From an uncultured virus (IMG/VR IMGVR_UViG_3300037847_003885) (lineage: Duplodnaviria > Heunggongvirae > Uroviricota > Caudoviricetes), in IMG/VR virus record IMGVR_UViG_3300037847_003885, positions 1-64,000 of that record: a DNA stretch of 64,000 nt; one strand, given 5' to 3'. The position numbers and the translations under genes were made by a program. The notes below the pieces were generated by a model. That model was not told the DNA's origin and did not search any database. It was given only the letters and a program-made list of their open reading frames with translations. Position 1 is the stretch's first letter. Every line of letters starts with the position of its first letter. Positions 1 to 64,000 of the stretch are shown here, piece after piece.

Positions 1-1
1 C

Positions 2-142
2 TCACGCACAGATGAGAGTAAGGCGATGACTGATATGGCTAATGAGTTCTTGAATGAGATAGTCAAGTCAATGGAGTATGACTCGCCCGAAGATTTCCTA
101 AAGCAGTTCTCACATGAGTATGATATGTACATCCCTAAATGA
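2..142 (+). CDS. 3' end of a hypothetical protein (partial, runs off the left edge)
   Basis: Frame starting at nt 2 is open (SRTDESKAMTDMANEFLNEIVKSMEY...MYIPK) to TGA at 140-142; not in ORF track. Confidence 0.6.
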   Translation, partial: SRTDESKAMTDMANEFLNEIVKSMEYDSPEDFLKQFSHEYDMYIPK

Positions 143-180
143 TGATAGTCGTTATTTAGGTGACACTCATAGGTGAATCC

Positions 181-855
181 ATGTCGCCTATGGAACTCGC
201 CATGCAAGAGATTCGGGCGAGGCAACAGGCGGGAGAACGAGGTCAGTTCTTAGGCGGTAGCACAGGCGCAAGGCTATTCGATGTACCGCAAGGCCGTTTC
301 GTATCTAAGCGTGGTAGTAGTCCTGCTCATATTCGCAATGAGTATGAGATGAATCGCTTACTGAATCTATTAGGCGTAGGCGTTCCGCAAGCGCACTTTG
401 ATGATGACCACATGATAACCGAGTATCAGCAGGGTCGCCACATTCAACCAATAAGAGATAGAGCGCATACTGCGAGAGATATTGTTCCGCATGCGATGAT
501 TGCTAATTGGGATATGCTAGGTTTGGATAATGACAATGCCATAGTGTTACCCGATGGTAGTATATCCTATGTTGATGTTGGAGGGGCAGGTGCTTTTAGA
601 GCGCAGGGCGCACCTAAAGGTTCAGCGTTTGGTTCTACCGTAGGTGAACTCGATACTTTAAGACTGAAAAATCCTAATGAGTTAGGTCACATAACTGAAC
701 AAGACATAGGTAGGTCATACGATACATACGGGGGCGAGGNNNNNNNNNNNNNNNNNNNNNNNATGCGTAGTGCCATTGACCAAGCAGTTCAAAACCCTAA
801 CACAGCGAGTATATTACAGCAAAGAGTGGGCGACATAGCGAGAAGAGTTGCTTAA
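181..855 (+). CDS. Putative kinase-fold protein (HipA / PI3-PI4 kinase-like)
   Basis: Gly-rich loop LGGSTGA, FVSK, NEY...LGVGVP, catalytic-loop-like ANWDMLGLDNDN and metal-binding-like YVDVGG...FRAQG; ATG 181 preceded by AGGTGA (track start 160); interrupted by a 23-N gap. Confidence 0.55.
   Translation: MSPMELAMQEIRARQQAGERGQFLGGSTGARLFDVPQGRFVSKRGSSPAHIRNEYEMNRLLNLLGVGVPQAHFDDDHMITEYQQGRHIQPIRDRAHTARDIVPHAMIANWDMLGLDNDNAIVLPDGSISYVDVGGAGAFRAQGAPKGSAFGSTVGELDTLRLKNPNELGHITEQDIGRSYDTYGGEXXXXXXXXMRSAIDQAVQNPNTASILQQRVGDIARRVA
740..762. other. Assembly gap (23 N)
   Basis: Run of n in the sequence. Confidence 1.
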
Positions 856-897
856 AATTAACACTGAAAGAAATAATATATAAACCAACTAAGAAAT
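854..897 (+). promoter_or_regulatory. Repeated early-type promoter element, copy 1 (BRE-like purines + TATATAAA)
   Basis: AAAATTAACACTGAAAGAAATAATATATAAACCAACTAAGAAAT; near-identical copies at 3191, 6937, 8893, 14114, 24608; TATA about 25 nt before ATG 906. Confidence 0.8.
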
Positions 898-905
898 ATT
901 GGTTG

Positions 906-1136
906 ATGATAACTGATACAAAACAATTAGCAGTATATGTCCTTCGATGGTTGGACAGACATGGGTTAGGTGACACTGACCTAAGAGAAGTAGTGGACTT
1001 AATGGGTAACTATAGTTACTCTTCACTTGAGCGAGCAATAGAGAGGGTTGAGCAATACATGAATGTATTTCCTATATCGAATGATGGATTAGAGGCATGG
1101 CGAAGCAAATCGAAGAAGGTGATGGAGAATGAGTGA
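906..1136 (+). CDS. Hypothetical protein
   Basis: ORF directly downstream of promoter element; overlaps next gene. Confidence 0.7.
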   Translation: MITDTKQLAVYVLRWLDRHGLGDTDLREVVDLMGNYSYSSLERAIERVEQYMNVFPISNDGLEAWRSKSKKVMENE

Positions 1137-1461
1137 CACAAACGAACCGACAGAAATTGATATGATATTACATTATACAAGGGCGCACTCACCCGATGAG
1201 TGGCGTAAGTTGAGTAAGTCGTTGATTGAACTTAGCGATGATGACAGATATTTGATTGAATACGCACCGACACTACGAGCAGAAGTCAAGCGGTTGCGTG
1301 AAGAACTTAGCAAGGCTGAACAAAAGATAGACAAATACTCCGGTGCTTTGGACATGGCACTTGAACACTTAGGTTATGCAGGTGCAGACCACGAAGATTA
1401 TTGTAGAGAAGGGTGGGGTTGTAATGTCTATGGTGATGATTTGGAGGATGAAGAAGAATGA
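1129..1461 (+). CDS. Cassette-array protein (EVKRLRE module, lacks MIDTDKY start)
   Basis: Contains repeat B at 1281-1301; ATGA overlap with next gene. Confidence 0.8.
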   Translation: MSDTNEPTEIDMILHYTRAHSPDEWRKLSKSLIELSDDDRYLIEYAPTLRAEVKRLREELSKAEQKIDKYSGALDMALEHLGYAGADHEDYCREGWGCNVYGDDLEDEEE

Positions 1462-1862
1462 TTGACACAGACAAATACGAAGGACATACACCCGCACCGT
1501 GGAATTACAACAGTGAGGAAGGGCGAGAAATATGGAAGTGCCTTTACAATGGAGAGAGTTTTACTGACCCTTCCACTTATGGCAAGAAAGGCTACGAAGA
1601 AGTGCCGATTGCTACCATGACACCATTACCGGAGGGTGAAGATTTCTCCGATGAAGAGTTCACGACAATGATGGCGAACAAAATGCTGATGGCAGACGCA
1701 CCAAAACTTCTAGCAGAAGTCAAGCGGTTGCGTGAAGGAATTGGTAAAGTTGCTGACAACATGGCAAAACTCATTGAAGCATATTCTTCTCACCTCGCTG
1801 ATGAAGAAGTAGCGGATTGGATAGATGGTTTCATGAAAGATATGTTGGAGATGATTGAATGA
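1458..1862 (+). CDS. MIDTDKY/EVKRLR cassette protein 1 (HTPxPW...ADAPKLL type small viral protein)
   Basis: MIDTDKYEGHTPAPW...LMADAPKLLAEVKRLRE; SD plus ATGA coupling at both ends. Confidence 0.85.
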   Translation: MIDTDKYEGHTPAPWNYNSEEGREIWKCLYNGESFTDPSTYGKKGYEEVPIATMTPLPEGEDFSDEEFTTMMANKMLMADAPKLLAEVKRLREGIGKVADNMAKLIEAYSSHLADEEVADWIDGFMKDMLEMIE

Positions 1863-2161
1863 TTGACACAGACAAATACGCAGAACTAACGATTGACGAT
1901 TGGCATAACCTAAAGGCTCACCAATGGGAAGAAGTTATGCACTCTTACTGTAATATTGTTAGAGTAAATGAGTCACTACGCTTTGAACTTGATGGTAAGC
2001 ATGAAGATGGACTAAAGTGGATAGAGAAGTGCGAAGAATTAGATGCAGAAGTCAAGCGGTTGCGTGAAGAAAATAAGAAACTGGAGGATGCTATAAACCG
2101 TTGTGGTTTTAATGATGTAGAATATTCATGTTTAGATATTTTGGAGGGCGAGGAAGAATGA
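1859..2161 (+). CDS. MIDTDKY/EVKRLR cassette protein 2
   Basis: Repeats A and B in frame; ATGA coupling. Confidence 0.85.
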   Translation: MIDTDKYAELTIDDWHNLKAHQWEEVMHSYCNIVRVNESLRFELDGKHEDGLKWIEKCEELDAEVKRLREENKKLEDAINRCGFNDVEYSCLDILEGEEE

Positions 2162-2355
2162 TTGACACAGACAAATACGAAGAAACAGACCATCCCGAAC
2201 TTGTAGAGTTTGAGGGTGAAACACTTGGAGATACACTGACGAACTTGATTACAGAAGTCAAGCGGTTGCGTGAAACCATCAAGGCTTACTTAGATTTAGA
2301 CATGGATTCATTGGAGTTCTGTCGGATAATGAGAGAAATGGGAGTGATTGAATGA
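2158..2355 (+). CDS. MIDTDKY/EVKRLR cassette protein 3
   Basis: Start moved from track 2128 to ATG 2158 (repeat A, GGAGG SD, ATGA overlap). Confidence 0.85.
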   Translation: MIDTDKYEETDHPELVEFEGETLGDTLTNLITEVKRLRETIKAYLDLDMDSLEFCRIMREMGVIE

Positions 2356-2630
2356 TTGACACAGACAAATACGAAGAAATGACATGGGAAACGCCATCCG
2401 ATGAATTAGAGGATGCAGTAGAGAACCTGCTCGCAGAAGTCAAGCGGTTGCGTGAAGAGAATCATATCTTGCGAATGGCTGATTGGGAATATGAAAGAGT
2501 ATGGGATTGGCTCATGGAGAATGCCGACTATACTTGTAGGAAGTTACTACTTCTCATAGAAGAATGGAAAGAAGAAGATGGCTTAGTCACGATTGATGGT
2601 ATGACATACAAGAAGGAGATGATTGAATGA
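2352..2630 (+). CDS. MIDTDKY/EVKRLR cassette protein 4
   Basis: Repeats A and B in frame; ATGA coupling. Confidence 0.85.
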   Translation: MIDTDKYEEMTWETPSDELEDAVENLLAEVKRLREENHILRMADWEYERVWDWLMENADYTCRKLLLLIEEWKEEDGLVTIDGMTYKKEMIE

Positions 2631-2959
2631 TTGACACAGACAAATATGAAGGACATACTAAAGGTGATAATGAAGTTGGTTGGAGAATAACCAACAACTT
2701 CGTGTCAAATGGTAAATGCCCTAATGACAGATACATCGCTTATGTTCAAGCATTCAGCGTAGTTGATTTTGACCTTGAGGACAAGGTCATTGAGTTTTCC
2801 GATGCTGATGCAAACTTGATAGCAGACGCACCATTACTCCTTGAAGAAGTCAAGCGGTTGCGTGACTTGATAGAGCAAGTAGTTGATGTGTGGGAAAATT
2901 GTAATCACGAAGATAGAAATGATTGGTTCAATAACTTCTGTGAGGTGATGAAAGAATGA
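2627..2959 (+). CDS. MIDTDKY/EVKRLR cassette protein 5
   Basis: MIDTDKYEGHT...ANLIADAPLLLEEVKRLR; ATGA coupling. Confidence 0.85.
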   Translation: MIDTDKYEGHTKGDNEVGWRITNNFVSNGKCPNDRYIAYVQAFSVVDFDLEDKVIEFSDADANLIADAPLLLEEVKRLRDLIEQVVDVWENCNHEDRNDWFNNFCEVMKE

Positions 2960-3192
2960 CAATGAGCGACCACCAAGACAGCGAATCATTCATGGGCGTT
3001 AGGGATGAGAAAGTTATCCTTGCTATGCTCGATAGAGCCGAGCGCAAACAGAACATGCACTTCACAAGGATGCAGATAGGTAAGAAGAAAGAGCGTATCT
3101 ATCACATGAGAAATTACAAGGCACTTGAGGGCGTAGTCAAAGCCCTTAGATGGACACTAGGTGACAAGTACATAGACCATCCATTAGAATAA
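2956..3192 (+). CDS. Hypothetical protein
   Basis: GAGGTGA SD and ATGA overlap; ends at promoter copy 2. Confidence 0.75.
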   Translation: MTMSDHQDSESFMGVRDEKVILAMLDRAERKQNMHFTRMQIGKKKERIYHMRNYKALEGVVKALRWTLGDKYIDHPLE

Positions 3193-3236
3193 AATTGACA
3201 CTGAAAGAAATGATATATAAACCAAATAAGAAATGA
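3191..3236 (+). promoter_or_regulatory. Repeated promoter element, copy 2
   Basis: AAAATTGACACTGAAAGAAATGATATATAAACCAAATAAGAAATGA upstream of ORF 3240. Confidence 0.8.
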
Positions 3237-3239
3237 GAG

Positions 3240-4703
3240 ATGAGAAATATGCAATATAGTAAACATAGAGATGCGAACACATGGCACGAATTAGGACTGA
3301 TGGGTGATACCCTTTCATACACTGACGAAGAAGTACTGACAAGTCAAGCGTTAGGGTATGTGAAACATACGGTAGGCAAGGCTAACCCAATGGACATAGC
3401 GGTACTGTACAGTATCGTTAGTATGGGCGAGAATGTAGAGGTCACGGCTAAAGATTTAGTCAATGACCATACAAGACTCGCCTCATTGTTTGAGTCGGGG
3501 AGAATTGTAAGAGGTGTATTAGACAGAAAGAAAGTTGTGTGTGATGGTGTTCACATAAAGCGTGAGTCCAATGAATACGGTAGACAAAGAAGAGTAGGGT
3601 ATATTAATTCCATAATAGGTGTATTAGACAGACATGAAATTGACTATCGTGATTACTTAGATGTAATATGCGGATGGGAAGTTGAAGGGGGATACAGTAG
3701 TATCTCAAGTGAATCACAAAAAAGTAGAAAGAAAGAGTTTGAAACTTTCTGTCGTAATTCAGTTGAATATAATTGGCCGAGTTATTACTTTACTACATCT
3801 AAAGGAACTTCAAAGATTAAATCAAAATATGGAGAAATTTCATGGTATGGTTTGTGTACAAGAGACAAGGAAAGTATGTGTACGATTCATGGCGGGGAAG
3901 CCAAAAGAAATGCTTGGGTCATGATGCCGGATTTACAAATCTTATCACCATCCAACATACCTGTAGGGTGGACAAGTGATTACTTACAAAAAAGGCTAGT
4001 GTTAGATGGCTCAATTGAATACAACAAAATGTTTACTCGCACTTACACTAAACACGCTGACGACAAGACGGTAATTAAACAAATCAACAAGGCTGTCAAT
4101 CGTATGAAGAAGCGTGGTGTAGTGTGTCAAACAACAGAAGGTAGAGGTCGTAAGTTCAAGTGGTATGACAGTGTGTGGCGAAAAGTTCAAGATAAAAGAA
4201 CAAAAATCATGGCATCTAATTCTAAGAAGCGTAAGTTAGGTGATGAAGTAAACGGTTGGGTGTATTCAAAGGGTCATGTGCAAAAATCATTCGGTATGGA
4301 AATCGTGTCTTATGTTTGGAAACCGATAGAAAAGTTACATACCTATGACATTATTGGGTACAATGTTAGATTCTTAAATGAACAGGATGCTATTGATTAT
4401 TGTTCCGCAGTAAATAATGCCATGCGACCAAACAATCTTCAAGTATGTGTAGATAGAAAAATCAAGAATGGAGAATTACAGTTTGTTACTCCTACCATTA
4501 GGTACAAGACTAACAATGTGACCACTGAATTAAATCTACACCCTAATGTTGAAGTTGAATCAATGTCTACTCCACAACAATGTTTAGTGAACTTACAAAC
4601 TAAAGGTGACATGTGGTTTGAAATGCACAAAGATAAATTTACAACAATGCCGTTTGGTTATAGGGAGGATAAACTAAACCGTACAAAGGAAGTGACTGGA
4701 TGA
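3240..4703 (+). CDS. Hypothetical protein, 487 aa, basic
   Basis: Long ORF behind promoter copy 2; no motif recognised. Confidence 0.8.
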   Translation: MRNMQYSKHRDANTWHELGLMGDTLSYTDEEVLTSQALGYVKHTVGKANPMDIAVLYSIVSMGENVEVTAKDLVNDHTRLASLFESGRIVRGVLDRKKVVCDGVHIKRESNEYGRQRRVGYINSIIGVLDRHEIDYRDYLDVICGWEVEGGYSSISSESQKSRKKEFETFCRNSVEYNWPSYYFTTSKGTSKIKSKYGEISWYGLCTRDKESMCTIHGGEAKRNAWVMMPDLQILSPSNIPVGWTSDYLQKRLVLDGSIEYNKMFTRTYTKHADDKTVIKQINKAVNRMKKRGVVCQTTEGRGRKFKWYDSVWRKVQDKRTKIMASNSKKRKLGDEVNGWVYSKGHVQKSFGMEIVSYVWKPIEKLHTYDIIGYNVRFLNEQDAIDYCSAVNNAMRPNNLQVCVDRKIKNGELQFVTPTIRYKTNNVTTELNLHPNVEVESMSTPQQCLVNLQTKGDMWFEMHKDKFTTMPFGYREDKLNRTKEVTG

Positions 4704-4852
4704 ATAAAAATTGTAGATTATCAATGCCGTTATGCCCTTATTGTTCATTAGAACAAATGAAGTTGAACTATACAGACGGTACAAGATATGCTTGTGAAGA
4801 TTTTTATTACCATTTACCTTTAGAGGACATAAAAACACTGATGGGTGATTAA
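4700..4852 (+). CDS. Small Cys/His protein (50 aa), possible zinc binder
   Basis: Not in track; ATGA overlap with 4703; MNKNCRLSMPLCPYC...YACEDFYYH...; fills the gap to the next gene. Confidence 0.55.
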   Translation: MNKNCRLSMPLCPYCSLEQMKLNYTDGTRYACEDFYYHLPLEDIKTLMGD

Positions 4853-4853
4853 G

Positions 4854-5105
4854 ATGAGCAAGACAGTTATACGCAACAGGATTACTAAGTTACTAAAAGT
4901 AAAACCTAATTTATACACAGGACAAATCTACGATATAGTACACGGTAATGTCAAGATACCGGAGATAGACTTCAAACCCCTACGAGTAGGTGTAACGAGG
5001 AATGAGTTAAGCACAGTGCTTGGTCGTTATTATCGTAAAGTTAGGTACGACAATAAGCACAAGCAAAGCAGATGGGCGTTAAGAGAGGCGGTGAAGAAAG
5101 AATGA
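4854..5105 (+). CDS. Small basic protein, possible winged-helix DNA binder (DUF3860-like pattern)
   Basis: RNRITKLL...TGQIYDIV...GVTRNELSTVLG...W pattern; GGTGA SD before ATG 4854. Confidence 0.45.
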   Translation: MSKTVIRNRITKLLKVKPNLYTGQIYDIVHGNVKIPEIDFKPLRVGVTRNELSTVLGRYYRKVRYDNKHKQSRWALREAVKKE

Positions 5106-5329
5106 CATGGTGTAGTAATATGAACAACGAATGGATAAACAAGCAGAAAGAAATCAAGTTGAAAATAAAGAAGCAAAGGATATTGGAGTTAGAAGAAAAA
5201 GCAAAGAGAATTTTCCTTGAACATACAGATTGGGATTATGTTCTCGATATGCTTGACGATGATGAAAAGAAAGAGTATGCTAAATTGTATAAAGACTTAT
5301 TTGAGGCGGTGAAGAAAGATGAAAAATAA
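5102..5329 (+). CDS. Hypothetical protein flanked by 17-nt direct repeat
   Basis: ATGA overlap at 5102 (track start 5072); GAGGCGGTGAAGAAAGA at 5085 and 5303. Confidence 0.7.
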   Translation: MTWCSNMNNEWINKQKEIKLKIKKQRILELEEKAKRIFLEHTDWDYVLDMLDDDEKKEYAKLYKDLFEAVKKDEK

Positions 5330-5612
5330 ATTAAGAGATAAAATAAAACAAGATATGATAGACTTGCAGAACAGGTTGGACAAACTAAACTTTTGGGAAG
5401 AGTCCGGCTACGCAGATAAACCATGTGTAGAGCATGAGTGGACATTGGTTCACCATCAAGCGTTGGCTACACCTACCGTTGCAGACAATGAAATGGAATT
5501 GAGATACTTGTGTAAAGTGTGTGGGCTTTCAACAAAGAGGGTATTCAAAATAGATAATGAAACGCTGTTCGATGAATGGGCGGAGTATCGTGAAGGAGGC
5601 GAGGAAGAATGA
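5319..5612 (+). CDS. Hypothetical protein with CxxH...CxxC zinc motif
   Basis: CVEHEW...CKVCG; ends GGEEE in a junction repeat. Confidence 0.75.
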   Translation: MKNKLRDKIKQDMIDLQNRLDKLNFWEESGYADKPCVEHEWTLVHHQALATPTVADNEMELRYLCKVCGLSTKRVFKIDNETLFDEWAEYREGGEEE

Positions 5613-5752
5613 TACACAGCGATGATTACATTGAGGGAGTAAAGAAAGGAATACTCATGGGTTATTGCTTAGGGTGTTCCCACGCCTATCCGTTAGTAGA
5701 TATGAACAAGCAAGGCTTGTGTAAAGAATGTGAAGGAGGCGAGGAAGAATGA
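5609..5752 (+). CDS. 47-aa zinc-finger mini-protein flanked by 23-nt direct repeat
   Basis: Not in track; MIHSDDYIEG...CLGC...CKECEGGEEE; ATGA overlaps on both sides. Confidence 0.75.
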   Translation: MIHSDDYIEGVKKGILMGYCLGCSHAYPLVDMNKQGLCKECEGGEEE

Positions 5753-6096
5753 GTTGGATTCCCCTCTTTTCTCTCTTTCGCCCTCGTGGTATCGTCATAG
5801 ATGACTACGAAGGACATAGCACACATTGGAAGGCTCATTTCTTTGAGGATGGCTCGGTAGCAGTAGGTGGAATATGTAAATTGTTTACCGAAGAAGTAGG
5901 ACAAAGAACAAGGAAGAAAATTGAAGCAGATGCTTTACTGATACAAGACGCACCAAAACTTCTTGCTGAAATCAAACGGTTGCGTGAAGCGATTACTGAT
6001 ATTGCTAACAATATGGAGGCGGCTGATGGGTATTACATGAGTGATTACATTGAGGACTTACACAGAAGTATTACAAATGGGAAGGTGATTGAATGA
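5749..6096 (+). CDS. Dispersed, diverged member of the EVKRLR cassette family
   Basis: DDYEGHSTHW...LIQDAPKLLAEIKRLREAITDIANNM, similar to the 1458 protein; degenerate repeat B near 5968-5989. Confidence 0.8.
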   Translation: MSWIPLFSLFRPRGIVIDDYEGHSTHWKAHFFEDGSVAVGGICKLFTEEVGQRTRKKIEADALLIQDAPKLLAEIKRLREAITDIANNMEAADGYYMSDYIEDLHRSITNGKVIE

Positions 6097-6404
6097 AGAA
6101 AGAATGTAATCATGAGTGGACATTTAGCGTGCCATACAGACCAAGTGACAGTGATGGTATAGTCCATGTGTTTGTTGAGGCTTACTGTAAAATCTGCGAA
6201 GAACATAGAACCACTGACTATTCTTGGGATATAGATGAATACCACGATTTAGCCGAAAAAGGTCACTATGAAGTGTATGAATGCGATTGGTGCGGAACAG
6301 AAATGCAAGGTGAGGGTCACTTTAGAGAAGAGATAGATGATGACGATATTCACATCTGTTCAAAGGAATGCTACGAAATGATGTATGGAGGCGAGGAAGA
6401 ATGA
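6093..6404 (+). CDS. Double zinc-finger-like hypothetical protein
   Basis: CNHEW...CKIC...CDWC...CSKEC; ends GGEEE. Confidence 0.75.
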   Translation: MKKECNHEWTFSVPYRPSDSDGIVHVFVEAYCKICEEHRTTDYSWDIDEYHDLAEKGHYEVYECDWCGTEMQGEGHFREEIDDDDIHICSKECYEMMYGGEEE

Positions 6405-6472
6405 GAATGACATTAAATGAATTGATGTGGATTTGGATTTGTGAACAAATAATTAAGGAGAGAGACAAATGA
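6401..6472 (+). CDS. 23-aa micro-ORF bridging translational coupling
   Basis: ATGA overlap with 6404 and TGA overlapping ATG 6469; MRMTLNELMWIWICEQIIKERDK. Confidence 0.45.
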   Translation: MRMTLNELMWIWICEQIIKERDK

Positions 6473-6957
6473 ACCAATCAATCAAAGTAAGTAATGGCTC
6501 ACTTACTATGTGTGGCCTTAATGACTTCCGTGATACACTACAACCGAACCACACGATAGTTACACTGTGTCGCTACCCACCTAGATACATAGACTCGGAC
6601 AAGCATGAGCGACACCACTATTACTTTAGGGCTAAAAATAGTACACCGGAGATATGGGCGCATGCCGTAGACTTGGTGATTGACTTACTCGACACAGGTA
6701 AGGATGTACTCTTGCACTGTGTACACGGTAGGGATAGGACAGGCGGAGTAGCGTATGTTGTACTACGCTTACTTGCCAACCTTAACGACAAAGAAGTAAG
6801 AGCGAAGATGGCTGAACTAAGACCATCTATGGCTATACCGTGGAAAGACATACTACCGAAGAACAAAGAGTTGTACGACAGTATTGCGAGGGAATTAATA
6901 CACAATATGATTCACGAAAACAAAAATAAAAACAAGACTGAAAGAAATGATATATAA
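6469..6957 (+). CDS. Dual-specificity / protein-tyrosine phosphatase
   Basis: VLLHCVHGRDRTG matches the HCxxGxxR(T/S) P-loop signature (6715-6741). Confidence 0.85.
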   Translation: MNQSIKVSNGSLTMCGLNDFRDTLQPNHTIVTLCRYPPRYIDSDKHERHHYYFRAKNSTPEIWAHAVDLVIDLLDTGKDVLLHCVHGRDRTGGVAYVVLRLLANLNDKEVRAKMAELRPSMAIPWKDILPKNKELYDSIARELIHNMIHENKNKNKTERNDI

Positions 6958-6970
6958 ACCAACTAAGAAA
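6937..6970 (+). promoter_or_regulatory. Repeated promoter element, copy 3
   Basis: ACTGAAAGAAATGATATATAAACCAACTAAGAAA upstream of 6997. Confidence 0.8.
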
Positions 6971-6996
6971 AGAGAGATGAAAAGGAGAGATAAAAA

Positions 6997-7998
6997 ATGC
7001 ACAATATAGCACAAACACAAACAGGAGAATGGATGACAGCATGGGCGGGGGCAACTCCGTGGCACAAGTTAGGAACACAAGCAGATGGATTGATGACCAC
7101 GCATGATGCGTTAATCAAGGCCAACTTGAATTGGGTGGTTACCAAAGAGCCATTGTACTATGAGGACAATGATGAGATGGATGTACTGCCCGGTACATAC
7201 GGTGTGTTCCGTACTGAAAGCGGCAAGAAGATTCCATTGACAAAGAACGGACAAACAGTTGGCAAGGTATGGAAAGCACTACAGAATGTAGAAGCGTTTT
7301 CATTCCTTGACGAATTGACAGGTGACCACAAGCCGAAGGTTGAGGTATGTGGTGCGCTAGGCGAAGGACAGACAGTTTGGATACTAGCGAGGCTACCTAC
7401 AAGTATCGTGTTCGATAATGTAGATACAGTCCACAAGTATCTGTTGATAAGCAACACACACGATGGCACAGGCTCGGTAAGAATACTACCGACACCTATC
7501 CGTGTGGTATGTTTCAATACTTTGTCAATGGCGTTAGGTCGAGGTAAAGGTCAAGGGTATGCAATCCGTCACTCCGGTAAGATGCACGAGAGAATGGAAG
7601 AAGCAAAGAAAGCACTACAGGCTGTAGAAGAGGACTTCACACAATGGGCTAATGATGTAGAGCGTATGTTGAATACGAAAATTAATCTTGAAACTACGCA
7701 AGAATACTTCATTGATGTCATGGACTTGAAGCGTGATGAAGATGGTGAACTTGCGACAAGAGGTAAGAACATTATTGCTTCCACCAACAAACTACTACTG
7801 TCACCTACTAACAACATCGGTAACATGAGTGGCACAGTATGGGCGGCTTACAATGCAATCACAGAAGCGATTGACCACAGCCTCACTCAACTGCGTAATG
7901 GTGAGACAAGTATCAAGCGCACACAGTCAGCCATGTTCGGCCCACTTGCACGAAGAAAGGTTATTGCATGGAACAAAGCGATGGAGTTGTTAGCGTGA
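6997..7998 (+). CDS. DUF932/DUF945-type phage/plasmid protein (TIGR03299-like)
   Basis: TPWHKLG, QNVEAFSF, YLLISNTHDGTGS, TPIRVVCFNTL, IRHSG, GTVWAAYNAITE. Confidence 0.85.
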   Translation: MHNIAQTQTGEWMTAWAGATPWHKLGTQADGLMTTHDALIKANLNWVVTKEPLYYEDNDEMDVLPGTYGVFRTESGKKIPLTKNGQTVGKVWKALQNVEAFSFLDELTGDHKPKVEVCGALGEGQTVWILARLPTSIVFDNVDTVHKYLLISNTHDGTGSVRILPTPIRVVCFNTLSMALGRGKGQGYAIRHSGKMHERMEEAKKALQAVEEDFTQWANDVERMLNTKINLETTQEYFIDVMDLKRDEDGELATRGKNIIASTNKLLLSPTNNIGNMSGTVWAAYNAITEAIDHSLTQLRNGETSIKRTQSAMFGPLARRKVIAWNKAMELLA

Positions 7999-8273
7999 AA
8001 TTAACACTGAAAGAACTTAACGAGATTGTGACTGATGCACAGATGGAAGCGGAAGAAATCATGCGTAACAAGATAGTGAAGTATATCAACAAAGGTTACA
8101 CGACTAACGGGATACTGTTCATGCTTGGTCAGTTCAATCTTGTTACAGGTCGCAAACATGAGAGTGAGGTTGAGATAGATGGCTACAAGGATGGTGAAAC
8201 TATCCAAGTTATGAAAATGTCCGAGGCAACATCTAAGGTATTACATTCAATACAATCGGAGGATGAAGAATGA
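7995..8273 (+). CDS. Hypothetical protein
   Basis: GTGA overlap with DUF932 stop (track start 7968). Confidence 0.65.
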   Translation: MKLTLKELNEIVTDAQMEAEEIMRNKIVKYINKGYTTNGILFMLGQFNLVTGRKHESEVEIDGYKDGETIQVMKMSEATSKVLHSIQSEDEE

Positions 8274-8593
8274 GTAAAAGAATAGAATATGTAGCACGAT
8301 ATGGATATAGTGAAGATGGGGCAAATGTAGACCCATGTAAAAACAAACGGCATGCGGATAAACTAATCCAAGATGCTTTGCGGCAAATAGAGATTGACCC
8401 TACAGTAGAGTCTACACCACATGGTTTCTTGTTAAGTATTTGGCGTTTACACATTGAATCCGGTATAGATGAATTTTATTGGGAAAACCCGCTACTTGAT
8501 TACAACGAAGATGGAGAAAGCGTAATCATGTACAACGGTAAGGAGTTAGGATTAATAGAGGAAGATGGTGACTATGTGGATAGCGACCAATAA
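8270..8593 (+). CDS. Hypothetical acidic protein
   Basis: GGAGG SD and ATGA overlap. Confidence 0.7.
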   Translation: MSKRIEYVARYGYSEDGANVDPCKNKRHADKLIQDALRQIEIDPTVESTPHGFLLSIWRLHIESGIDEFYWENPLLDYNEDGESVIMYNGKELGLIEEDGDYVDSDQ

Positions 8594-8894
8594 GGGATGG
8601 TTGAGTATCGTAAAGCACAGGGATAAGGAACATACATTATTGGTGCGAGCGAGAAATAAAAATCACATTGAAAGTATTTTTCCAAATGCAGAAGTGTATG
8701 AAGATGCAAATGCAGACTACCCATACAGGGCAGACATAGACAACTATGTTGTAGGCACTGTCATCGGTGACCTGCTGATGGGTATAAACTATGACAACTT
8801 CAAAGCGAGTGTAAATGATTACCATTACCACTTTGCATTGGTAGGGGTATGGCAAGAGATGTATGACTACGGTAAAAAATACAGACCGGAATAA
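8574..8894 (+). CDS. Conserved phage-type hypothetical protein
   Basis: MWIxTxxGxxSIV...LLVRAR...DYPYRA...I.YxNFK pattern recalled from uncharacterised phage proteins; GGTGA SD. Confidence 0.7.
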   Translation: MWIATNKGWLSIVKHRDKEHTLLVRARNKNHIESIFPNAEVYEDANADYPYRADIDNYVVGTVIGDLLMGINYDNFKASVNDYHYHFALVGVWQEMYDYGKKYRPE

Positions 8895-8920
8895 ATAATA
8901 TATAAACCAAATAAGAAATG
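8893..8920 (+). promoter_or_regulatory. Repeated promoter element, copy 4
   Basis: AAATAATATATAAACCAAATAAGAAATG. Confidence 0.75.
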
Positions 8921-8933
8921 AGGATTGAGAAAC

Positions 8934-9095
8934 ATGAAAAAAACATATACAGTAAGAGTCACCTATACAGGTGAGATAGAGGCAGAAAATGAAGAAGAAC
9001 TAGAAGAGAAGTTGTGGGTAGTGCATACATTATTTGGCGCACCATACGAGGACTACTTGTTCGAGGCAGAAGAGGTAGACATACAGGAGGAATAG
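8934..9095 (+). CDS. 53-aa acidic hypothetical protein
   Basis: Not in track; MKKTYTVRVTYTGEIEAENEEE...; first gene after promoter copy 4. Confidence 0.7.
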   Translation: MKKTYTVRVTYTGEIEAENEEELEEKLWVVHTLFGAPYEDYLFEAEEVDIQEE

Positions 9096-9097
9096 AT

Positions 9098-9295
9098 ATG
9101 GGATATAGACAAATGAAAAATTTAGCCTGTTATGTTGCTGTCAATCTCTATGATTGGGATAAGCAAGACATAGAAAGTATGGTAGAACAAGTAGGTTGTA
9201 TTGAAACCGTAGTTGATTTCCTTACCGCCTATGAACACAGATTCGGCCTTGATTTGAAAGATAAAATCGAATGGGCTTTGTTAGCGGAGGAATAG
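9098..9295 (+). CDS. Hypothetical protein flanked by GGAGGAATAGATA repeat
   Basis: Start moved from track 9014 to ATG 9098 (GGAGG SD). Confidence 0.7.
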   Translation: MGYRQMKNLACYVAVNLYDWDKQDIESMVEQVGCIETVVDFLTAYEHRFGLDLKDKIEWALLAEE

Positions 9296-9298
9296 ATA

Positions 9299-9529
9299 AT
9301 GAAAAGTGCAGAAATACAAGCAGATATAGAAAGACTAGAAGAAAAAGCATACCAAGCCGAACAACTTGAACAGTTGCACGGATTGGCTACTCAAGCAAAA
9401 GAAATTATTTATGATGTTTTAGATAAAATGAGCGATTTAGAACAACTTGGTTTTGGGTGGAATAGTACGCTAGAAAGTATCATTAACACTATAGTTATAG
9501 ATGTAGAATCTAAGTTGGAGGCTTTGTAA
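9299..9529 (+). CDS. Hypothetical coiled-coil protein
   Basis: GGAGG SD; heptad-like sequence. Confidence 0.7.
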   Translation: MKSAEIQADIERLEEKAYQAEQLEQLHGLATQAKEIIYDVLDKMSDLEQLGFGWNSTLESIINTIVIDVESKLEAL

Positions 9530-10074
9530 TGAACATATTTGTATTAGATGAAAACCCTGTTACTGCGGCTAAGTACATGGATGATGTTAGATTACCTAAG
9601 ATGTGCGTAGAGTCAGCACAGATGATGGCATCAGCCCTGCGTAGGCATGGTGCTACTGATGAGCAGATGCCACTTACCAAAGCAGGTAAACCATACAAGG
9701 GAGGATACAAACATCACCCTTGCACAGTATGGGCGGGTGACAGTCGTGCTAACTTTCAGTGGTTGGCTCGCCATGCTCAAGCACTACTAACTGAATACTC
9801 AAATCGTTTTGATAAAGTGCATGCTTGTAGCGCACCTATCCACATTATGTCTTGTATAGACTACATCATTCCCGAAGGTGGATTGACACAGTTTGCATTG
9901 GCTATGCCCGATGAATACAGACCCGAACCAATTAACGGTGAGATTGTATACCATGCTTATCCTAAATTTGCAGTACAAGCCTACAGGTCTTACTACAAGT
10001 CTAAGCAATACAGTAAAGGTGGGGTGCGGTATGTGCGTACTGATGTTCCTAGTTGGTGGGAGGTGACGGCGTGA
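9529..10074 (+). CDS. Pyrimidine-dimer DNA glycosylase / T4 endonuclease V-like family protein
   Basis: MNIFVLD...KMCVESAQM...HPCTVW...F..AMPDEY...AYRSYY motifs. Confidence 0.75.
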   Translation: MNIFVLDENPVTAAKYMDDVRLPKMCVESAQMMASALRRHGATDEQMPLTKAGKPYKGGYKHHPCTVWAGDSRANFQWLARHAQALLTEYSNRFDKVHACSAPIHIMSCIDYIIPEGGLTQFALAMPDEYRPEPINGEIVYHAYPKFAVQAYRSYYKSKQYSKGGVRYVRTDVPSWWEVTA

Positions 10075-10226
10075 GTGAATACAAAGTGACAGACGGCTAC
10101 GAAGATTGCGAGGTATGTTCCAAGACCTGTTGTATCAAAGATGAGCCACTACATGATGTTCAAGCAGGGCGTATTTGTAGTGAGTGTCATTACCTAAATG
10201 AATATGGCGTGGAGGTGACGGCGTGA
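10071..10226 (+). CDS. 51-aa zinc-finger mini-protein ending EVTA
   Basis: Not in track; GTG start in repeat; CEVC...CSEC. Confidence 0.75.
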   Translation: MSEYKVTDGYEDCEVCSKTCCIKDEPLHDVQAGRICSECHYLNEYGVEVTA

Positions 10227-10384
10227 GTAAGTTAATAGCATTAAAGGGAATGAAAAGTGCCTATGAACTATCATTGAAGGAAATGAAGAAAGCACTTGAT
10301 GATTTACAACTTAGATACGATATAATTCAAGAGCATTTAGAAAATATTGAAGAAGCGATAGAATATGAAGAGGTGACGGCATGA
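10223..10384 (+). CDS. 53-aa coiled-coil mini-protein ending EVTA
   Basis: Not in track; MSKLIALKG...IEYEEVTA. Confidence 0.75.
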   Translation: MSKLIALKGMKSAYELSLKEMKKALDDLQLRYDIIQEHLENIEEAIEYEEVTA

Positions 10385-10491
10385 AGGTATTTCATTTATC
10401 TTTGCTAATGTGTAAAATGAATTTGTGTAATGGTGTACATGCTCTTGATGAAACAATACCCTGTCCTCACTGTGCGGAGGTGACGGCGTGA
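10381..10491 (+). CDS. 36-aa Cys-rich mini-protein ending EVTA
   Basis: Not in track; MKVFHLSLLMCKMNLC...CPHCAEVTA. Confidence 0.65.
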   Translation: MKVFHLSLLMCKMNLCNGVHALDETIPCPHCAEVTA

Positions 10492-10646
10492 AGAAATATA
10501 AGAATAAACATACTAATGTAATTGTAACTTTGAAAGGCGATAAGATGGTTAGCGGTAGCAAAGTCTACATGCTAGAGAAAGAGAATGGTGACATAGACAA
10601 TTGGAGTGAAGAATTGTTTTTACTCCATTGGGAGGCGATACCGTGA
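10488..10646 (+). CDS. 52-aa mini-protein ending EAIP
   Basis: Not in track; GTGA overlaps on both sides. Confidence 0.7.
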   Translation: MKKYKNKHTNVIVTLKGDKMVSGSKVYMLEKENGDIDNWSEELFLLHWEAIP

Positions 10647-10858
10647 AGCGATTTCCTAAATCAAAAGCAAAGATACAAGCGTTGAACATTTGCATTATGC
10701 AATACACATGTATTGAGGGAAACGAAAGAGATTGGTTCAAATCATATAACAATGGTATGGATACTTTCGGTAGACCTATTATTTGCACAGCAGAAGATAT
10801 TGATTGGGCTATGGACTACCTATGGGAACGATGTCAAAAGGTGGAGGTGACGGCGTGA
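10643..10858 (+). CDS. 71-aa hypothetical protein ending EVTA
   Basis: GTG start at 10643 (track start 10628). Confidence 0.75.
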   Translation: MKRFPKSKAKIQALNICIMQYTCIEGNERDWFKSYNNGMDTFGRPIICTAEDIDWAMDYLWERCQKVEVTA

Positions 10859-10980
10859 CTGATGAGTGTCCGGGTTGCTTAGACATCGAGGGTGAGTATG
10901 ATGACATGTGCCACGAATGCAAGATAGAGATAGATGGAATAATCGCTGATAGATATTTGATAGCGAGAGGTAGATTATGA
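10855..10980 (+). CDS. 41-aa zinc-finger mini-protein
   Basis: Not in track; CPGC...CHEC; ATGA overlap with 10977. Confidence 0.7.
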   Translation: MTDECPGCLDIEGEYDDMCHECKIEIDGIIADRYLIARGRL

Positions 10981-11243
10981 TGGAAGAGGAAATAGTAACT
11001 ACAGATGTAGATGACGATATGAGAAACTATGAGATAAAGTTAGACGGTGAGTTCCATACCGTAGTAATGGAAATATCCATTTGGGATTATGGAATCAACT
11101 GTCCGACATGTGGAAAAAATAACAATAAAAATAAAATGTATTTGTTAAGTAACGGGCAGTATCTTTACAAAGGGGTGTGCTGTGGCATGTTCGGACTGTG
11201 TGAGGTCAAAGGTGAGGACAATGAATTGGCAACCAACAACTGA
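10977..11243 (+). CDS. Zinc-ribbon hypothetical protein
   Basis: CPTC...CCG. Confidence 0.7.
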   Translation: MMEEEIVTTDVDDDMRNYEIKLDGEFHTVVMEISIWDYGINCPTCGKNNNKNKMYLLSNGQYLYKGVCCGMFGLCEVKGEDNELATNN

Positions 11244-11934
11244 AATGATAACTTGGGGAAATGAACATTTGGCGGCTATACCCGTTGATGGTGTATGGTC
11301 ACCGGAGGGTAGCGGAGTACAATATAGAAAGATGGGTGAGAAAACTTTTGCACTTATGTTTATGTACAACCATCCCGAATGTGAAGTCCACCATGAAAGA
11401 TATAGAGAACTGATGTCAGCCTGTGGGTATGAGGTTCAAGAAGGGGATGGAGTTCAAAAGATTACTCCACCACTCGACCCTATGGAAAGAATGCAACAAG
11501 AGTTTGAGATGAAGCAAGAGCAAGCGAGAGGATGGTTATGTCCTTCTTGCGAGTACCCTCTTGCTAACTGTGAGTTAGATGAAAGAACTGATGTATTCGT
11601 AGAAACAATAGACGCAGAACTTACCGGGGGCGACAGCACTGAAATAGAAATTTGGAGTTGTAATATTAGTTGTACTCAATGCGGGGAAGAAATAAAAATG
11701 AATCCCGATGATTACCACTTGCTAGCAGGTGATGAGTATTACATGCGTTGGCGTGTTGATGATAGTCACCAATTCATGGCTCTTACAAGAGGGCAGATGA
11801 AAGAGATGCAAGACGCAGGTGTGTTGAATGGAGAAGTTCTTGGAAGTGTCTACGAAGATAAGAAAGTGCCGCCGTGGATGTGGGGCATATATGCTATCAA
11901 GAGAAACTTAACTAAGAGTGAAGAAGATGAGTAG
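11221..11934 (+). CDS. Hypothetical protein with CxxC...CxxC
   Basis: ATG 11221 with GGTGAGG SD (track start 11182); CPSC, CTQC. Confidence 0.75.
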   Translation: MNWQPTTEMITWGNEHLAAIPVDGVWSPEGSGVQYRKMGEKTFALMFMYNHPECEVHHERYRELMSACGYEVQEGDGVQKITPPLDPMERMQQEFEMKQEQARGWLCPSCEYPLANCELDERTDVFVETIDAELTGGDSTEIEIWSCNISCTQCGEEIKMNPDDYHLLAGDEYYMRWRVDDSHQFMALTRGQMKEMQDAGVLNGEVLGSVYEDKKVPPWMWGIYAIKRNLTKSEEDE

Positions 11935-12214
11935 TTTTGAAAGAAATTATTGGGAAGATGATTCTAAAGTAAAAAAGTGGGCTTCCGGTAAAGGGAAGGT
12001 TCGACTTGCTTGGGTAAAGTGGGCGGGTCGTTATTGGATAGACCTGCGAATACTTAGGCGTGAAGAGGATGGGTACACCCATACGAAAGAAGGAATAAGA
12101 CTTACACCCGAACAAGTGAGAGCCATGCTTCCTATTCTTAACGAACTGCTACAAGACATAGACGATAAGATAGAAGAAGAAGAGAGGCATGACGACAAAG
12201 ATATATCACCTTAA
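11927..12214 (+). CDS. PC4/YdbC-like ssDNA-binding / transcription coactivator
   Basis: W.GRYWIDLR......YTHTKEGIRLTPEQ matches the PC4 pattern; start 11918 or 11927. Confidence 0.75.
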   Translation: MSSFERNYWEDDSKVKKWASGKGKVRLAWVKWAGRYWIDLRILRREEDGYTHTKEGIRLTPEQVRAMLPILNELLQDIDDKIEEEERHDDKDISP

Positions 12215-12530
12215 TTGGTATCATCCTAATAGAGTATGGATATTCAATGATGGGGCGTTAAAGGGAGAGCCGCTATACTACGGCTTCGATAGAGTAGTTG
12301 CTAAATTACTTGAGAAGTTAGGTGCGGTGCTTTATCGCAAAGCCCATCGTACAGGATGTAAGTTGATTTTGTCCGAAAGGCAAAAACCTAATACTTTCAA
12401 ATTTAATTTAATATCTGTAGATAACGGTGGTGCTAAGTACGGTAATGACGAACTTGGTAAAGGGTGGATTGAGAGTGAAGCCTTGATAGGTACACCCGAT
12501 GTTCTTTATGTTGGAGTCGGGGTGGATTAG
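12189..12530 (+). CDS. Hypothetical protein (possibly DUF6717-like)
   Basis: WIFND..L.GEP..GFD...LILS...GG.Y pattern. Confidence 0.55.
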   Translation: MTTKIYHLNWYHPNRVWIFNDGALKGEPLYYGFDRVVAKLLEKLGAVLYRKAHRTGCKLILSERQKPNTFKFNLISVDNGGAKYGNDELGKGWIESEALIGTPDVLYVGVGVD

Positions 12531-13744
12531 TGTTACTTGGTAGAGCGATAGTATTAGTTTCAAAGATGCCTAAGTTAGATGTTAAAGACATCACTAAGGA
12601 AGAGGCATACGAACTATGGGAGTTCTTGGATGAAGAAAGAAAACTACCGATAACAAAAACAAGACTGAAAATAAATTTAGCAAAAGAGTGCGGTGTATTC
12701 GTAGAACAGTTAGATGCAGTAGCCAATGGTGCTTCTCTAGCAGAAGTGCTGATAATGGAATCGTCGGACAGCAAAACAAGTAAATTAAAACTAAAAGAAA
12801 TTAAGAGTATAATTCAATCGGTGACAAGTGATGAAGAGTGGATAATACCATTCTGTCACTCGATGGATATTACAGAAGCCGAGTTTGTTTGGCGGTGGAC
12901 TTTGAATGAGCGTTGGCGTTCACTTAGATACCGAATGAGAAAGTGGGCTAAAATTAATTCTAAAATTAATGATGACCTAATTAGTACATTTGAGATGTTA
13001 GATGTTATATTCGGATTGAGAGAAAAGCAAGAAGTAGAGCGACCTGCTACAGATTTCAAACGGTTACAAGCATGGAACGGTATAGACATACCCGACAAGT
13101 ATTGGTTTGTCAATGATTGCGGTACGCTGATGTTCTTAGAGAACGGTGTTGCTAGAAATAGAAACGGTGAGATAAATCGAGAGTACACACCACAAGTGCA
13201 GGGAGTTGATACTTGTTGGTGTTGGGTGGATGTGTTAGGTACAACAAGACTACACTCTACAGAACAAGAGATACCGTTTTCAAAATACAAAGAGCCTATG
13301 GATATTTCATGGCATGAGGCTAACAAGATTCTTTACAATTACCCAAAGGGTGGTTTCTTAATCCTTAATGATAATCATTATCACTTGTACACTAAAGGTA
13401 CTAACGCTTTGATTGTTCAAGCCTTGTCCGTTAGACAGATTAAAAACGCAGGGTACGAATTTATTTTAGGTGTTAAAGATGGGGTAGATATTATTGATGT
13501 AGATAAGATGACGGTAGAAAACCTACCGTTTGAGTTAGAGAGTGCGTTGAAAAGAAATAGTATTCCTGTACAAAATTCACACACTAGCCATGACATACCG
13601 TTTGTGGTTATCGAAGTTGCATACTCATGGCGAGCAGAAGATGGGTGGGGGTGGCGTTACATTACTACGCTAGATGACGCATCCATCAATGAGATTGATG
13701 AGTACACTACTTACATATCTATGGTAGGTGTAGACAATGAGTGA
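12530..13744 (+). CDS. Highly diverged ATP-dependent DNA ligase-like protein, probably inactive
   Basis: Ligase-like layout: helical N-domain (EAEFVWR), RNRNGE, GGFLIL, C-terminal P.VVIEV.Y...WRY...DD; no KxDG. Confidence 0.4.
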   Translation: MLLGRAIVLVSKMPKLDVKDITKEEAYELWEFLDEERKLPITKTRLKINLAKECGVFVEQLDAVANGASLAEVLIMESSDSKTSKLKLKEIKSIIQSVTSDEEWIIPFCHSMDITEAEFVWRWTLNERWRSLRYRMRKWAKINSKINDDLISTFEMLDVIFGLREKQEVERPATDFKRLQAWNGIDIPDKYWFVNDCGTLMFLENGVARNRNGEINREYTPQVQGVDTCWCWVDVLGTTRLHSTEQEIPFSKYKEPMDISWHEANKILYNYPKGGFLILNDNHYHLYTKGTNALIVQALSVRQIKNAGYEFILGVKDGVDIIDVDKMTVENLPFELESALKRNSIPVQNSHTSHDIPFVVIEVAYSWRAEDGWGWRYITTLDDASINEIDEYTTYISMVGVDNE

Positions 13745-14126
13745 TACACTAAAGAACATAGGATTAGGTATTTTACTTTCTAAGTTACGCTTTTCAGTAT
13801 CAGTATCAAAGGTACACTTTGGGTTTGGTTTTAGAGTTGATAAGTACATACAGATAGATATTCAAGATAACAACATGAAGGCAGTTGTAAAACTGTGGTG
13901 CGATGAAAATAATTTAACACTTAAATATCGTACCAAAAGTAATGCAGACATACTCAAGTGGTTGAGTGTGATAGAACCATACGCTGAATTGTTACACGAT
14001 AAGAAGGGTTACAACCGTATGTTATGGGTAATTGATAATCCCATACCTAGAGCAAACCCATCCACACCCACAAATGTATTCTATGATTGGGTCGAAAAAT
14101 GGGATGATATTGAAAATGATATATAA
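13737..14126 (+). CDS. Hypothetical protein, possible degenerate LAGLIDADG-fold DNA binder
   Basis: IGLGILLS..FSVSV....GFRV...IQI...IEPY topology; lacks catalytic acid. Confidence 0.35.
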   Translation: MSDTLKNIGLGILLSKLRFSVSVSKVHFGFGFRVDKYIQIDIQDNNMKAVVKLWCDENNLTLKYRTKSNADILKWLSVIEPYAELLHDKKGYNRMLWVIDNPIPRANPSTPTNVFYDWVEKWDDIENDI

Positions 14127-14141
14127 ACCAACTAAGAAATG
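14114..14141 (+). promoter_or_regulatory. Repeated promoter element, copy 5 (upstream of RFC)
   Basis: AAATGATATATAAACCAACTAAGAAATG. Confidence 0.8.
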
Positions 14142-14148
14142 AAGGTTG

Positions 14149-15084
14149 ATGAAGATGAATTGGAACGAATTACTACGACCTACTAAACCGGTAGAGATAG
14201 TAGGTAACAATGTCTTTGTCGAAGATTTCCTTGAATGGGAAAAAACGGGTGAGTACCCATCAGCCATACTTATACTCGGTCCTCCGGGTACAGGTAAGTC
14301 TAGTGCGGCAAATGCGATAACACACACAATGTTAGGACAATGGAATAATGATATGAATGTTCTATGGACTAACGCAAGCGACGATAGGGGTATTGGGCAT
14401 GTCCGACAGGAGATTAAACAATTCTGTCGGCTTAGTGGTATCAATGCGGCACGAAAGGTAGTAGTACTTGATGAGGCTGATGGGCTTACTCCCCAATCCC
14501 AAGATGCACTAAGGGGTATCATGGAGAAATATGCTCACAGGGTCTTGTTTATCTTGACAGCAAACTATCCCGAAAAAATCAAACCTGCCATACAAAGCAG
14601 ATGTAAGATATATCAGTTCACTCCTGTCACTCCAAAAGAAGGTGCTAGACATTTGCTAAGAGCGACAGAATCATGTGGCGCACCCGTTGAATGGGAACAA
14701 GCCTATGAAGATGTAGTAGAACATTTCAATGGTGACTTGAGGGCGGCTGTGAACTTCCTTGAAAGTAGACCAAAAAATCAAGAGTTATCTTTTATCAAAA
14801 CCACCGAGGCGTGGTGGGATGACTTCAAGTTACATGATGATTATAATTCTCTTAGAGAGAAACTTAATGAAAACATGGAAACCGCAGGTAGCCGTGTATA
14901 TTTTATGAATAAATTTCACCAATACATTAGAGGGTACTTTGACAAAGACCCGGATACTGTATTCGCTATCATGTCCGTTTGGGGCGACATGATGGAGAAA
15001 GTACATGAATGGCCGGGAAGTGATAACGCTTTCGTGGATGTGTTGGTGGCAAGACTAAAGAAACAAATAGGTGAAATGAAATGA
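14149..15084 (+). CDS. rfcS: Replication factor C small subunit (clamp loader)
   Basis: W.E..RP, Walker A GPPGTGKS, NASDDRGI, Walker B LDEADGL, SRC, GDLR.A.N. Confidence 0.92.
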   Translation: MKMNWNELLRPTKPVEIVGNNVFVEDFLEWEKTGEYPSAILILGPPGTGKSSAANAITHTMLGQWNNDMNVLWTNASDDRGIGHVRQEIKQFCRLSGINAARKVVVLDEADGLTPQSQDALRGIMEKYAHRVLFILTANYPEKIKPAIQSRCKIYQFTPVTPKEGARHLLRATESCGAPVEWEQAYEDVVEHFNGDLRAAVNFLESRPKNQELSFIKTTEAWWDDFKLHDDYNSLREKLNENMETAGSRVYFMNKFHQYIRGYFDKDPDTVFAIMSVWGDMMEKVHEWPGSDNAFVDVLVARLKKQIGEMK

Positions 15085-16388
15085 GTTGGAAAGAAGAAGA
15101 TGAATACATAGACGAAGAAAGTAATACAGGTTTTGGGGAGAAGAAATCAAGCGATGGTTTCCCTGTGCCTGTTGCTCAAAGAATGGTAGCATACGCTGAA
15201 AGAACAGGAAAGAACATCGAAGAAGTCAAACAGATGTATTTGGATTACATAAAGAAAGAATACGGTGTTGAGGACTACACACAAGAAGATGTGGATATTC
15301 TAATTGATTGGGCGGAACAAGCCTTCGTACAAACAAGAAAGCAAACAGCAAGCACATCGGGAACATCTACATGGGTAGGTTGTTTCATAGGCGTGGCTGA
15401 TAGAACAAAAGATAGACTTACAAATATTGTAAATGCTAATGTAAAACTGTTCAAAGAGAATCGTGCCGAAGCAATTGGTACAGGTAGAGTAGGTGTCTAT
15501 GAGAAAGACGGTGGTTTGTGGTCAGTGCGTAACAAAGACGGACTACAACCACTTGATGAATCAGCAGACAGTGAACCGCTACATGGTATCAAGGTCGGTG
15601 ACGAGTACATCTGTTTACTCACCCGCAAAGGTATGCCATCACCACCAACAAGGATGGGTAGATACGCTTACTTCTTGGGTGGCGAAGAAGGTGACTTCGT
15701 TAAGAATAGTAACATAGCAGTGTGGAAGGTAGACTTAACTGACGATAACAATACTATGAACTTAGACATAGGCCGACCATGTAAGATACCCGTTATACCA
15801 CCAAGAGAAGATGCTAATGATTTCTTCAAGACTGTCTTGGGTACATACTCTAACTTTGAAATTAATTATTCGGATGACTTCGTACCGGAAGAAGTAAGAC
15901 CATTACTTCAACCTGTAAGTTATTGGACTAACGAAGAGTTCCACGACATGTATGTTAGAATTGATGACATCGAAGATGTCTTTGAGAGTAAGAAAGAGAA
16001 AACTAACATCGGTGGTAGAAGTGTCACATACGGGCCACTTATTATTACTAAGGGTACAATCAACAGCATGAATACCGAGCCAAGAGACAGCGAGTATGAC
16101 CCGGAGGGCTTCAATTACTTCATGTCACTAAGTAGCATGAACGGTGATGTAGACTGTTGGATACCCGGTGCTGTCGGTATCATGACTAATCCATTCCAAG
16201 CACATTGGGGAGAGCAAGCATTTGACTATGCTGAAAACTCTACAGTGTTTGTCTTTGGTCGTCTAGGTATGAAAGACCGTGATGGTTTGATGAGTCCTAA
16301 GATTACAGTCATGGGTATCTATGGACACCCACGCAGATGCCGAAGGAGAGCAAGCGGTGGGAATACAGGCGTAGGTCAGTTTGAGTGA
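15081..16388 (+). CDS. Putative ssDNA-binding (OB-fold, RPA-like) replication protein
   Basis: Position between RFC and ATPase; C-terminal beta pattern VDCWI...STVFVFGR...ITVMGIY; function inferred. Confidence 0.4.
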   Translation: MSWKEEDEYIDEESNTGFGEKKSSDGFPVPVAQRMVAYAERTGKNIEEVKQMYLDYIKKEYGVEDYTQEDVDILIDWAEQAFVQTRKQTASTSGTSTWVGCFIGVADRTKDRLTNIVNANVKLFKENRAEAIGTGRVGVYEKDGGLWSVRNKDGLQPLDESADSEPLHGIKVGDEYICLLTRKGMPSPPTRMGRYAYFLGGEEGDFVKNSNIAVWKVDLTDDNNTMNLDIGRPCKIPVIPPREDANDFFKTVLGTYSNFEINYSDDFVPEEVRPLLQPVSYWTNEEFHDMYVRIDDIEDVFESKKEKTNIGGRSVTYGPLIITKGTINSMNTEPRDSEYDPEGFNYFMSLSSMNGDVDCWIPGAVGIMTNPFQAHWGEQAFDYAENSTVFVFGRLGMKDRDGLMSPKITVMGIYGHPRRCRRRASGGNTGVGQFE

Positions 16389-16397
16389 GGTGATTAG

Positions 16398-17354
16398 ATG
16401 GCAGGGTTTGGACAGACAGTAAAGTTACAGCAAGAGATTGAAAAGGTCGTAGATGAGGTTGGGGTACAGAAGCCCAACAAAGACCCGTATGCGGCATTGA
16501 GAGCCGAGCAAGAGTCCATGAGTCATATAATTAAGACTCATAGTTTTGCAGGTATCTTTGGTTTCGATGGTACAGGTAAATCAGCAATTGTATTAGACGC
16601 ATTCAATAAAGATGAGACTAAAGTAGAAGGTTCACTTTTACATGCAGTAGATTTTGATAATGGTGTGGGTATGCTAAACTCCGCTATCTACGACAACCCA
16701 AATGTTGTATCATGGAATCCGTGGAAGATGGGTAGTAAAGATAGAACAGCATACGATTACCCCGGTACACATCAGCGTGTCATGGACATCATGAAGTACA
16801 TCATTAGCGAAAAAGAAAAAGGCGTTGCAGTATGGGGTGTTCTTGTAAGTGGACTTGATTCGTGGCTTGAGATATGTACTAACAACATGCGTATCATTGA
16901 CTTAGGTTTGGCTAAAGATGGTATTGATGCGGCTGACAATCGTGGTGCAGGTGAAGCAAAGCGTGTAGAGCGACAGTCCGATTGGGCTATCCGTAACACT
17001 CGATTTCACCAACTAACAAAATTAAGTCGTGATTTAGTTAGACTCGGTGTTCGTGTCTATTGGGAAACCCACATGCGTTCAACCAACTTCTCTTACAAAG
17101 ACGATGCGCCTGTTGTATGGCAACCGGAGTGGGAGAAAAAGACTAACAACTACTTGCCTACATTAATTCGTATGGATGCTACTAATGAGTATAACGATGA
17201 GGATGAACTAGTTTCTACTACCTATACTGCTACATATACTAAGTGTAAAACTAATCCATCTCTTGTTAATCAAACTAAGACAGTTATGGTAACTACTACA
17301 GGAGAAGAACCGAAGTGGTACGGTCTACCCGACCTCTACGACGGTACTCTATGA
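16398..17354 (+). CDS. RecA/RadA-superfamily P-loop ATPase (Sak4/AAA_24-like)
   Basis: GIFGFDGTGKS Walker A, VDFD, GLDSW, ETH. Confidence 0.65.
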   Translation: MAGFGQTVKLQQEIEKVVDEVGVQKPNKDPYAALRAEQESMSHIIKTHSFAGIFGFDGTGKSAIVLDAFNKDETKVEGSLLHAVDFDNGVGMLNSAIYDNPNVVSWNPWKMGSKDRTAYDYPGTHQRVMDIMKYIISEKEKGVAVWGVLVSGLDSWLEICTNNMRIIDLGLAKDGIDAADNRGAGEAKRVERQSDWAIRNTRFHQLTKLSRDLVRLGVRVYWETHMRSTNFSYKDDAPVVWQPEWEKKTNNYLPTLIRMDATNEYNDEDELVSTTYTATYTKCKTNPSLVNQTKTVMVTTTGEEPKWYGLPDLYDGTL

Positions 17355-17470
17355 TACTCTTATGAGGTGGGTTTTAGTGAGTAATAAGTGCAAAGGTGTT
17401 TCATTCAAATCACAGGGGAGTTCCTTCGTTTGTTTTCCTTCCCGCACTTTCCCACTAAGTAGGTGATACT
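17355..17470 (+). other. 116-nt intergenic region with long imperfect inverted repeat (candidate structured RNA, terminator or origin)
   Basis: TTAGTG/CACTAA, AAGTGC/GCACTT and AAGG/CCTT nested complementary pairs. Confidence 0.4.
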
Positions 17471-17761
17471 ATGGCACATGTAAAATCAATGAGTGATACT
17501 GCTAAGAAATACATAGACATTATCATGAGTGATGGTGAAGTTCGTAATGCCTTCCAAATACTCGATGAGTTGTATGAAAGTAGAACTCACAGTGCTAATA
17601 GATACATACCAACGAAAGGTGAACTACACGAATACCTAAGTAAGAATTACTCAAGTGAAACTCGTAGAGAAAGACATCCTTTAGCATTACCCGAAATGAG
17701 AAATAAAACTACACCTATCACATATTATTGGAGGGAGTTGGATGACAAAAATAACAGTTAA
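17471..17761 (+). CDS. Small protein, possible winged helix
   Basis: AGGTGA SD; RNAFQILDEL...PTKGELHEYLSKNY...YYW, resembles the 4854 protein. Confidence 0.6.
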   Translation: MAHVKSMSDTAKKYIDIIMSDGEVRNAFQILDELYESRTHSANRYIPTKGELHEYLSKNYSSETRRERHPLALPEMRNKTTPITYYWRELDDKNNS

Positions 17762-18491
17762 AAGAAAAGAGTTTATGTCTTTCCTTACATCATTTGGTAA
17801 AGGAATACCGGACTTGAGAATCAACTGTGCCGGTGGTCGTCTTACTGTAGAGGTAGCATACGCATGGTATTACTTGAGAAAGCAGTTCGTAACCGATGTC
17901 AATGAAGAAGGAGTATTACATATCGCTGATTTAGAGAAAGTACTTTTATTCTTAAAGTCAAGTAACCAAGATGAAATCACATTGAGGCAAACTCAAGAGA
18001 CTAAACCATTGTATCTTGAGGGTGGTGGGAACAAACTACAACTACCAAGTACAGACGAAATAGAGTCAGCATCAAAGACTGTGGTGATTAGAAAACTAAT
18101 CAAGGAATCACAGGAAGGTGGATGGTCAAGTTTTGGTCATGCCTCTCTTAGTACACACGCTTCACTTGCTACTAAAGATTTGATTTCTCTTGCAGGTATG
18201 CGGGGTTTAGTATCAAAGGATACTCAATTCAAACTACGCATACACTGTGGCGAGAATGAGATGGGTATAGTAGCAGGTAAGGCTGTGAGTGGTCGCTTAT
18301 TCACTACGCTTCCTGTATGGGATAGTGATGGCCCTGCGGCTACGGTAGAGTCTTACTTTAGTGAGAAGTTACCTATGTGTCTACAATTCCTTGACGACGA
18401 AGATGCTCGAATGCACATGGGTAAAAGCACCTGTGTAATCTTTGAGCAAGATAATACTTTACTTATGATTGTAGATGAGAGTGATGATTGA
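17742..18491 (+). CDS. Putative DNA sliding clamp (PCNA-like)
   Basis: 249 aa, two-domain beta-alpha-beta pattern, directly upstream of PolB in an operon with RFC. Confidence 0.6.
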   Translation: MTKITVKRKEFMSFLTSFGKGIPDLRINCAGGRLTVEVAYAWYYLRKQFVTDVNEEGVLHIADLEKVLLFLKSSNQDEITLRQTQETKPLYLEGGGNKLQLPSTDEIESASKTVVIRKLIKESQEGGWSSFGHASLSTHASLATKDLISLAGMRGLVSKDTQFKLRIHCGENEMGIVAGKAVSGRLFTTLPVWDSDGPAATVESYFSEKLPMCLQFLDDEDARMHMGKSTCVIFEQDNTLLMIVDESDD

Positions 18492-20887
18492 TGATTATTG
18501 ATTGGTTCACCGATGACCCTTATGACCCTCCCGTTATCTACGAGAGAACTAGAGGTGCAGACGGTGTACTACATGAAAGATACATCATGGATGGTGATGA
18601 TGATTATGTTGTGCCTTATTGTTGGGTAGCAGAAAACGCACCTAATTGGGTGATGAATAGATTGAAAGGTCACCATGCTAAGATTCATCATAATATTAAG
18701 GCTAAAAGTATTGATGGTAAAGATTTGGTGAAGGTAACAGTACAACACCCAAACACACTATGGGAGATAAAAGACAAATGCCCTAAGTGGACTTACGAGG
18801 CTGATGTCAATTACAAAGACCAAATATTACTTACTAATTATCCCGATAAGATACCGGAGTTCAAACCTCGCATTTGGTACTTTGACCTTGAGTGGGATAC
18901 TGAAAATCAAACTACTACAGTCATGGCTGTATCGGATAACTTTAGTGAACACCCTGTTGTATTCGCATGGAGTGAAGAATCAATCCGTGATACCATTACC
19001 AAGACTGAATGGATAGATAGGTATGATGGATATGAACTTAGGACTTATCCTAATGCACACAAGATGCACGAGGCTTTCTTAGATTATCTTGATGAGTGTA
19101 ATCCCGATATGTTAGTAGCACACGCTATTGCTTGGGCTGACTTACCACATCTGTATCATCAGTTGGGTGCGCTAAGAGAAAGACTGTCACCTGTCAATAG
19201 ATTGATTGCACCAAACAAAAAGACCGGTGCATACAGAAGTACAGCACAACCTATCAAGGGTAGACTCATATTCGATACTGCGGCACAGTGGACAGACGGT
19301 AGTGGTTTTGAGGGTATATGGCAGAAGTCCGGTAGAGGACAGGCTCAATCTCGAAAGTTAGATTGGTTTGCTACTGAACTAGGGTTTGGTGGGAAACTAA
19401 CTAATGAGATAGAAGGTATGACAGTACACAATGGTTGGAAAGAATACTATGATGACTTTGTAGATTATTGTCTTGTAGATACCACTCTCTTGCGTGACTG
19501 TGATGAGAAACTAAATTGTATTTCATATCACATAGCCATGCAACAATTAGCCGGAGTATCATTTGATAGTACTCACAAGGTGACACGATACTTTAGAGGA
19601 TTGATGGGTAGGCGTACAGACTTGAAAGCACCATCCTCCTACAAGGAACAAAGACCCGAACTACAGGCCGCATGGGTCATGCCTCCTGTAGCGGGCAGAC
19701 ACGAAGGAGTAGCATTGGTAGACTTTGCATCTCTATATCCTAATATCATACTCTCCGCCAATCTTTGTTATACAACATTGACTGATTCGCCGGGTGAAAA
19801 TATTTTAACTATTAAAGTACCACCAAAGTATGACGATAAAACAGGTAATGCTATACCGGGTACAGGGGGTACTTTCCATTGGAAACAAGATGAGATGGGA
19901 TTGTTACCTTCTGTAGTCAAAGATATGTTAGACCTGCGAAAGAAGTACAAAACTCTCATGCGTGAGGCTGATGATGCTGATACTAAACTAGGATACAACA
20001 TGCTACAAATGGCTGTGAAGGTTGCGGTCAATGCGATATATGGTATGACAGGAAGTAAAGTAGTAGCGGGTCAATGGAGTAGTTACCCAATCGCCCAATG
20101 TATCACATACTTAGGTAGAGAATCAATTACTATGCTGACTGAAAAGAGTGCAGAAAAAGGATTCATACCATTAGCGGGGCATACTGATTCAGCATACATC
20201 AAAGTACCATTCGATAAAGCAGAAGAGATTGCAGGGTATCTTACAGATGTAGCGCAGAACGAAATGAATCTAAAGTATCTTGATGTGGAATTAGAAGCAT
20301 ACTTTGACTATTGGGTTACTGCGGCTACGAAGAATAGAAACTTTGGAATTAAAGTATGGCCTAAAGAAGATGCAGGTCAAATGAAAGTGACAGGCTTTGA
20401 AGTGAAAGCATCTAACGCCACACCTATCTGTAAAACTGTACAAAAGACAGCATTCACTATGATTGCTACAGGTAAGGATGAAGATGATGTATGGAATAAA
20501 GTAAGACCTATAGTAAAATCAGTATACAACGGAGAAGTTTCAATAGAGGATGTGAGTGCATACGGGCGTTTGTCTAAACGCTTAGATGAGTATGATAAGG
20601 TAGTACCTAACCCTGCTAAAGCGGCAAGGTATTCTAATCAGTATCTTGATACCGACTTTGGTAAAGGTGAAGGTATCAAGTGGGTTTTCATCGAAGGTGT
20701 ACCGGAAGGGCAACCGCCATGTAATGTGATAGCGTATGAGGATGAGTCACAACTTGATGGTTATGAGATAGATTGGAACACTGCTGTAGAGAAGTGGATT
20801 ACTAAGAAACTGAAACTTGTCTATGAAACCCTTGATTGGGATTTAAATAGATTAACCGAGAGGCGGATACCTAAGAAATATTGGTGA
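18491..20887 (+). CDS. polB: Family B DNA polymerase
   Basis: Exo I FDLEW, Exo III YCLVD, motif A DFASLYPNII, motif B K.AVNAIYG, motif C GHTDS, KNRNFG; start 18488 or 18491. Confidence 0.95.
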   Translation: MIIDWFTDDPYDPPVIYERTRGADGVLHERYIMDGDDDYVVPYCWVAENAPNWVMNRLKGHHAKIHHNIKAKSIDGKDLVKVTVQHPNTLWEIKDKCPKWTYEADVNYKDQILLTNYPDKIPEFKPRIWYFDLEWDTENQTTTVMAVSDNFSEHPVVFAWSEESIRDTITKTEWIDRYDGYELRTYPNAHKMHEAFLDYLDECNPDMLVAHAIAWADLPHLYHQLGALRERLSPVNRLIAPNKKTGAYRSTAQPIKGRLIFDTAAQWTDGSGFEGIWQKSGRGQAQSRKLDWFATELGFGGKLTNEIEGMTVHNGWKEYYDDFVDYCLVDTTLLRDCDEKLNCISYHIAMQQLAGVSFDSTHKVTRYFRGLMGRRTDLKAPSSYKEQRPELQAAWVMPPVAGRHEGVALVDFASLYPNIILSANLCYTTLTDSPGENILTIKVPPKYDDKTGNAIPGTGGTFHWKQDEMGLLPSVVKDMLDLRKKYKTLMREADDADTKLGYNMLQMAVKVAVNAIYGMTGSKVVAGQWSSYPIAQCITYLGRESITMLTEKSAEKGFIPLAGHTDSAYIKVPFDKAEEIAGYLTDVAQNEMNLKYLDVELEAYFDYWVTAATKNRNFGIKVWPKEDAGQMKVTGFEVKASNATPICKTVQKTAFTMIATGKDEDDVWNKVRPIVKSVYNGEVSIEDVSAYGRLSKRLDEYDKVVPNPAKAARYSNQYLDTDFGKGEGIKWVFIEGVPEGQPPCNVIAYEDESQLDGYEIDWNTAVEKWITKKLKLVYETLDWDLNRLTERRIPKKYW

Positions 20888-20891
20888 TAAA

Positions 20892-21008
20892 ATGAAGTGC
20901 AAAACCCCTATGAGATGTAGACCGGAATTTGAAGGTAAATATAATTGTAAAAGATGTGCAGAAGAAGCAAGGGTTGAGGCTGAATTATTTTTAGATTTAA
21001 TTGATTGA
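20892..21008 (+). CDS. 38-aa Cys-rich mini-protein
   Basis: Not in track; GGTGA SD; MKCKTPMRC...CKRC. Confidence 0.55.
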   Translation: MKCKTPMRCRPEFEGKYNCKRCAEEARVEAELFLDLID

Positions 21009-21017
21009 GGTGATAAG

Positions 21018-21251
21018 ATGAGTAAACATGAAGATGAAGTATGTAAGAAAATACAGGCTAGAGCGAAAGTTGGCAAAGCCAAGTACGGTGTAACTATGGA
21101 AAGAACAGATTTGAATATCGTAGAGTGGCTTACGCATTTACAGGAAGAGTTGATGGATGCATCAGTATATGTTGAGCGTCTTATTCAAGATTACAAAAAA
21201 CACGCTAACAGAAAAGAAATAGTAGATTTACTAAGGGAGTTGAATGAGTGA
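21018..21251 (+). CDS. All-alpha NTP-pyrophosphatase (MazG-like) small protein
   Basis: G..KYG......WL.HLQEELMDA.VY pattern; GAGGTGA SD. Confidence 0.55.
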   Translation: MSKHEDEVCKKIQARAKVGKAKYGVTMERTDLNIVEWLTHLQEELMDASVYVERLIQDYKKHANRKEIVDLLRELNE

Positions 21252-22252
21252 GATATAACCCCAATGGTGATGATAGTCCTCGCCCTAAGATAGAAGATTA
21301 CCTAAAAGAAACAGGTAATGAACTTGAGGCTGAATCCTATAAGCGTAGCACATACGCATGGAATCCTAGTCTACAAGATGGTTCTATTCTAAGGGTAACT
21401 AAGTCAAGCATTGGTACATTCGGTTGGTGTCCACAGCAGTATTACCTTGAGAAGTTCAAAGGATTGCGTGGAGAACAAGTAGACCATCACATTAGAGGAC
21501 TCAATGTTCACGATATGATGGAGTGGTTTTGGGCTAACTTCACTAGAGAACAGGAAGATTCAGTGTTAAATTTAATTCATGAAGGACAGGAAAGGGAAGC
21601 GATGAAATTGTTTTTCAGTGTTGTTCCTACCCCTCCATCACCTTATGAGTTCGGTGAAGATGAGCAAATAGAACAGTGGTTGCGTTGGCAGTTCTTACGA
21701 TTGAAAAGCACTGACGGTAGGTATTGGCGACCTGTTGGTATAGAAGCCAACATTCAGTCTACACGCTTTGTAACAGTAGACGGTGAACAGATACCCATTC
21801 ACATGAACGGATTTATTGATACACTGTTTGCTACAGGAGAAGGCGGCTTCGCTTTGATGGAGTTAAAGACAGGTAAATACAATAAGTATAAAGTTAATTC
21901 AATGAGAAAAGAAATGGCATTTTACAAAATGATGTTAGACCACAGCCCACACGAAGAGTTCCTTCCTATCACACATTGGGGATGGGAGTTTCCGGGCGGT
22001 GGCATCAACGGTGGTGTAGGGCCAACTATATATTACGAAGGTGTTAGAAAAGTTGGTGCAACGGAAAAAGAATTAGTTAAATTAGTAAAAGCCCACATAG
22101 ATATGGAGTTTCCACCTACTCCTTTTATGGGGAGATTGAAAGAGGGTATTCCATTAGAAGAACAGAAACTAAAATGTAATTGGTGTGACTATCAAGAACA
22201 TTGTGAGTTTTGGTCACTAACGGATGAAGTATTAGACAAAATAGAGGTATGA
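21248..22252 (+). CDS. Cas4/RecB-like PD-(D/E)xK exonuclease
   Basis: S.GTF.WCP.QY, G..VH, GFID, ELKTGK, C-terminal CNWC.....C. Confidence 0.85.
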   Translation: MRYNPNGDDSPRPKIEDYLKETGNELEAESYKRSTYAWNPSLQDGSILRVTKSSIGTFGWCPQQYYLEKFKGLRGEQVDHHIRGLNVHDMMEWFWANFTREQEDSVLNLIHEGQEREAMKLFFSVVPTPPSPYEFGEDEQIEQWLRWQFLRLKSTDGRYWRPVGIEANIQSTRFVTVDGEQIPIHMNGFIDTLFATGEGGFALMELKTGKYNKYKVNSMRKEMAFYKMMLDHSPHEEFLPITHWGWEFPGGGINGGVGPTIYYEGVRKVGATEKELVKLVKAHIDMEFPPTPFMGRLKEGIPLEEQKLKCNWCDYQEHCEFWSLTDEVLDKIEV

Positions 22253-22255
22253 AAA

Positions 22256-22552
22256 ATGAATGCAAATATATTATTGATGGAAGCAGTATTGAATGAATAT
22301 GTAGGGGTGCTTAATGTAAGTGTTAAAGTAAACCTATCGAGAGGATTAAGAAGTTCATCTTGGCAAGTGAGGACTATGCGCCAAACTACGCTCGATGAAT
22401 TTGGAATGGATATAGATGAATCTATGGTAGTAAAACACCCAAAGGAAATTATCTTTGACATCCATCCTACTTTACTTAACGCTGAAAATATTGTTGGAAC
22501 ATACAAAGAGTTGAAGGAAGAAGTGGATAAACAAATTTACTCGATGAGGTGA
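22256..22552 (+). CDS. Small protein with PIP-box-like motif
   Basis: RQTTLDEF at about 22379-22402. Confidence 0.65.
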   Translation: MNANILLMEAVLNEYVGVLNVSVKVNLSRGLRSSSWQVRTMRQTTLDEFGMDIDESMVVKHPKEIIFDIHPTLLNAENIVGTYKELKEEVDKQIYSMR

Positions 22553-22565
22553 TTTTATCCCATTC

Positions 22566-23651
22566 GTGCCAATAGACTTCCCGAGGGAAGTACTCGAATT
22601 ACCAAGTAATGGTGCTAGAGGTTGGCGTAGAATAGTTCATGATGCAAATGAGTTAGAAAGATATTGGCGTGGTAAGAACGGTAGTGGTAATGTATACTTT
22701 ACCGCTTATGGTTATACTAAGACTAAAGCACCTAAACATCATAGAGTAGACTACAACACTCCTTTGATACATCACTTTGTGATGGACTTTGATTGTAAAG
22801 ATTTCAAAAGCGGTGGAGAAGATGTCGAGTTTGAGAAACCACATGAAGAAGTAAAACGATTACATAAGATGCTACTAGAAGATAACATCTTACATTATGT
22901 ATGGTTTAGTGGTGGCGGATTCCATGTATGGATACCTATAGATGAAACACTCAATCCGAAGAACGGTAATGAGTTATCGAGAATAAAGCATTCGGGTAGA
23001 GTGCTTGTGAATTCATGGGAAAAGAAGATAGGTACTCTACGATGTAATGACCCTACTGTAGCATTTGATACAAGCGGTATGATACGCATACCTAATTCTT
23101 ACAATGCAAGGAGAGAGTGTTGGTCTATACCGTTAGACAGCAACGATATTTTGAGTGGTGACTTTGATTATTACATGGATATAGCACAGGAAAGTCAATC
23201 GGGTTACAAACCGCTAGGAGAAAATAAATTACAATTTAAAGTAATACAAAGTAAACTAATGACGATGCGTGACATCAAACCTATTGAGATACCAACTGTG
23301 TATTTAGATGATATAGTTATACTTCCGTGTTTGTCACAAGCGGCATTGGGTGGGGGCAATCCTACCCATCGTGCAAGATTCCATTTGGTTTCTTACTTAG
23401 CAGATAGATTTCGTATGTTCTTCCCTGCTTGGAAAATATCTAATGAAGAAAAAGAAAAGCATGTAAAAATTATATCTAAATTTTGTGCAGGGCAAAATTG
23501 GGTTGATTACAAGAGCGAGGTTACAGAACACCAAGTTGCTAGTATAGTTATGGCAGGTTACCCTCACGCTACATGTACTACTTTGTATGATGAAGGATTC
23601 TGTATTGGGAAATGTAAATTTTATGATGGAAGTGGAGATTGGAATGAGTAA
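22566..23651 (+). CDS. Archaeo-eukaryotic primase, PriS fused to PriL C-terminal domain
   Basis: MDFD, SGGGFH, RIPNS; C-terminal LPC...H.ARF.L...DY...T..Q....C..L....C...C. Confidence 0.88.
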   Translation: MPIDFPREVLELPSNGARGWRRIVHDANELERYWRGKNGSGNVYFTAYGYTKTKAPKHHRVDYNTPLIHHFVMDFDCKDFKSGGEDVEFEKPHEEVKRLHKMLLEDNILHYVWFSGGGFHVWIPIDETLNPKNGNELSRIKHSGRVLVNSWEKKIGTLRCNDPTVAFDTSGMIRIPNSYNARRECWSIPLDSNDILSGDFDYYMDIAQESQSGYKPLGENKLQFKVIQSKLMTMRDIKPIEIPTVYLDDIVILPCLSQAALGGGNPTHRARFHLVSYLADRFRMFFPAWKISNEEKEKHVKIISKFCAGQNWVDYKSEVTEHQVASIVMAGYPHATCTTLYDEGFCIGKCKFYDGSGDWNE

Positions 23652-23919
23652 TATATTTGATAAGTATTTTGAAAAACAACACACAATTCACGCATCTAAG
23701 TGTGTAAATTGTGGTAAAGGAATGAAAGCAGTTAATAAAAAAAGAAGAGGTAAAGCACTTAACTTATGTTTCACATGTGTAAATGATAAGGATAATTTAC
23801 CGGACAAATTCTTTTGTAAAGGTATATCTAAAGGTACAGGTAAACGCTGTAGAAAATTAACTTTAGATGATTATTGCGCTCAACATAAAAAACAAGGTGA
23901 AAGTAATGGTAAAGATTGA
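23644..23919 (+). CDS. Small zinc-finger protein
   Basis: CVNC...CFTC...C.G....GKRC......YC.QH; start 23644 (track 23587). Confidence 0.7.
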   Translation: MSNIFDKYFEKQHTIHASKCVNCGKGMKAVNKKRRGKALNLCFTCVNDKDNLPDKFFCKGISKGTGKRCRKLTLDDYCAQHKKQGESNGKD

Positions 23920-24613
23920 TTTAATTATTGATAGTAACGAAAGAGGTATTCTTTGTGAGGCTGTCGAAAGAAGGGCTAAAAGCGCAGGTATGACTGTGAT
24001 TAGACAGTCATTGGTAGTAGGTGATTACAAACTAGGTGGCGCATTAGTAGAAGCCAAGAGTGTAACAGACTTCTACCAATCTATGTTTAATGGACATCTA
24101 CAAAGACAATTAGATAATATGGATGCTAATTATGAAAGATTCTTTCTTGTAGTGCATGGGGATATAAGTAAACATGCTAGATTCATAAGAGAACAATTCA
24201 ATGCTAACATACCCATATCCAAACTACAAGAAACATTTACAGGTTTTATGGCAAGAATAATGGCCGACTTTGATTGCCAAGTATTCTATACTAATACTAC
24301 AAGCGAAGCGGCACAATTCATAGTCAAGTTACATGATAAGTTGCATAAACCCGCTAGTAAGCATGGGGCGCAAACGATTCGTAGAGTAGGTAGTAACGAT
24401 TTACGCTTAGATATTATCATGACTATACCGGGTATAGGTCGTGAAATGGCAGAAAGGATACTTGAGAAGTGCGGCAGTATAGAAGAGATGTGCTTCCCCG
24501 AATCGTTAAAACAAATTAAAGGGCTTGGCGAAGTGAGAAGAAATTTAATTATTAAAGTATTAACAAGTGAAGAACCGGTAAGACAAGAAAGAAAAGTGAG
24601 GCGAAGTAAATGA
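23906..24613 (+). CDS. ERCC4/XPF (Hef-like) structure-specific nuclease with HhH
   Basis: IDSNE, GDY, VEAKS.DF..S...G.L..Q, IPGIG, IKGLG; AGGTGA SD before ATG 23906. Confidence 0.88.
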   Translation: MVKIDLIIDSNERGILCEAVERRAKSAGMTVIRQSLVVGDYKLGGALVEAKSVTDFYQSMFNGHLQRQLDNMDANYERFFLVVHGDISKHARFIREQFNANIPISKLQETFTGFMARIMADFDCQVFYTNTTSEAAQFIVKLHDKLHKPASKHGAQTIRRVGSNDLRLDIIMTIPGIGREMAERILEKCGSIEEMCFPESLKQIKGLGEVRRNLIIKVLTSEEPVRQERKVRRSK

Positions 24614-24635
24614 TATATAAACCAATTAAGAAATG
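24608..24635 (+). promoter_or_regulatory. Repeated promoter element, copy 6 (upstream of helicase)
   Basis: AAATGATATATAAACCAATTAAGAAATG. Confidence 0.8.
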
Positions 24636-24647
24636 TAGGGTGTTAGT

Positions 24648-26051
24648 ATGAATTATAAAAATTATCAAGCGGTCAAGAAATTTGACACATTAGAAGCATA
24701 TCTACATCACTTTTCTCAAACTTCAATGAAGAATGAGATACCGGGTTTACTATCATTCTTTTTCATACAAGGACAAGCACTACTTCCTTATGTAAGAATA
24801 CCTACAGGAGATACGCACCTTGACCCTAGAGTGCATGTATTTTGGATTCAACCTTCAAGAACAGGTAAATCGGTAGCATGGAACTTTATTGGGGATGTAA
24901 TGAAGGAGGCTGAACTAGATTATGAATTATATTCCACAGGTACAGACGCAGGGTTGATAGGTTCTAACAAACCTGTGCTTGATGAGAACAACAAACCTAC
25001 CGGAGAAACTGAAAAAATTGACGGTCTACTATCGGGTAAGAAGGGACTGAATGTAGATGAAGGTTCTATTATTCTAAATCCCGGTAAACATTCTCAAGAA
25101 ACTGTACTCTACTTACAAACTGCTTGTAACGCTGTAGGTAGCGGTGGTAACATATTGACTAAACCAATGAAGGGTGATATAATTAAATGTGAATCTTTAG
25201 TTTCATTGTGGATTACTACTTACCCCCCAAAGGGTGTAAAGGAATATGTACTCACCAAAGGTATTTTTCAGCGTGTATTACTTTATTGGTCGCATTGGGA
25301 TATGGATATGCGACAAGAAGTAAGTAATACGAGACTTGGAACTTTTTGGAAGAAACCAATTGAAACAGATTTAACTAAGGATGACATATATGATTATTTT
25401 AAAGACACTGAAAAGAGAGTAAGAGATAGATTACTCAACTTTGCAGAATTAACATTTACACAATGGACAGAAATGAATCGTGAAGAACAAGAAGAGATAG
25501 CACAACAATACATGTGGGATATGTTCAGTGCAGATGATGACTATGAAACTGCGTTGTATCAAGCAAGTGATGAAGTGTTTGATTTATTGAGGAACATGTC
25601 AGCAAGTATGTCCGAAATCGTAGCATCTTTTACACCTGCTATTGAAAACTATTTGGCAATCATATCACTTCACATGGCTGTATTAGATAAGAAGTGGACT
25701 ATTACAGCACAACATGTAGACATGGCTTTTGATGTACTTTTAGACTTATTTAAAAATTTAATATCTTGGTTAGAAGATTCGGTAGAGATTAACTCTAACA
25801 AGTCTAAAGAGAATAAAATTCAAGAAGATTTCTTGAAAGTATATGATGATTGTACGGGCTATGAAATAGAAGGACAAGGTGATGGATGGAGAAGGCAATC
25901 TTCATTCGAGGCTCAATACATGAACATGACCGGAGTATCGAAAAGCACTGTAAGAAGGCACATTAAAGATTACGCTAATGGGTTGTTTAACATCAAGAAG
26001 AGTGGTGGGAGAGTTTATTTCCGTAGAAAGGGTGCGAAGAATTATGAGTGA
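24648..26051 (+). CDS. Divergent MCM-like AAA+ ATPase, putative replicative helicase
   Basis: HVFWIQPSRTGKS Walker A, T.AGLIG, VDEG Walker B, FQR arginine finger, C-terminal wHTH-like segment. Confidence 0.7.
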   Translation: MNYKNYQAVKKFDTLEAYLHHFSQTSMKNEIPGLLSFFFIQGQALLPYVRIPTGDTHLDPRVHVFWIQPSRTGKSVAWNFIGDVMKEAELDYELYSTGTDAGLIGSNKPVLDENNKPTGETEKIDGLLSGKKGLNVDEGSIILNPGKHSQETVLYLQTACNAVGSGGNILTKPMKGDIIKCESLVSLWITTYPPKGVKEYVLTKGIFQRVLLYWSHWDMDMRQEVSNTRLGTFWKKPIETDLTKDDIYDYFKDTEKRVRDRLLNFAELTFTQWTEMNREEQEEIAQQYMWDMFSADDDYETALYQASDEVFDLLRNMSASMSEIVASFTPAIENYLAIISLHMAVLDKKWTITAQHVDMAFDVLLDLFKNLISWLEDSVEINSNKSKENKIQEDFLKVYDDCTGYEIEGQGDGWRRQSSFEAQYMNMTGVSKSTVRRHIKDYANGLFNIKKSGGRVYFRRKGAKNYE

Positions 26052-26649
26052 CATATTAGCATTAGATATTGAAACAAGTAATTTCTCTTGGGAGATAGGT
26101 GGTTGGGATAAAACCGCATCGTTTGACCCAACTGTAGTAGCCACATGGGATGGTCAAGATGCTACAGTTTACTGTAACAAAAGTTTAGACATAGATGCTA
26201 CTGTAAAGGCATTACACCCTAGAACACTAGGTGATGACTTAGCAAAGCATGTAGAGAAAGGTGGAGTAATCATAGGTCATAATATCAAAGGATTCGATTT
26301 ACCTGTACTACGGGATGCCCTAGACTGTTGGACAGCCGGTGATTTGTTAGGTAAGGCTGATAGTGTCATAGATACTAAACACCTCATACAAAGGGCGGCT
26401 GTATCAGTTGGTAAAGTGGATACATCATTAGGAATATTGATAAAGACCACTTTAGAGGACAATAAGTTAATGAACAGCGAAGATGCACCTATTGCATGGA
26501 GAGCAGGACAGTACGACGATGTTGCTAAGTACTGCTTGAGCGATGCACAACTTACATTCGACTTGTATAATTTTGGAAAAAGTGAGGGTTATATTAATTC
26601 GAGAAATTTAGAAACAGGCGAGATAAATAAAATAGAGGTTGATTGGTAA
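26044..26649 (+). CDS. DEDD / RNase H-like 3'-5' exonuclease
   Basis: LDIET, GHNIKGFD, YCLSD; start 26044 (track 25978). Confidence 0.85.
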   Translation: MSDILALDIETSNFSWEIGGWDKTASFDPTVVATWDGQDATVYCNKSLDIDATVKALHPRTLGDDLAKHVEKGGVIIGHNIKGFDLPVLRDALDCWTAGDLLGKADSVIDTKHLIQRAAVSVGKVDTSLGILIKTTLEDNKLMNSEDAPIAWRAGQYDDVAKYCLSDAQLTFDLYNFGKSEGYINSRNLETGEINKIEVDW

Positions 26650-28151
26650 TGGCAGAAATAGATAACGGTAAAAGTAAAGCACAGATACACAACATAAGGG
26701 CGGCAAAAATTGTATCGGAAACGGTAAAGTCTACACTCGGCCCTATGGGTATGGACAAACTAATGTTAGACGGTGGTGGTAATGTCATCGTTACTAACGA
26801 TGGGGCTACTATCTTGCGTGAACTTGATGTGTCTCATCCGGGTGGTAAGATGATTGTAGAGGTAGCAAAGACGCAAGAGAGTTTGTGTTATGATGGTACT
26901 ACTAGCACAGTTATACTAGCCGGTCAATTGTTGGCTAACAGTGAGGCTTTGTTCGAGCGTGGGTTACACCCGAATGTGATATGTCGTGGTTACCATGAAG
27001 CAACTCAAATGGCTGTAAATTATCTTAAGGCTGAAATTTCTCAATCAAGTAAGAAAAGAGATGTCTTAGTTTCAGTAGCAAAGACGGCTATCACAGGTAA
27101 GACATTGGAGAACGCAATAGATACGGTGGCTGAACTATGTGTATCAGCAGTAGAAACTGCCGGTGATGCTGAAAGTGTAAAGGTGGTATCATTCCCCGGA
27201 GGTTCACTAGAGGATTCTTATTTGTATGAAGGTGTCATTGTCAATAAGGACTATGTGTTAGATGGAGAAGATGGTTATACTGATGTGCTACTAATCAACA
27301 CAGGACTTGAAAATGAAAAGAGTGAGGACAATGTACAGGTACAACTAGATGCTAAGTCATATCAAACTTACAAAGCATCCGGTAAAACAAATCTTATTTC
27401 TCTTGCGAAGAACATAGTAGATGTATTACCTAACGGTGGTGTAGTGTTTGTTCGTGATAAAGTCAATGACCATGTATGTGCTTATCTTAAGAAGAATAAT
27501 ATTATGGTAGTTAGACATACACCGGAATCTACTCTAAAGGCATTATCGAAGGTTACTGATAGTGTAGTGTGTCAAACACCCGAAGAAGTAGAGTCAGCAA
27601 GCAAGGCGACTGTATCAAGACAGAAACACAATGATGTTTGGTATCTATTCGTATCTAGTGACAACAAACACAGCGAAGCATCTTTAGTTCTTCGTGGTGC
27701 AACAAGTCATACACTTGATGAAGTAGAGAGAGGATTTGATGATGCACTTGGTGTAGTATCTTTAGTGTTAAAGAATAACAACTTTGTCGTGGGTGGTGGT
27801 ATCGCATACGCTCGTATGGCGGCACATTTGCGACAACATGCGGCTCAAATAGGGGGTAGGGCGCAGATGGCAATAGAAGCCTTCGCTGACGCACTTGAGG
27901 TAATCCCTGCTACTATATCGGAGAATGCCGGACATGACCCACTAGATACCATACTTGCTATGCGACATGAGATACTGCGTGGTAATACTAATTATGGACC
28001 GAATGTAGAGGATGGGGGCGTAACTGACCTTTCTGCTCTAGGTGTCTTTGAACCTACAGAATTAATCAAGCAAGCAGTTCTAAGTGCAAGTGAAGTCACT
28101 AACTCTATTCTAAGGATAGATGACATAGTAGCAAGAAGGCCGTTGGAGTAA
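26649..28151 (+). CDS. Group II chaperonin (thermosome subunit)
   Basis: TLGPMGMDK, VTNDGATIL, DGTTS, LRG....LDE.ER...DA, GGG, ENAG.D, ILRIDD. Confidence 0.95.
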   Translation: MAEIDNGKSKAQIHNIRAAKIVSETVKSTLGPMGMDKLMLDGGGNVIVTNDGATILRELDVSHPGGKMIVEVAKTQESLCYDGTTSTVILAGQLLANSEALFERGLHPNVICRGYHEATQMAVNYLKAEISQSSKKRDVLVSVAKTAITGKTLENAIDTVAELCVSAVETAGDAESVKVVSFPGGSLEDSYLYEGVIVNKDYVLDGEDGYTDVLLINTGLENEKSEDNVQVQLDAKSYQTYKASGKTNLISLAKNIVDVLPNGGVVFVRDKVNDHVCAYLKKNNIMVVRHTPESTLKALSKVTDSVVCQTPEEVESASKATVSRQKHNDVWYLFVSSDNKHSEASLVLRGATSHTLDEVERGFDDALGVVSLVLKNNNFVVGGGIAYARMAAHLRQHAAQIGGRAQMAIEAFADALEVIPATISENAGHDPLDTILAMRHEILRGNTNYGPNVEDGGVTDLSALGVFEPTELIKQAVLSASEVTNSILRIDDIVARRPLE

Positions 28152-28153
28152 GC

Positions 28154-28318
28154 ATGGGTCGTTTACTTGATAGGCTAAAGGTCAAGTGTAGAGCCTGTAG
28201 TCACAGGCATATCGCACGAAGATTATCGGCTCGTTATCTTGATGATGATAGAAAAAGAATCACTCTATTACAGTGTCGTAAGTGCGGTCACTTTTGGCAA
28301 GACTCCGCTATGAAGTAA
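28154..28318 (+). CDS. 54-aa TFS/TFIIS-like zinc ribbon
   Basis: Not in track; CRAC...ARYLDDD...LQCRKCGHFW; GGAG SD. Confidence 0.65.
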   Translation: MGRLLDRLKVKCRACSHRHIARRLSARYLDDDRKRITLLQCRKCGHFWQDSAMK

Positions 28319-29446
28319 TCATATCAGTCTTACAAATGTCGGACTCGTGCCACCTGTTACGCATACGAATCTACCATACCCGCTTGCGGCTATAGTTTCA
28401 CCTGCGAAAGTAGCAGTGTCGCCTGTATCTTGATTTTTTATTTCTACTATGTAGCCGGTAGGGAATGTGCCTGTTGTAGATATAACACATGTTCCGCTTC
28501 TTGCTGTTAGAATTAGTATATTTGCATCTGCTGATGAGATTGTAAGTGATGTTAATGCTGTAGTTAGCACTCTATCGAACACCGAGCGAGTATATCTGCC
28601 ACCGCTTGAGCCGCTAAAATAAAGCACATTTTTGAACAAGTCACCTGCGGTAGTGCTTGAGAGTTGTGAACCATAACTCAACCATAATCCACCTAGTCTA
28701 GTTGCTGAAAAACTACCTGCACCTGTTCCTGTATGGAATGCATCTAAATCAGTGTGTGAGTCTATTGCTTGTGGGTCACCAACATTGTTTGTTGTAAGTG
28801 GTGTAAAGTAAATTGGTGAGTTTCTTATGAATATTCTTTTATCATTTACCTCGGTTATATTTACATTCAAATCACCACCACTACCGCTATAAATTACTCT
28901 TAAGACACACAGCACTACACTTTGGTCATTACTAGTACCGGATGGGTTATTTAGAAACGCATGTGGTGTTGTAGGATATAGATTAGTGCTTACTGTACTC
29001 GCTGTTCCCATCTCCATCTTTACATGATTAGTACCGGAGTTGGCAGATAGATATACAACAACTAACGCTTCTTGTCCACTTATTAAAGGTGTATTACTAC
29101 CTTCGGTATTTGCTTGAGTAATTGTGTATGTAGCACTACTTCCTACACCACCTGCAAATGTGTAAATTAATCCATCTAAAACAGCAAGACCACCTTTAAC
29201 AGTAAAAGTATTATTACCCGTTCTTTCACATATACCGGGTAGATTTTCCGGCTGTAATCTGTTACTCGCAGTTTTAGCAGTATCTTCTTCTAAGATAATA
29301 CCATTTCCGTGTATACCTTCTAGCAAATTAGTTAGTGTAGGTGATGTTATATGGTCACCATCTGCTAAACCGTCTACCGGTTGAGCCGTTCCGCTAAGTG
29401 TCATATTGTGGTTTGTATGCCCCGATAATGGATTTCCTGTCATCAT
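28319..29446 (-). CDS. Virion structural protein (tail tip/fibre-like)
   Basis: Thr/Gly/Ser-rich beta protein, last gene of structural operon. Confidence 0.6.
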   Translation of the reverse strand: MMTGNPLSGHTNHNMTLSGTAQPVDGLADGDHITSPTLTNLLEGIHGNGIILEEDTAKTASNRLQPENLPGICERTGNNTFTVKGGLAVLDGLIYTFAGGVGSSATYTITQANTEGSNTPLISGQEALVVVYLSANSGTNHVKMEMGTASTVSTNLYPTTPHAFLNNPSGTSNDQSVVLCVLRVIYSGSGGDLNVNITEVNDKRIFIRNSPIYFTPLTTNNVGDPQAIDSHTDLDAFHTGTGAGSFSATRLGGLWLSYGSQLSSTTAGDLFKNVLYFSGSSGGRYTRSVFDRVLTTALTSLTISSADANILILTARSGTCVISTTGTFPTGYIVEIKNQDTGDTATFAGETIAASGYGRFVCVTGGTSPTFVRLI

Positions 29447-29790
29447 ATCACCTCTATACTAATTTCTATTTTTACTTCATTCTGTGTTGTTTTTATTATT
29501 GGTTTTGTATTATATCTCGCTATGCAAGAAAATACACCGTTTGAATCTTTACTTAGCAACACTACTTCTTTTATTGTATCTGTAAAAGAATTCGCTATTG
29601 GTAAACTCGCCTCTACTAATAGAGTAGTATCGTCTACTACAGTTACTATAGGAGTTAAAGTAATAGCAGGTCTACCTGCACTACCATCATCATTTGTTGC
29701 AGGTGTACCATCAAAACCTAAAACCATACTATTGATAGATGATTTTAATGTATTCAATAATGTAGATTTTATTTTTGTAGATACGGGCAT
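29443..29790 (-). CDS. Putative tail/baseplate small protein
   Basis: IKEVVL...ARY..KPIIKT pattern; position in tail module; start 29790 or 29793. Confidence 0.5.
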   Translation of the reverse strand: MPVSTKIKSTLLNTLKSSINSMVLGFDGTPATNDDGSAGRPAITLTPIVTVVDDTTLLVEASLPIANSFTDTIKEVVLLSKDSNGVFSCIARYNTKPIIKTTQNEVKIEISIEVI

Positions 29791-31190
29791 CAATATTCAC
29801 CTTCCGCTTCTTGTGATTTGTTCATACCTATTGGTAAACCACTCTTACCTATTAGTCCTCTTGTGTTATTACCTTTAACACCACCTATAAGGAAGGCAGT
29901 AGTAGAAACTAATCTTTGACTAACCCTAACTATAGTTCTAATTTGTATTCGACCAAACATAGTAATATTTTCTTTTAAGTTTTGAATTAAGTTATTCGGA
30001 TTCGTTTCATTACCTTCCATAGTAATTCCCTCGTTTATACCCTGCAATACCCCCTCTAAGCCCGTATCAATTGTCAAAAGTACTAAATCAGCACTCTTCC
30101 TCAAAGGATGGTGAATAACCTCGGTGATAACATGTTGAGTACCACCGTAATCTATCGCCATACCCGGTCTTACATCATTCAAATCTATGTGACCTTCACT
30201 TGTTATTGTACCACTTTCTAAAGAGTTAGCACGAAGAATTTGTCTACCCACTCTTCTTGCGGCCATTGAAGTATTAACGGTAGCATCAAACAATACATCT
30301 CCTTCTATTACTTCACCATTCAAGCCGCTTTGTCTTTCAGTATCATCTAAAGTAACAATTACAGAATCATTTAATGCGAGTGGTTTTCCTTGTATAGTAA
30401 TTCTGTTAGGTATGTTCTGTACTTTGTCACTTGAACCCGAACCTGTTTTTAAGTTAGGGTCTACATATCTATTAGATTCGCTAAAACTTATAGGCACATA
30501 GAGCATATTACCGAATCTATCTAACATAGCCATTCTAGTATCATGTCTACCTAAGAATCTTAGAGCCGTCATAATATTTATTTTATTGAAATCTTTTGCT
30601 ACAAATCGTGTGGAGTGTTTTCTATCTTCACTTTTCTTACTATTTACTTTTGATATATTGAAACTAGTAATGTTACTGTTAGTAACTTTCTCACCTAACC
30701 TTATTGCTAAATCTGTAGTTCTAAAACCGACATCTATAGGCTGACCTAATCTTACTTCATTGTTGGAAAAACCTATATCACTCAAAGATTTATTTTTCAT
30801 ATTAGTTAGATTTATTTTGTTACCATCTACAGTAGAAGGTAGTAATCTTTCACTAGGTATATTCGGGTTATACAACAAAGAAGGCATATTAGTGCTTGAA
30901 ATAATATCAGTGTTAAAGAAAGGAACGGCTGTTGATGAATGACCATCACCACCTTTGTATAATATTTCTACGAATGATTGTCCTTCTACTATCCTAAATG
31001 TGGTATCGGGCATAACTTGTATTTCTTGATAATATCTATCAGCATCATAAGTTAAATTATTAGTTTCACTCTTATTTATTTTTACATAATGCACAGCATT
31101 GTCTACAAACACAGGTTTACGGGCGTGTTTCATAATATGAGAAAAAGTTTCAGTTCTCCCATCAAAAATATTTTTTATTAATCTACCCAT
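29790..31190 (-). CDS. Putative baseplate hub / tail-tip protein
   Basis: DRFGN..Y, NRITIQG, VRPG..I......VITEV.H patterns typical of hub proteins; position. Confidence 0.5.
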   Translation of the reverse strand: MGRLIKNIFDGRTETFSHIMKHARKPVFVDNAVHYVKINKSETNNLTYDADRYYQEIQVMPDTTFRIVEGQSFVEILYKGGDGHSSTAVPFFNTDIISSTNMPSLLYNPNIPSERLLPSTVDGNKINLTNMKNKSLSDIGFSNNEVRLGQPIDVGFRTTDLAIRLGEKVTNSNITSFNISKVNSKKSEDRKHSTRFVAKDFNKINIMTALRFLGRHDTRMAMLDRFGNMLYVPISFSESNRYVDPNLKTGSGSSDKVQNIPNRITIQGKPLALNDSVIVTLDDTERQSGLNGEVIEGDVLFDATVNTSMAARRVGRQILRANSLESGTITSEGHIDLNDVRPGMAIDYGGTQHVITEVIHHPLRKSADLVLLTIDTGLEGVLQGINEGITMEGNETNPNNLIQNLKENITMFGRIQIRTIVRVSQRLVSTTAFLIGGVKGNNTRGLIGKSGLPIGMNKSQEAEGEY

Positions 31191-31194
31191 CTAA

Positions 31195-34100
31195 TCAACT
31201 CCCGTCATTTGTATGGTCACCTTCATTAAACGATACATCACCTTTATGCCCTTTAGGATGTAGTGACTGACTAAATCTTGGTTGCACAGTATAGTCTTTT
31301 CTTGTTATCTTAGTGCCATCTTCATTGATAGTTTTCTTTCTACTCGCATCTGCTCTATAATGTTGAAGGGTGTTTTCAGTTATCACTACTCTACCAATGT
31401 CGTTGTTAATTGATGGCACTCCTAATACAGTGCTTGTAAAGGTGATTCCGTTTGTACCAATATCTGCTAATCCACTTCTATGTCCTTTGAGTTCTAATTC
31501 ACCATACAAGTTTGTATCGTTATACATAGGGGCATAAGGTGGGTTAGTATCGGGGTTAGTTGCTCTCAAGTAGAAGCCTTCGGATGCCCTAGCATTAGGC
31601 ATATCATAAGCAAATATACCATATTTACCACCGACAGTAGCATGGTTATAGTTTCTAGTAGATGTAAAACCAATGTATTGCGGGCTAGTGGTATGTAATA
31701 TATTGAATGAAAAGAATTGTAATCTATCTTTTTCATTTTTCTTTATCGGTCTTAACATAAGAGATATTTCTTTTTCTGTTTTGTTACTGTCAGTATTATA
31801 CAATGATGTAACATACGGATTAGATGATTTATTTTGAGTTGGACCGCTTATATTATATTTTAATGAAAGGTAACCTTCCACAGTACCCATTTCAGCATCA
31901 GTAAGATGTCTGTTATATTTGATTACTTCGGCAACTTTTCCTATAAGAGAGAATGTTGAACCCGAACCAATATCATTTACTCTACCTACTTGAGTCGGTT
32001 CAGTTGCGTTTTTGTAATAATTTGGAGTTGCTGTTGCTACTTGTGTACCATCAACTCTTAATGTCTGTGCCGTAACCGAAGCACCTGCACCGTTACCACC
32101 TTCAATAAACATAGTAAGAATATTCGGTTGATTGACTACAGCACTTCCATTTGCTGAATTTATATTATTCCAACTTCCGTCTTGCCCGACCCAAAACTCC
32201 CATCTATTATTACTACCTGTCATATTAGCATATATATTGTAACCTCTTCTACTACCCCCACTGAAAGTTCTACTTTCAAAACCTGCTTGATAGTTACTAT
32301 TATCATTATTTGTACACATTACAACAAAAGTAGTAAATTCATTAGTATTCAATTCAGCATCAAATGGAGTTGTTAAAACATCATCAGTAGCAAAATTAAC
32401 TACAGATTTTCCGTTAAATGCCGCATCGGAAGCAACATAAGTTGGTTGGTCAGCAGTAACAGATTGTGTAACATGTCTGTTGTTACCACTTTGGTCTTTC
32501 CATTCTGCAACATTATCACCGTTATTTAATTGTAAACTTTCTGCATCAAGCCATAATACTAAACCATTAGTTGGTATGAGATTACCCCAACTACCCAAAT
32601 CAACAGGGGCAGAATAATTCTTTAAGTCTAATATATTTGTACCGCCAATATTTTTGAACATAGATGTGTTATTGTAAATATGGCTTACTGCACCCGTCAA
32701 ATAACCTACTGAAATGAGGTTAATATCTGCTGATACATAGGCGTGTTGTAATATACCTCTTTGGCCTACTTGACGATTAGTATGTAGACTATGCGCTTCT
32801 GTATTTACTATCATAGCGTTATTATCTATACCTTCAAAGTTTTCTACATCTAAACCAATCTTAGGACTACTTCTACTAATTACATCACTATAAGGGGTAG
32901 TTATGAAATTAGTAGAGTAACCTGTACCGCTTAAACTTCCTAATTGCCTAGCACCTAATGTCGCTTCGGGCTTCAACAAACCGTAGTCATCTATTAGTAA
33001 CCTAGCACTTATACCTCTAGGTACTTCATCAGTTCCTAGTAAGGAGTTCTTAGGTCTTATGTAACCATCACCAATGTTAGGTTCTGCTGTATTGTAAGAT
33101 AGTACCGCACCCTTCGTTTTAGGTACAACACCTTGTCCTACACGGTGTGGTAATTCATCAAGTATATCTAAATCACCAAAATATTGTTGATTAAAAGCAG
33201 TAGGGTATCTATTACCTCTACCTCCGCCTTCGTCACCAACTCTTCTTGCTGTTGCCGGGAAAAAGAAATCTACTATCTCATTTTGTATTCCGCTATTTAT
33301 TGCGTTGTAATTACCTACTTGTGACGGTATTGTATCATAGGGAGATGTAAACCAAGCAGTTCCTTGAGCATTGGAAACTAACTGATATAGAACCGGCGAG
33401 CCTTGACCGTTACCTAAATGTGGAGATATAATTTTCTTAAAGTTGTAAAAAGAATGACCCATATAAAACGGATTATATGGATTAGCACTACCACCTGTAA
33501 TAAATTTATTTGGCCCATTATAACCATGCTCATTGATACCTTCTTTTGGTGACCAAGCGGGGCTTACACCAAATCCACGAACAGGCATTCTTCTTACATC
33601 TTCACCACGAGTATTGCCCCACCAATCTACAAGATAGTATTGTGATGCGTGTGCAACATCAACTAAACCATGTCCATAATCATCACCTAACCACTCTCTT
33701 CTTATGTGTGGTTTAAGTGTTAAATTAGTTTCTGTATTATTACTTAAATCGGATTCATTTCTTATGGTTCTCACAGGACAACCAAATGGTCTTGTCATTC
33801 GCATACCATCGGAATACCTTGTAACTCTACCGTATGTATTTGTTAAATTGTTTGGTATCATATTTTCCATACCGGCAAAGTTTGTTTGCCTCTCCAATAT
33901 CCCTACATAAGTTGTATCAAAAGTAGAATTACCACCCGATGGTGAACTTTCACCACCTGCATATATCCAAGTGCTAGTTCTATGCCTAGCCTCTACCAAA
34001 GGACCGTGTTTATAGTCTACACTAAGGAAAGAGAGACCAATACCTTGTTCTAAATATGTTCTCATACCATACCAAGCCCATCGAGGTTTATTATATGGTT

Positions 34101-37100
34101 GCCTTAAACCAAATCGGTAACCAAACGGTCTTGGTCTTGTATTTGGCATATCACCACTTGTATAACTTCCCCAACTAATTAATGAGTTTTCATAATCTCG
34201 CTCATCAACACCTGCGTTTACATCATAAGAACCGTCATCACCATCATCGTGCCATATAGGCCCGGCATCATCTACAGCATAAACAGTAGGTAACATCCAA
34301 CCTGTAGATACATAACCAAAACCATCTAATCTACTTGTTATCGGTCCACCTCTACTTCCACAAGGCCAATAATTATTTAATTGAATAGACATACCTTGAC
34401 CAAGAGTTGAATGACCGTAAAAACTTGAGCCACCTTGGTTACGATAAGAATTACCTGCATTGTCTTTACCTGTAACACCCTGCATACTATCTCCTATGCC
34501 ACCAATCATAACGGCTGAACCAACAGTAATTTCATTTGGTGTATCCTCTCTTACAGTTATAACTCCACTTGAATCCGATTGAACTGTATATATTCTACCA
34601 TCTACTGATATTCTGTCACCAACACTAAGATTAACACCGGTATTATTAGTTGTAATAGTGTTAGTCGCATGAGATGCTACTAATCTGTTAGTTGCTATTG
34701 AAGTAATAATTTTTGGAGTTTGTATATCTAACGCAAATGGACCTAAACTTGCATAGTATGTGCTATCATGGTAATGTATAGTTTCATAAGAACTATACAT
34801 GTGGTTTGTAGGATTCCTACGATAATCAAGGAAAGGTGCATTTGGTCTTTCTAAGTTTGGTGACCAAGTACAAATAAAAGCATCGGGAACATGTAAACTG
34901 TTGGTGTCTCTACTACCTTGTAGTGTTTGGGGTAATGTTCTTGTCATAATACTTCTTTCGGAGTCAGTAAATATTTCACTAGCATTTCTACTTGTGTCAT
35001 TTTGTTTTGTTAAACGCAAAATTGTATCGGCTGTAAGGTTACTTACAAATCCCGCAGGTGGGCTTGATAAAGTGATAAGTTTAGGTTTATTCATATTAGT
35101 GGCATCGAAACCACTACGACTAGACCAATTAGAGGTTCTTCTTACACCGTTTGCATCTATGTAGTAAATCATCTCACCGTACATAGGTTCTATTGGGAAA
35201 TCACTTGCATCATCAACGGTTAGAACATTACTACTTTCACTAATAAATTTACAATTAGGATTTAGACTTACACTTCGTAACACTTCGTCATACATATTAG
35301 GGTAAGTACTCGGATAACCCGCAAGTGTAAGTTGCGCCCCTATACTACCTGCATTTGCTCTTATGAATAAATAATAATTATCTAATCTATGATGACTTAA
35401 GAATCTAAATCCTTTTGCGCTATTACTACCGGTAGTTATTGTTGGTTTTTGTGGATGCACTATAGACCACCACGGTATGTTAGTAGTCATACCCGGTGTA
35501 GATTGCACAAACATTTGTGGGTGATATGGTAATGAATGACGAGTAAAAGCCGGTGCTTCTGTACTTTGAACACCAAACGGATTGTAAGTCATCAAGTTTG
35601 GTATGTTAGTAAATTGCCCGCCGTGGTCGGGGTCGTGGTCTAACATAACTTCGTTAATCATTACTTCGCAACCTCTAACATCGGCCATAGTAGCATTAGC
35701 AAGCACTAATGCCATACCACCGGTATCGGTATCTAACTCTCTAATTCCAACTACTAATGCCACTTGTTGGCTTGTTAGACTAACTACACTACCATTTGGT
35801 AAATCGTTATTTGGACCGTTTTGGTGGAAACCAATAAACTGACTTGAAAATACATTAGGTTGTATAATAATTTGATATGCACCTACTTTACTTGGGTCGG
35901 GGAAATGATTGTTGAATGTATGCCTCATTCCTGCTCTCAATACTATAGTGTGACCACCTGCCGCATTAATCGTACCGGCTTCACCCTCACTTGCTAATAT
36001 ACCGTAACCATCGTGTTTTATTTTGGTTTCAAACATAAGTGAGAATGAACCACCATGTATATCACTCGGTCCACTTGGTGTAGCAGTTACACCACCGAAT
36101 ACTAACAACGGGTCGTATACAGCATGGGTGTCTGCATCTACTACACCTATTTCATACTGTAATTTTTCTTTAAGTCCTAAAGTAGCCGACCTACATGCTC
36201 TATGTTTATGGTACAGATTTTGATAAGCAGGATGCGCCCAATGACCCGGCATAACTGCCATTGTAGCATTCACAAAGTGATGGCCCATTCTTGGTATCGC
36301 CATAGGTGACAAATTCATATTGTGTAAATAATACGCTAGAGGTGTCTCGCCACCTTCAAATCTATGATATACTACTGTCCTATTTCTTTGAATGTTATCT
36401 ATAGTGTCTTGAAGTCCTTGTTCACTATGTTTCATTATTTGATGCCTTGCATCGGGACTGTTACCGCTTACTTCGGAGTGGTCACGCATTCTTCTTGCGG
36501 CAAACAATCTAGTGTTACCCGCAGTAACAGGGAACGATGGTAAAATTTGTATGTTACTATAAGTAAAATTAGCCGAATTAATATCAATACTTTCAATGTC
36601 CTCATTGTTGAATAATATTCTAGCGGCTTCTTTTGTTAATACAACATTTCTCACAACATTTGCAGAACTTCTAGCGGCGGTTACAACACCACTTACAAGT
36701 GCTTCTCTACCTGTAGTAGTATCACGAATTCTAAAATAATTATTTTCCCATCCATCTACATCATTTCTATTTATATCATGTAAATCTCCTTTACTACCCC
36801 AAGCAAATACATTAACATTCAATGCTTCACTAAGTGTAAAATCACCGGAAGCGTATTGAGTTACTGATGGAGTTTGTGTTTCTACACCATTAGCATGAGA
36901 ATATCCTACAGGGAATTTTTCTGTAAACCCTATTGCTTTCTTAGTGATATGGAAAAATAAACTTCTATCATGTAATTTATACGATGTATTAAGTGGATTA
37001 TTACCTGTAGTTTCAGTCCAACCTTTCTTAGTACTATCGGGGAATCTTATATCACCATCTAAATCTTGACTTATATGTTCCCAACCATAATCTTCGTATG

Positions 37101-40100
37101 TCGGTCCTAATCGTGGTGATTCTATAGTTACTGCACTCGGATTTAACCCGTTTAGTTTATCAAAGTCCTCATCAAATATTTGCCCTGCACCATTATGATT
37201 TCTATTTGAAGGTCTCATCATACCTCCACTACCTAATGTTTCATGTTGATAGGCTTGTATACTATCAAAGCCCGACCTAACTAGTATGTTACCCGGTATA
37301 GTATTAGGGTCGGGTAATTGAATTTCTAAGTTAGGCTCTACACCAACATACTTTTCTTCATTAGATTCTACAGCCGGTGCTAAACCTTCCGATGCTCTAT
37401 CCGATACTTTTCTAAATCCTCTAATTATAGTTCCAAACGGTGAACCACCCTCTATAGTATGTACTTGTCCTGTATCATCTTCTACTGAAATAGATTGGAA
37501 TTGTATTTCTTCATTTGGTATAATTAAAGCGTTTTTAATTTCACTTGGGAATTTAGTTGCAAGTTGCGGATGCATTAATTCTTGTGCTTGAATAATTGGG
37601 AACATAGAACTGTTTGTAGTTTCAAAAGTAAATCTGTTATTACCAAATATTTTCTCTCCCATAGTAAGTGGTGCGTTATTTTTAACACGAGTGATAAATG
37701 GTACTGCACCTAGACCTTTAGCATTCAAACTTGGTAAACTTAAGTTACCACCATCCATACGCTTCCATACTATATTTTCAATTGTAAAATTTCTTGATAC
37801 AGATTTTCTACCTACATTAAATGCGTTTGTGTTACTAATATGTGCATTATCATGTATAGTTCCGTAGTCTGCTTGTAATTCTGTTCGGTCTACCATTTGA
37901 CCAAATGGAGTATTTAACTCACTTTGAAAGCCTTGTCTATTAAGATAAAGACTAGAATTGTTTAATAATTTAGTAGCCGGACTTATTCTTGAATCAGTAG
38001 ATATATCACCTGTTGGGTGTAGACACGGTGTAGCATTAGATATATCATCTTCCCCAAATGCGATTAATCTAGCAGTTACAGTAGTAGGAGAAGAAAGAGA
38101 AGTCGGAGTTGTGCTGATTACAAAAGTAGTACTGTTAGTAATAGATACTATTTGTGTATTTATTGGTAAATTAGCATGTGACAAATACATACCTACAGCA
38201 AGACCTTTAGTATCCGAAGTTGTAACATCCGAACTACTAGGGGTTAATGTAACGCTCAAGTCTATCGCTTCTGTTTTAGAAAGTAACGGGAATGATTCAT
38301 GTACGCCCAATGCGGGTATATCGTCTGTAGGTATTTGTAAATTGGGTGTAATTAGTGCTTCTACTTTAGGACCGGCTGTAGCGGGTGCTATGAAACGATT
38401 ACTACCGTGGAATCTTTCATCCCATCGTGTTGTACCTGCGAATGTGATAGCAGTACTTGCATCAATACCCGGTGCGGTTTTAGCGGCTACTACATTTAAC
38501 CAATCTCCTAGACCTCTTATGCCATCTCTATCATACTTTGCCACTAAAGGTAATTCACTCTCATGGCTTACTACCAAGAATGCTCGACCATATACACCAA
38601 GTTGTGCATTTTGGTCACCTTCATCACTCAACACCGACTTGAAATGAGGACTACCAACAGTGTTAGTGAATGTGTAATTACTATAGTATGAATTATTGAA
38701 TGCTAAAGTAGGAGTAAACATATTGCTTACTGTATACGGGTTACCCATACCACCGGTAAGATAGTTACTTCTTCCGTTAATAATTGGACTCGCATCGGGG
38801 CTATTTTGAATTCCTTGTGATGGTATTACACCAAACAATCCCATACAAGAATTAGATGAACCGTATGGTGAGAAACCTAATTTTTCATACCAAGCACCTA
38901 AACCTGCGGCGTAGAGTTTATTTCCTCCACCATCCGTTTCTACCTTTAATGAATTAAGGTAAGAGTATCTTTCTCCCGCCCAACCTACTGCACCCACAGG
39001 TCTTGTTCTGTCTATTGCATCTACAAGACCGCTAAAGTGTACCTGTGTCATGTGGTCACGAGTTGGCTCATTTTCGTTGTTAAAACGATGTACACCGGCT
39101 TTACTCCACACAAATACTTTTGTTGGTTGCGGGAAAATTACAGTTGTTGCTTCACCCCTTTCTATTACACTAACAGATGTACCGGGTGAAGGGAAAGATA
39201 ATTGTGTAGGAGTTTCACATTTATCGTAAAATGTATAACCATCTTCAAATAGTGGTAAGCCACTAATTCTATTTGGTGCTAACCAAAATACTACTTTATA
39301 ATCGTTATTAGATATGTTTACTATTTCTCTAGTATGATATGGTGCAAACATGGGTATATCAGTAGTACCATCGAAAAACTTTTCTCTTCCACCTTTATCA
39401 GTTCTTATCCAACCACTCATAGGTATTTGTTCTAATGCAGTTTGTGATTGACTAAAACCTCTTGCTACTACATACATAAAACTGTTATTCGGGAAGGTAT
39501 GCGTACCATCACCAAAATATTCACCACTAGAATTAGGTAATGTATACCCACCATTGATATTATAAGATTCAAATTCTAATTCAACCCAACCGTATCTATC
39601 TTGACGATTAGCATTACCCATAGATGGCATAAATGTACCACCAAGAGCCTTTAATGCGCCTTTACCGGGGTTTTCATTAATTGCTTGGCCGATGATAGTC
39701 GCTAACTCTTCACCGTTTTGACAGCGTGTTGCATCTACAATTATTATGTCACTTTCCGTTTCCACTGTACTACCATCTACTAGATTGTATCCCGAAGCCA
39801 CACCACCTCTTCGCCCTGTACCATCGCTAACTAATCTCGATGATACTCTAAACGCAGTTGGGTGTGTGGGTGTCCAATTAAATTTAGGTGTAAAAGCACC
39901 CGATGTATGGTTTTTAAAATTCACCGCAACTTGGTTATCTAACCAATGACCTCCGGGGTGATAACCACCATCCATGTGCCATGTCATATCAGCAGACATA
40001 GCGATACCATAGTGCGCCATGGCACAATGTTTGTATGGGTGGGCTTTCCGATAGTCGGCAGAATTATTAGCATCTACTTTACCCGATACAGGATGGATAA

Positions 40101-43100
40101 AATGTTCCCCGTAATGGTAACCGTGGGAAGGTCTTTGTTTTAATTTACCGATATTAGGTATTCCCTCCGGTGGTGACCAATTAAGTGCTTGACCTCTAGG
40201 TACAGCGAAATGATATTTATGTCTATCAACTTGATATGTTGATGTAGGGGGTGCGAACTTAAGAGCATCATTAATTAGTTCATTGGGTAGATTCATTCCA
40301 TAAGGTACTTTACTCCAAGAATTACCTACTGTAACTACAGTACCGGGATGTGGCTCTATAGTGTTAGTAGGATAGGTAGCACTTGACGGTCTTATATCAT
40401 GAGTACTTTCCGAAAACGGTATTGCTTGACCCGGACCATAAATGTGATACGATGTTTTATTTTTGACATTTACATTTCTGTGAGTATATTCTGTTGTTTG
40501 AGTATCCTTAGCGTCAATATAATCATCATATCTCGCTGTTGGATGTGCAAATTGTAATACTAATGGTGTAGGTTTTTGTTTAATAACACCTGCCGAATAT
40601 TTACTTTGAAGCCAATTAGGACTATCATTACCGCTAAGATGACCTGCAAAAATATCCGGGCTTAAGATGTTGTCTTTATTAAAGACAGGTGGAGTATATG
40701 AACCTCTATTTTGATTTACTAATGCCGCACCGGGGAAGAAAGCAAATAAAGCGTTACAGTCTATTGTAGCAAACGATGTGCTTATCTCATTTGCATTTTG
40801 TATACCTGCTGTACCGGTAGGACCATTAGAATACGGATGAGTATAAAATGATGAATAGTCGTTTTGTGTACCATCATTAATGTCCATAGTTACACCGGTA
40901 AAACCACCACCGAAGTAAAGTGGTACACTATGGTCTACACTGTCTTTAGCACCTCTAAAGTAGACTATAGGTTCGGAGTCTACGCTACCATAAAATCTTC
41001 TACCATTAATTTGATACTGATTAGATTTTACAAATATAACATTAGTATCTACAAATACCGGATTTGCAAATTTATTAACAAATGCTGTATTACCTTGTAG
41101 AGCCTGTAATTCATTACCATCATTTCTAAGTCTTGCATTCATTTGACTACCAATAAAAAATACTCCTGTTTCCCCTTTAGGTGCTATACGAGTAAAATCT
41201 GTATTAGTATCTATTGAAGTAGGAACTAATGTTCCGTGTAAATTTTGATTATAACTAAATGTACATAATCCTTCTAAATCTTCATTTAAAACCGCAGTAA
41301 CTTTTAGTACACAAGGTCTTAAGAAATCTTCTTCTCTCGATTTTAAAGTAATATAATCAGTAGTAATAGTTCCTGTCGTACTTGCACCTGTTCCTCGATT
41401 GGAAACACTAATAGCGGTTATCGTACCACCTAAAGTAGTATTAGTTGCTTTGGCTTGGAAACCACTAATATTACTTACTTGTAACACTGTAAAATTATGA
41501 GGTGTACCGGATGCAGGAGTAACAGATAAAGTATCTCCAACAGTATAACCCTCTCCTGTATCAATAATACAAAGTTCAAAGAATTGATTGTTAGTACCAT
41601 TACTCAAACCTAAAAATGTCGAGCCACCACTTGTAGTAACCGGTCTACCCGAACCATCTACATAAGGAAAACGAAGTTTAAGCCCATGTCCTGTACCACC
41701 TGTCGCTTCGTATATAGTTCCGGCAACAAAACCTGTTCCGAATGCTGTAGTTTGAAGTCTTTTAGCCCCACCTATACCACGAGATTGTAAATTTATATCC
41801 CTTGGATATTTATTACCACCGAATACCACTGAAACTGTTGATACAGATGTTTTACATTTAACATCACTAATGACACCTACACTTACCTCATTTACACATG
41901 GAAGTATGTGGTCACCGGGATTTCTAGTATAAGAAATTCCCTTCAAATTATTACTCCAATTAGATATATCAATTGGGTTGTTAGTTGAATCTACTAAGAT
42001 TGGAGTTGGGGTATTTGCGTGGAAACCTCGACCCTTTGATACAATTTGTAATACAGTTTTTGGAATGTAACCACAAGATAAAAATTTATTATTCCCTATG
42101 TCTATATCACTTAATGGTTTATTAGTACCTGTAGATGCTGTAATGGTTGTAGGTGATAATGTGGTATAAAGTCCATATTCTTGATGAGCCGCTTCTATCC
42201 CTCTATCCTTATCTAAAACACATTCAAACATAGTTGAGGGAGGGATTAATTTTTCATTAGTAACATCAAACGCTCTTATTCTAATAGCATCAGCACTAAC
42301 ACCCCAATCACCTAAAGTACGACCATCAGCCGCAAGCAAATGTCTACAATCAAAAGATATACCTTCTTCTGTAGTTACATTAGTTGCGTTAATTGCCGCT
42401 TCTGTAGCCGCCGCTAGTACCTCATCAGTAAGTAGCGTAGTCCAATTCATACGGGATGATATAGCAAGGTAAGCCCAACTACCACTACTCGATGGATGAG
42501 AAACTGATGTACCAATTGATGTAATTCCTGTAGGGGTAGTAGTACCTACTTCTCCACCGGCATTTGTGACTTGATGATTGACTGTCATGTTAGAGCCTTT
42601 AACTCCATAGAATATATGAGTTGAAGAACTGCTTGTGCCAACACCTAATTGTGTTCTTGAAGTGTATGAAAGAGTATGACCTAAGAATCCTGCACCTAAT
42701 GTAGTATTGATGTGTGTATCATTTAATTGTATAACACCGTTAGTTTTTGGGAATCCCAAGTAACCTAATATGTCATCTACATTTTGCAATTCACTAGCAC
42801 TATTTGGATTGTAGATACTACCAACATAAAATTTAACTGTTAAAGTTTTATTAGTGCTTTCCCATTTAACAGAAGCATTGATTACTGAATCGGGAGAATA
42901 AACACCGTTAAACCTGTTACCATTATACGATTTAACAGTAGTGATACCCGAATTAGATAACTGACCTGTTACATCACCCAAACCTGTAATATTATTTTTA
43001 ATGGTAAATCCACCTTCGGAAATATCTTTATGATTAATAAAAATACCAACTTCTTCACTAAGTGTATTAGGAACAAATGTATTGTCATTAAAAAATTCCT

Positions 43101-46100
43101 CTCCTAACTGTTTGTAGACATATCTAACACCGTATGATTTACCCCTGTGGTCGGTTAATCTAAACCCGTATAACTGACCCTCACCTAAAGATGAATTATA
43201 TTGGGATACATTGGTATATTGAAGATATGCTGATGAACCACCTAGTACATTACCTACACCAAATTCACCATCTGTCGGTGCAAAACCCGGAATACCACTT
43301 GCTACTAAACCACCAAAGTTTATCCTTCCAATCGCTCTTGTACCTACTCTTAATCCTTCTACTATACTAGATGTTTGACTTTGCCCTTCAAAAGATTCTG
43401 TAAATACAGTATTAGAATAAGAACCGCTACCTATTATTCCGTCTACATCATCATTGTTATTACTAATATCACCAAATCTATTATCTTGTTTTACTAATTC
43501 TCTTAACGATGTTATAGGTGCAAAAGGTCTACCGTCTTTATTTAGTGGCATAGGTGCAGGATGCATATTTTCACCCATCAGTTCATCTTGCTGACACCAA
43601 AAGTTTCGGAAGCGGCCACCGTGACCAATCAAAAATTTAGGTTGATATGGTGATTGACCTTTACTATTATCTAACCAAACACAGAAATTACGACCACTAG
43701 CACCCGGAACAGTAGAATGTATCACAATAGTATACCCAATTACACCATTATTATCTTCTACGATTCTACCTAAGTGCGCTCTCAAGTAACCCATGTGACT
43801 ACCTCTATCTTGGGAAGTCATAGCGTGTTCTACTGACCAAAACGGCGCAGGGTCGTGAGTAGAACCGGTAGCGGCAAAATCAGCATTTACATGTGCGCTT
43901 GCCGGGTCTTTGTTAGGATTTAATACATCTTCTCTTACACCTATACGAGTTAAATCCATTCTTTCACTTTCACCGGGGTAGTTACTAGATGGTCGTCTAG
44001 CATGTGTTCTACCATTTTTAGCCGCACCTTGATTTATCATACGGACTATTTCTCTTGCCGCCGCTTCTATATCTGTACCGCCTACTTTTACACCTACTTC
44101 ACCAAAGTCAATAGTTTGACGACGAATATAATCCATTTGTGTCCATTGTGGTAAATGTTGCAATCTGCTTTCTTCATGATTAACTAAATTTAAATTTTCA
44201 TTACGAATACCCTTCAAACACAAAAAGGCTGAAATCACTCTTGTTCCATCGGGAGTATCAAAAAATGTACTGTTATCTTCAAATGTACTACCGCTTTGGT
44301 CTAACCTATGTTGTTTTAGTGTTCTTACAATTGGAGAAATATTTTTATCTCCTAAAGTTATTCTTAATTCGTTGTGTTTTTTACTAGCATAAAATGATGA
44401 TTGAGTAGCGGGTTCAGTACGAGGTAAACTACTAGCAGAAGGATGATATGTACTACTGCCATGATAACCATTTGAATGTACAAAATGTCCATGCCCTTTA
44501 CCCATAAACTGTAAATTTGTTAAAGTGTTTATACTACTTATTGGAGAAGCAAGAGTGGCTGAATCTATTTCATCTAACGGATTTTCTAATGAAAAAATAT
44601 TTTCACCATTATAATACATATTAGGAACATTGTGTGCGTAAGCACTTTCAATAAATTTAGATTGTTGAGTGCTTCTTAGATATTTATTTTCCGATGGGAA
44701 GCCATTTGCTACATCTAATTGAGTTGTAAGATAGTGAGGCGCACCGCCATTCCATTTTACTAATACTTCATCTAAAGAATAGTAACCTGTTTCAGTAACT
44801 AAATTTCTTGTGTGACCAATAACAGGAACAGATGGACTTGTTTGTACTTGCATGTGTATGTCATGGAATGAAATGAATTCTCTATCATGTGCTACATCAT
44901 AAAGTAAAACACGAGCATGACTATCGGATGACAGGTAAGGGTCAATATATGCTACCGTAGGTGCTTGAGAAGCCGATAATCCCATCGCTTCATAATTTAA
45001 CTCAATTGTCTTGTTTACATGTTGTACAAAATTAATTGCAGTTTCTAAACATGTATCACCAATTAAGAAGTTTTCAAGAGGAATAGAATCACGAGGGCGA
45101 TTTGCTAGTTGCCCTTGACCACCATTAAATGCTTTGTAGACTTGTCCTTCATTAAATACTCCACGACTTTTACAAAATAAACCTTCTACAGCATGAGCAT
45201 TATTCATGGTCATATTCATCCAAACAGTATCACCATTTCTTAGTCCACCTGCGGCGTAAGGATTACACCAAGTTCTGTTTAGTATTGCATCGGCATCATT
45301 AGCAATAACACTATTGATACCTATTCTTAAAATATCATTATTATTAATAGCACTTACATTGTTTGTTGTTAGTTTTATTAAACAATCACTACCCGAAGTT
45401 ACATCTCTATAATGTTCCGAATGGACATATTTTACTACTCCTACATAAGCAATAGCACCACTAGTACCATCTTCCCTGTAAATCATATCACCGGGTCTTA
45501 TATTCACACCGAAACTATTTGCCGCCGGATTACGATAAGGACCATTATCAAAGGCTATTTCATCAGTGCTACCTGCTGTATAAGTACTAGCAAATTCATA
45601 CACTTCATCATCCACAACAGGGCGAAAAGTACTGACTGTTAATTCTTGAATGGTTGTTTGAGCAAAACTCGATAAAGCCAAATGACTTCTGCCTATTTTT
45701 TCTAATCTAAACTCTATGTCTTTTAGACTTGGAACTGTGACACCTGTGCCAAAATGAACTAATACTGTATTATTAGTTGTGCTACTAAAAGAATATTGAT
45801 TGTTAAATTGAGTTCCTAAATATAACACTTCTATCGGAGTTGTTGTAAGTATTTTACCTACAACTAATAAATCACCTATTCCTATATCGGGATTACCACT
45901 AATATCTAAAGTATAATTAGTATCTATAAAAGAATCTACATTATCTAATTCTAAAGCATATACTTGACTAGATACTTGTTTTGCTTGTATAATTGTAGCA
46001 GATGCTCTTTTAGTTTTTGTACGAGGTGCGTGTGGATTAGAAAGTGGACCGGCTTTGAACTCTACCGCACTTACATATTGGCGTAGTCCATAGTCAAGAT

Positions 46101-49100
46101 TACCACCTTGAGTTTGCATATTTGCATTATCATGATAAAATATAGAGCGACCTTCATAATCCGAAGTTGGTGTATTAACATCCGAATTAATAGATTGTAA
46201 AGCAGATAAACTTCTACCTGTAGTAAGGGTACATCCGGTAGTTAGTTTGTTTACAAAGTCATCGCTAGAAAATCCATGATAACCACCATCACCAATAGTT
46301 ATAGGTGCATCACGAATTTTTATGAAATCGCTTCCTATAGCACTAATATAAGCCCAAGAGCCATCTTCAAGAAATACCTTGCTTTCTATGTTAATACTTT
46401 TAAAATTATTAAAATTACCCGATACAGGGGTAGGGAATATGTTTACATTATCTACATGTAACTGTAAGAAATCACCGTCTTTTACTATTTTAGTAATGAA
46501 TGTTTTAGTTGGTGAATTTTTGTTATCATAAGCAGAAACCACCTCTCTATCATTAGGAGGTAAATCATCTACTCTTCTACCTACAGGTGATGGATTCCAT
46601 GTATGAGCAGTATATGTAGCATCCAAATGTAATTTCATACTGTTATCCGGGCCGGGGAATATACCGTCATTTTTTTGACTAAAGAACTGTTGAGGGAATA
46701 TAGGTATTTCTACCATCGCACGAGTACTTGCGTATTGAGTACCCAACTGATAATCATGAGTTACATCATCTATTGCTTGGAACAATCTATCATTTATTGT
46801 GCTTCCATCTTCACACATATTTTCAAGATTAAAATTATCATCATTAAATAAAATTTCATTGATGCTGTATGTATCTTTAACTGCATTATTAATTAGTCCT
46901 ACACCTATACACCATTCGTTGAATGTTGAAAAGACTTCATCACCTGCTGAAAGATATTTTCTTTGTGCAATAGCATCAGTATCATCAAATACAAAACCTG
47001 CACCTACTTTACTTGCGTATTCAGCACTACCCCCACTTTGTAAAAATATTCTACCTTTTTTCGGGAATGCGTATGTACCCCAAGATTGTATATCCTCGGA
47101 TTTATTATTAAGAGGTTGAACCGATATTGTTTTAGCGGCATCTAATGTACAAACTGATATTGCCTGTACCGCACAATTTCTTCTTGTAGAACCGGGCAAA
47201 CGCATTAATGGGCTAGGGTCGTATGTTGGTTTAGTGTTAATAGCACCTTGACCCGGACCGCCGAGTGTCACAGATACTACGGGTGCATCTACATCCACTT
47301 CCTTTACTACATGAGAATCCGGTGAGCCACTACCTGTAAAAGTAACATTTTCGTTTATGGCTTCTTCTGCTACACCACTAGCAGTAATTTGAGTTATAAC
47401 ACTATTATCTTGATTAGAGTCTATTTGTTTAACTGACCTTATTCTAGTTCTACTCATTAAGTAAAACAAAGAAATTATGTTTGCTGTTTCGCCTTTATCT
47501 ACACCATCACGCAGTTTTGCTAACTGATTTGTTCTACTCTTATTTGACGGTTGGATATAAATACGAGCAGATGTATGTGCATCACCAATATATTCATTAT
47601 CAATAATATCAAACATTTCAAATATAGGACTACCTTGATGTATTCCTCCTACATCAAATACTCCTGTAGATGAATTTACTTTTTCAGCCTTTTTCTTAAA
47701 CTGATTATTACCTAAATCTTCTAACTTGTTTACTTTGTCTACACTCATAGGTTCTATACACAATTTATGATAAACAGATTGATGTGTGCTTTTATTATGT
47801 GAACTAGCGATTACTTGTGGAGTAGTAGCAGGTTGAGCATTAATATCACTTGGTGGTGTATATCCTACTGAATTATCTGCTTTTCTAGGAGTAGTAGCAT
47901 AACTAATCTCAAAATCATATTCTGCACCACCGGCATTGTCTCCGATTAAACTATTAGTTTTTTCAAAGTATTCGGTTTGATTTGCAACAGAACTTTCTAA
48001 ATCAATATACCCACCCGCAGAAAATATAGTACTATCTTTATTAGCGTCTGCTAAGTCTGCTTTTATGACATCTAATACTGTAGTAGTACCGGTCAATACA
48101 GTGCTACCTTTTGGGATAGTTTTCTCAACCATTAACATAGGTGTTGGTGACGCTGATGCGGCTTGCATTGAATCTCCTAACAAGTCTAAAGCGTTGTAAT
48201 GTATTTCTACATAAGGTGCTAAGTTATGAGTAGTGCGTAATGTAGGCACATGTAACAATGCAATTCTACTTTCACTTTCGGGGCGAATGTGGTAATCTCT
48301 TTCATCAGTAGTTAAAGTGTCTCTTGTGTAATTTTCGGGTATTGGTCCTTTTAGCATAAACGGTTTGTGGTCACTTACATCTATTGCTATAATTTCTTCT
48401 TTCGATGCAGGAAGTCCGTTTGTAACTACAAGTGATGCTTTTGCGCTATTTACTACATTAGTTATAGGTGCTTGAGAATTTTCACTATAAAAATCTGCTA
48501 ATTCGTTTGGATTAAATAAACGATGTACACCTTTTGCAGTATTTGAAAAATCCATTTGAACAATATCTGCTGAACCTGTAATTACTTGGTCTATTTGTAA
48601 TGATGTGGGTCTAGGGTATCTTCGCATATATTCATGACCTTTGATGTGTGAAAACTTATGTCTACCACTGTGACCAATTTGATAATTAACATCTAAAGTA
48701 CTAGGCCATGTAACTGCAAATGGGTTACTAGGATGGGATGTAGTTGTTGCCATTTGAGATGAATATACTATACCGTGTTGTTCGTTAGCAGTTTCATCTA
48801 ATACCATTTGACCTGTTTTATCTATGATTTGAGTGTTAAAATGAGGCGGTTGGTAAGGTTTACCGGTAACCAAATCAATAACTAAGTCAGCAGGGATAAT
48901 TACAAAGTAGTTATCTACATTAGCAGTTCTTGAATGTAAAATACCTCTTGAGCCACTTGAAGCAATATTGAAATCAATGTGTATACTGTTTACTGTAATG
49001 ACTCCACTAGACCCATTAATGCTTAAAATACGCAATCTTTCCGGTGGGCTTTGGTTAGGTTTCTGTGTATTTCTATTGATAGCACCGGGGTTGATAATTA

Positions 49101-50130
49101 AGTTGTAAGGAACATGTGGTAAGTATGATGTAGCAACTGTATTGGGGGTAGTAAAATTATTATTTATTTCATAGTTACCCATGCTGTAAGGTGATTGAGT
49201 AAAATCAATTGTGGGGCTAGTTGAATCGTATTCTTTACCTGTTAATCTTTTAATCAAGGCTTGAGCATTAGTAGCGGGTATAGTTAAAGTGGTAGTTGTA
49301 CCATTAGAAGCGGCAGTAAAAGCGGTAAATTCATATTCTTCTTCTATAATATCTAGCGGTTCTTCAAAACGATATAATGCTGTAGTCGTTTCTCCGTCAT
49401 CCATAGGAACATTAGGTGTGATAATTTGGTCATCAAATTCAGTTGCAAAATGTATAGATTCTATTGCACCCCTAAAATCTCCACCTTTTCCGCCGATATA
49501 TACATGAGCAGTAGAGTCAGTTATAGAAGCATCATTCGGTAAAGATTGAGATATTACAACCTGTCCATTAATAAATAAAGAAATAGCACTATCGGATACA
49601 GCACCTACTATGTGGTACAATGGTCTGTGATTGAAATTTAAATTTGTAGCATCATTATAATTACTTAAATCGTAACGATTGTAAGAGTCATGTACACTGC
49701 CATAATCTTGTTCGGGGTATACGACACCACTCCACCTTGTAGTTGCATCACTAGCAGTAGTAAGTGTGAATGGCTTAGTTCCATCAGTAGTATCTAAGAA
49801 AACAGTAAACTTAGCCGGTCCGGGTGTATCTACTGTACCTAGTTCTAACATAAATTGATTTTCTCTTTCTGCAATTATACCACCACAGTCGGGTATAACC
49901 CAAGCCTCAACAGTAAATTGATTTTCAAATCTACTGTTTATTTTTGTTGTTTCATCTTTACCGTAACCTGTTTTTGATAGAATATCGGATGGTGTTTTCT
50001 TTGTTTTAGTGTTTGTAGTTCCAACAGATGACTCATCACCTAACTTAGTAAATCTACCTTGTGGTATTACAATAGATTCACTCACTCCATCAAAGAAGAA
50101 AGCGTGGCTTGACCTACCTATTGCTACCAT
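31195..50130 (-). CDS. Giant 6311-aa virion protein (tail fibre/adhesin-like) with LamG/ConA-like domains
   Basis: Uninterrupted ORF; N-terminal FTVEAWV...LFING...IGG...FRG; C-terminal GLVLWLDA...WKDQSGN...G.VAEVI.YN..L. Confidence 0.85.
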   Translation of the reverse strand: MVAIGRSSHAFFFDGVSESIVIPQGRFTKLGDESSVGTTNTKTKKTPSDILSKTGYGKDETTKINSRFENQFTVEAWVIPDCGGIIAERENQFMLELGTVDTPGPAKFTVFLDTTDGTKPFTLTTASDATTRWSGVVYPEQDYGSVHDSYNRYDLSNYNDATNLNFNHRPLYHIVGAVSDSAISLFINGQVVISQSLPNDASITDSTAHVYIGGKGGDFRGAIESIHFATEFDDQIITPNVPMDDGETTTALYRFEEPLDIIEEEYEFTAFTAASNGTTTTLTIPATNAQALIKRLTGKEYDSTSPTIDFTQSPYSMGNYEINNNFTTPNTVATSYLPHVPYNLIINPGAINRNTQKPNQSPPERLRILSINGSSGVITVNSIHIDFNIASSGSRGILHSRTANVDNYFVIIPADLVIDLVTGKPYQPPHFNTQIIDKTGQMVLDETANEQHGIVYSSQMATTTSHPSNPFAVTWPSTLDVNYQIGHSGRHKFSHIKGHEYMRRYPRPTSLQIDQVITGSADIVQMDFSNTAKGVHRLFNPNELADFYSENSQAPITNVVNSAKASLVVTNGLPASKEEIIAIDVSDHKPFMLKGPIPENYTRDTLTTDERDYHIRPESESRIALLHVPTLRTTHNLAPYVEIHYNALDLLGDSMQAASASPTPMLMVEKTIPKGSTVLTGTTTVLDVIKADLADANKDSTIFSAGGYIDLESSVANQTEYFEKTNSLIGDNAGGAEYDFEISYATTPRKADNSVGYTPPSDINAQPATTPQVIASSHNKSTHQSVYHKLCIEPMSVDKVNKLEDLGNNQFKKKAEKVNSSTGVFDVGGIHQGSPIFEMFDIIDNEYIGDAHTSARIYIQPSNKSRTNQLAKLRDGVDKGETANIISLFYLMSRTRIRSVKQIDSNQDNSVITQITASGVAEEAINENVTFTGSGSPDSHVVKEVDVDAPVVSVTLGGPGQGAINTKPTYDPSPLMRLPGSTRRNCAVQAISVCTLDAAKTISVQPLNNKSEDIQSWGTYAFPKKGRIFLQSGGSAEYASKVGAGFVFDDTDAIAQRKYLSAGDEVFSTFNEWCIGVGLINNAVKDTYSINEILFNDDNFNLENMCEDGSTINDRLFQAIDDVTHDYQLGTQYASTRAMVEIPIFPQQFFSQKNDGIFPGPDNSMKLHLDATYTAHTWNPSPVGRRVDDLPPNDREVVSAYDNKNSPTKTFITKIVKDGDFLQLHVDNVNIFPTPVSGNFNNFKSINIESKVFLEDGSWAYISAIGSDFIKIRDAPITIGDGGYHGFSSDDFVNKLTTGCTLTTGRSLSALQSINSDVNTPTSDYEGRSIFYHDNANMQTQGGNLDYGLRQYVSAVEFKAGPLSNPHAPRTKTKRASATIIQAKQVSSQVYALELDNVDSFIDTNYTLDISGNPDIGIGDLLVVGKILTTTPIEVLYLGTQFNNQYSFSSTTNNTVLVHFGTGVTVPSLKDIEFRLEKIGRSHLALSSFAQTTIQELTVSTFRPVVDDEVYEFASTYTAGSTDEIAFDNGPYRNPAANSFGVNIRPGDMIYREDGTSGAIAYVGVVKYVHSEHYRDVTSGSDCLIKLTTNNVSAINNNDILRIGINSVIANDADAILNRTWCNPYAAGGLRNGDTVWMNMTMNNAHAVEGLFCKSRGVFNEGQVYKAFNGGQGQLANRPRDSIPLENFLIGDTCLETAINFVQHVNKTIELNYEAMGLSASQAPTVAYIDPYLSSDSHARVLLYDVAHDREFISFHDIHMQVQTSPSVPVIGHTRNLVTETGYYSLDEVLVKWNGGAPHYLTTQLDVANGFPSENKYLRSTQQSKFIESAYAHNVPNMYYNGENIFSLENPLDEIDSATLASPISSINTLTNLQFMGKGHGHFVHSNGYHGSSTYHPSASSLPRTEPATQSSFYASKKHNELRITLGDKNISPIVRTLKQHRLDQSGSTFEDNSTFFDTPDGTRVISAFLCLKGIRNENLNLVNHEESRLQHLPQWTQMDYIRRQTIDFGEVGVKVGGTDIEAAAREIVRMINQGAAKNGRTHARRPSSNYPGESERMDLTRIGVREDVLNPNKDPASAHVNADFAATGSTHDPAPFWSVEHAMTSQDRGSHMGYLRAHLGRIVEDNNGVIGYTIVIHSTVPGASGRNFCVWLDNSKGQSPYQPKFLIGHGGRFRNFWCQQDELMGENMHPAPMPLNKDGRPFAPITSLRELVKQDNRFGDISNNNDDVDGIIGSGSYSNTVFTESFEGQSQTSSIVEGLRVGTRAIGRINFGGLVASGIPGFAPTDGEFGVGNVLGGSSAYLQYTNVSQYNSSLGEGQLYGFRLTDHRGKSYGVRYVYKQLGEEFFNDNTFVPNTLSEEVGIFINHKDISEGGFTIKNNITGLGDVTGQLSNSGITTVKSYNGNRFNGVYSPDSVINASVKWESTNKTLTVKFYVGSIYNPNSASELQNVDDILGYLGFPKTNGVIQLNDTHINTTLGAGFLGHTLSYTSRTQLGVGTSSSSTHIFYGVKGSNMTVNHQVTNAGGEVGTTTPTGITSIGTSVSHPSSSGSWAYLAISSRMNWTTLLTDEVLAAATEAAINATNVTTEEGISFDCRHLLAADGRTLGDWGVSADAIRIRAFDVTNEKLIPPSTMFECVLDKDRGIEAAHQEYGLYTTLSPTTITASTGTNKPLSDIDIGNNKFLSCGYIPKTVLQIVSKGRGFHANTPTPILVDSTNNPIDISNWSNNLKGISYTRNPGDHILPCVNEVSVGVISDVKCKTSVSTVSVVFGGNKYPRDINLQSRGIGGAKRLQTTAFGTGFVAGTIYEATGGTGHGLKLRFPYVDGSGRPVTTSGGSTFLGLSNGTNNQFFELCIIDTGEGYTVGDTLSVTPASGTPHNFTVLQVSNISGFQAKATNTTLGGTITAISVSNRGTGASTTGTITTDYITLKSREEDFLRPCVLKVTAVLNEDLEGLCTFSYNQNLHGTLVPTSIDTNTDFTRIAPKGETGVFFIGSQMNARLRNDGNELQALQGNTAFVNKFANPVFVDTNVIFVKSNQYQINGRRFYGSVDSEPIVYFRGAKDSVDHSVPLYFGGGFTGVTMDINDGTQNDYSSFYTHPYSNGPTGTAGIQNANEISTSFATIDCNALFAFFPGAALVNQNRGSYTPPVFNKDNILSPDIFAGHLSGNDSPNWLQSKYSAGVIKQKPTPLVLQFAHPTARYDDYIDAKDTQTTEYTHRNVNVKNKTSYHIYGPGQAIPFSESTHDIRPSSATYPTNTIEPHPGTVVTVGNSWSKVPYGMNLPNELINDALKFAPPTSTYQVDRHKYHFAVPRGQALNWSPPEGIPNIGKLKQRPSHGYHYGEHFIHPVSGKVDANNSADYRKAHPYKHCAMAHYGIAMSADMTWHMDGGYHPGGHWLDNQVAVNFKNHTSGAFTPKFNWTPTHPTAFRVSSRLVSDGTGRRGGVASGYNLVDGSTVETESDIIIVDATRCQNGEELATIIGQAINENPGKGALKALGGTFMPSMGNANRQDRYGWVELEFESYNINGGYTLPNSSGEYFGDGTHTFPNNSFMYVVARGFSQSQTALEQIPMSGWIRTDKGGREKFFDGTTDIPMFAPYHTREIVNISNNDYKVVFWLAPNRISGLPLFEDGYTFYDKCETPTQLSFPSPGTSVSVIERGEATTVIFPQPTKVFVWSKAGVHRFNNENEPTRDHMTQVHFSGLVDAIDRTRPVGAVGWAGERYSYLNSLKVETDGGGNKLYAAGLGAWYEKLGFSPYGSSNSCMGLFGVIPSQGIQNSPDASPIINGRSNYLTGGMGNPYTVSNMFTPTLAFNNSYYSNYTFTNTVGSPHFKSVLSDEGDQNAQLGVYGRAFLVVSHESELPLVAKYDRDGIRGLGDWLNVVAAKTAPGIDASTAITFAGTTRWDERFHGSNRFIAPATAGPKVEALITPNLQIPTDDIPALGVHESFPLLSKTEAIDLSVTLTPSSSDVTTSDTKGLAVGMYLSHANLPINTQIVSITNSTTFVISTTPTSLSSPTTVTARLIAFGEDDISNATPCLHPTGDISTDSRISPATKLLNNSSLYLNRQGFQSELNTPFGQMVDRTELQADYGTIHDNAHISNTNAFNVGRKSVSRNFTIENIVWKRMDGGNLSLPSLNAKGLGAVPFITRVKNNAPLTMGEKIFGNNRFTFETTNSSMFPIIQAQELMHPQLATKFPSEIKNALIIPNEEIQFQSISVEDDTGQVHTIEGGSPFGTIIRGFRKVSDRASEGLAPAVESNEEKYVGVEPNLEIQLPDPNTIPGNILVRSGFDSIQAYQHETLGSGGMMRPSNRNHNGAGQIFDEDFDKLNGLNPSAVTIESPRLGPTYEDYGWEHISQDLDGDIRFPDSTKKGWTETTGNNPLNTSYKLHDRSLFFHITKKAIGFTEKFPVGYSHANGVETQTPSVTQYASGDFTLSEALNVNVFAWGSKGDLHDINRNDVDGWENNYFRIRDTTTGREALVSGVVTAARSSANVVRNVVLTKEAARILFNNEDIESIDINSANFTYSNIQILPSFPVTAGNTRLFAARRMRDHSEVSGNSPDARHQIMKHSEQGLQDTIDNIQRNRTVVYHRFEGGETPLAYYLHNMNLSPMAIPRMGHHFVNATMAVMPGHWAHPAYQNLYHKHRACRSATLGLKEKLQYEIGVVDADTHAVYDPLLVFGGVTATPSGPSDIHGGSFSLMFETKIKHDGYGILASEGEAGTINAAGGHTIVLRAGMRHTFNNHFPDPSKVGAYQIIIQPNVFSSQFIGFHQNGPNNDLPNGSVVSLTSQQVALVVGIRELDTDTGGMALVLANATMADVRGCEVMINEVMLDHDPDHGGQFTNIPNLMTYNPFGVQSTEAPAFTRHSLPYHPQMFVQSTPGMTTNIPWWSIVHPQKPTITTGSNSAKGFRFLSHHRLDNYYLFIRANAGSIGAQLTLAGYPSTYPNMYDEVLRSVSLNPNCKFISESSNVLTVDDASDFPIEPMYGEMIYYIDANGVRRTSNWSSRSGFDATNMNKPKLITLSSPPAGFVSNLTADTILRLTKQNDTSRNASEIFTDSERSIMTRTLPQTLQGSRDTNSLHVPDAFICTWSPNLERPNAPFLDYRRNPTNHMYSSYETIHYHDSTYYASLGPFALDIQTPKIITSIATNRLVASHATNTITTNNTGVNLSVGDRISVDGRIYTVQSDSSGVITVREDTPNEITVGSAVMIGGIGDSMQGVTGKDNAGNSYRNQGGSSFYGHSTLGQGMSIQLNNYWPCGSRGGPITSRLDGFGYVSTGWMLPTVYAVDDAGPIWHDDGDDGSYDVNAGVDERDYENSLISWGSYTSGDMPNTRPRPFGYRFGLRQPYNKPRWAWYGMRTYLEQGIGLSFLSVDYKHGPLVEARHRTSTWIYAGGESSPSGGNSTFDTTYVGILERQTNFAGMENMIPNNLTNTYGRVTRYSDGMRMTRPFGCPVRTIRNESDLSNNTETNLTLKPHIRREWLGDDYGHGLVDVAHASQYYLVDWWGNTRGEDVRRMPVRGFGVSPAWSPKEGINEHGYNGPNKFITGGSANPYNPFYMGHSFYNFKKIISPHLGNGQGSPVLYQLVSNAQGTAWFTSPYDTIPSQVGNYNAINSGIQNEIVDFFFPATARRVGDEGGGRGNRYPTAFNQQYFGDLDILDELPHRVGQGVVPKTKGAVLSYNTAEPNIGDGYIRPKNSLLGTDEVPRGISARLLIDDYGLLKPEATLGARQLGSLSGTGYSTNFITTPYSDVISRSSPKIGLDVENFEGIDNNAMIVNTEAHSLHTNRQVGQRGILQHAYVSADINLISVGYLTGAVSHIYNNTSMFKNIGGTNILDLKNYSAPVDLGSWGNLIPTNGLVLWLDAESLQLNNGDNVAEWKDQSGNNRHVTQSVTADQPTYVASDAAFNGKSVVNFATDDVLTTPFDAELNTNEFTTFVVMCTNNDNSNYQAGFESRTFSGGSRRGYNIYANMTGSNNRWEFWVGQDGSWNNINSANGSAVVNQPNILTMFIEGGNGAGASVTAQTLRVDGTQVATATPNYYKNATEPTQVGRVNDIGSGSTFSLIGKVAEVIKYNRHLTDAEMGTVEGYLSLKYNISGPTQNKSSNPYVTSLYNTDSNKTEKEISLMLRPIKKNEKDRLQFFSFNILHTTSPQYIGFTSTRNYNHATVGGKYGIFAYDMPNARASEGFYLRATNPDTNPPYAPMYNDTNLYGELELKGHRSGLADIGTNGITFTSTVLGVPSINNDIGRVVITENTLQHYRADASRKKTINEDGTKITRKDYTVQPRFSQSLHPKGHKGDVSFNEGDHTNDGS

Positions 50131-50139
50131 GTCTTTCCC

Positions 50140-51525
50140 TCATATTATGAAACTAGCCGGAATAAATTGAATGTTAAAAGAATAAACAGGTTCACCACCT
50201 ATTTGTACAAAAGTAGCCTTAGTTACACCACCTTTAATGAATGACCTGTCATTGTTACTATCGGGTTCGTCGGGTTTAGTAGAAGCCGATACTGCATCGT
50301 TTACGCTTTTACTATCTAAAGTTTCAAATCTACCTGTAGGCATAAAAAAGTTTACAGGTTCATATTTATTTCCATTAGTAGCCTTTATGCTTGAGTTAAA
50401 TGGTATTTGTATACCAATAATATAATCACCAAATTTATCTTTTTTCTGTATCCCTTTATTATTTTTAGAATTATTTAGTGTACCATATAATGTCATGACT
50501 TTATCACCCGCACTCATACCGTGGAACAATCCACCTTGGTCAGTGCCTCCACTAAATGTGGTAAATCGAGGTTTTATACTTATAGCACCAAATTTAAAAT
50601 CATTAAACTTAGGTGTACCGCTATTACCATCTTTACCTGCTACAGTTTGTGTAATTTTCACAGCAGTATTAGCCTCACCGGAATTTGGTGAAGTTGTTAG
50701 AGTAGCACTAAAACCCGTAATAGGAGTTGATAATGTACCATCATTAATTAATTTAACAAGATTTGTTGCCATTTGTTTAGCCGTTAGAGCAGTGCCAACA
50801 GATGCTACATTAAATGTTCCACCACTACCACCGGCTATTGTTAATGTATTTCCTACAACAAAATTCTTACCGGGGTGAGCGATGTTGAATTCTGTAATTG
50901 CACCACTACCATCTACTGCTGTAATGTTTACTTTACAATCACTACCTGCCCCACCACTCACCGCAACATCATTTGCAATACTATAACCACTACCACCAAC
51001 AAGTGTGTTGGTTGTTTGTACACCATTGGTAGTTGCTATTGAAAAATGATACCTACTACTTCCACTATCTAAAGCATGAGAAAGTTCACTTTTTGATGCG
51101 TATAATTCAAAAGTAGTACCTGCTGTATTTTTTAATTTAATCGGGGTATCAAGATTAGCAATATCACCTATTGTGAGACCATCAAAACCATCTGTTATTA
51201 TTTGTTCATCATCGAATCTTGTATTTACAGTATAGCCCGTACCTAAATAACCCAATCCGGGTGCGGTTTCTATTCTTGAAAAATCAATTACACAACTAGA
51301 CTGTATTGCACTGCCTACATTCATTAAATCATCATCAGTAAATACACCTTCTAATATTATAACTGCCCTTGATAAATTAAAGTCAGTAGCAAATCTATCA
51401 CTACCTGTGAAAATTAAAGGTGTAGCATTAAAATTTCTATCTACATCTAAAGTAACTGTAGTAACGGGTAATTGTATAGTTTGTCCATCTACTCTAACTA
51501 ACCTAACAGGAATGTTCTGTGACAT
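50140..51525 (-). CDS. Tail protein (distal-tail-like) with inserted Gly-rich beta module
   Basis: Immediately after tape measure; GGSGY...PGKNFVVGNTLTI module. Confidence 0.55.
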   Translation of the reverse strand: MSQNIPVRLVRVDGQTIQLPVTTVTLDVDRNFNATPLIFTGSDRFATDFNLSRAVIILEGVFTDDDLMNVGSAIQSSCVIDFSRIETAPGLGYLGTGYTVNTRFDDEQIITDGFDGLTIGDIANLDTPIKLKNTAGTTFELYASKSELSHALDSGSSRYHFSIATTNGVQTTNTLVGGSGYSIANDVAVSGGAGSDCKVNITAVDGSGAITEFNIAHPGKNFVVGNTLTIAGGSGGTFNVASVGTALTAKQMATNLVKLINDGTLSTPITGFSATLTTSPNSGEANTAVKITQTVAGKDGNSGTPKFNDFKFGAISIKPRFTTFSGGTDQGGLFHGMSAGDKVMTLYGTLNNSKNNKGIQKKDKFGDYIIGIQIPFNSSIKATNGNKYEPVNFFMPTGRFETLDSKSVNDAVSASTKPDEPDSNNDRSFIKGGVTKATFVQIGGEPVYSFNIQFIPASFII

Positions 51526-52532
51526 TAGAATCGCCCCCTGTGTGTAGAGCCACCAATAGAACGAGCAACTTCTTGTTGAATCATATTACCAATTTCACGA
51601 GCCAAAGTTCTCTTATCGCTTCTATCAGTAATACCACCGGCATTTACAGTGATATTGAAACTGTTACCACCACCCCCGCCGCCTTTTAATTCAACGGGTA
51701 TAGAACGACCACCCGATAGAGGCACTATGGCTTCTGTACCGTGAAGCATAGCAGGGTAACCACTCTTAGGACCGGTAGCAATACCACCTTCGGAGAAGCC
51801 CAAAAACCCACCTACTTTACTAATACCTCCGCCTATAAAGTCACCAACACCACCTATTACATCACCCACCATGTCTACAATATCTTCAATAAAGTCAAAC
51901 AAAGGTTGTAACAAATCCATCACAAAACTTATCGCACTATTAAATCCGTCTTTAATAAAATTAAATGCAGTAGTAAAAGCACCTACTACAGCATCAGCCA
52001 CACTAGATAATGCCGAACTTATAGCATCTATAGCGTTACTTGTTGGCTCTAATAAATAGTCATTAATTGCATCACTTGCGGCACTATATGCATTACTTGC
52101 CCCTTCGGACATTGTATCCCAAGCACCACCAAGCCAACTGAAAAAACCATCTATAGGTTGTAAAACATATTCATCAAACATAATACCTATTGCTTGCCAA
52201 CATAAATCTGCAAACTCTTTGATACCATCCCAAACACCACCAAGCCAATCAAAGAAACCCTCTATCGGGTCTACAATCCATTCTTGGAAAATGTTACCTA
52301 TACCTTCCCAACACTCACTACCGAATGCCTTAATGTCATCCCAAACACCACCAAGCCAATCAAAGAAATCTTTTAGTGGTTCAATTAGATATTTATTTAC
52401 AACTGATTTTATTCCTTCCCATACTTTACTCGCTATTTGACCTATATTTTGAAATTCCGGGCCAATTTTACCAACAAGACTCGCTACATTAGTCATTAAT
52501 GCTATTAATGCACCACCGCCCGCTACTGCCAT
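51525..52532 (-). CDS. Short tape measure protein
   Basis: Trp/Phe-periodic amphipathic repeats; C-terminal F..GGI..GP...HGTEAIVPL; follows chaperone pair. Confidence 0.75.
   Translation of the reverse strand: MAVAGGGALIALMTNVASLVGKIGPEFQNIGQIASKVWEGIKSVVNKYLIEPLKDFFDWLGGVWDDIKAFGSECWEGIGNIFQEWIVDPIEGFFDWLGGVWDGIKEFADLCWQAIGIMFDEYVLQPIDGFFSWLGGAWDTMSEGASNAYSAASDAINDYLLEPTSNAIDAISSALSSVADAVVGAFTTAFNFIKDGFNSAISFVMDLLQPLFDFIEDIVDMVGDVIGGVGDFIGGGISKVGGFLGFSEGGIATGPKSGYPAMLHGTEAIVPLSGGRSIPVELKGGGGGGNSFNITVNAGGITDRSDKRTLAREIGNMIQQEVARSIGGSTHRGRF
52116..52368 (-). repeat. Three 111-nt (37-aa) repeats in tape measure gene
   Basis: CATCCCAAACACCACCAAGCCAATCAAAGAAA at 52226 and 52337, variant at 52116 (FFxWLGGxWD). 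Confidence 0.85.
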
Positions 52533-52536
52533 CTAA

Positions 52537-52812
52537 TCACTCCCAATCTAAAAATGAATAATCTAACGATACCACTTCTCTATCCCCTGCTTTTGCTTTT
52601 TGTTTTTGTACTTCTCTATTTTTATCTCTATGTTCTCTTACTGCTAAAGCCCATGTCAGTGATTGTTGAAATATCGGTAAGGGCATGTTGTAAACATCGT
52701 GGAGTGATATACCGTAGTGTGATGCTACAATATATGCATATAACTCCGCTTGAAGGGTTAAATCCTCAACTTCTGTATACTGTTTTTTGTTGAGAAATTT
52801 GTTCACCTTCAC
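52537..52812 (-). CDS. Tail assembly chaperone, second (gpT-like) ORF
   Basis: Between gpG-like ORF and tape measure; reachable by -1 frameshift. Confidence 0.65.
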   Translation of the reverse strand: MKVNKFLNKKQYTEVEDLTLQAELYAYIVASHYGISLHDVYNMPLPIFQQSLTWALAVREHRDKNREVQKQKAKAGDREVVSLDYSFLDWE

Positions 52813-53183
52813 CTTTTCGGCGTTGTAAACCCCCCCTGCAAAGCCTCCGCAATATCGTTAGGTTGTGGTAAGACCTTAGTAATTTGGTCACCAACATACC
52901 CACTAAGAGAAATTAATTCACCGGATGTCAAAGCCGGGTTGGTTTCAGTTATCCAATTAGAAAATGCAAACTTCCAATATCCTTTCAAGTTCATTGTAAC
53001 ATCGCCCTTGTTAATTACAAACATTTCTTGGGCGGCTTCTTGTATATCTAAGAAAGATACATCTCTTACATATACTTCCATAATTAGACTTTCATCATTA
53101 GGGTCTACCCTAATTTCATGTCTAGTTACATCATTCTTCTTCAATAATAGGCTCTTGTTCTTCACTATCTGTGGTTTGGTCAT
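52809..53183 (-). CDS. Tail assembly chaperone (gpG-like)
   Basis: Position upstream of tape measure; ends near a G7 slippery run. Confidence 0.65.
   Translation of the reverse strand: MTKPQIVKNKSLLLKKNDVTRHEIRVDPNDESLIMEVYVRDVSFLDIQEAAQEMFVINKGDVTMNLKGYWKFAFSNWITETNPALTSGELISLSGYVGDQITKVLPQPNDIAEALQGGFTTPKR
52827..52836 (-). other. Predicted -1 programmed ribosomal frameshift site (G GGG GGG TTT)
   Basis: -1 frame reads GGVYNAEK directly into VKVNKFLNKK of ORF 52812. Confidence 0.65.
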
Positions 53184-53664
53184 TTATGTCACTTCCATTG
53201 GATGCGGCTACCTCTTCGGTAGGGGCTTCCGGCTCTACATCCGGGGTCGCTTCTGCGAGGCCGTCAGTTTCACCTGTTTCGGTTGTTATCCCTTCATCGT
53301 TCTGCCTTAGACGCAAAACAAGTTCTGCTTTAGTTCCATATACAGGGAGATTTCTCTCCTTGCAAAGTTCCTTTAATTCAGTAACTTTTAGGGAATCGTA
53401 TTGCTGAACATCAGCAGGGAATGGGTTTATTGCCTCTTCTTGTACAAGAGGATTGATTTCTTCTTCGGTAGTTTCTACAGGAGGGTTGTCTAAAATATCT
53501 TGAACTAAAGATTCTATTTCACCCCTGTTTAATAAACCAATAATTAATTCTTTATTTTGAATTGCATCAAGAACTAATTGTAACTCTACACCATTGGTTT
53601 CGCACACCCATCGAGCGTAGTTTAGTGCGCCCATTCTTCTATATTTGATAAGTGATTTCTTCAT
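53131..53664 (-). CDS. SAP-domain acidic protein
   Basis: YDSLKVTELKELCKERNLPVYGTKAELVLRL matches the SAP motif. Confidence 0.8.
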   Translation of the reverse strand: MKKSLIKYRRMGALNYARWVCETNGVELQLVLDAIQNKELIIGLLNRGEIESLVQDILDNPPVETTEEEINPLVQEEAINPFPADVQQYDSLKVTELKELCKERNLPVYGTKAELVLRLRQNDEGITTETGETDGLAEATPDVEPEAPTEEVAASNGSDINDQTTDSEEQEPIIEEE

Positions 53665-53673
53665 TTTTTCACC

Positions 53674-55587
53674 TCAATATTTGTGTAGTGTATCACGAGC
53701 AATAACTTTTATCGCTTTAGGCATTATCCTTAAAGTAGATTTTACTATACCTTTATCTTCCGGTATCTGTATAGGTGCTTCTACAATATAAAAGTCATCA
53801 ACTATTAATAGCATCTTTTCACTTGCACCTGCCATAGTGCTACCGATAAGGTTCTTTTCAAATTCTATAAGAACTCTATTTGCACCTGTACCGTCTGCAT
53901 TAGTGCTAAATTCTGTACCTGTTCTCATCTTATGGAAAAATACAGGGTCATCTACAGCGATTTCTATAGTCATGTCATAAGTTGTTTGACCCTCTACCAT
54001 TAGACTTACATTTCTTGAACCTGCAAATGGTACTTGGTCTGTTGCATTACTATCCGCCGCTTGAGATGAACCTGCTATAGTATGATGACCAACCATACCG
54101 GTAGTTCCATTGAGTGTAAATGAAAAGACTTGAGCGACTTGTATGCCACCAAGTTGTATACTACCATTGTAAAACATAAATGGTTTTTGAGTTCCTACAC
54201 CAATACCCGATTCAAGTCTTGTTGCATCAGTATTAGCAGTATCATCAAACATACGATGTGCGCCGTATCTTGTAAGAGGTGTGGATTCTAAACGACCTGT
54301 ATCTGTATAACAAAGTGCTGAATTAAAATTAACTGATAATCTTAATGCGGCATCGTTATCTGTAGTCATTGAAAAGTCTGTTACCTTACAACCTCGATAT
54401 ACACGAGTCAATTCTTTAGTATCTCCTACCAAACCGTCTGTAGTAGATACATCGGAATCTAAATCTCTTCTTCTTTGAGATACTTCTAAACAAAATGAAG
54501 GTAGTGTAGAGCGTGAAAATAATAAATGTGTAGCGGGATTAGTAATTGTATTACTGCTTATGTTTATAGAATTACTATTATTATATCTTCTAACCTTTAC
54601 AGCAGTGGTATCAGCATGAGGATATTTTAACGGTTCATCTAAGTATATAGTATTGTCATTTTCACTAATACCAATAATTCTTCTAGTTTCATGTGGCATC
54701 GCTTTATCAAATACTGCATTATCAAATGCACCTGTCCAATCGCCTCCGTCGGGTTCATGGTCACTTACAATAGGAACAGAAGCGGCCTCATCTCTTATTT
54801 CTACAAAATCTCCTACAGCCATACCTGCTTTTTTATTTAATTTAATAACCGATGCACCAACACCCACAGCACCATCTAATTGTACACCGGAAGATATAGT
54901 ATCATTATTAGCAATTTCAAGTAATTCATTTCCAAGACAATATTTCAACCACCTTGCCGTATGCATGTTTACTTCAAAAGACCCACCTTCGGTAATCATT
55001 TTACCCGGAACTTGAATTGAAGTATCTCTTCCAAGTCCTACAACATGGTATCTCTTCAAATCTACTTTAGTTTCGGGAAGAGTGATTGCTGATGCTACGC
55101 CTAAAAATTGGTCTATCTTACAACTTTCAGTGCCACCGTTACCTGCACCGGTAGCGGCTTCACTAGAAGCCACATCAATTGGTGGTGTTTTGTAAGGAAG
55201 AATATGTAAATTATTTCCTGCACCTAAAGTTACTGCACCTGTTGTCATTTTAGGGGTGATTTTAATTGTAGTACCGCTATTTTCTACAATAGTGAATACT
55301 TTACCACCCGAACCACTATTTGGTAAATCAGCATCAACTACCGCATTTGAACTTCCTTTTTCCCATATCACTTGTGAACCAACAAGTATATTTTTTGGGT
55401 ATCGTAATTTATTTGATGGTGCGGCTTCAAACAAAGTAGTATTTTGCTCGGAAGAAAAAGTAATTGTGGTTATATCATCACTATGGCTAAGTGCCATTGT
55501 AGCATCTGTAACACCTCTAATTACAAGACCTGTTTCGGGCGCAAAAGAAACTTCTGCTATATCTCCTTTGTATACTGTACTTGGCAT
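53674..55587 (-). CDS. Major tail (tube) protein with inserted domains
   Basis: Position between terminator-like gene and chaperones; EGGSFEV, LPSF.LE, Y.GCKV..FS tube-like motifs. Confidence 0.6.
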   Translation of the reverse strand: MPSTVYKGDIAEVSFAPETGLVIRGVTDATMALSHSDDITTITFSSEQNTTLFEAAPSNKLRYPKNILVGSQVIWEKGSSNAVVDADLPNSGSGGKVFTIVENSGTTIKITPKMTTGAVTLGAGNNLHILPYKTPPIDVASSEAATGAGNGGTESCKIDQFLGVASAITLPETKVDLKRYHVVGLGRDTSIQVPGKMITEGGSFEVNMHTARWLKYCLGNELLEIANNDTISSGVQLDGAVGVGASVIKLNKKAGMAVGDFVEIRDEAASVPIVSDHEPDGGDWTGAFDNAVFDKAMPHETRRIIGISENDNTIYLDEPLKYPHADTTAVKVRRYNNSNSINISSNTITNPATHLLFSRSTLPSFCLEVSQRRRDLDSDVSTTDGLVGDTKELTRVYRGCKVTDFSMTTDNDAALRLSVNFNSALCYTDTGRLESTPLTRYGAHRMFDDTANTDATRLESGIGVGTQKPFMFYNGSIQLGGIQVAQVFSFTLNGTTGMVGHHTIAGSSQAADSNATDQVPFAGSRNVSLMVEGQTTYDMTIEIAVDDPVFFHKMRTGTEFSTNADGTGANRVLIEFEKNLIGSTMAGASEKMLLIVDDFYIVEAPIQIPEDKGIVKSTLRIMPKAIKVIARDTLHKY

Positions 55588-55596
55588 TTTATCATC

Positions 55597-56046
55597 TCAC
55601 GGTATTAGTTCTGCTAATATTACTACTTCTATTTGGAATGTCATTCGGAAAAGTTGCTTGCTTCTGTCACTTAAATCGGTTCTTGTTTTGAATACGAGCC
55701 TGTCAAAATTAGTTCCATCTCCCTTACGACTTTTGTGAATTACTCTACGAACTTCGTTCTCAAGTGCTTGCAGATGCTTTCTCCCCTTAATTGTTCGCAT
55801 GTCTACGGTTATATTTATGCGTGTTGTAACGAAATCATAGAGTAAATCGGGTGCTTCTTCGTTGTGTGCTGTTTCGTAACATAGAACATAATCATGCCGA
55901 GACAGGTCAAGACGCTTACCTCTTTCCGGTTGTACTTCGGCTATGTCAATAACAATCGGCCTAATACCGCTTGTATTACCCCTATTCCAATCAGTTTGGA
56001 ATAAATTTAACACAACATCTAAACCTTCTGTCCATGTTGCTACCAT
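55597..56046 (-). CDS. Putative tail terminator / completion protein
   Basis: Size, position and TTRINITVDMRT...EVRRVI pattern. Confidence 0.5.
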   Translation of the reverse strand: MVATWTEGLDVVLNLFQTDWNRGNTSGIRPIVIDIAEVQPERGKRLDLSRHDYVLCYETAHNEEAPDLLYDFVTTRINITVDMRTIKGRKHLQALENEVRRVIHKSRKGDGTNFDRLVFKTRTDLSDRSKQLFRMTFQIEVVILAELIP

Positions 56047-56050
56047 AGTA

Positions 56051-56413
56051 TCACTTCCTTTGCAGTTCCTTTATTGATTTAGGAACAATAAACCCATTCT
56101 TGTATTCAAAACCTTGCTCACTCATTTCGGGATTTTGTTTAAGCATAGCCTCATCAGTTTGTTTCTTTAAGGTTGAAAGTTGTTTTTCCGTAGCAGGTGT
56201 ATTATTGTTGAAGTCAGTATAAGAATCATCATCTTCTAACCTCAAACCCAACGCCCCTGCTTCTATTTGTTTAAATCTAATTCTTAAAGTATGTGGATTA
56301 TTACTAAAATATTCTTTATATTCTGTTTGAAATGCTTTATCTTTTTTAAACACCTCAATGACTCGCTGATGGGAATGTTCACCAAAACTGTTGAAATCCC
56401 TATCGCCCTTCAT
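56051..56413 (-). CDS. Hypothetical protein (neck region)
   Basis: ORF in structural operon with ATGA overlap. Confidence 0.65.
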   Translation of the reverse strand: MKGDRDFNSFGEHSHQRVIEVFKKDKAFQTEYKEYFSNNPHTLRIRFKQIEAGALGLRLEDDDSYTDFNNNTPATEKQLSTLKKQTDEAMLKQNPEMSEQGFEYKNGFIVPKSIKELQRK

Positions 56414-58008
56414 TCAAACAACACCATCTCTACATAACGAGGTAGTGTACGGTCTACATCTGCTTGATATAACTGAACCTTACTTGCTACATCTATATTC
56501 TGTGTTCCTTCCGGTATAAGCACAGAACGGTCATCAGCCATAAGTAACTCAATTGCTACCATCTTGGTACATGCATCCTCTATCGCTTTTTCTAAATATC
56601 GTTCACCGTAAATGTATGCAACTTTTATCGCATTCCATTCAAAGAAGGGATAAGAATTGTTAAAGTAAATTATACCCATTTCCGAGTCGAACCACCAATC
56701 TCGAAGTCTTGCTTGGTCACCACTACTACTACCACCCTGTAAATCTATTTTAAAAATATGTTGAGTTAAAAGACCACTAGTAGGCGGAGTGCCGCCCGGT
56801 GTAACTGTAGTACAACCGGTAAAAGATGTTGCTGTTTTACTTGTGTAACGGATAATAAATCCACCATATTCAACAACTCCTGCTTCGGCAAAACCGGCGG
56901 TACTATCCACATCAATAACACCGTTGTTACCCCCAAAAGAGCCACTCCTTCCGCTAACATTTGCAGTAAGTCTTTCGGTTTGTTTAATTTCTATTTCGCT
57001 TGAATCAGTAACAATAGTACAAGTTTCTCCGGCTTTAGTTGGCCTCATACTTGTAATTTTTACTGTGCCTGTTCCATAATCAGCATTAGCACTTGCTAAA
57101 AACTCATTACTAACTTGAGTAGTATCGCTTATACTTGTAGCACCCGGTAAAACATAAGATGGTGCAAGAGTAATACCTTGTTTACCTGTTCTTGCATCTT
57201 TATTAATTAAATTAGCAAGACTTTGAGCAGATGTAATTTTATCAAATCCTACATCCCAAGTGCTTACAGTTTCAGTTAATATCGCTTGTAGTTTTCCACT
57301 TGTACCATTACCCGGAGATACTACTATATTTTTATTGTGTAATGCTCTTACATTTTCCGGTAAATGTATCCTTGCTTCTGCCCCACCAATCTCACGATAA
57401 TCGTCACCCTGCCATAATTCAAGGCGTAATATTTGTTGCACATTACGGAAGAGTAAAGGTGCAGTTCCTACATAGTCTGTATAATATCTTCTACGATATG
57501 GTTTGTAAGTATCAAAATTAATATATTCTGCTACTACAAGATATGGTCGCCAAGCATTGTGGGTTATATTGTCTATTTTATCTTGCATCTTTAGAATTAC
57601 TCTATCTACCTTGTCTTTAGTTAGTCCTCTATTTCTACCATTAGTAAATGATGCTTGATTTTGTACATACGCATTATCAGCAAGTTGATAATCAGCATGA
57701 GTAAAAGCACCGGTAAATGCAAGTTTTACACCACTAGCCGAAGATGAAATAGCAGTAATTGTTTTTTCTACACCTAAAGGGTCAGCATCCGAATAAATAA
57801 GTATAGTATCTCCTACACTAAATCCATCATTTCTATAATCCCCACCGGTAATAAATACACCATCGGACACACTATCGGCACTTACAAGCACCGCTTCACT
57901 TGGTCCAATATCAAGTAGGTCTGCTACTTTTTGAGCCGTAGTATACACCGTTGCAGTAGGGTCAAGAGGTCGTGTTTCTACCTCGCCCGGTGAAAATACT
58001 TTTGGCAT
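56410..58008 (-). CDS. Putative head-tail adaptor with inserted beta domains
   Basis: YTT...V...L, KIDNIT..AWR, IKVAYIYG....AIEDAC.KMVA adaptor-like pattern. Confidence 0.55.
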   Translation of the reverse strand: MPKVFSPGEVETRPLDPTATVYTTAQKVADLLDIGPSEAVLVSADSVSDGVFITGGDYRNDGFSVGDTILIYSDADPLGVEKTITAISSSASGVKLAFTGAFTHADYQLADNAYVQNQASFTNGRNRGLTKDKVDRVILKMQDKIDNITHNAWRPYLVVAEYINFDTYKPYRRRYYTDYVGTAPLLFRNVQQILRLELWQGDDYREIGGAEARIHLPENVRALHNKNIVVSPGNGTSGKLQAILTETVSTWDVGFDKITSAQSLANLINKDARTGKQGITLAPSYVLPGATSISDTTQVSNEFLASANADYGTGTVKITSMRPTKAGETCTIVTDSSEIEIKQTERLTANVSGRSGSFGGNNGVIDVDSTAGFAEAGVVEYGGFIIRYTSKTATSFTGCTTVTPGGTPPTSGLLTQHIFKIDLQGGSSSGDQARLRDWWFDSEMGIIYFNNSYPFFEWNAIKVAYIYGERYLEKAIEDACTKMVAIELLMADDRSVLIPEGTQNIDVASKVQLYQADVDRTLPRYVEMVLFE

Positions 58009-58022
58009 ACATTAGACCCCCC

Positions 58023-58583
58023 TCACTGATTTTTCAATACACTCCAAGCATCACGCATAATTACATTACGAGAAGTCATAATACGACGCAGATGTTCAGC
58101 CTCTTTGTCGGGGTTGAACTTTTTTTCATCATCATCTTCTTTTGGTGGAGTATTGAATGAACTACCGTGATTTGCTACAACACCGGGCATAAACTTTTCT
58201 GCTAATTCAAAAGATTCATCTTCTGTCATATTTTCTTTAAAATCGGGGTCATCCATAGGTTCTTTACCTGCAAATTGACTATCAATAGCGGCTTGCTCAC
58301 CTGCTACATCGGGCATGGAAAGTGATTCACCAAGAGTTTGCCCCTCAAAAGGTACTCTTTCGCCCATGAACTTGATATTATGTGCTTCGGGATTCGCTAC
58401 TATGTCACGCATGAGTTTGTCACGAGCAGAAGTGAATTGGTCGCCACTTGCATCTCCACCTGCGCCTCTAAGCGCATCTGCGGCCATACGATTAGCAAAC
58501 TGCTGTAGACGAACTTCTTGTCCATCCGGTGTAAGCACTTTTTGTCTATGTGGTTTCATTGGCATTTTAATTAAAATTTTACT
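58023..58583 (-). CDS. Hypothetical protein ending in DAWSVLK
   Basis: ORF in structural operon; start uncertain (58610 or a downstream ATG). Confidence 0.6.
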   Translation of the reverse strand, partial: SKILIKMPMKPHRQKVLTPDGQEVRLQQFANRMAADALRGAGGDASGDQFTSARDKLMRDIVANPEAHNIKFMGERVPFEGQTLGESLSMPDVAGEQAAIDSQFAGKEPMDDPDFKENMTEDESFELAEKFMPGVVANHGSSFNTPPKEDDDEKKFNPDKEAEHLRRIMTSRNVIMRDAWSVLKNQ

Positions 58584-58590
58584 CATAATA

Positions 58591-58884
58591 TCATATCCTG
58601 TTTTCTTCATCTCTATGTCCTAGATTATATTCCATTGGTTTGTCACATGTGGCACATGTTGCTCTCCACATAAAATGTAGAAAGCCACAGTGTGTACATC
58701 TTGTTCCCGAACCAATGTTAAGTATATCACCTATATTTTTATTGCGATTTCGTTGTTGAGATGTAACACCCTTTAGTGGATGTTCATTATCTGCTACAAC
58801 GGCTGAATGTGTATCTAACTTGACACCTTGCTTACTCGCTCTCACTAAGTCGCTAAGGTCTAATTTCTGTAAATCAAACCCCAT
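58591..58884 (-). CDS. Zinc-finger protein (RanBP2-like C4)
   Basis: CTHCG......TCATC; GAGGTGG SD. Confidence 0.7.
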   Translation of the reverse strand: MGFDLQKLDLSDLVRASKQGVKLDTHSAVVADNEHPLKGVTSQQRNRNKNIGDILNIGSGTRCTHCGFLHFMWRATCATCDKPMEYNLGHRDEENRI

Positions 58885-58893
58885 TTAACCACC

Positions 58894-59067
58894 TCAAGAT
58901 GTGGTCACGAATATGTAGATGTTACCAAGTATTACATGCGGGTCTGCTGACACAGGAGTATTAGTACTAAAAGCCGTTACAATTGCAGTTTGTATAGCGG
59001 TTCTCTTAGTAGAGTCGTTAAAGTCTGCCTGTGCGTAAGGACCGAGTATTGTGCATGTTTTAGCCAA
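58894..59067 (-). CDS. 57-aa hypothetical (likely virion) protein
   Basis: Not in track; TTG start with AGGTGA SD; MAKTCTILGPY...GNIYIFVTTS fills the operon gap. Confidence 0.65.
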   Translation of the reverse strand: MAKTCTILGPYAQADFNDSTKRTAIQTAIVTAFSTNTPVSADPHVILGNIYIFVTTS

Positions 59068-59091
59068 TTAAATCACCTTCTGCTAGGTGAA

Positions 59092-59631
59092 TCAAGCCCT
59101 GCTACCAAGAATCCAAAATCTGCCTTTATAATTTGCTTCATCCGAAGTTGCACCTGCATTACCATGAGTAAATTGCACTCTTTTAGCAACAGTATCAATA
59201 CCTACATGGAAATCTCCGTTTTCAAGAGTTACTGAACCTTGGTGTGGGCCGAATTTTGCTAATTTATCACTATCAAGTACGGCTTGTGTCAAACCCGGTG
59301 ACTCTAGCAAAATGGTAGTAGCATTGGCTACTCTTGAGATTGTAGCCAACCTTTTCCCTGTAGCAAGGTCATAAATGTCCTCTCCTTTATTAAAATATAA
59401 CCGAGCATCTACAGTATCAACGGTAATATTATTAGTTCCTGCGGCATAACCTCCACCGTTGTTTATTCTCACACCTGTATTGAATATAGTATCTTCCAAG
59501 TGACCGCTTGCGGCGAAAACTGTTCCTAGTAGTCCGTCATAAGGCACACTACCTCCTTCATTATCAAATGTTCCTGTTATCATGAGCATATCGCCCATTA
59601 CATGCGTTCTTGTATCAATTGTTACTGTCAT
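59092..59631 (-). CDS. Putative capsid-associated structural protein
   Basis: Gly/Thr-rich beta protein in head module. Confidence 0.6.
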   Translation of the reverse strand: MTVTIDTRTHVMGDMLMITGTFDNEGGSVPYDGLLGTVFAASGHLEDTIFNTGVRINNGGGYAAGTNNITVDTVDARLYFNKGEDIYDLATGKRLATISRVANATTILLESPGLTQAVLDSDKLAKFGPHQGSVTLENGDFHVGIDTVAKRVQFTHGNAGATSDEANYKGRFWILGSRA

Positions 59632-60008
59632 TATTGTTCACTTCCTGTTATTTCCGTATTTTCTTCTTCACTTAAAACTTCCTCAATTACAGGTGGATTC
59701 AAGTGAGATTCTACTAATTCTAAAGCGGCGGTTTTAGTTAAGTAACCTGCGCCTGTTTTGACTCCATTATCTTTAAGCCATTTTAGAATATCTTTTCTAG
59801 CCCATGCTACATCCGGTATACCGTCATCTTTCAAATCAACAGTTTCTCCTTCATCGCCTTCGATGAGGAAGTTTTTACTATCCAAAGAATGTCTATGAGT
59901 GTTAAGCCACTCTTGAGATACTTCTACTGCTTTACCTCTAACCCAAACATCTTTAGTGTCTGTTCTACGGGATTCGTAATAAATCCCTTTATAGGTTACT
60001 GTAGGCAC
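59631..60008 (-). CDS. Hypothetical protein with HeH/LEM-like C-terminal motif
   Basis: W.RKDILKWLKDNGV......TK..ALELV; GAGGTGG SD. Confidence 0.6.
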   Translation of the reverse strand: MPTVTYKGIYYESRRTDTKDVWVRGKAVEVSQEWLNTHRHSLDSKNFLIEGDEGETVDLKDDGIPDVAWARKDILKWLKDNGVKTGAGYLTKTAALELVESHLNPPVIEEVLSEEENTEITGSEQ

Positions 60009-60018
60009 TTAGCCCACC

Positions 60019-60483
60019 TCAATTAAGCATTAGAAGTGTGACTGTACCTGCACCTGCACCTTCTGCGTGAAGTTCAACACCGCTTAATGCACCACCTGTA
60101 AATGTAGGCGGTGAAGCATCGTCACCTATTTCAGTTGTTCTAACTGAAAGAGTTTTATCTGCAACTTCAAGAGTAGTACCAACTACACCAATAATCTTAG
60201 AGCAACCTGCGGTAAACACAAATACTTCTGCATCAGCAGTAGCAAGGGTAAAAGATATTGTCACCATTCTTAAACTTCCAACTGCGTTTCCATCAGTATT
60301 AGCGGCATTAAAACCTGCTAATGTACCCGGATAAGAGCCACCTGCATTTCCATCTAACCAACCTGTTTCTTCTACAGGTGTTCCTGTTCTCATGTCAAGG
60401 TCTAATAGTATCTCCATCGCTGAAAATTCGCTATCTTCATAACTAATTGTTAATCCATTTTCTGTTTCTGTTTGCTTAGCCAT
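60019..60483 (-). CDS. Putative capsid decoration / minor capsid protein
   Basis: Directly downstream of MCP; acidic beta-rich. Confidence 0.55.
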   Translation of the reverse strand: MAKQTETENGLTISYEDSEFSAMEILLDLDMRTGTPVEETGWLDGNAGGSYPGTLAGFNAANTDGNAVGSLRMVTISFTLATADAEVFVFTAGCSKIIGVVGTTLEVADKTLSVRTTEIGDDASPPTFTGGALSGVELHAEGAGAGTVTLLMLN

Positions 60484-60521
60484 ATTTAATCATCTCCTTA
60501 ATATTTTTTTCTCCATTAACC

Positions 60522-61691
60522 TCACTGTAGGTCACGAATTGAACCATGTCCTCCAAAGAAAGTTGTCCAAATTTCTCCCATTGAACGGTACATACCCTCT
60601 TGTCCTAGACGGTTAATAGCGAATGGGTCACCGGTTTCGATACCGGATTCAAAGTATTGAGTTGGTATAGCAGTTGAGAAGTATGTGTAATCAGTATCTA
60701 AGAAATACATACGGGAAATACCGTCTTTTACTACATCTTTAGATGGAATGATTGGTACACCGTTGTAGGTTGCTACGATGAAACCGGCTTCAATACCCGG
60801 TACACCCTTAACACCGTTGTAGGTTGGTGTAACTCTCTTCTCTTCCATGAACCTTTGTTGGCTTTGTAGTAGTTGTTGAAGTCTCATTAGAGTATCATAT
60901 CCTGTTAGGATAACCTTTGGATTACCACCACGAACCCAAATCTGTTGGAATAGTGTGTCTAAATGGTCTAGTGAAAGAGTCCTTCTGTTAGCCGCATCTT
61001 GGTCGCTACCACAGTTTACTTCTGCATTTGACCATGAGTTTGCACTTCGGTCAATACTGTAGATGTCAAGGTCACCTGCGCCACAGTGGTCTGCCGCCGC
61101 CGCACCTGTTTCCAAAGAGGTTAGTCCACCGGTTGCACCACCGTCATTTCCGGTGATTCTGTCTAGTGATTCAAAGTCGTTACCTGCTACTGTGTCACAG
61201 TCTTGTGTAAGCATCTTGTTGATGTGTTCTGCGTGGTGCTTACCCATTTCTTCCTTTAGTACTGAACGAATGTCACCTAGACCGTCATCTTTGTCAGCCA
61301 AGAACATAGCGGTTTCACTCATGTCAAATGTGTGAACAACTGTCTTTGGTTTTGCGGCTATGTGTTGGAACTGTGGTTTAGTTGTGTCCGGTAGAGTAGC
61401 GTTTTCTGCTACACCGCCACCCTTAGCAAAGGATGGTCTGTCAGTAATAACTCTCCAACCACTTCTTTCCCATGGTCTCTTAGGTAGAATTGAGAATGCG
61501 TTAAACTCTTGGTTCAACTGTGACCAAACTTTTCTACCGTAGATTGCTTGGTATGTTCCTGCTGTAGTACTTAGCATTGGTGCGTCAGCCTTCAACAATT
61601 CACTACCGGAGTAGGAATAGCCCATAGCGTTACCTGCGCCGTAAAAATATCTTTCCATATCTGTTATGTTTCTTATGTAATCTCTTGCCAT
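60522..61691 (-). CDS. Major capsid protein (HK97-like fold)
   Basis: GGVAENATLP, F.....KPK.V, GGNPKVILT, YNGVPII, G.IRDL end; directly after prohead protease; start 61691 (track 61700). Confidence 0.88.
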   Translation of the reverse strand: MARDYIRNITDMERYFYGAGNAMGYSYSGSELLKADAPMLSTTAGTYQAIYGRKVWSQLNQEFNAFSILPKRPWERSGWRVITDRPSFAKGGGVAENATLPDTTKPQFQHIAAKPKTVVHTFDMSETAMFLADKDDGLGDIRSVLKEEMGKHHAEHINKMLTQDCDTVAGNDFESLDRITGNDGGATGGLTSLETGAAAADHCGAGDLDIYSIDRSANSWSNAEVNCGSDQDAANRRTLSLDHLDTLFQQIWVRGGNPKVILTGYDTLMRLQQLLQSQQRFMEEKRVTPTYNGVKGVPGIEAGFIVATYNGVPIIPSKDVVKDGISRMYFLDTDYTYFSTAIPTQYFESGIETGDPFAINRLGQEGMYRSMGEIWTTFFGGHGSIRDLQ

Positions 61692-61724
61692 ATTTTTCAT
61701 CTCCTAATTTTTAATTTATTATCC

Positions 61725-63140
61725 TCAAGCACCCCTGTAGACACTATTTGCTAGTGTGTGTACCTCATCCCAAGACATGTTACTTAGGTCTTGAGTAGAT
61801 GGGATTGTAACATTTGTTGATAGGTCAGCCTTTGCAATTGTTGTTCCTTCTGTAGTTAGGTTGTCAATTCTTTCGGAAAGGTTTGAAATTGCTTTCATGA
61901 CTTCACTAATTGGTTCACGAGCATCAAATTGAGCCTTTTCTGCTTCGGACTTAGCAATTTCTTGCTCTTTAGCAAATCTTGAAGCAAAGTGTCCTTCTAG
62001 GTCACCACGGAATTGTTGTTCCATAGCCGCCGCTTTGTAGACTTCATAAGCCGCCTCAATATCGGATGCTGAAACACTCGATGGGTGAATGTAGGATTTT
62101 GAAAGGTCAGCCGCACCCATAGCCCCTGCCGGTTGCTTTCCACCGCTTTGACTTACTGCATTGATAGCACCGGTTGATGGACTACCTGCGGTTTGTCCTC
62201 GGCCTCTAACTTGTCCGGCGAAGTAATCTGCACCGTCTACTGTATCCGGGTTGTCGAATCCACCAAGTTGTGCTTTCTCAAGAGCATCAAAGTGCGCTCT
62301 TGCTGAATGAGTATCTACACCTGCGGATTTTAGAGTATCTTCCATCCAATTTAGGTACTCGGCACTAATGACATCACTGTATTCATCACCTTTCATGTAA
62401 TTCATTTTGTCATCATCTTTCTTTTCTTTCTTTTCATCTTTCTTTTCATCTTCGGCCTTCATCTTATCATCCTTCTTTTCTTCTTTCTTGTCGTCGGAAT
62501 CATCTTTCTTACCCTTGATATGCTCTCGGAGTTGAGGTGGAATTTCACCTTTCTCCATAGCGTCAAGTCTTGCTTCTAGCCTGTTCATTACTGCGTTTAG
62601 GTCACTGTCTATATCTGTCATATTATTCACATCTTCCTTTAAAATTCTAAATTGTGCTTCCGGGTTAATCCCTTTTTCACAAATTGTAATTTCATGGAGT
62701 TCCATTTTACTTATCTCTTGGTATTCTCCGTGTTCACCATCAGCCTTTCTAACACGCTTGAAAGCCTGTCCACCAATGGAGAATCCTTGCAAATTACCTT
62801 TGCGTATTTCTGCGGCTACTTCACGAGCCTTTTCTATATCGTTTCGTAGTTTACAAACTACAAACATTCCTGTGTCGTCTACTTCGGACTTCCACATTCT
62901 TCCGTTGGAGTCTACATAGTTATCTATAACTTCTCCAACTTGTATATTAGAGTGAGCCAACTGTACATTTCTGTATCTGTCACTCTTCATAAAACCGTCA
63001 AATGCATCTTTTAATGCACCACGAGTAATCAAATCTCCTTGCTTATCAACAAGTTCTACAGATGCATAACCGGCTACAACTAAATCACTACCACTCTTTA
63101 GGACTTTCAATCCCGCAGATGGTCGCTGTATAGTTAGCAT
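61725..63140 (-). CDS. Prohead protease (HK97-type) fused to scaffold-like region
   Basis: VAGYAS..VDKQGD, AH...VG, GFSIGG, L.EI.I.....NPEA; Lys/Asp-rich linker and coiled coil; start 63140 or 63152. Confidence 0.85.
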   Translation of the reverse strand: MLTIQRPSAGLKVLKSGSDLVVAGYASVELVDKQGDLITRGALKDAFDGFMKSDRYRNVQLAHSNIQVGEVIDNYVDSNGRMWKSEVDDTGMFVVCKLRNDIEKAREVAAEIRKGNLQGFSIGGQAFKRVRKADGEHGEYQEISKMELHEITICEKGINPEAQFRILKEDVNNMTDIDSDLNAVMNRLEARLDAMEKGEIPPQLREHIKGKKDDSDDKKEEKKDDKMKAEDEKKDEKKEKKDDDKMNYMKGDEYSDVISAEYLNWMEDTLKSAGVDTHSARAHFDALEKAQLGGFDNPDTVDGADYFAGQVRGRGQTAGSPSTGAINAVSQSGGKQPAGAMGAADLSKSYIHPSSVSASDIEAAYEVYKAAAMEQQFRGDLEGHFASRFAKEQEIAKSEAEKAQFDAREPISEVMKAISNLSERIDNLTTEGTTIAKADLSTNVTIPSTQDLSNMSWDEVHTLANSVYRGA

Positions 63141-63157
63141 CAATTCACACAACTTAC

Positions 63158-63176
63158 TGTCATCCTATTTATATTG
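63158..63176 (-). promoter_or_regulatory. Candidate late promoter TATA box (TATAAATA) for head/tail operon
   Basis: Minus strand CAATATAAATAGGATGACA in the intergenic gap; TATA about 26 nt before ATG 63140. Confidence 0.55.
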
Positions 63177-63202
63177 AACTGATACTTTATGTCTAAAAGA
63201 AA

Positions 63203-64000
63203 TCAGTCTATTTTGTTAAAATCGGACAACTGCGAAGTATTATCGTTTACTTCTATATGTTTTATTGGTTTTTTCTCTTTTTTGTTTTTCTTAGGCTCAA
63301 TTTCTTTTTCATCACTTCGCTTTCTACCATCATAATCCGGCATAGTTTCTTCATTAGCCAAACGAGTTGGACCACTTGGGGATTCTATTGGTGTAGCCAT
63401 ATCTATACCCAAACCTTTCGGCCCTGTCCATGTAGTGCGCTCTTTGTGTAATTTATCTAAAGCACGAGTAATTATCTCTAAGGCTTTCTTAGTAGTTGGT
63501 TTTAGTAACCGGTTATCATCATCTGCATCTAATATACCTGCTGATTGTTTATCTTGCCGTTTACGGCTTGGAGGTTTTTCATCTAGTACATCTCTTTTAA
63601 CTAAATGACCATCAAACATAAGCGGTGCAACAGCACTCCAATATGGATACATACTTTCTGCTAATGTAACAGGATAGTTTGATTTTACCATACCACTCAA
63701 TGCTGTAGATGGATTTTCTAAATACCATAAGTTACCATAACTCACAACATCATATTCTACAGTATCTACATCTTTTAATATAACTTTTAATTTATTATTA
63801 TCATATTCTATATCATGCGGAACTAAAATAGGAGTTAAAGATTTAGTAAGTATATCTAAAGATTCGGCACTAGCCGCACCTTCACCATCACCCTTACCGG
63901 TTATTTGTTTCATTTGTACATTGAAAACATCTCTTCCACCACGAGTTTTCTTTGTAACTCCTGTAATAGATACTCTAACCACATCTCCTACTTTGTATGA
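63203..64000 (-). CDS. C-terminal part of a larger protein (partial, runs off the right edge); OB-fold-like start
   Basis: Frame stays open to the window edge (SYKVGDVVRVSITGV...), so track start 63982 is probably not the true start. Confidence 0.65.
   Translation of the reverse strand, partial: SYKVGDVVRVSITGVTKKTRGGRDVFNVQMKQITGKGDGEGAASAESLDILTKSLTPILVPHDIEYDNNKLKVILKDVDTVEYDVVSYGNLWYLENPSTALSGMVKSNYPVTLAESMYPYWSAVAPLMFDGHLVKRDVLDEKPPSRKRQDKQSAGILDADDDNRLLKPTTKKALEIITRALDKLHKERTTWTGPKGLGIDMATPIESPSGPTRLANEETMPDYDGRKRSDEKEIEPKKNKKEKKPIKHIEVNDNTSQLSDFNKID

What the first reader, a model, noticed from the sequence alone, without database searches (positions are those of the whole stretch)
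1129..2959. Two-repeat modular gene array: invariant A and B repeats bracket largely unrelated in-frame segments
Seen: six tandem genes contain the exact 21-mer AGAAGTCAAGCGGTTGCGTGA (1281, 1715, 2047, 2253, 2435, 2845). Five begin inside the exact 22-mer GAATGATTGACACAGACAAATA (1456, 1857, 2156, 2350, 2625), which also holds the previous gene's stop (ATGA). The cores show no synonymous variation. The segments between them are largely unrelated and vary in length (A-to-B 235, 166, 73, 61, 196 nt; B-to-A 154, 121, 88, 76, 169 nt), all preserving frame. Inference: nucleotide-level invariance with unrelated interiors is not what simple paralog decay gives. It suggests the repeats are recombination or conversion sites. 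A-A exchange would add or delete whole genes, and B-B exchange would swap N- and C-terminal halves, giving a combinatorial library of small acidic proteins with a shared EVKRLR coiled-coil (possible hetero-oligomeric host-takeover or anti-defence factors). No integrase or RT is in the window, but a RecA-family ATPase (16398) and a Cas4-like exonuclease (21248) could act on short homologies. I know of no description of this architecture in archaeal viruses.
Basis: partly seen in the sequence, partly recalled or inferred. Interest (0 to 1): 0.9.

Follow-up and report, generated by a model that had tools for sequence, protein, structure and literature searches.

The report
Half-gene shuffling at two DNA joints
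Six small neighbouring genes of a marine archaeal virus are built from front and back halves joined at two short, almost letter-perfect DNA stretches, and related viruses carry the same halves in other combinations, so these stretches are the places where new genes are spliced together in frame.

Summary
The 21-mer A occurs 6 times and the 22-mer B 5 times, against 0 expected, in six overlapping + strand genes.

The recombination reading is largely supported. Exact A or B occurs in 133 IMG/VR contigs. Ten of 10 large ones tested carry a capsid protein 74-89% identical to the window's, so this is one magrovirus-like lineage.

Similarity between genes of different contigs starts and stops at A and B. 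Front and back halves reassort almost freely: partners stay together in 51 of 54 pairs with identical front halves and in 0 of 82 pairs under 95% identical.

Codon use in the joints is far more uniform than chance, with some drift. Copies within a genome are no more alike than copies between genomes.

The best explanation is short-homology exchange between co-infecting relatives. The proteins are acidic and under purifying selection, and some resemble phrog_1273; their function is unknown.

This is a new variant of linker-mediated modular shuffling (PeSL cassettes, T-even adhesins). This scan found the same or related arrays before on other DNA (four earlier notes). My literature searches found no description.

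The parts
853..896 (+). promoter-like element with an AT-rich TATA-like core (GAAAGAAATAATATATAAACCAA at 866-888); likely start of the transcription unit that holds the array
   Evidence: One of 5 copies on the + strand, at 866, 3203, 6940, 8888 and 24603; 0 expected. Repeat families D6/D7. Promoter function is inferred.
903..1136 (+). first ORF of the unit (77 aa, TTG start as listed); no joints
   Evidence: no family
1129..1461 (+). gene 1 (110 aa), which starts with a decayed B (1127-1148, 5 mismatches) and holds A1
   Evidence: A relative of its front half in another contig starts with canonical MIDTDKY and has a different back half.
1281..1301 (+). joint A1 (codes EVKRLRE)
   Evidence: bridged by k=31 contigs of three runs
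1456..1477 (+). joint B1: stop of gene 1, start of gene 2, codons MIDTDKY; GGAG(G) 9-14 nt upstream of the ATG
   Evidence: family D3
1458..1862 (+). gene 2 (134 aa), phrog_1273-like front half, helical back half
   Evidence: (E 5.4e-06)
1715..1735 (+). joint A2
   Evidence: bridged
1857..1878 (+). joint B2
1859..2161 (+). gene 3 (100 aa)
   Evidence: Its front half occurs fused to gene 2's back half in P0024.
2047..2067 (+). joint A3
   Evidence: bridged
2156..2177 (+). joint B3
2158..2355 (+). gene 4 (65 aa)
   Evidence: Both halves occur elsewhere with other partners.
2253..2273 (+). joint A4
   Evidence: bridged
2350..2371 (+). joint B4
2352..2630 (+). gene 5 (92 aa)
2435..2455 (+). joint A5
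   Evidence: not bridged by any listed contig piece
2625..2646 (+). joint B5
2627..2959 (+). gene 6 (110 aa), phrog_1273-like
   Evidence: E 2.6e-05. Its front half occurs fused to gene 2's back half in P0013.
2845..2865 (+). joint A6
   Evidence: bridged
2956..3192 (+). last gene of the unit (78 aa), without joints here
   Evidence: A 63% identical relative in L004 begins MIDTEHF, a B-like leader.
3190..3233 (+). next promoter-like element, which closes the unit
5749..6096 (+). outlying family member (115 aa) with a decayed A at 5967-5987 (AEIKRLRE)
   Evidence: phrog_1273, E 0.0068. Its back half resembles a back-half cluster found with 6 front halves.

Best explanation
The array is a hyper-recombining early operon of a magrovirus-like archaeal tailed virus. 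Its small genes consist of a front module and a back module.

Two short DNA stretches act as in-frame joints. B holds a Shine-Dalgarno-like GGAG, the overlapping stop and start (ATGA) and the first seven codons (MIDTDKY). A lies in mid-gene and codes EVKRLRE, in the first turns of a long helix.

Related viruses that meet in one cell exchange DNA by homologous recombination or polymerase template switching across these 21-32 nt patches of identity. Exchange at A makes new front/back chimeras. Exchange at B replaces, adds or removes whole genes while keeping translational coupling. Because every exchange resolves inside a joint, the joints stay nearly identical across the population while the modules between them diverge and reassort.

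Shown here: the joints, the sharp similarity steps at them, the near-free reassortment, the reduced synonymous drift, and purifying selection on the modules.

Inferred: the enzymatic route (viral or host recombination and replication, with no dedicated recombinase), co-infection as the setting, and the reason the joints stay uniform.

Unknown: what the acidic proteins do. My guess is host take-over or counter-defence.
For: **Spread.** Exact A lies in 72 loci and exact B in 118 loci, together 133 contigs. A and B are always on the same strand. The window's capsid protein has 74-89% identical relatives in 10 of 10 large joint-bearing contigs tested.

**Steps at A.**
- 74 gene pairs that share only the back half are about 0.25-0.30 identical upstream, 0.93 in A and 0.80-0.86 downstream.
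- 59 pairs that share only the front half show the mirror image.

**Steps at B.** 28 pairs share the upstream side only, 79 the downstream side only, and 3 non-identical pairs share both.

**Ends of long matches.** Of 917 ends of long inter-contig matches inside arrays, 611 lie within 12 nt of a joint. Such zones make up 24% of array bases.

**Reassortment.**
- 32 of 48 front clusters seen in two or more contigs have more than one back partner. The same holds for 33 of 46 back clusters.
- Pairs keep the same back half in 51 of 54 cases when the front halves are identical, in 8 of 25 at 95-100% identity, and in 0 of 82 below 95%.

**The window's own modules.**
- All 17 relatives of the window's own modules in other IMG/VR contigs have a different other half.
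- In the large protein collection, gene 2's front half sits on at least ten different back halves. Some of these proteins were seen on 16, 30 and 31 contigs.
- Gene 2's back half sits behind the front halves of the window's genes 6 (P0013) and 3 (P0024).

**Codons.**
- EVKRLR uses one codon string in 84 of 128 cases in loci fetched by B alone. MIDTDKY uses one string in 79 of 99 cases in loci fetched by A alone. The chance expectation for the A string is about 1.25e-4.
- Same-residue codon identity is 0.91 in the joint, 0.80 in shared modules, 0.89 between genes that share nothing else, and 0.40 by chance.

**The leader on unrelated bodies.** The MIDTDKY leader also heads 43 distinct proteins without an A-like motif, among them Cys-rich ones.

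**The modules are real coding sequence.** dN/dS is about 0.30.

**Against assembly error.**
- k=31 contigs from three runs of two studies bridge 5 of the 6 A joints exactly as in the window.
- Shared modules are about 17% diverged.
- 27 pairings recur in two or more metagenomes.

**No RNA element.** There is no Rfam match and no shared RNA structure.

**No dedicated recombinase.** No integrase or reverse transcriptase was found among the 32 ORFs scanned.
Against: - Everything rests on metagenome assemblies. No listed contig piece bridges any of the 5 B joints or joint A5 (27 of 238 pieces listed), so the gene order in the window rests on its original assembly alone.
- Loci were fetched by exact joints, which inflates uniformity. 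The cross-fetched counts and one genome found through its capsid protein (G011: A copies with 2, 3 and 6 mismatches; B copies with 1, 1 and 3) reduce this bias but do not remove it.
- One in three long-match ends lies away from a joint.
- The same pattern could come from random breaks filtered by selection for working proteins. A lies in a strongly conserved protein block (L-x-ADAP-x-LL-AEVKRLRE), so protein constraint explains part of its conservation.
- One 96% identical relative (P0001) keeps gene 2's pairing.
- No recombination enzyme is tied to the joints.
- No excised circles or within-population variants were seen. The 'joints' are other family members.
Confidence: 0.75

Rival explanations
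1. The joints are conserved mainly for their own function: A as a protein motif at a helix start, B as a translation-initiation region plus leader peptide. The shuffling pattern then comes from rare illegitimate recombination, with selection keeping only in-frame products that break at tolerant places. Under this reading nucleotide identity plays no causal part.
For: - A sits inside a block that is nearly invariant at protein level (L77, A79, D80, A81, P82, L85, E87, V88, R90, L91), in the first turns of the long helix that starts at residue 81, just after the helix break in the model.
- B contexts are unstructured as RNA, as expected for a start region, and carry GGAG upstream.
- Non-synonymous variants of A exist.
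Against: - One codon string out of thousands possible is used in 66-80% of cross-fetched copies, including the rare CGG codon (5% of Arg codons).
- The joint is more uniform at synonymous sites than truly homologous modules, even between genes that share nothing else.
- The steps are sharp to within a few nucleotides of the identical stretch.
- The leader sits on unrelated proteins. The same protein occurs with and without it.
Confidence: 0.12
2. A dedicated site-specific system, an unrecognised recombinase or nuclease, recognises A and B and moves cassettes, as in integrons, shufflons or homing.
For: - The sequences are short, fixed, always co-oriented and used again and again.
- Many window ORFs have no family, among them 3240-4703, 12530-13744, 15081-16388 and 16398-17354.
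Against: - No integrase, transposase, HNH or reverse transcriptase family was found among the 32 ORFs scanned.
- All copies are direct repeats, with no palindrome or conserved hairpin.
- The flanking genes of arrays differ between contigs. For example, the 487-aa neighbour occurs in 9 of 133 contigs, so no conserved partner gene travels with the arrays.
Confidence: 0.06
3. Assembly artefact: short-read assemblers joined different co-occurring relatives at the shared repeats, producing false chimeras and false gene orders.
For: - The joints are shared by many co-occurring sequences. Summed word depth is 240-395 in the bin holding B1, against 5-8 in unique bins.
- k=31 contigs break at every B.
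- A false join at an in-frame motif would also be in frame.
Against: - Exact repeats are only 21-32 nt, shorter than reads and than usual final k-mers.
- 5 of the 6 A joints of the window are bridged by independent k=31 contigs.
- Chimeric partners of gene 2 were each recorded on 16-31 contigs.
- 27 pairings recur in two or more metagenomes, among them three linked pairings that each recur in two.
- Shared modules are about 17% diverged rather than identical to a co-assembled parent.
- Linkage decays smoothly with divergence.
Confidence: 0.03
4. The B leader is a sorting tag, like the capsid targeting sequence that is the only part shared by the diverse internal proteins of T-even phages. The array would then be a library of proteins packed into the virion and injected. 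This reading can hold together with the best explanation.
For: - One seven-residue leader sits on many unrelated small proteins.
- The virus has a prohead protease (Peptidase_S78).
Against: - The array lies on the strand and side of the replication genes, behind an early-looking promoter-like element, not in the structural block.
- No cleavage site or virion data exist.
- The same proteins occur without the leader.
Confidence: 0.08

Closest known systems
PeSL (promoter-early stem-loop) cassettes of T4-type phages (Arbiol et al. 2010, PMC2839356; abstract, sections 13 and 21 read)
   Same: Short conserved repeats in a hyperplastic region of small genes of unknown function. Insertions, deletions and replacements between relatives end at the repeats. 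The authors propose homologous recombination by the phage's general machinery without a dedicated recombinase. The element carries the SD and start codon of the downstream gene.
   Different: PeSLs are intergenic and hold a sigma-70-like promoter and a terminator stem-loop. They move whole ORFs, and mini-circles were shown. Here both joints are coding, there is no stem-loop, promoter-like elements stand only at the ends of the operon, one joint lies in mid-gene and swaps half-genes in frame, the host is archaeal, and circles were not looked for.
Exchange at conserved motifs inside T-even tail-fibre adhesin genes (Tetart et al. 1996, 1998, as cited in Trojet et al. 2011, PMC3157838; passages read)
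   Same: [quoted passage not shown]
   Different: That is one structural gene with glycine-rich motifs that form its core. It is not a tandem array of many small genes sharing a start joint and a mid-gene joint. No codon-level uniformity across unrelated segments was reported in the passages I read.
Botstein/Campbell modular theory with conserved linker sequences (as summarised in PMC2839356, section 21)
   Same: Modules are exchanged through flanking conserved linkers that keep placement and regulation.
   Different: The theory concerns gene blocks of lambdoid phages. Here the modules are half-genes and single small genes, and the linkers are translated.
T-even internal-protein loci with a shared capsid targeting sequence (PMC3012670 passages; PMC2839356 section 21)
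   Same: A variable locus of diverse small proteins that share only a short N-terminal leader.
   Different: Packaging and cleavage are unknown here, the proteins are acidic, and a second joint lies in mid-gene.
phrog_1273 / Pfam PF27050 Phage_P22_Y8K6 (small early phage proteins of unknown function)
   Same: Genes 2 and 6 and ORF 5749 match phrog_1273. Of the 120 listed relatives of gene 2, 41 carry PF27050.1 as a precomputed domain. The Atlas neighbours of gene 2 include PF27050 clusters.
   Different: Genes 1, 3, 4 and 5 match neither. Relatives outside this lineage (for example P0004 and P0011) lack the MIDTDKY leader and the EVKRLRE string. The family gives the front domain, not the joint system.
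Shufflons, integron cassettes, diversity-generating retroelements
   Same: They create protein variety from cassettes bounded by short repeats.
   Different: They need a recombinase, integrase or reverse transcriptase and inverted repeats, attC sites or template/variable repeat pairs. None of these is present here.

Membership tests
PeSL cassettes (T4-type phages) | Intergenic composite of a sigma-70-like early promoter and a stem-loop terminator | tested here: not met
   Both joints lie inside ORFs. No stable or shared hairpin: B contexts fold at 0 to -3 kcal/mol, no better than shuffles. Promoter-like elements stand only at 866 and 3203.
PeSL cassettes (T4-type phages) | Gene insertions, deletions and replacements between relatives end at the repeats | tested here: met
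   Similarity steps at B: 28 pairs share the upstream side only, 79 the downstream side only. 611 of 917 long-match ends lie at joints.
PeSL cassettes (T4-type phages) | Excised mini-circles | not testable with these tools
   Only contigs of older runs were available. The joints listed are other family members.
In-frame exchange at conserved coding motifs (T-even adhesins) | Chimeric proteins whose breakpoints lie in or next to conserved coding motifs | tested here: met
In-frame exchange at conserved coding motifs (T-even adhesins) | Homology to gp37/gp38 adhesins with glycine-rich motifs | tested here: not met
   No such family in the Pfam or PHROG scans. The model has a small sheet plus three helices.
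phrog_1273 | Significant match to the profile | tested here: inconclusive
   Gene 2 E 5.4e-06, gene 6 E 2.6e-05, ORF 5749 E 0.0068. Genes 1, 3, 4 and 5 have no match.
Pfam PF27050 Phage_P22_Y8K6 | Match above the family's gathering score | not testable with these tools
   The model is absent from the local Pfam copy. Indirect evidence only: 41 of 120 listed relatives carry it, and Atlas neighbours carry it in 19-38% of members.
Site-specific cassette systems (integron, shufflon, DGR) | Adjacent integrase, recombinase or reverse transcriptase | tested here: not met
   None among the 32 ORFs scanned, chosen from the ORFs of 130 aa or more. The 6311-aa ORF and small ORFs outside 1-6400 were not scanned.
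Site-specific cassette systems (integron, shufflon, DGR) | Inverted repeats, attC hairpins or template/variable repeat pairs | tested here: not met
   All copies are direct and co-oriented in the window and in 133 contigs.
T4-type internal proteins with a capsid targeting sequence | Shared short N-terminal leader on otherwise unrelated proteins | tested here: met
   43 distinct bodies without an A-like motif carry MIDTDKY-type leaders.
T4-type internal proteins with a capsid targeting sequence | Leader-dependent packaging into the prohead and cleavage by the prohead protease | not testable with these tools
   No virion data. A Peptidase_S78 gene is present.
Magroviruses (viruses of Marine Group II archaea) | Tailed-virus capsid module plus an archaeal-type replication module with PolB and a chaperonin (thermosome in groups A and D, per PMC5434244 passages) | tested here: met
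   DNA_pol_B, RFC-like AAA, Cpn60_TCP1 (E 1.7e-123), SU10-type capsid protein and S78 protease. Paper passages. No phylogeny was made, so the group was not assigned.

The most novel reading that the evidence does not exclude
The two joints are an evolved standard-connector system. A whole lineage of archaeal viruses keeps two translated DNA linkers uniform because this lets the population pool and recombine front and back domains of its early proteins at a rate that outruns point mutation. Pairings are lost before 5% divergence. The result is a shared combinatorial library, probably of host take-over or counter-defence proteins. The leader may also serve as a sorting tag, like that of T4 internal proteins.
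Probability: 0.25. Interest if true: 0.8.

Novelty: new variant of a known kind. Interest (0 to 1): 0.62.

Why it matters
The idea that phage modules are swapped through conserved linker sequences is some forty years old, and clear natural examples are few and mostly intergenic. Here the linkers are translated, one lies in mid-gene, and the data give a rate: front and back halves lose their partner before they diverge by 5%. That makes a natural, population-wide domain-shuffling system measurable.

The system sits in viruses of one of the most abundant archaeal groups of the surface ocean, whose early genes are otherwise blank. It also warns annotators and assemblers that these arrays break k-mer graphs, and that each 'gene family' here is a mosaic.

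If the proteins prove to be counter-defence factors, the system would show how an uncultured virus population explores protein space.

Tried and rejected
- **RNA element.** No Rfam match at E up to 1 in 1-8000. Folds around A and B are no better than shuffles, except for one A copy (z -2.7).
- **B as a copy of the promoter element.** ATTGACAC is shared only with the element at 3194. The elements at 857 and 6927 differ, and the octamer is not clearly enriched (7 found, 3 expected; 2 of 100 shuffles reach 7). Rejected.
- **Conversion inside the array.** Within-contig and between-contig identity of the joint are equal. Rejected.
- **Which half of A travels with which module.** The left and right halves of A gave no clear signal.
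- **Function from structure.** The AlphaFold2 model of gene 2 has pLDDT 78.7 and pTM 0.65. It has no PDB match at E up to 0.001 (best 1.5). Against BFVD there are only weak matches to uncharacterised phage proteins (best E 0.019; an Ead/Ea22-like protein at E 0.85). The PDB sequence search found nothing meaningful.
- **GroES-like guess for one leader-bearing protein.** No Pfam family. Among the 25 leader-only proteins scanned there were only sub-threshold zinc-ribbon or RING matches.
- **RecA-like ORF at 16398.** No support.
- **Whole genome of the window.** Not held, and the matching IMG/VR record is not held as a handle. Copies outside the window could therefore not be counted.
- **Read laying.** All four runs are contigs. 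The 15 listed 'skips' have short sides (22-47 letters) and unknown or foreign inserts. They are other family members in the same waters, not deletions in this virus. An RNA-library run holds 166 nt of gene 3 without a difference; this hints at transcription but does not show it. A part without cover proves nothing.
- **Cellular genomes.** Exact B occurs in one 9.3-kb contig of one MAG labelled Maricaulis, among 185,579 species genomes. It is most likely a mis-binned viral contig and gives no host clue.
- **Complex prediction.** Not run, because I make no binding claim.
Full report
**Observation.** The window holds six exact copies of the 21-mer A (1281, 1715, 2047, 2253, 2435, 2845) and one copy with 3 mismatches at 5967. 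It holds five exact copies of the 22-mer B (1456, 1857, 2156, 2350, 2625). Shuffled sequence gives none.

ORF listing shows six + strand genes: 1129-1461, 1458-1862, 1859-2161, 2158-2355 (read from the ATG inside B), 2352-2630 and 2627-2959. Each overlaps the next by ATGA inside B. Gene 1 starts with a decayed B that has 5 mismatches.

From A to B the distances are 154, 121, 88, 76 and 169 nt. From B to A they are 237, 168, 75, 63 and 198 nt. Exact identity between copies runs 21-27 nt at A and 22-32 nt at B.

**Setting.** Of the window's 39 ORFs of 130 aa or more, I scanned 32. They include family B DNA polymerase, an RFC-like AAA ATPase, a thermosome-type chaperonin (E 1.7e-123), an ERCC4 nuclease, a PD-(D/E)XK nuclease, an SU10-type major capsid protein and an S78 prohead protease. 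No integrase or reverse transcriptase was found. There is also a 6311-aa ORF, which was not scanned.

This matches the published description of magroviruses, where groups A and D carry a thermosome subunit (PMC5434244, passages).

A 23-nt AT-rich element occurs five times on the + strand, at 866, 3203, 6940, 8888 and 24603. The array lies between the first two with no intergenic gaps, so it looks like one operon (903-3192). Promoter function is inferred.

No whole genome is held for the window.

**The proteins.**
- All six are acidic, with pI 4.27-4.54. The family median is 4.61 over 293 distinct proteins.
- Genes 2 and 6 and ORF 5749-6096 match phrog_1273, a family of unknown function. The others match nothing.
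- A search of 5.8 billion protein clusters with gene 2 gave 1332 hits at E up to 0.001 among 2495 candidates. Of the 120 listed, 41 carry PF27050.1 as a precomputed domain. That model is not in the local Pfam copy.
- An AlphaFold2 model of gene 2 on a 40-row alignment (pLDDT 78.7, pTM 0.65) has a small sheet and helices at 65-79, 81-109 and 116-133. The A residues, E87-E93, lie in the first turns of the long helix, just after the conserved ADAP break.
- No solved or predicted viral structure matches convincingly.
- The function stays unknown.

**Spread of the joints.** Exact A lies in 72 IMG/VR loci and exact B in 118. After merging this is 133 contigs, and A and B are always on the same strand. 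One of these contigs carries the same array as the window and an identical capsid gene. I treated it as the window's own record.

The window's capsid protein has 74-89% identical relatives in 10 of 10 large joint-bearing contigs tested, so this is one virus lineage. Four near-complete relatives hold 4, 2, 1 and 1 copies of A (up to 2 mismatches), each at a single locus.

The genes beside the arrays vary. The window's 487-aa neighbour is found near the array in 9 of 133 contigs, and the 78-aa last gene in 22.

Among 185,579 species genomes, exact B occurs only on one 9.3-kb contig of a MAG.

**Exchange at the joints.** I extracted 348 genes (293 distinct proteins) that start with a B-like sequence or hold an A-like one: 205 with both, 97 with B only, 46 with A only.

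Clustering the 251 A-bearing genes at 60% identity gave 161 front clusters, 161 back clusters and 210 pairings. Of the 48 front clusters seen in two or more contigs, 32 have more than one back partner. Of 46 such back clusters, 33 have more than one front partner.

Identity profiles anchored at A are step functions:
- 74 pairs that share only the back half are 0.24-0.33 identical until about 40 nt before A, 0.93 in A and 0.76-0.86 after it.
- 59 pairs that share only the front half show the mirror image, with the drop right after position +21.

At B, 28 pairs share the upstream side only and 79 the downstream side only. Only 3 non-identical pairs share both sides.

Of 917 ends of inter-contig matches of 120 nt or more that lie inside arrays, 611 (67%) fall within 12 nt of a joint. 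Such zones hold 24% of array bases. The remaining third end elsewhere.

Linkage decays with divergence. Pairs with identical front halves (the last 60 nt or fewer before A) share the back half in 51 of 54 cases. At 95-100% identity the figure is 8 of 25, and below 95% it is 0 of 82.

**The window's own modules.** All 17 relatives of its front or back halves in other IMG/VR contigs carry a different other half.

The large protein collection adds the following:
- One 96% identical full-length relative of gene 2 (P0001).
- At least ten different back halves on gene 2's front half (P0002-P0011). Three of these proteins were recorded on 16, 30 and 31 contigs.
- Gene 2's back half behind other front halves, including those of the window's own genes 6 (P0013) and 3 (P0024).

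These last two joins are what unequal exchange or excision between array members would give.

**Codons.**
- The background usage in these loci would give the A codon string at about 1.25e-4.
- In loci fetched by B alone, 84 of 128 EVKRLR sites use that string. In loci fetched by A alone, 79 of 99 MIDTDKY sites use one string.
- Same-residue codon identity is 0.91 in the joint against 0.80 in the shared modules of the same pairs. It is 0.89 in pairs that share nothing else and 0.40 by chance.
- Drift exists. Near-matches with 1-5 changes are common.
- A 97%-complete relative found through its capsid gene, not through the joints, has three family genes. Its A copies are 2, 3 and 6 mismatches from canon and its B copies 1, 1 and 3.
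- Copies in one contig are no more alike than copies in different contigs (0.497 against 0.488, permutation p 0.41). The uniformity is a property of the population, not of conversion inside an array.

**The modules are real genes.** For shared modules pS is about 0.37, pN about 0.14 and dN/dS about 0.30.

**B is a DNA joint and not only a protein motif.** The leader heads 43 distinct proteins with no A-like motif, several of them Cys-rich. Twenty-five of these were scanned and none passed a Pfam cut-off.

The window's last gene (2956-3192) lacks the leader, while a 63% identical relative begins MIDTEHF. All five B copies have GGAG 9-14 nt before the ATG (family D3), and their RNA contexts are unstructured. 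B is therefore a translation re-start site plus seven codons.

**Assembly error.** Contigs built with k=31 from three runs of two studies bridge A1, A2, A3, A4 and A6 exactly as in the window. They break at every B and do not bridge A5, among the 27 pieces listed of 238. One of the runs may be the window's source.

Summed word depth in the bin holding B1 is 240-395, against 5-8 in unique bins. Many other joint-bearing sequences therefore share these waters.

Several points argue against artefact:
- The exact repeats are short.
- Chimeras recur on many contigs.
- 27 pairings recur in two or more metagenomes.
- Shared modules are about 17% diverged.
- Linkage decays smoothly.

The gene order in the window still rests on its original assembly.

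**Mechanism.** I take the joints to be patches of homology used by general recombination or template switching between co-infecting relatives. No dedicated enzyme is evident. The PD-(D/E)XK and ERCC4 nucleases are present, but their role is inferred.

From memory, not from a call: efficient homologous exchange in bacteria needs some 20-30 bp of identity. The PeSL paper cites a figure of under 50 bp for T4.

**Comparison with what is known.** PeSL cassettes share the logic but are intergenic promoter and terminator units that move whole ORFs. T-even adhesin genes exchange within or near conserved coding motifs (PMC3157838, passages). T-even internal proteins share only a leader (PMC3012670, passages).

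The present system combines a start joint and a mid-gene joint in an array of small genes of an archaeal virus.

**Search for a prior description.** Three magrovirus papers do not mention recombination, shuffling or hypervariable regions in their main text (term searches). No paper in the library holds the motif strings. The listing for 'magrovirus' had 22 papers; I opened three of them.

**Earlier notes of this scan.** Four notes describe the same or related arrays on other DNA with the same reading. I tested the claims myself.

Noticed in passing
866-888, 3203-3225, 6940-6962, 8888-8910, 24603-24625 (+ strand): A 23-nt AT-rich element (GAAAGAAATGATATATAAACCAA, 0-3 mismatches) stands just upstream of gene blocks. 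It is a likely archaeal-type promoter that divides the + strand block into operons. The longer shared context (about 70 nt) is seen at 853, 3190 and 6927.
   Followed up: partly
5590-5612, 5730-5752, 6382-6404: A third kind of conserved gene junction: GTGAAGGAGGCGAGGAAGAATGA. It codes ...EGGEEE plus the stop/start overlap and links small Cys-rich genes (5319-6404). Many family genes elsewhere also end in GEEE or EMIE/EVIE, so the upstream side of B has two alternative conserved endings.
   Followed up: no
5609-5752: This 47-aa Cys-rich ORF has relatives in 6 contigs (median 85% identity). One of them (L052:178-333) carries the MIDTDKYEGH leader in place of MIHSD.
   Followed up: partly
31195-50130 (- strand): A single ORF of 6311 aa next to the structural genes. 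It was not analysed.
   Followed up: no
740-762: A run of 23 N inside ORF 160-855 (a masked or unresolved stretch).
   Followed up: no
1861-2026: A contig of a metatranscriptome library (run X13) matches 166 nt of gene 3 without a difference. Another of its contigs joins a B-like and an A-like piece through 6 other letters. This hints that family genes are transcribed in the sea, but DNA carry-over is not excluded.
   Followed up: no
L196/L197 (one 9.3-kb contig of a MAG labelled Maricaulis): This contig holds 5 exact B copies. It is the only hit among 185,579 species genomes and is probably a viral contig binned with a bacterium.
   Followed up: no
L278:1922-2690 (- strand; handle G011): A relative chosen by its capsid gene has a three-gene array with drifted joints (MINTDK, MIDTDEY, MIDTEKY). 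Its modules recur in other contigs with other partners.
   Followed up: partly
several loci, e.g. proteins P0009, P0018, P0023: Some family genes hold two A motifs in tandem or a doubled ADAPLL...AEVKRLR block, as unequal exchange between joints would leave.
   Followed up: no
6469-6957 and 6997-7998: A tyrosine-phosphatase-like ORF (Y_phosphatase3, E 1.1e-06) and a DUF932 protein (E 1.4e-46; phrog_1221) follow the small-gene blocks.
   Followed up: no
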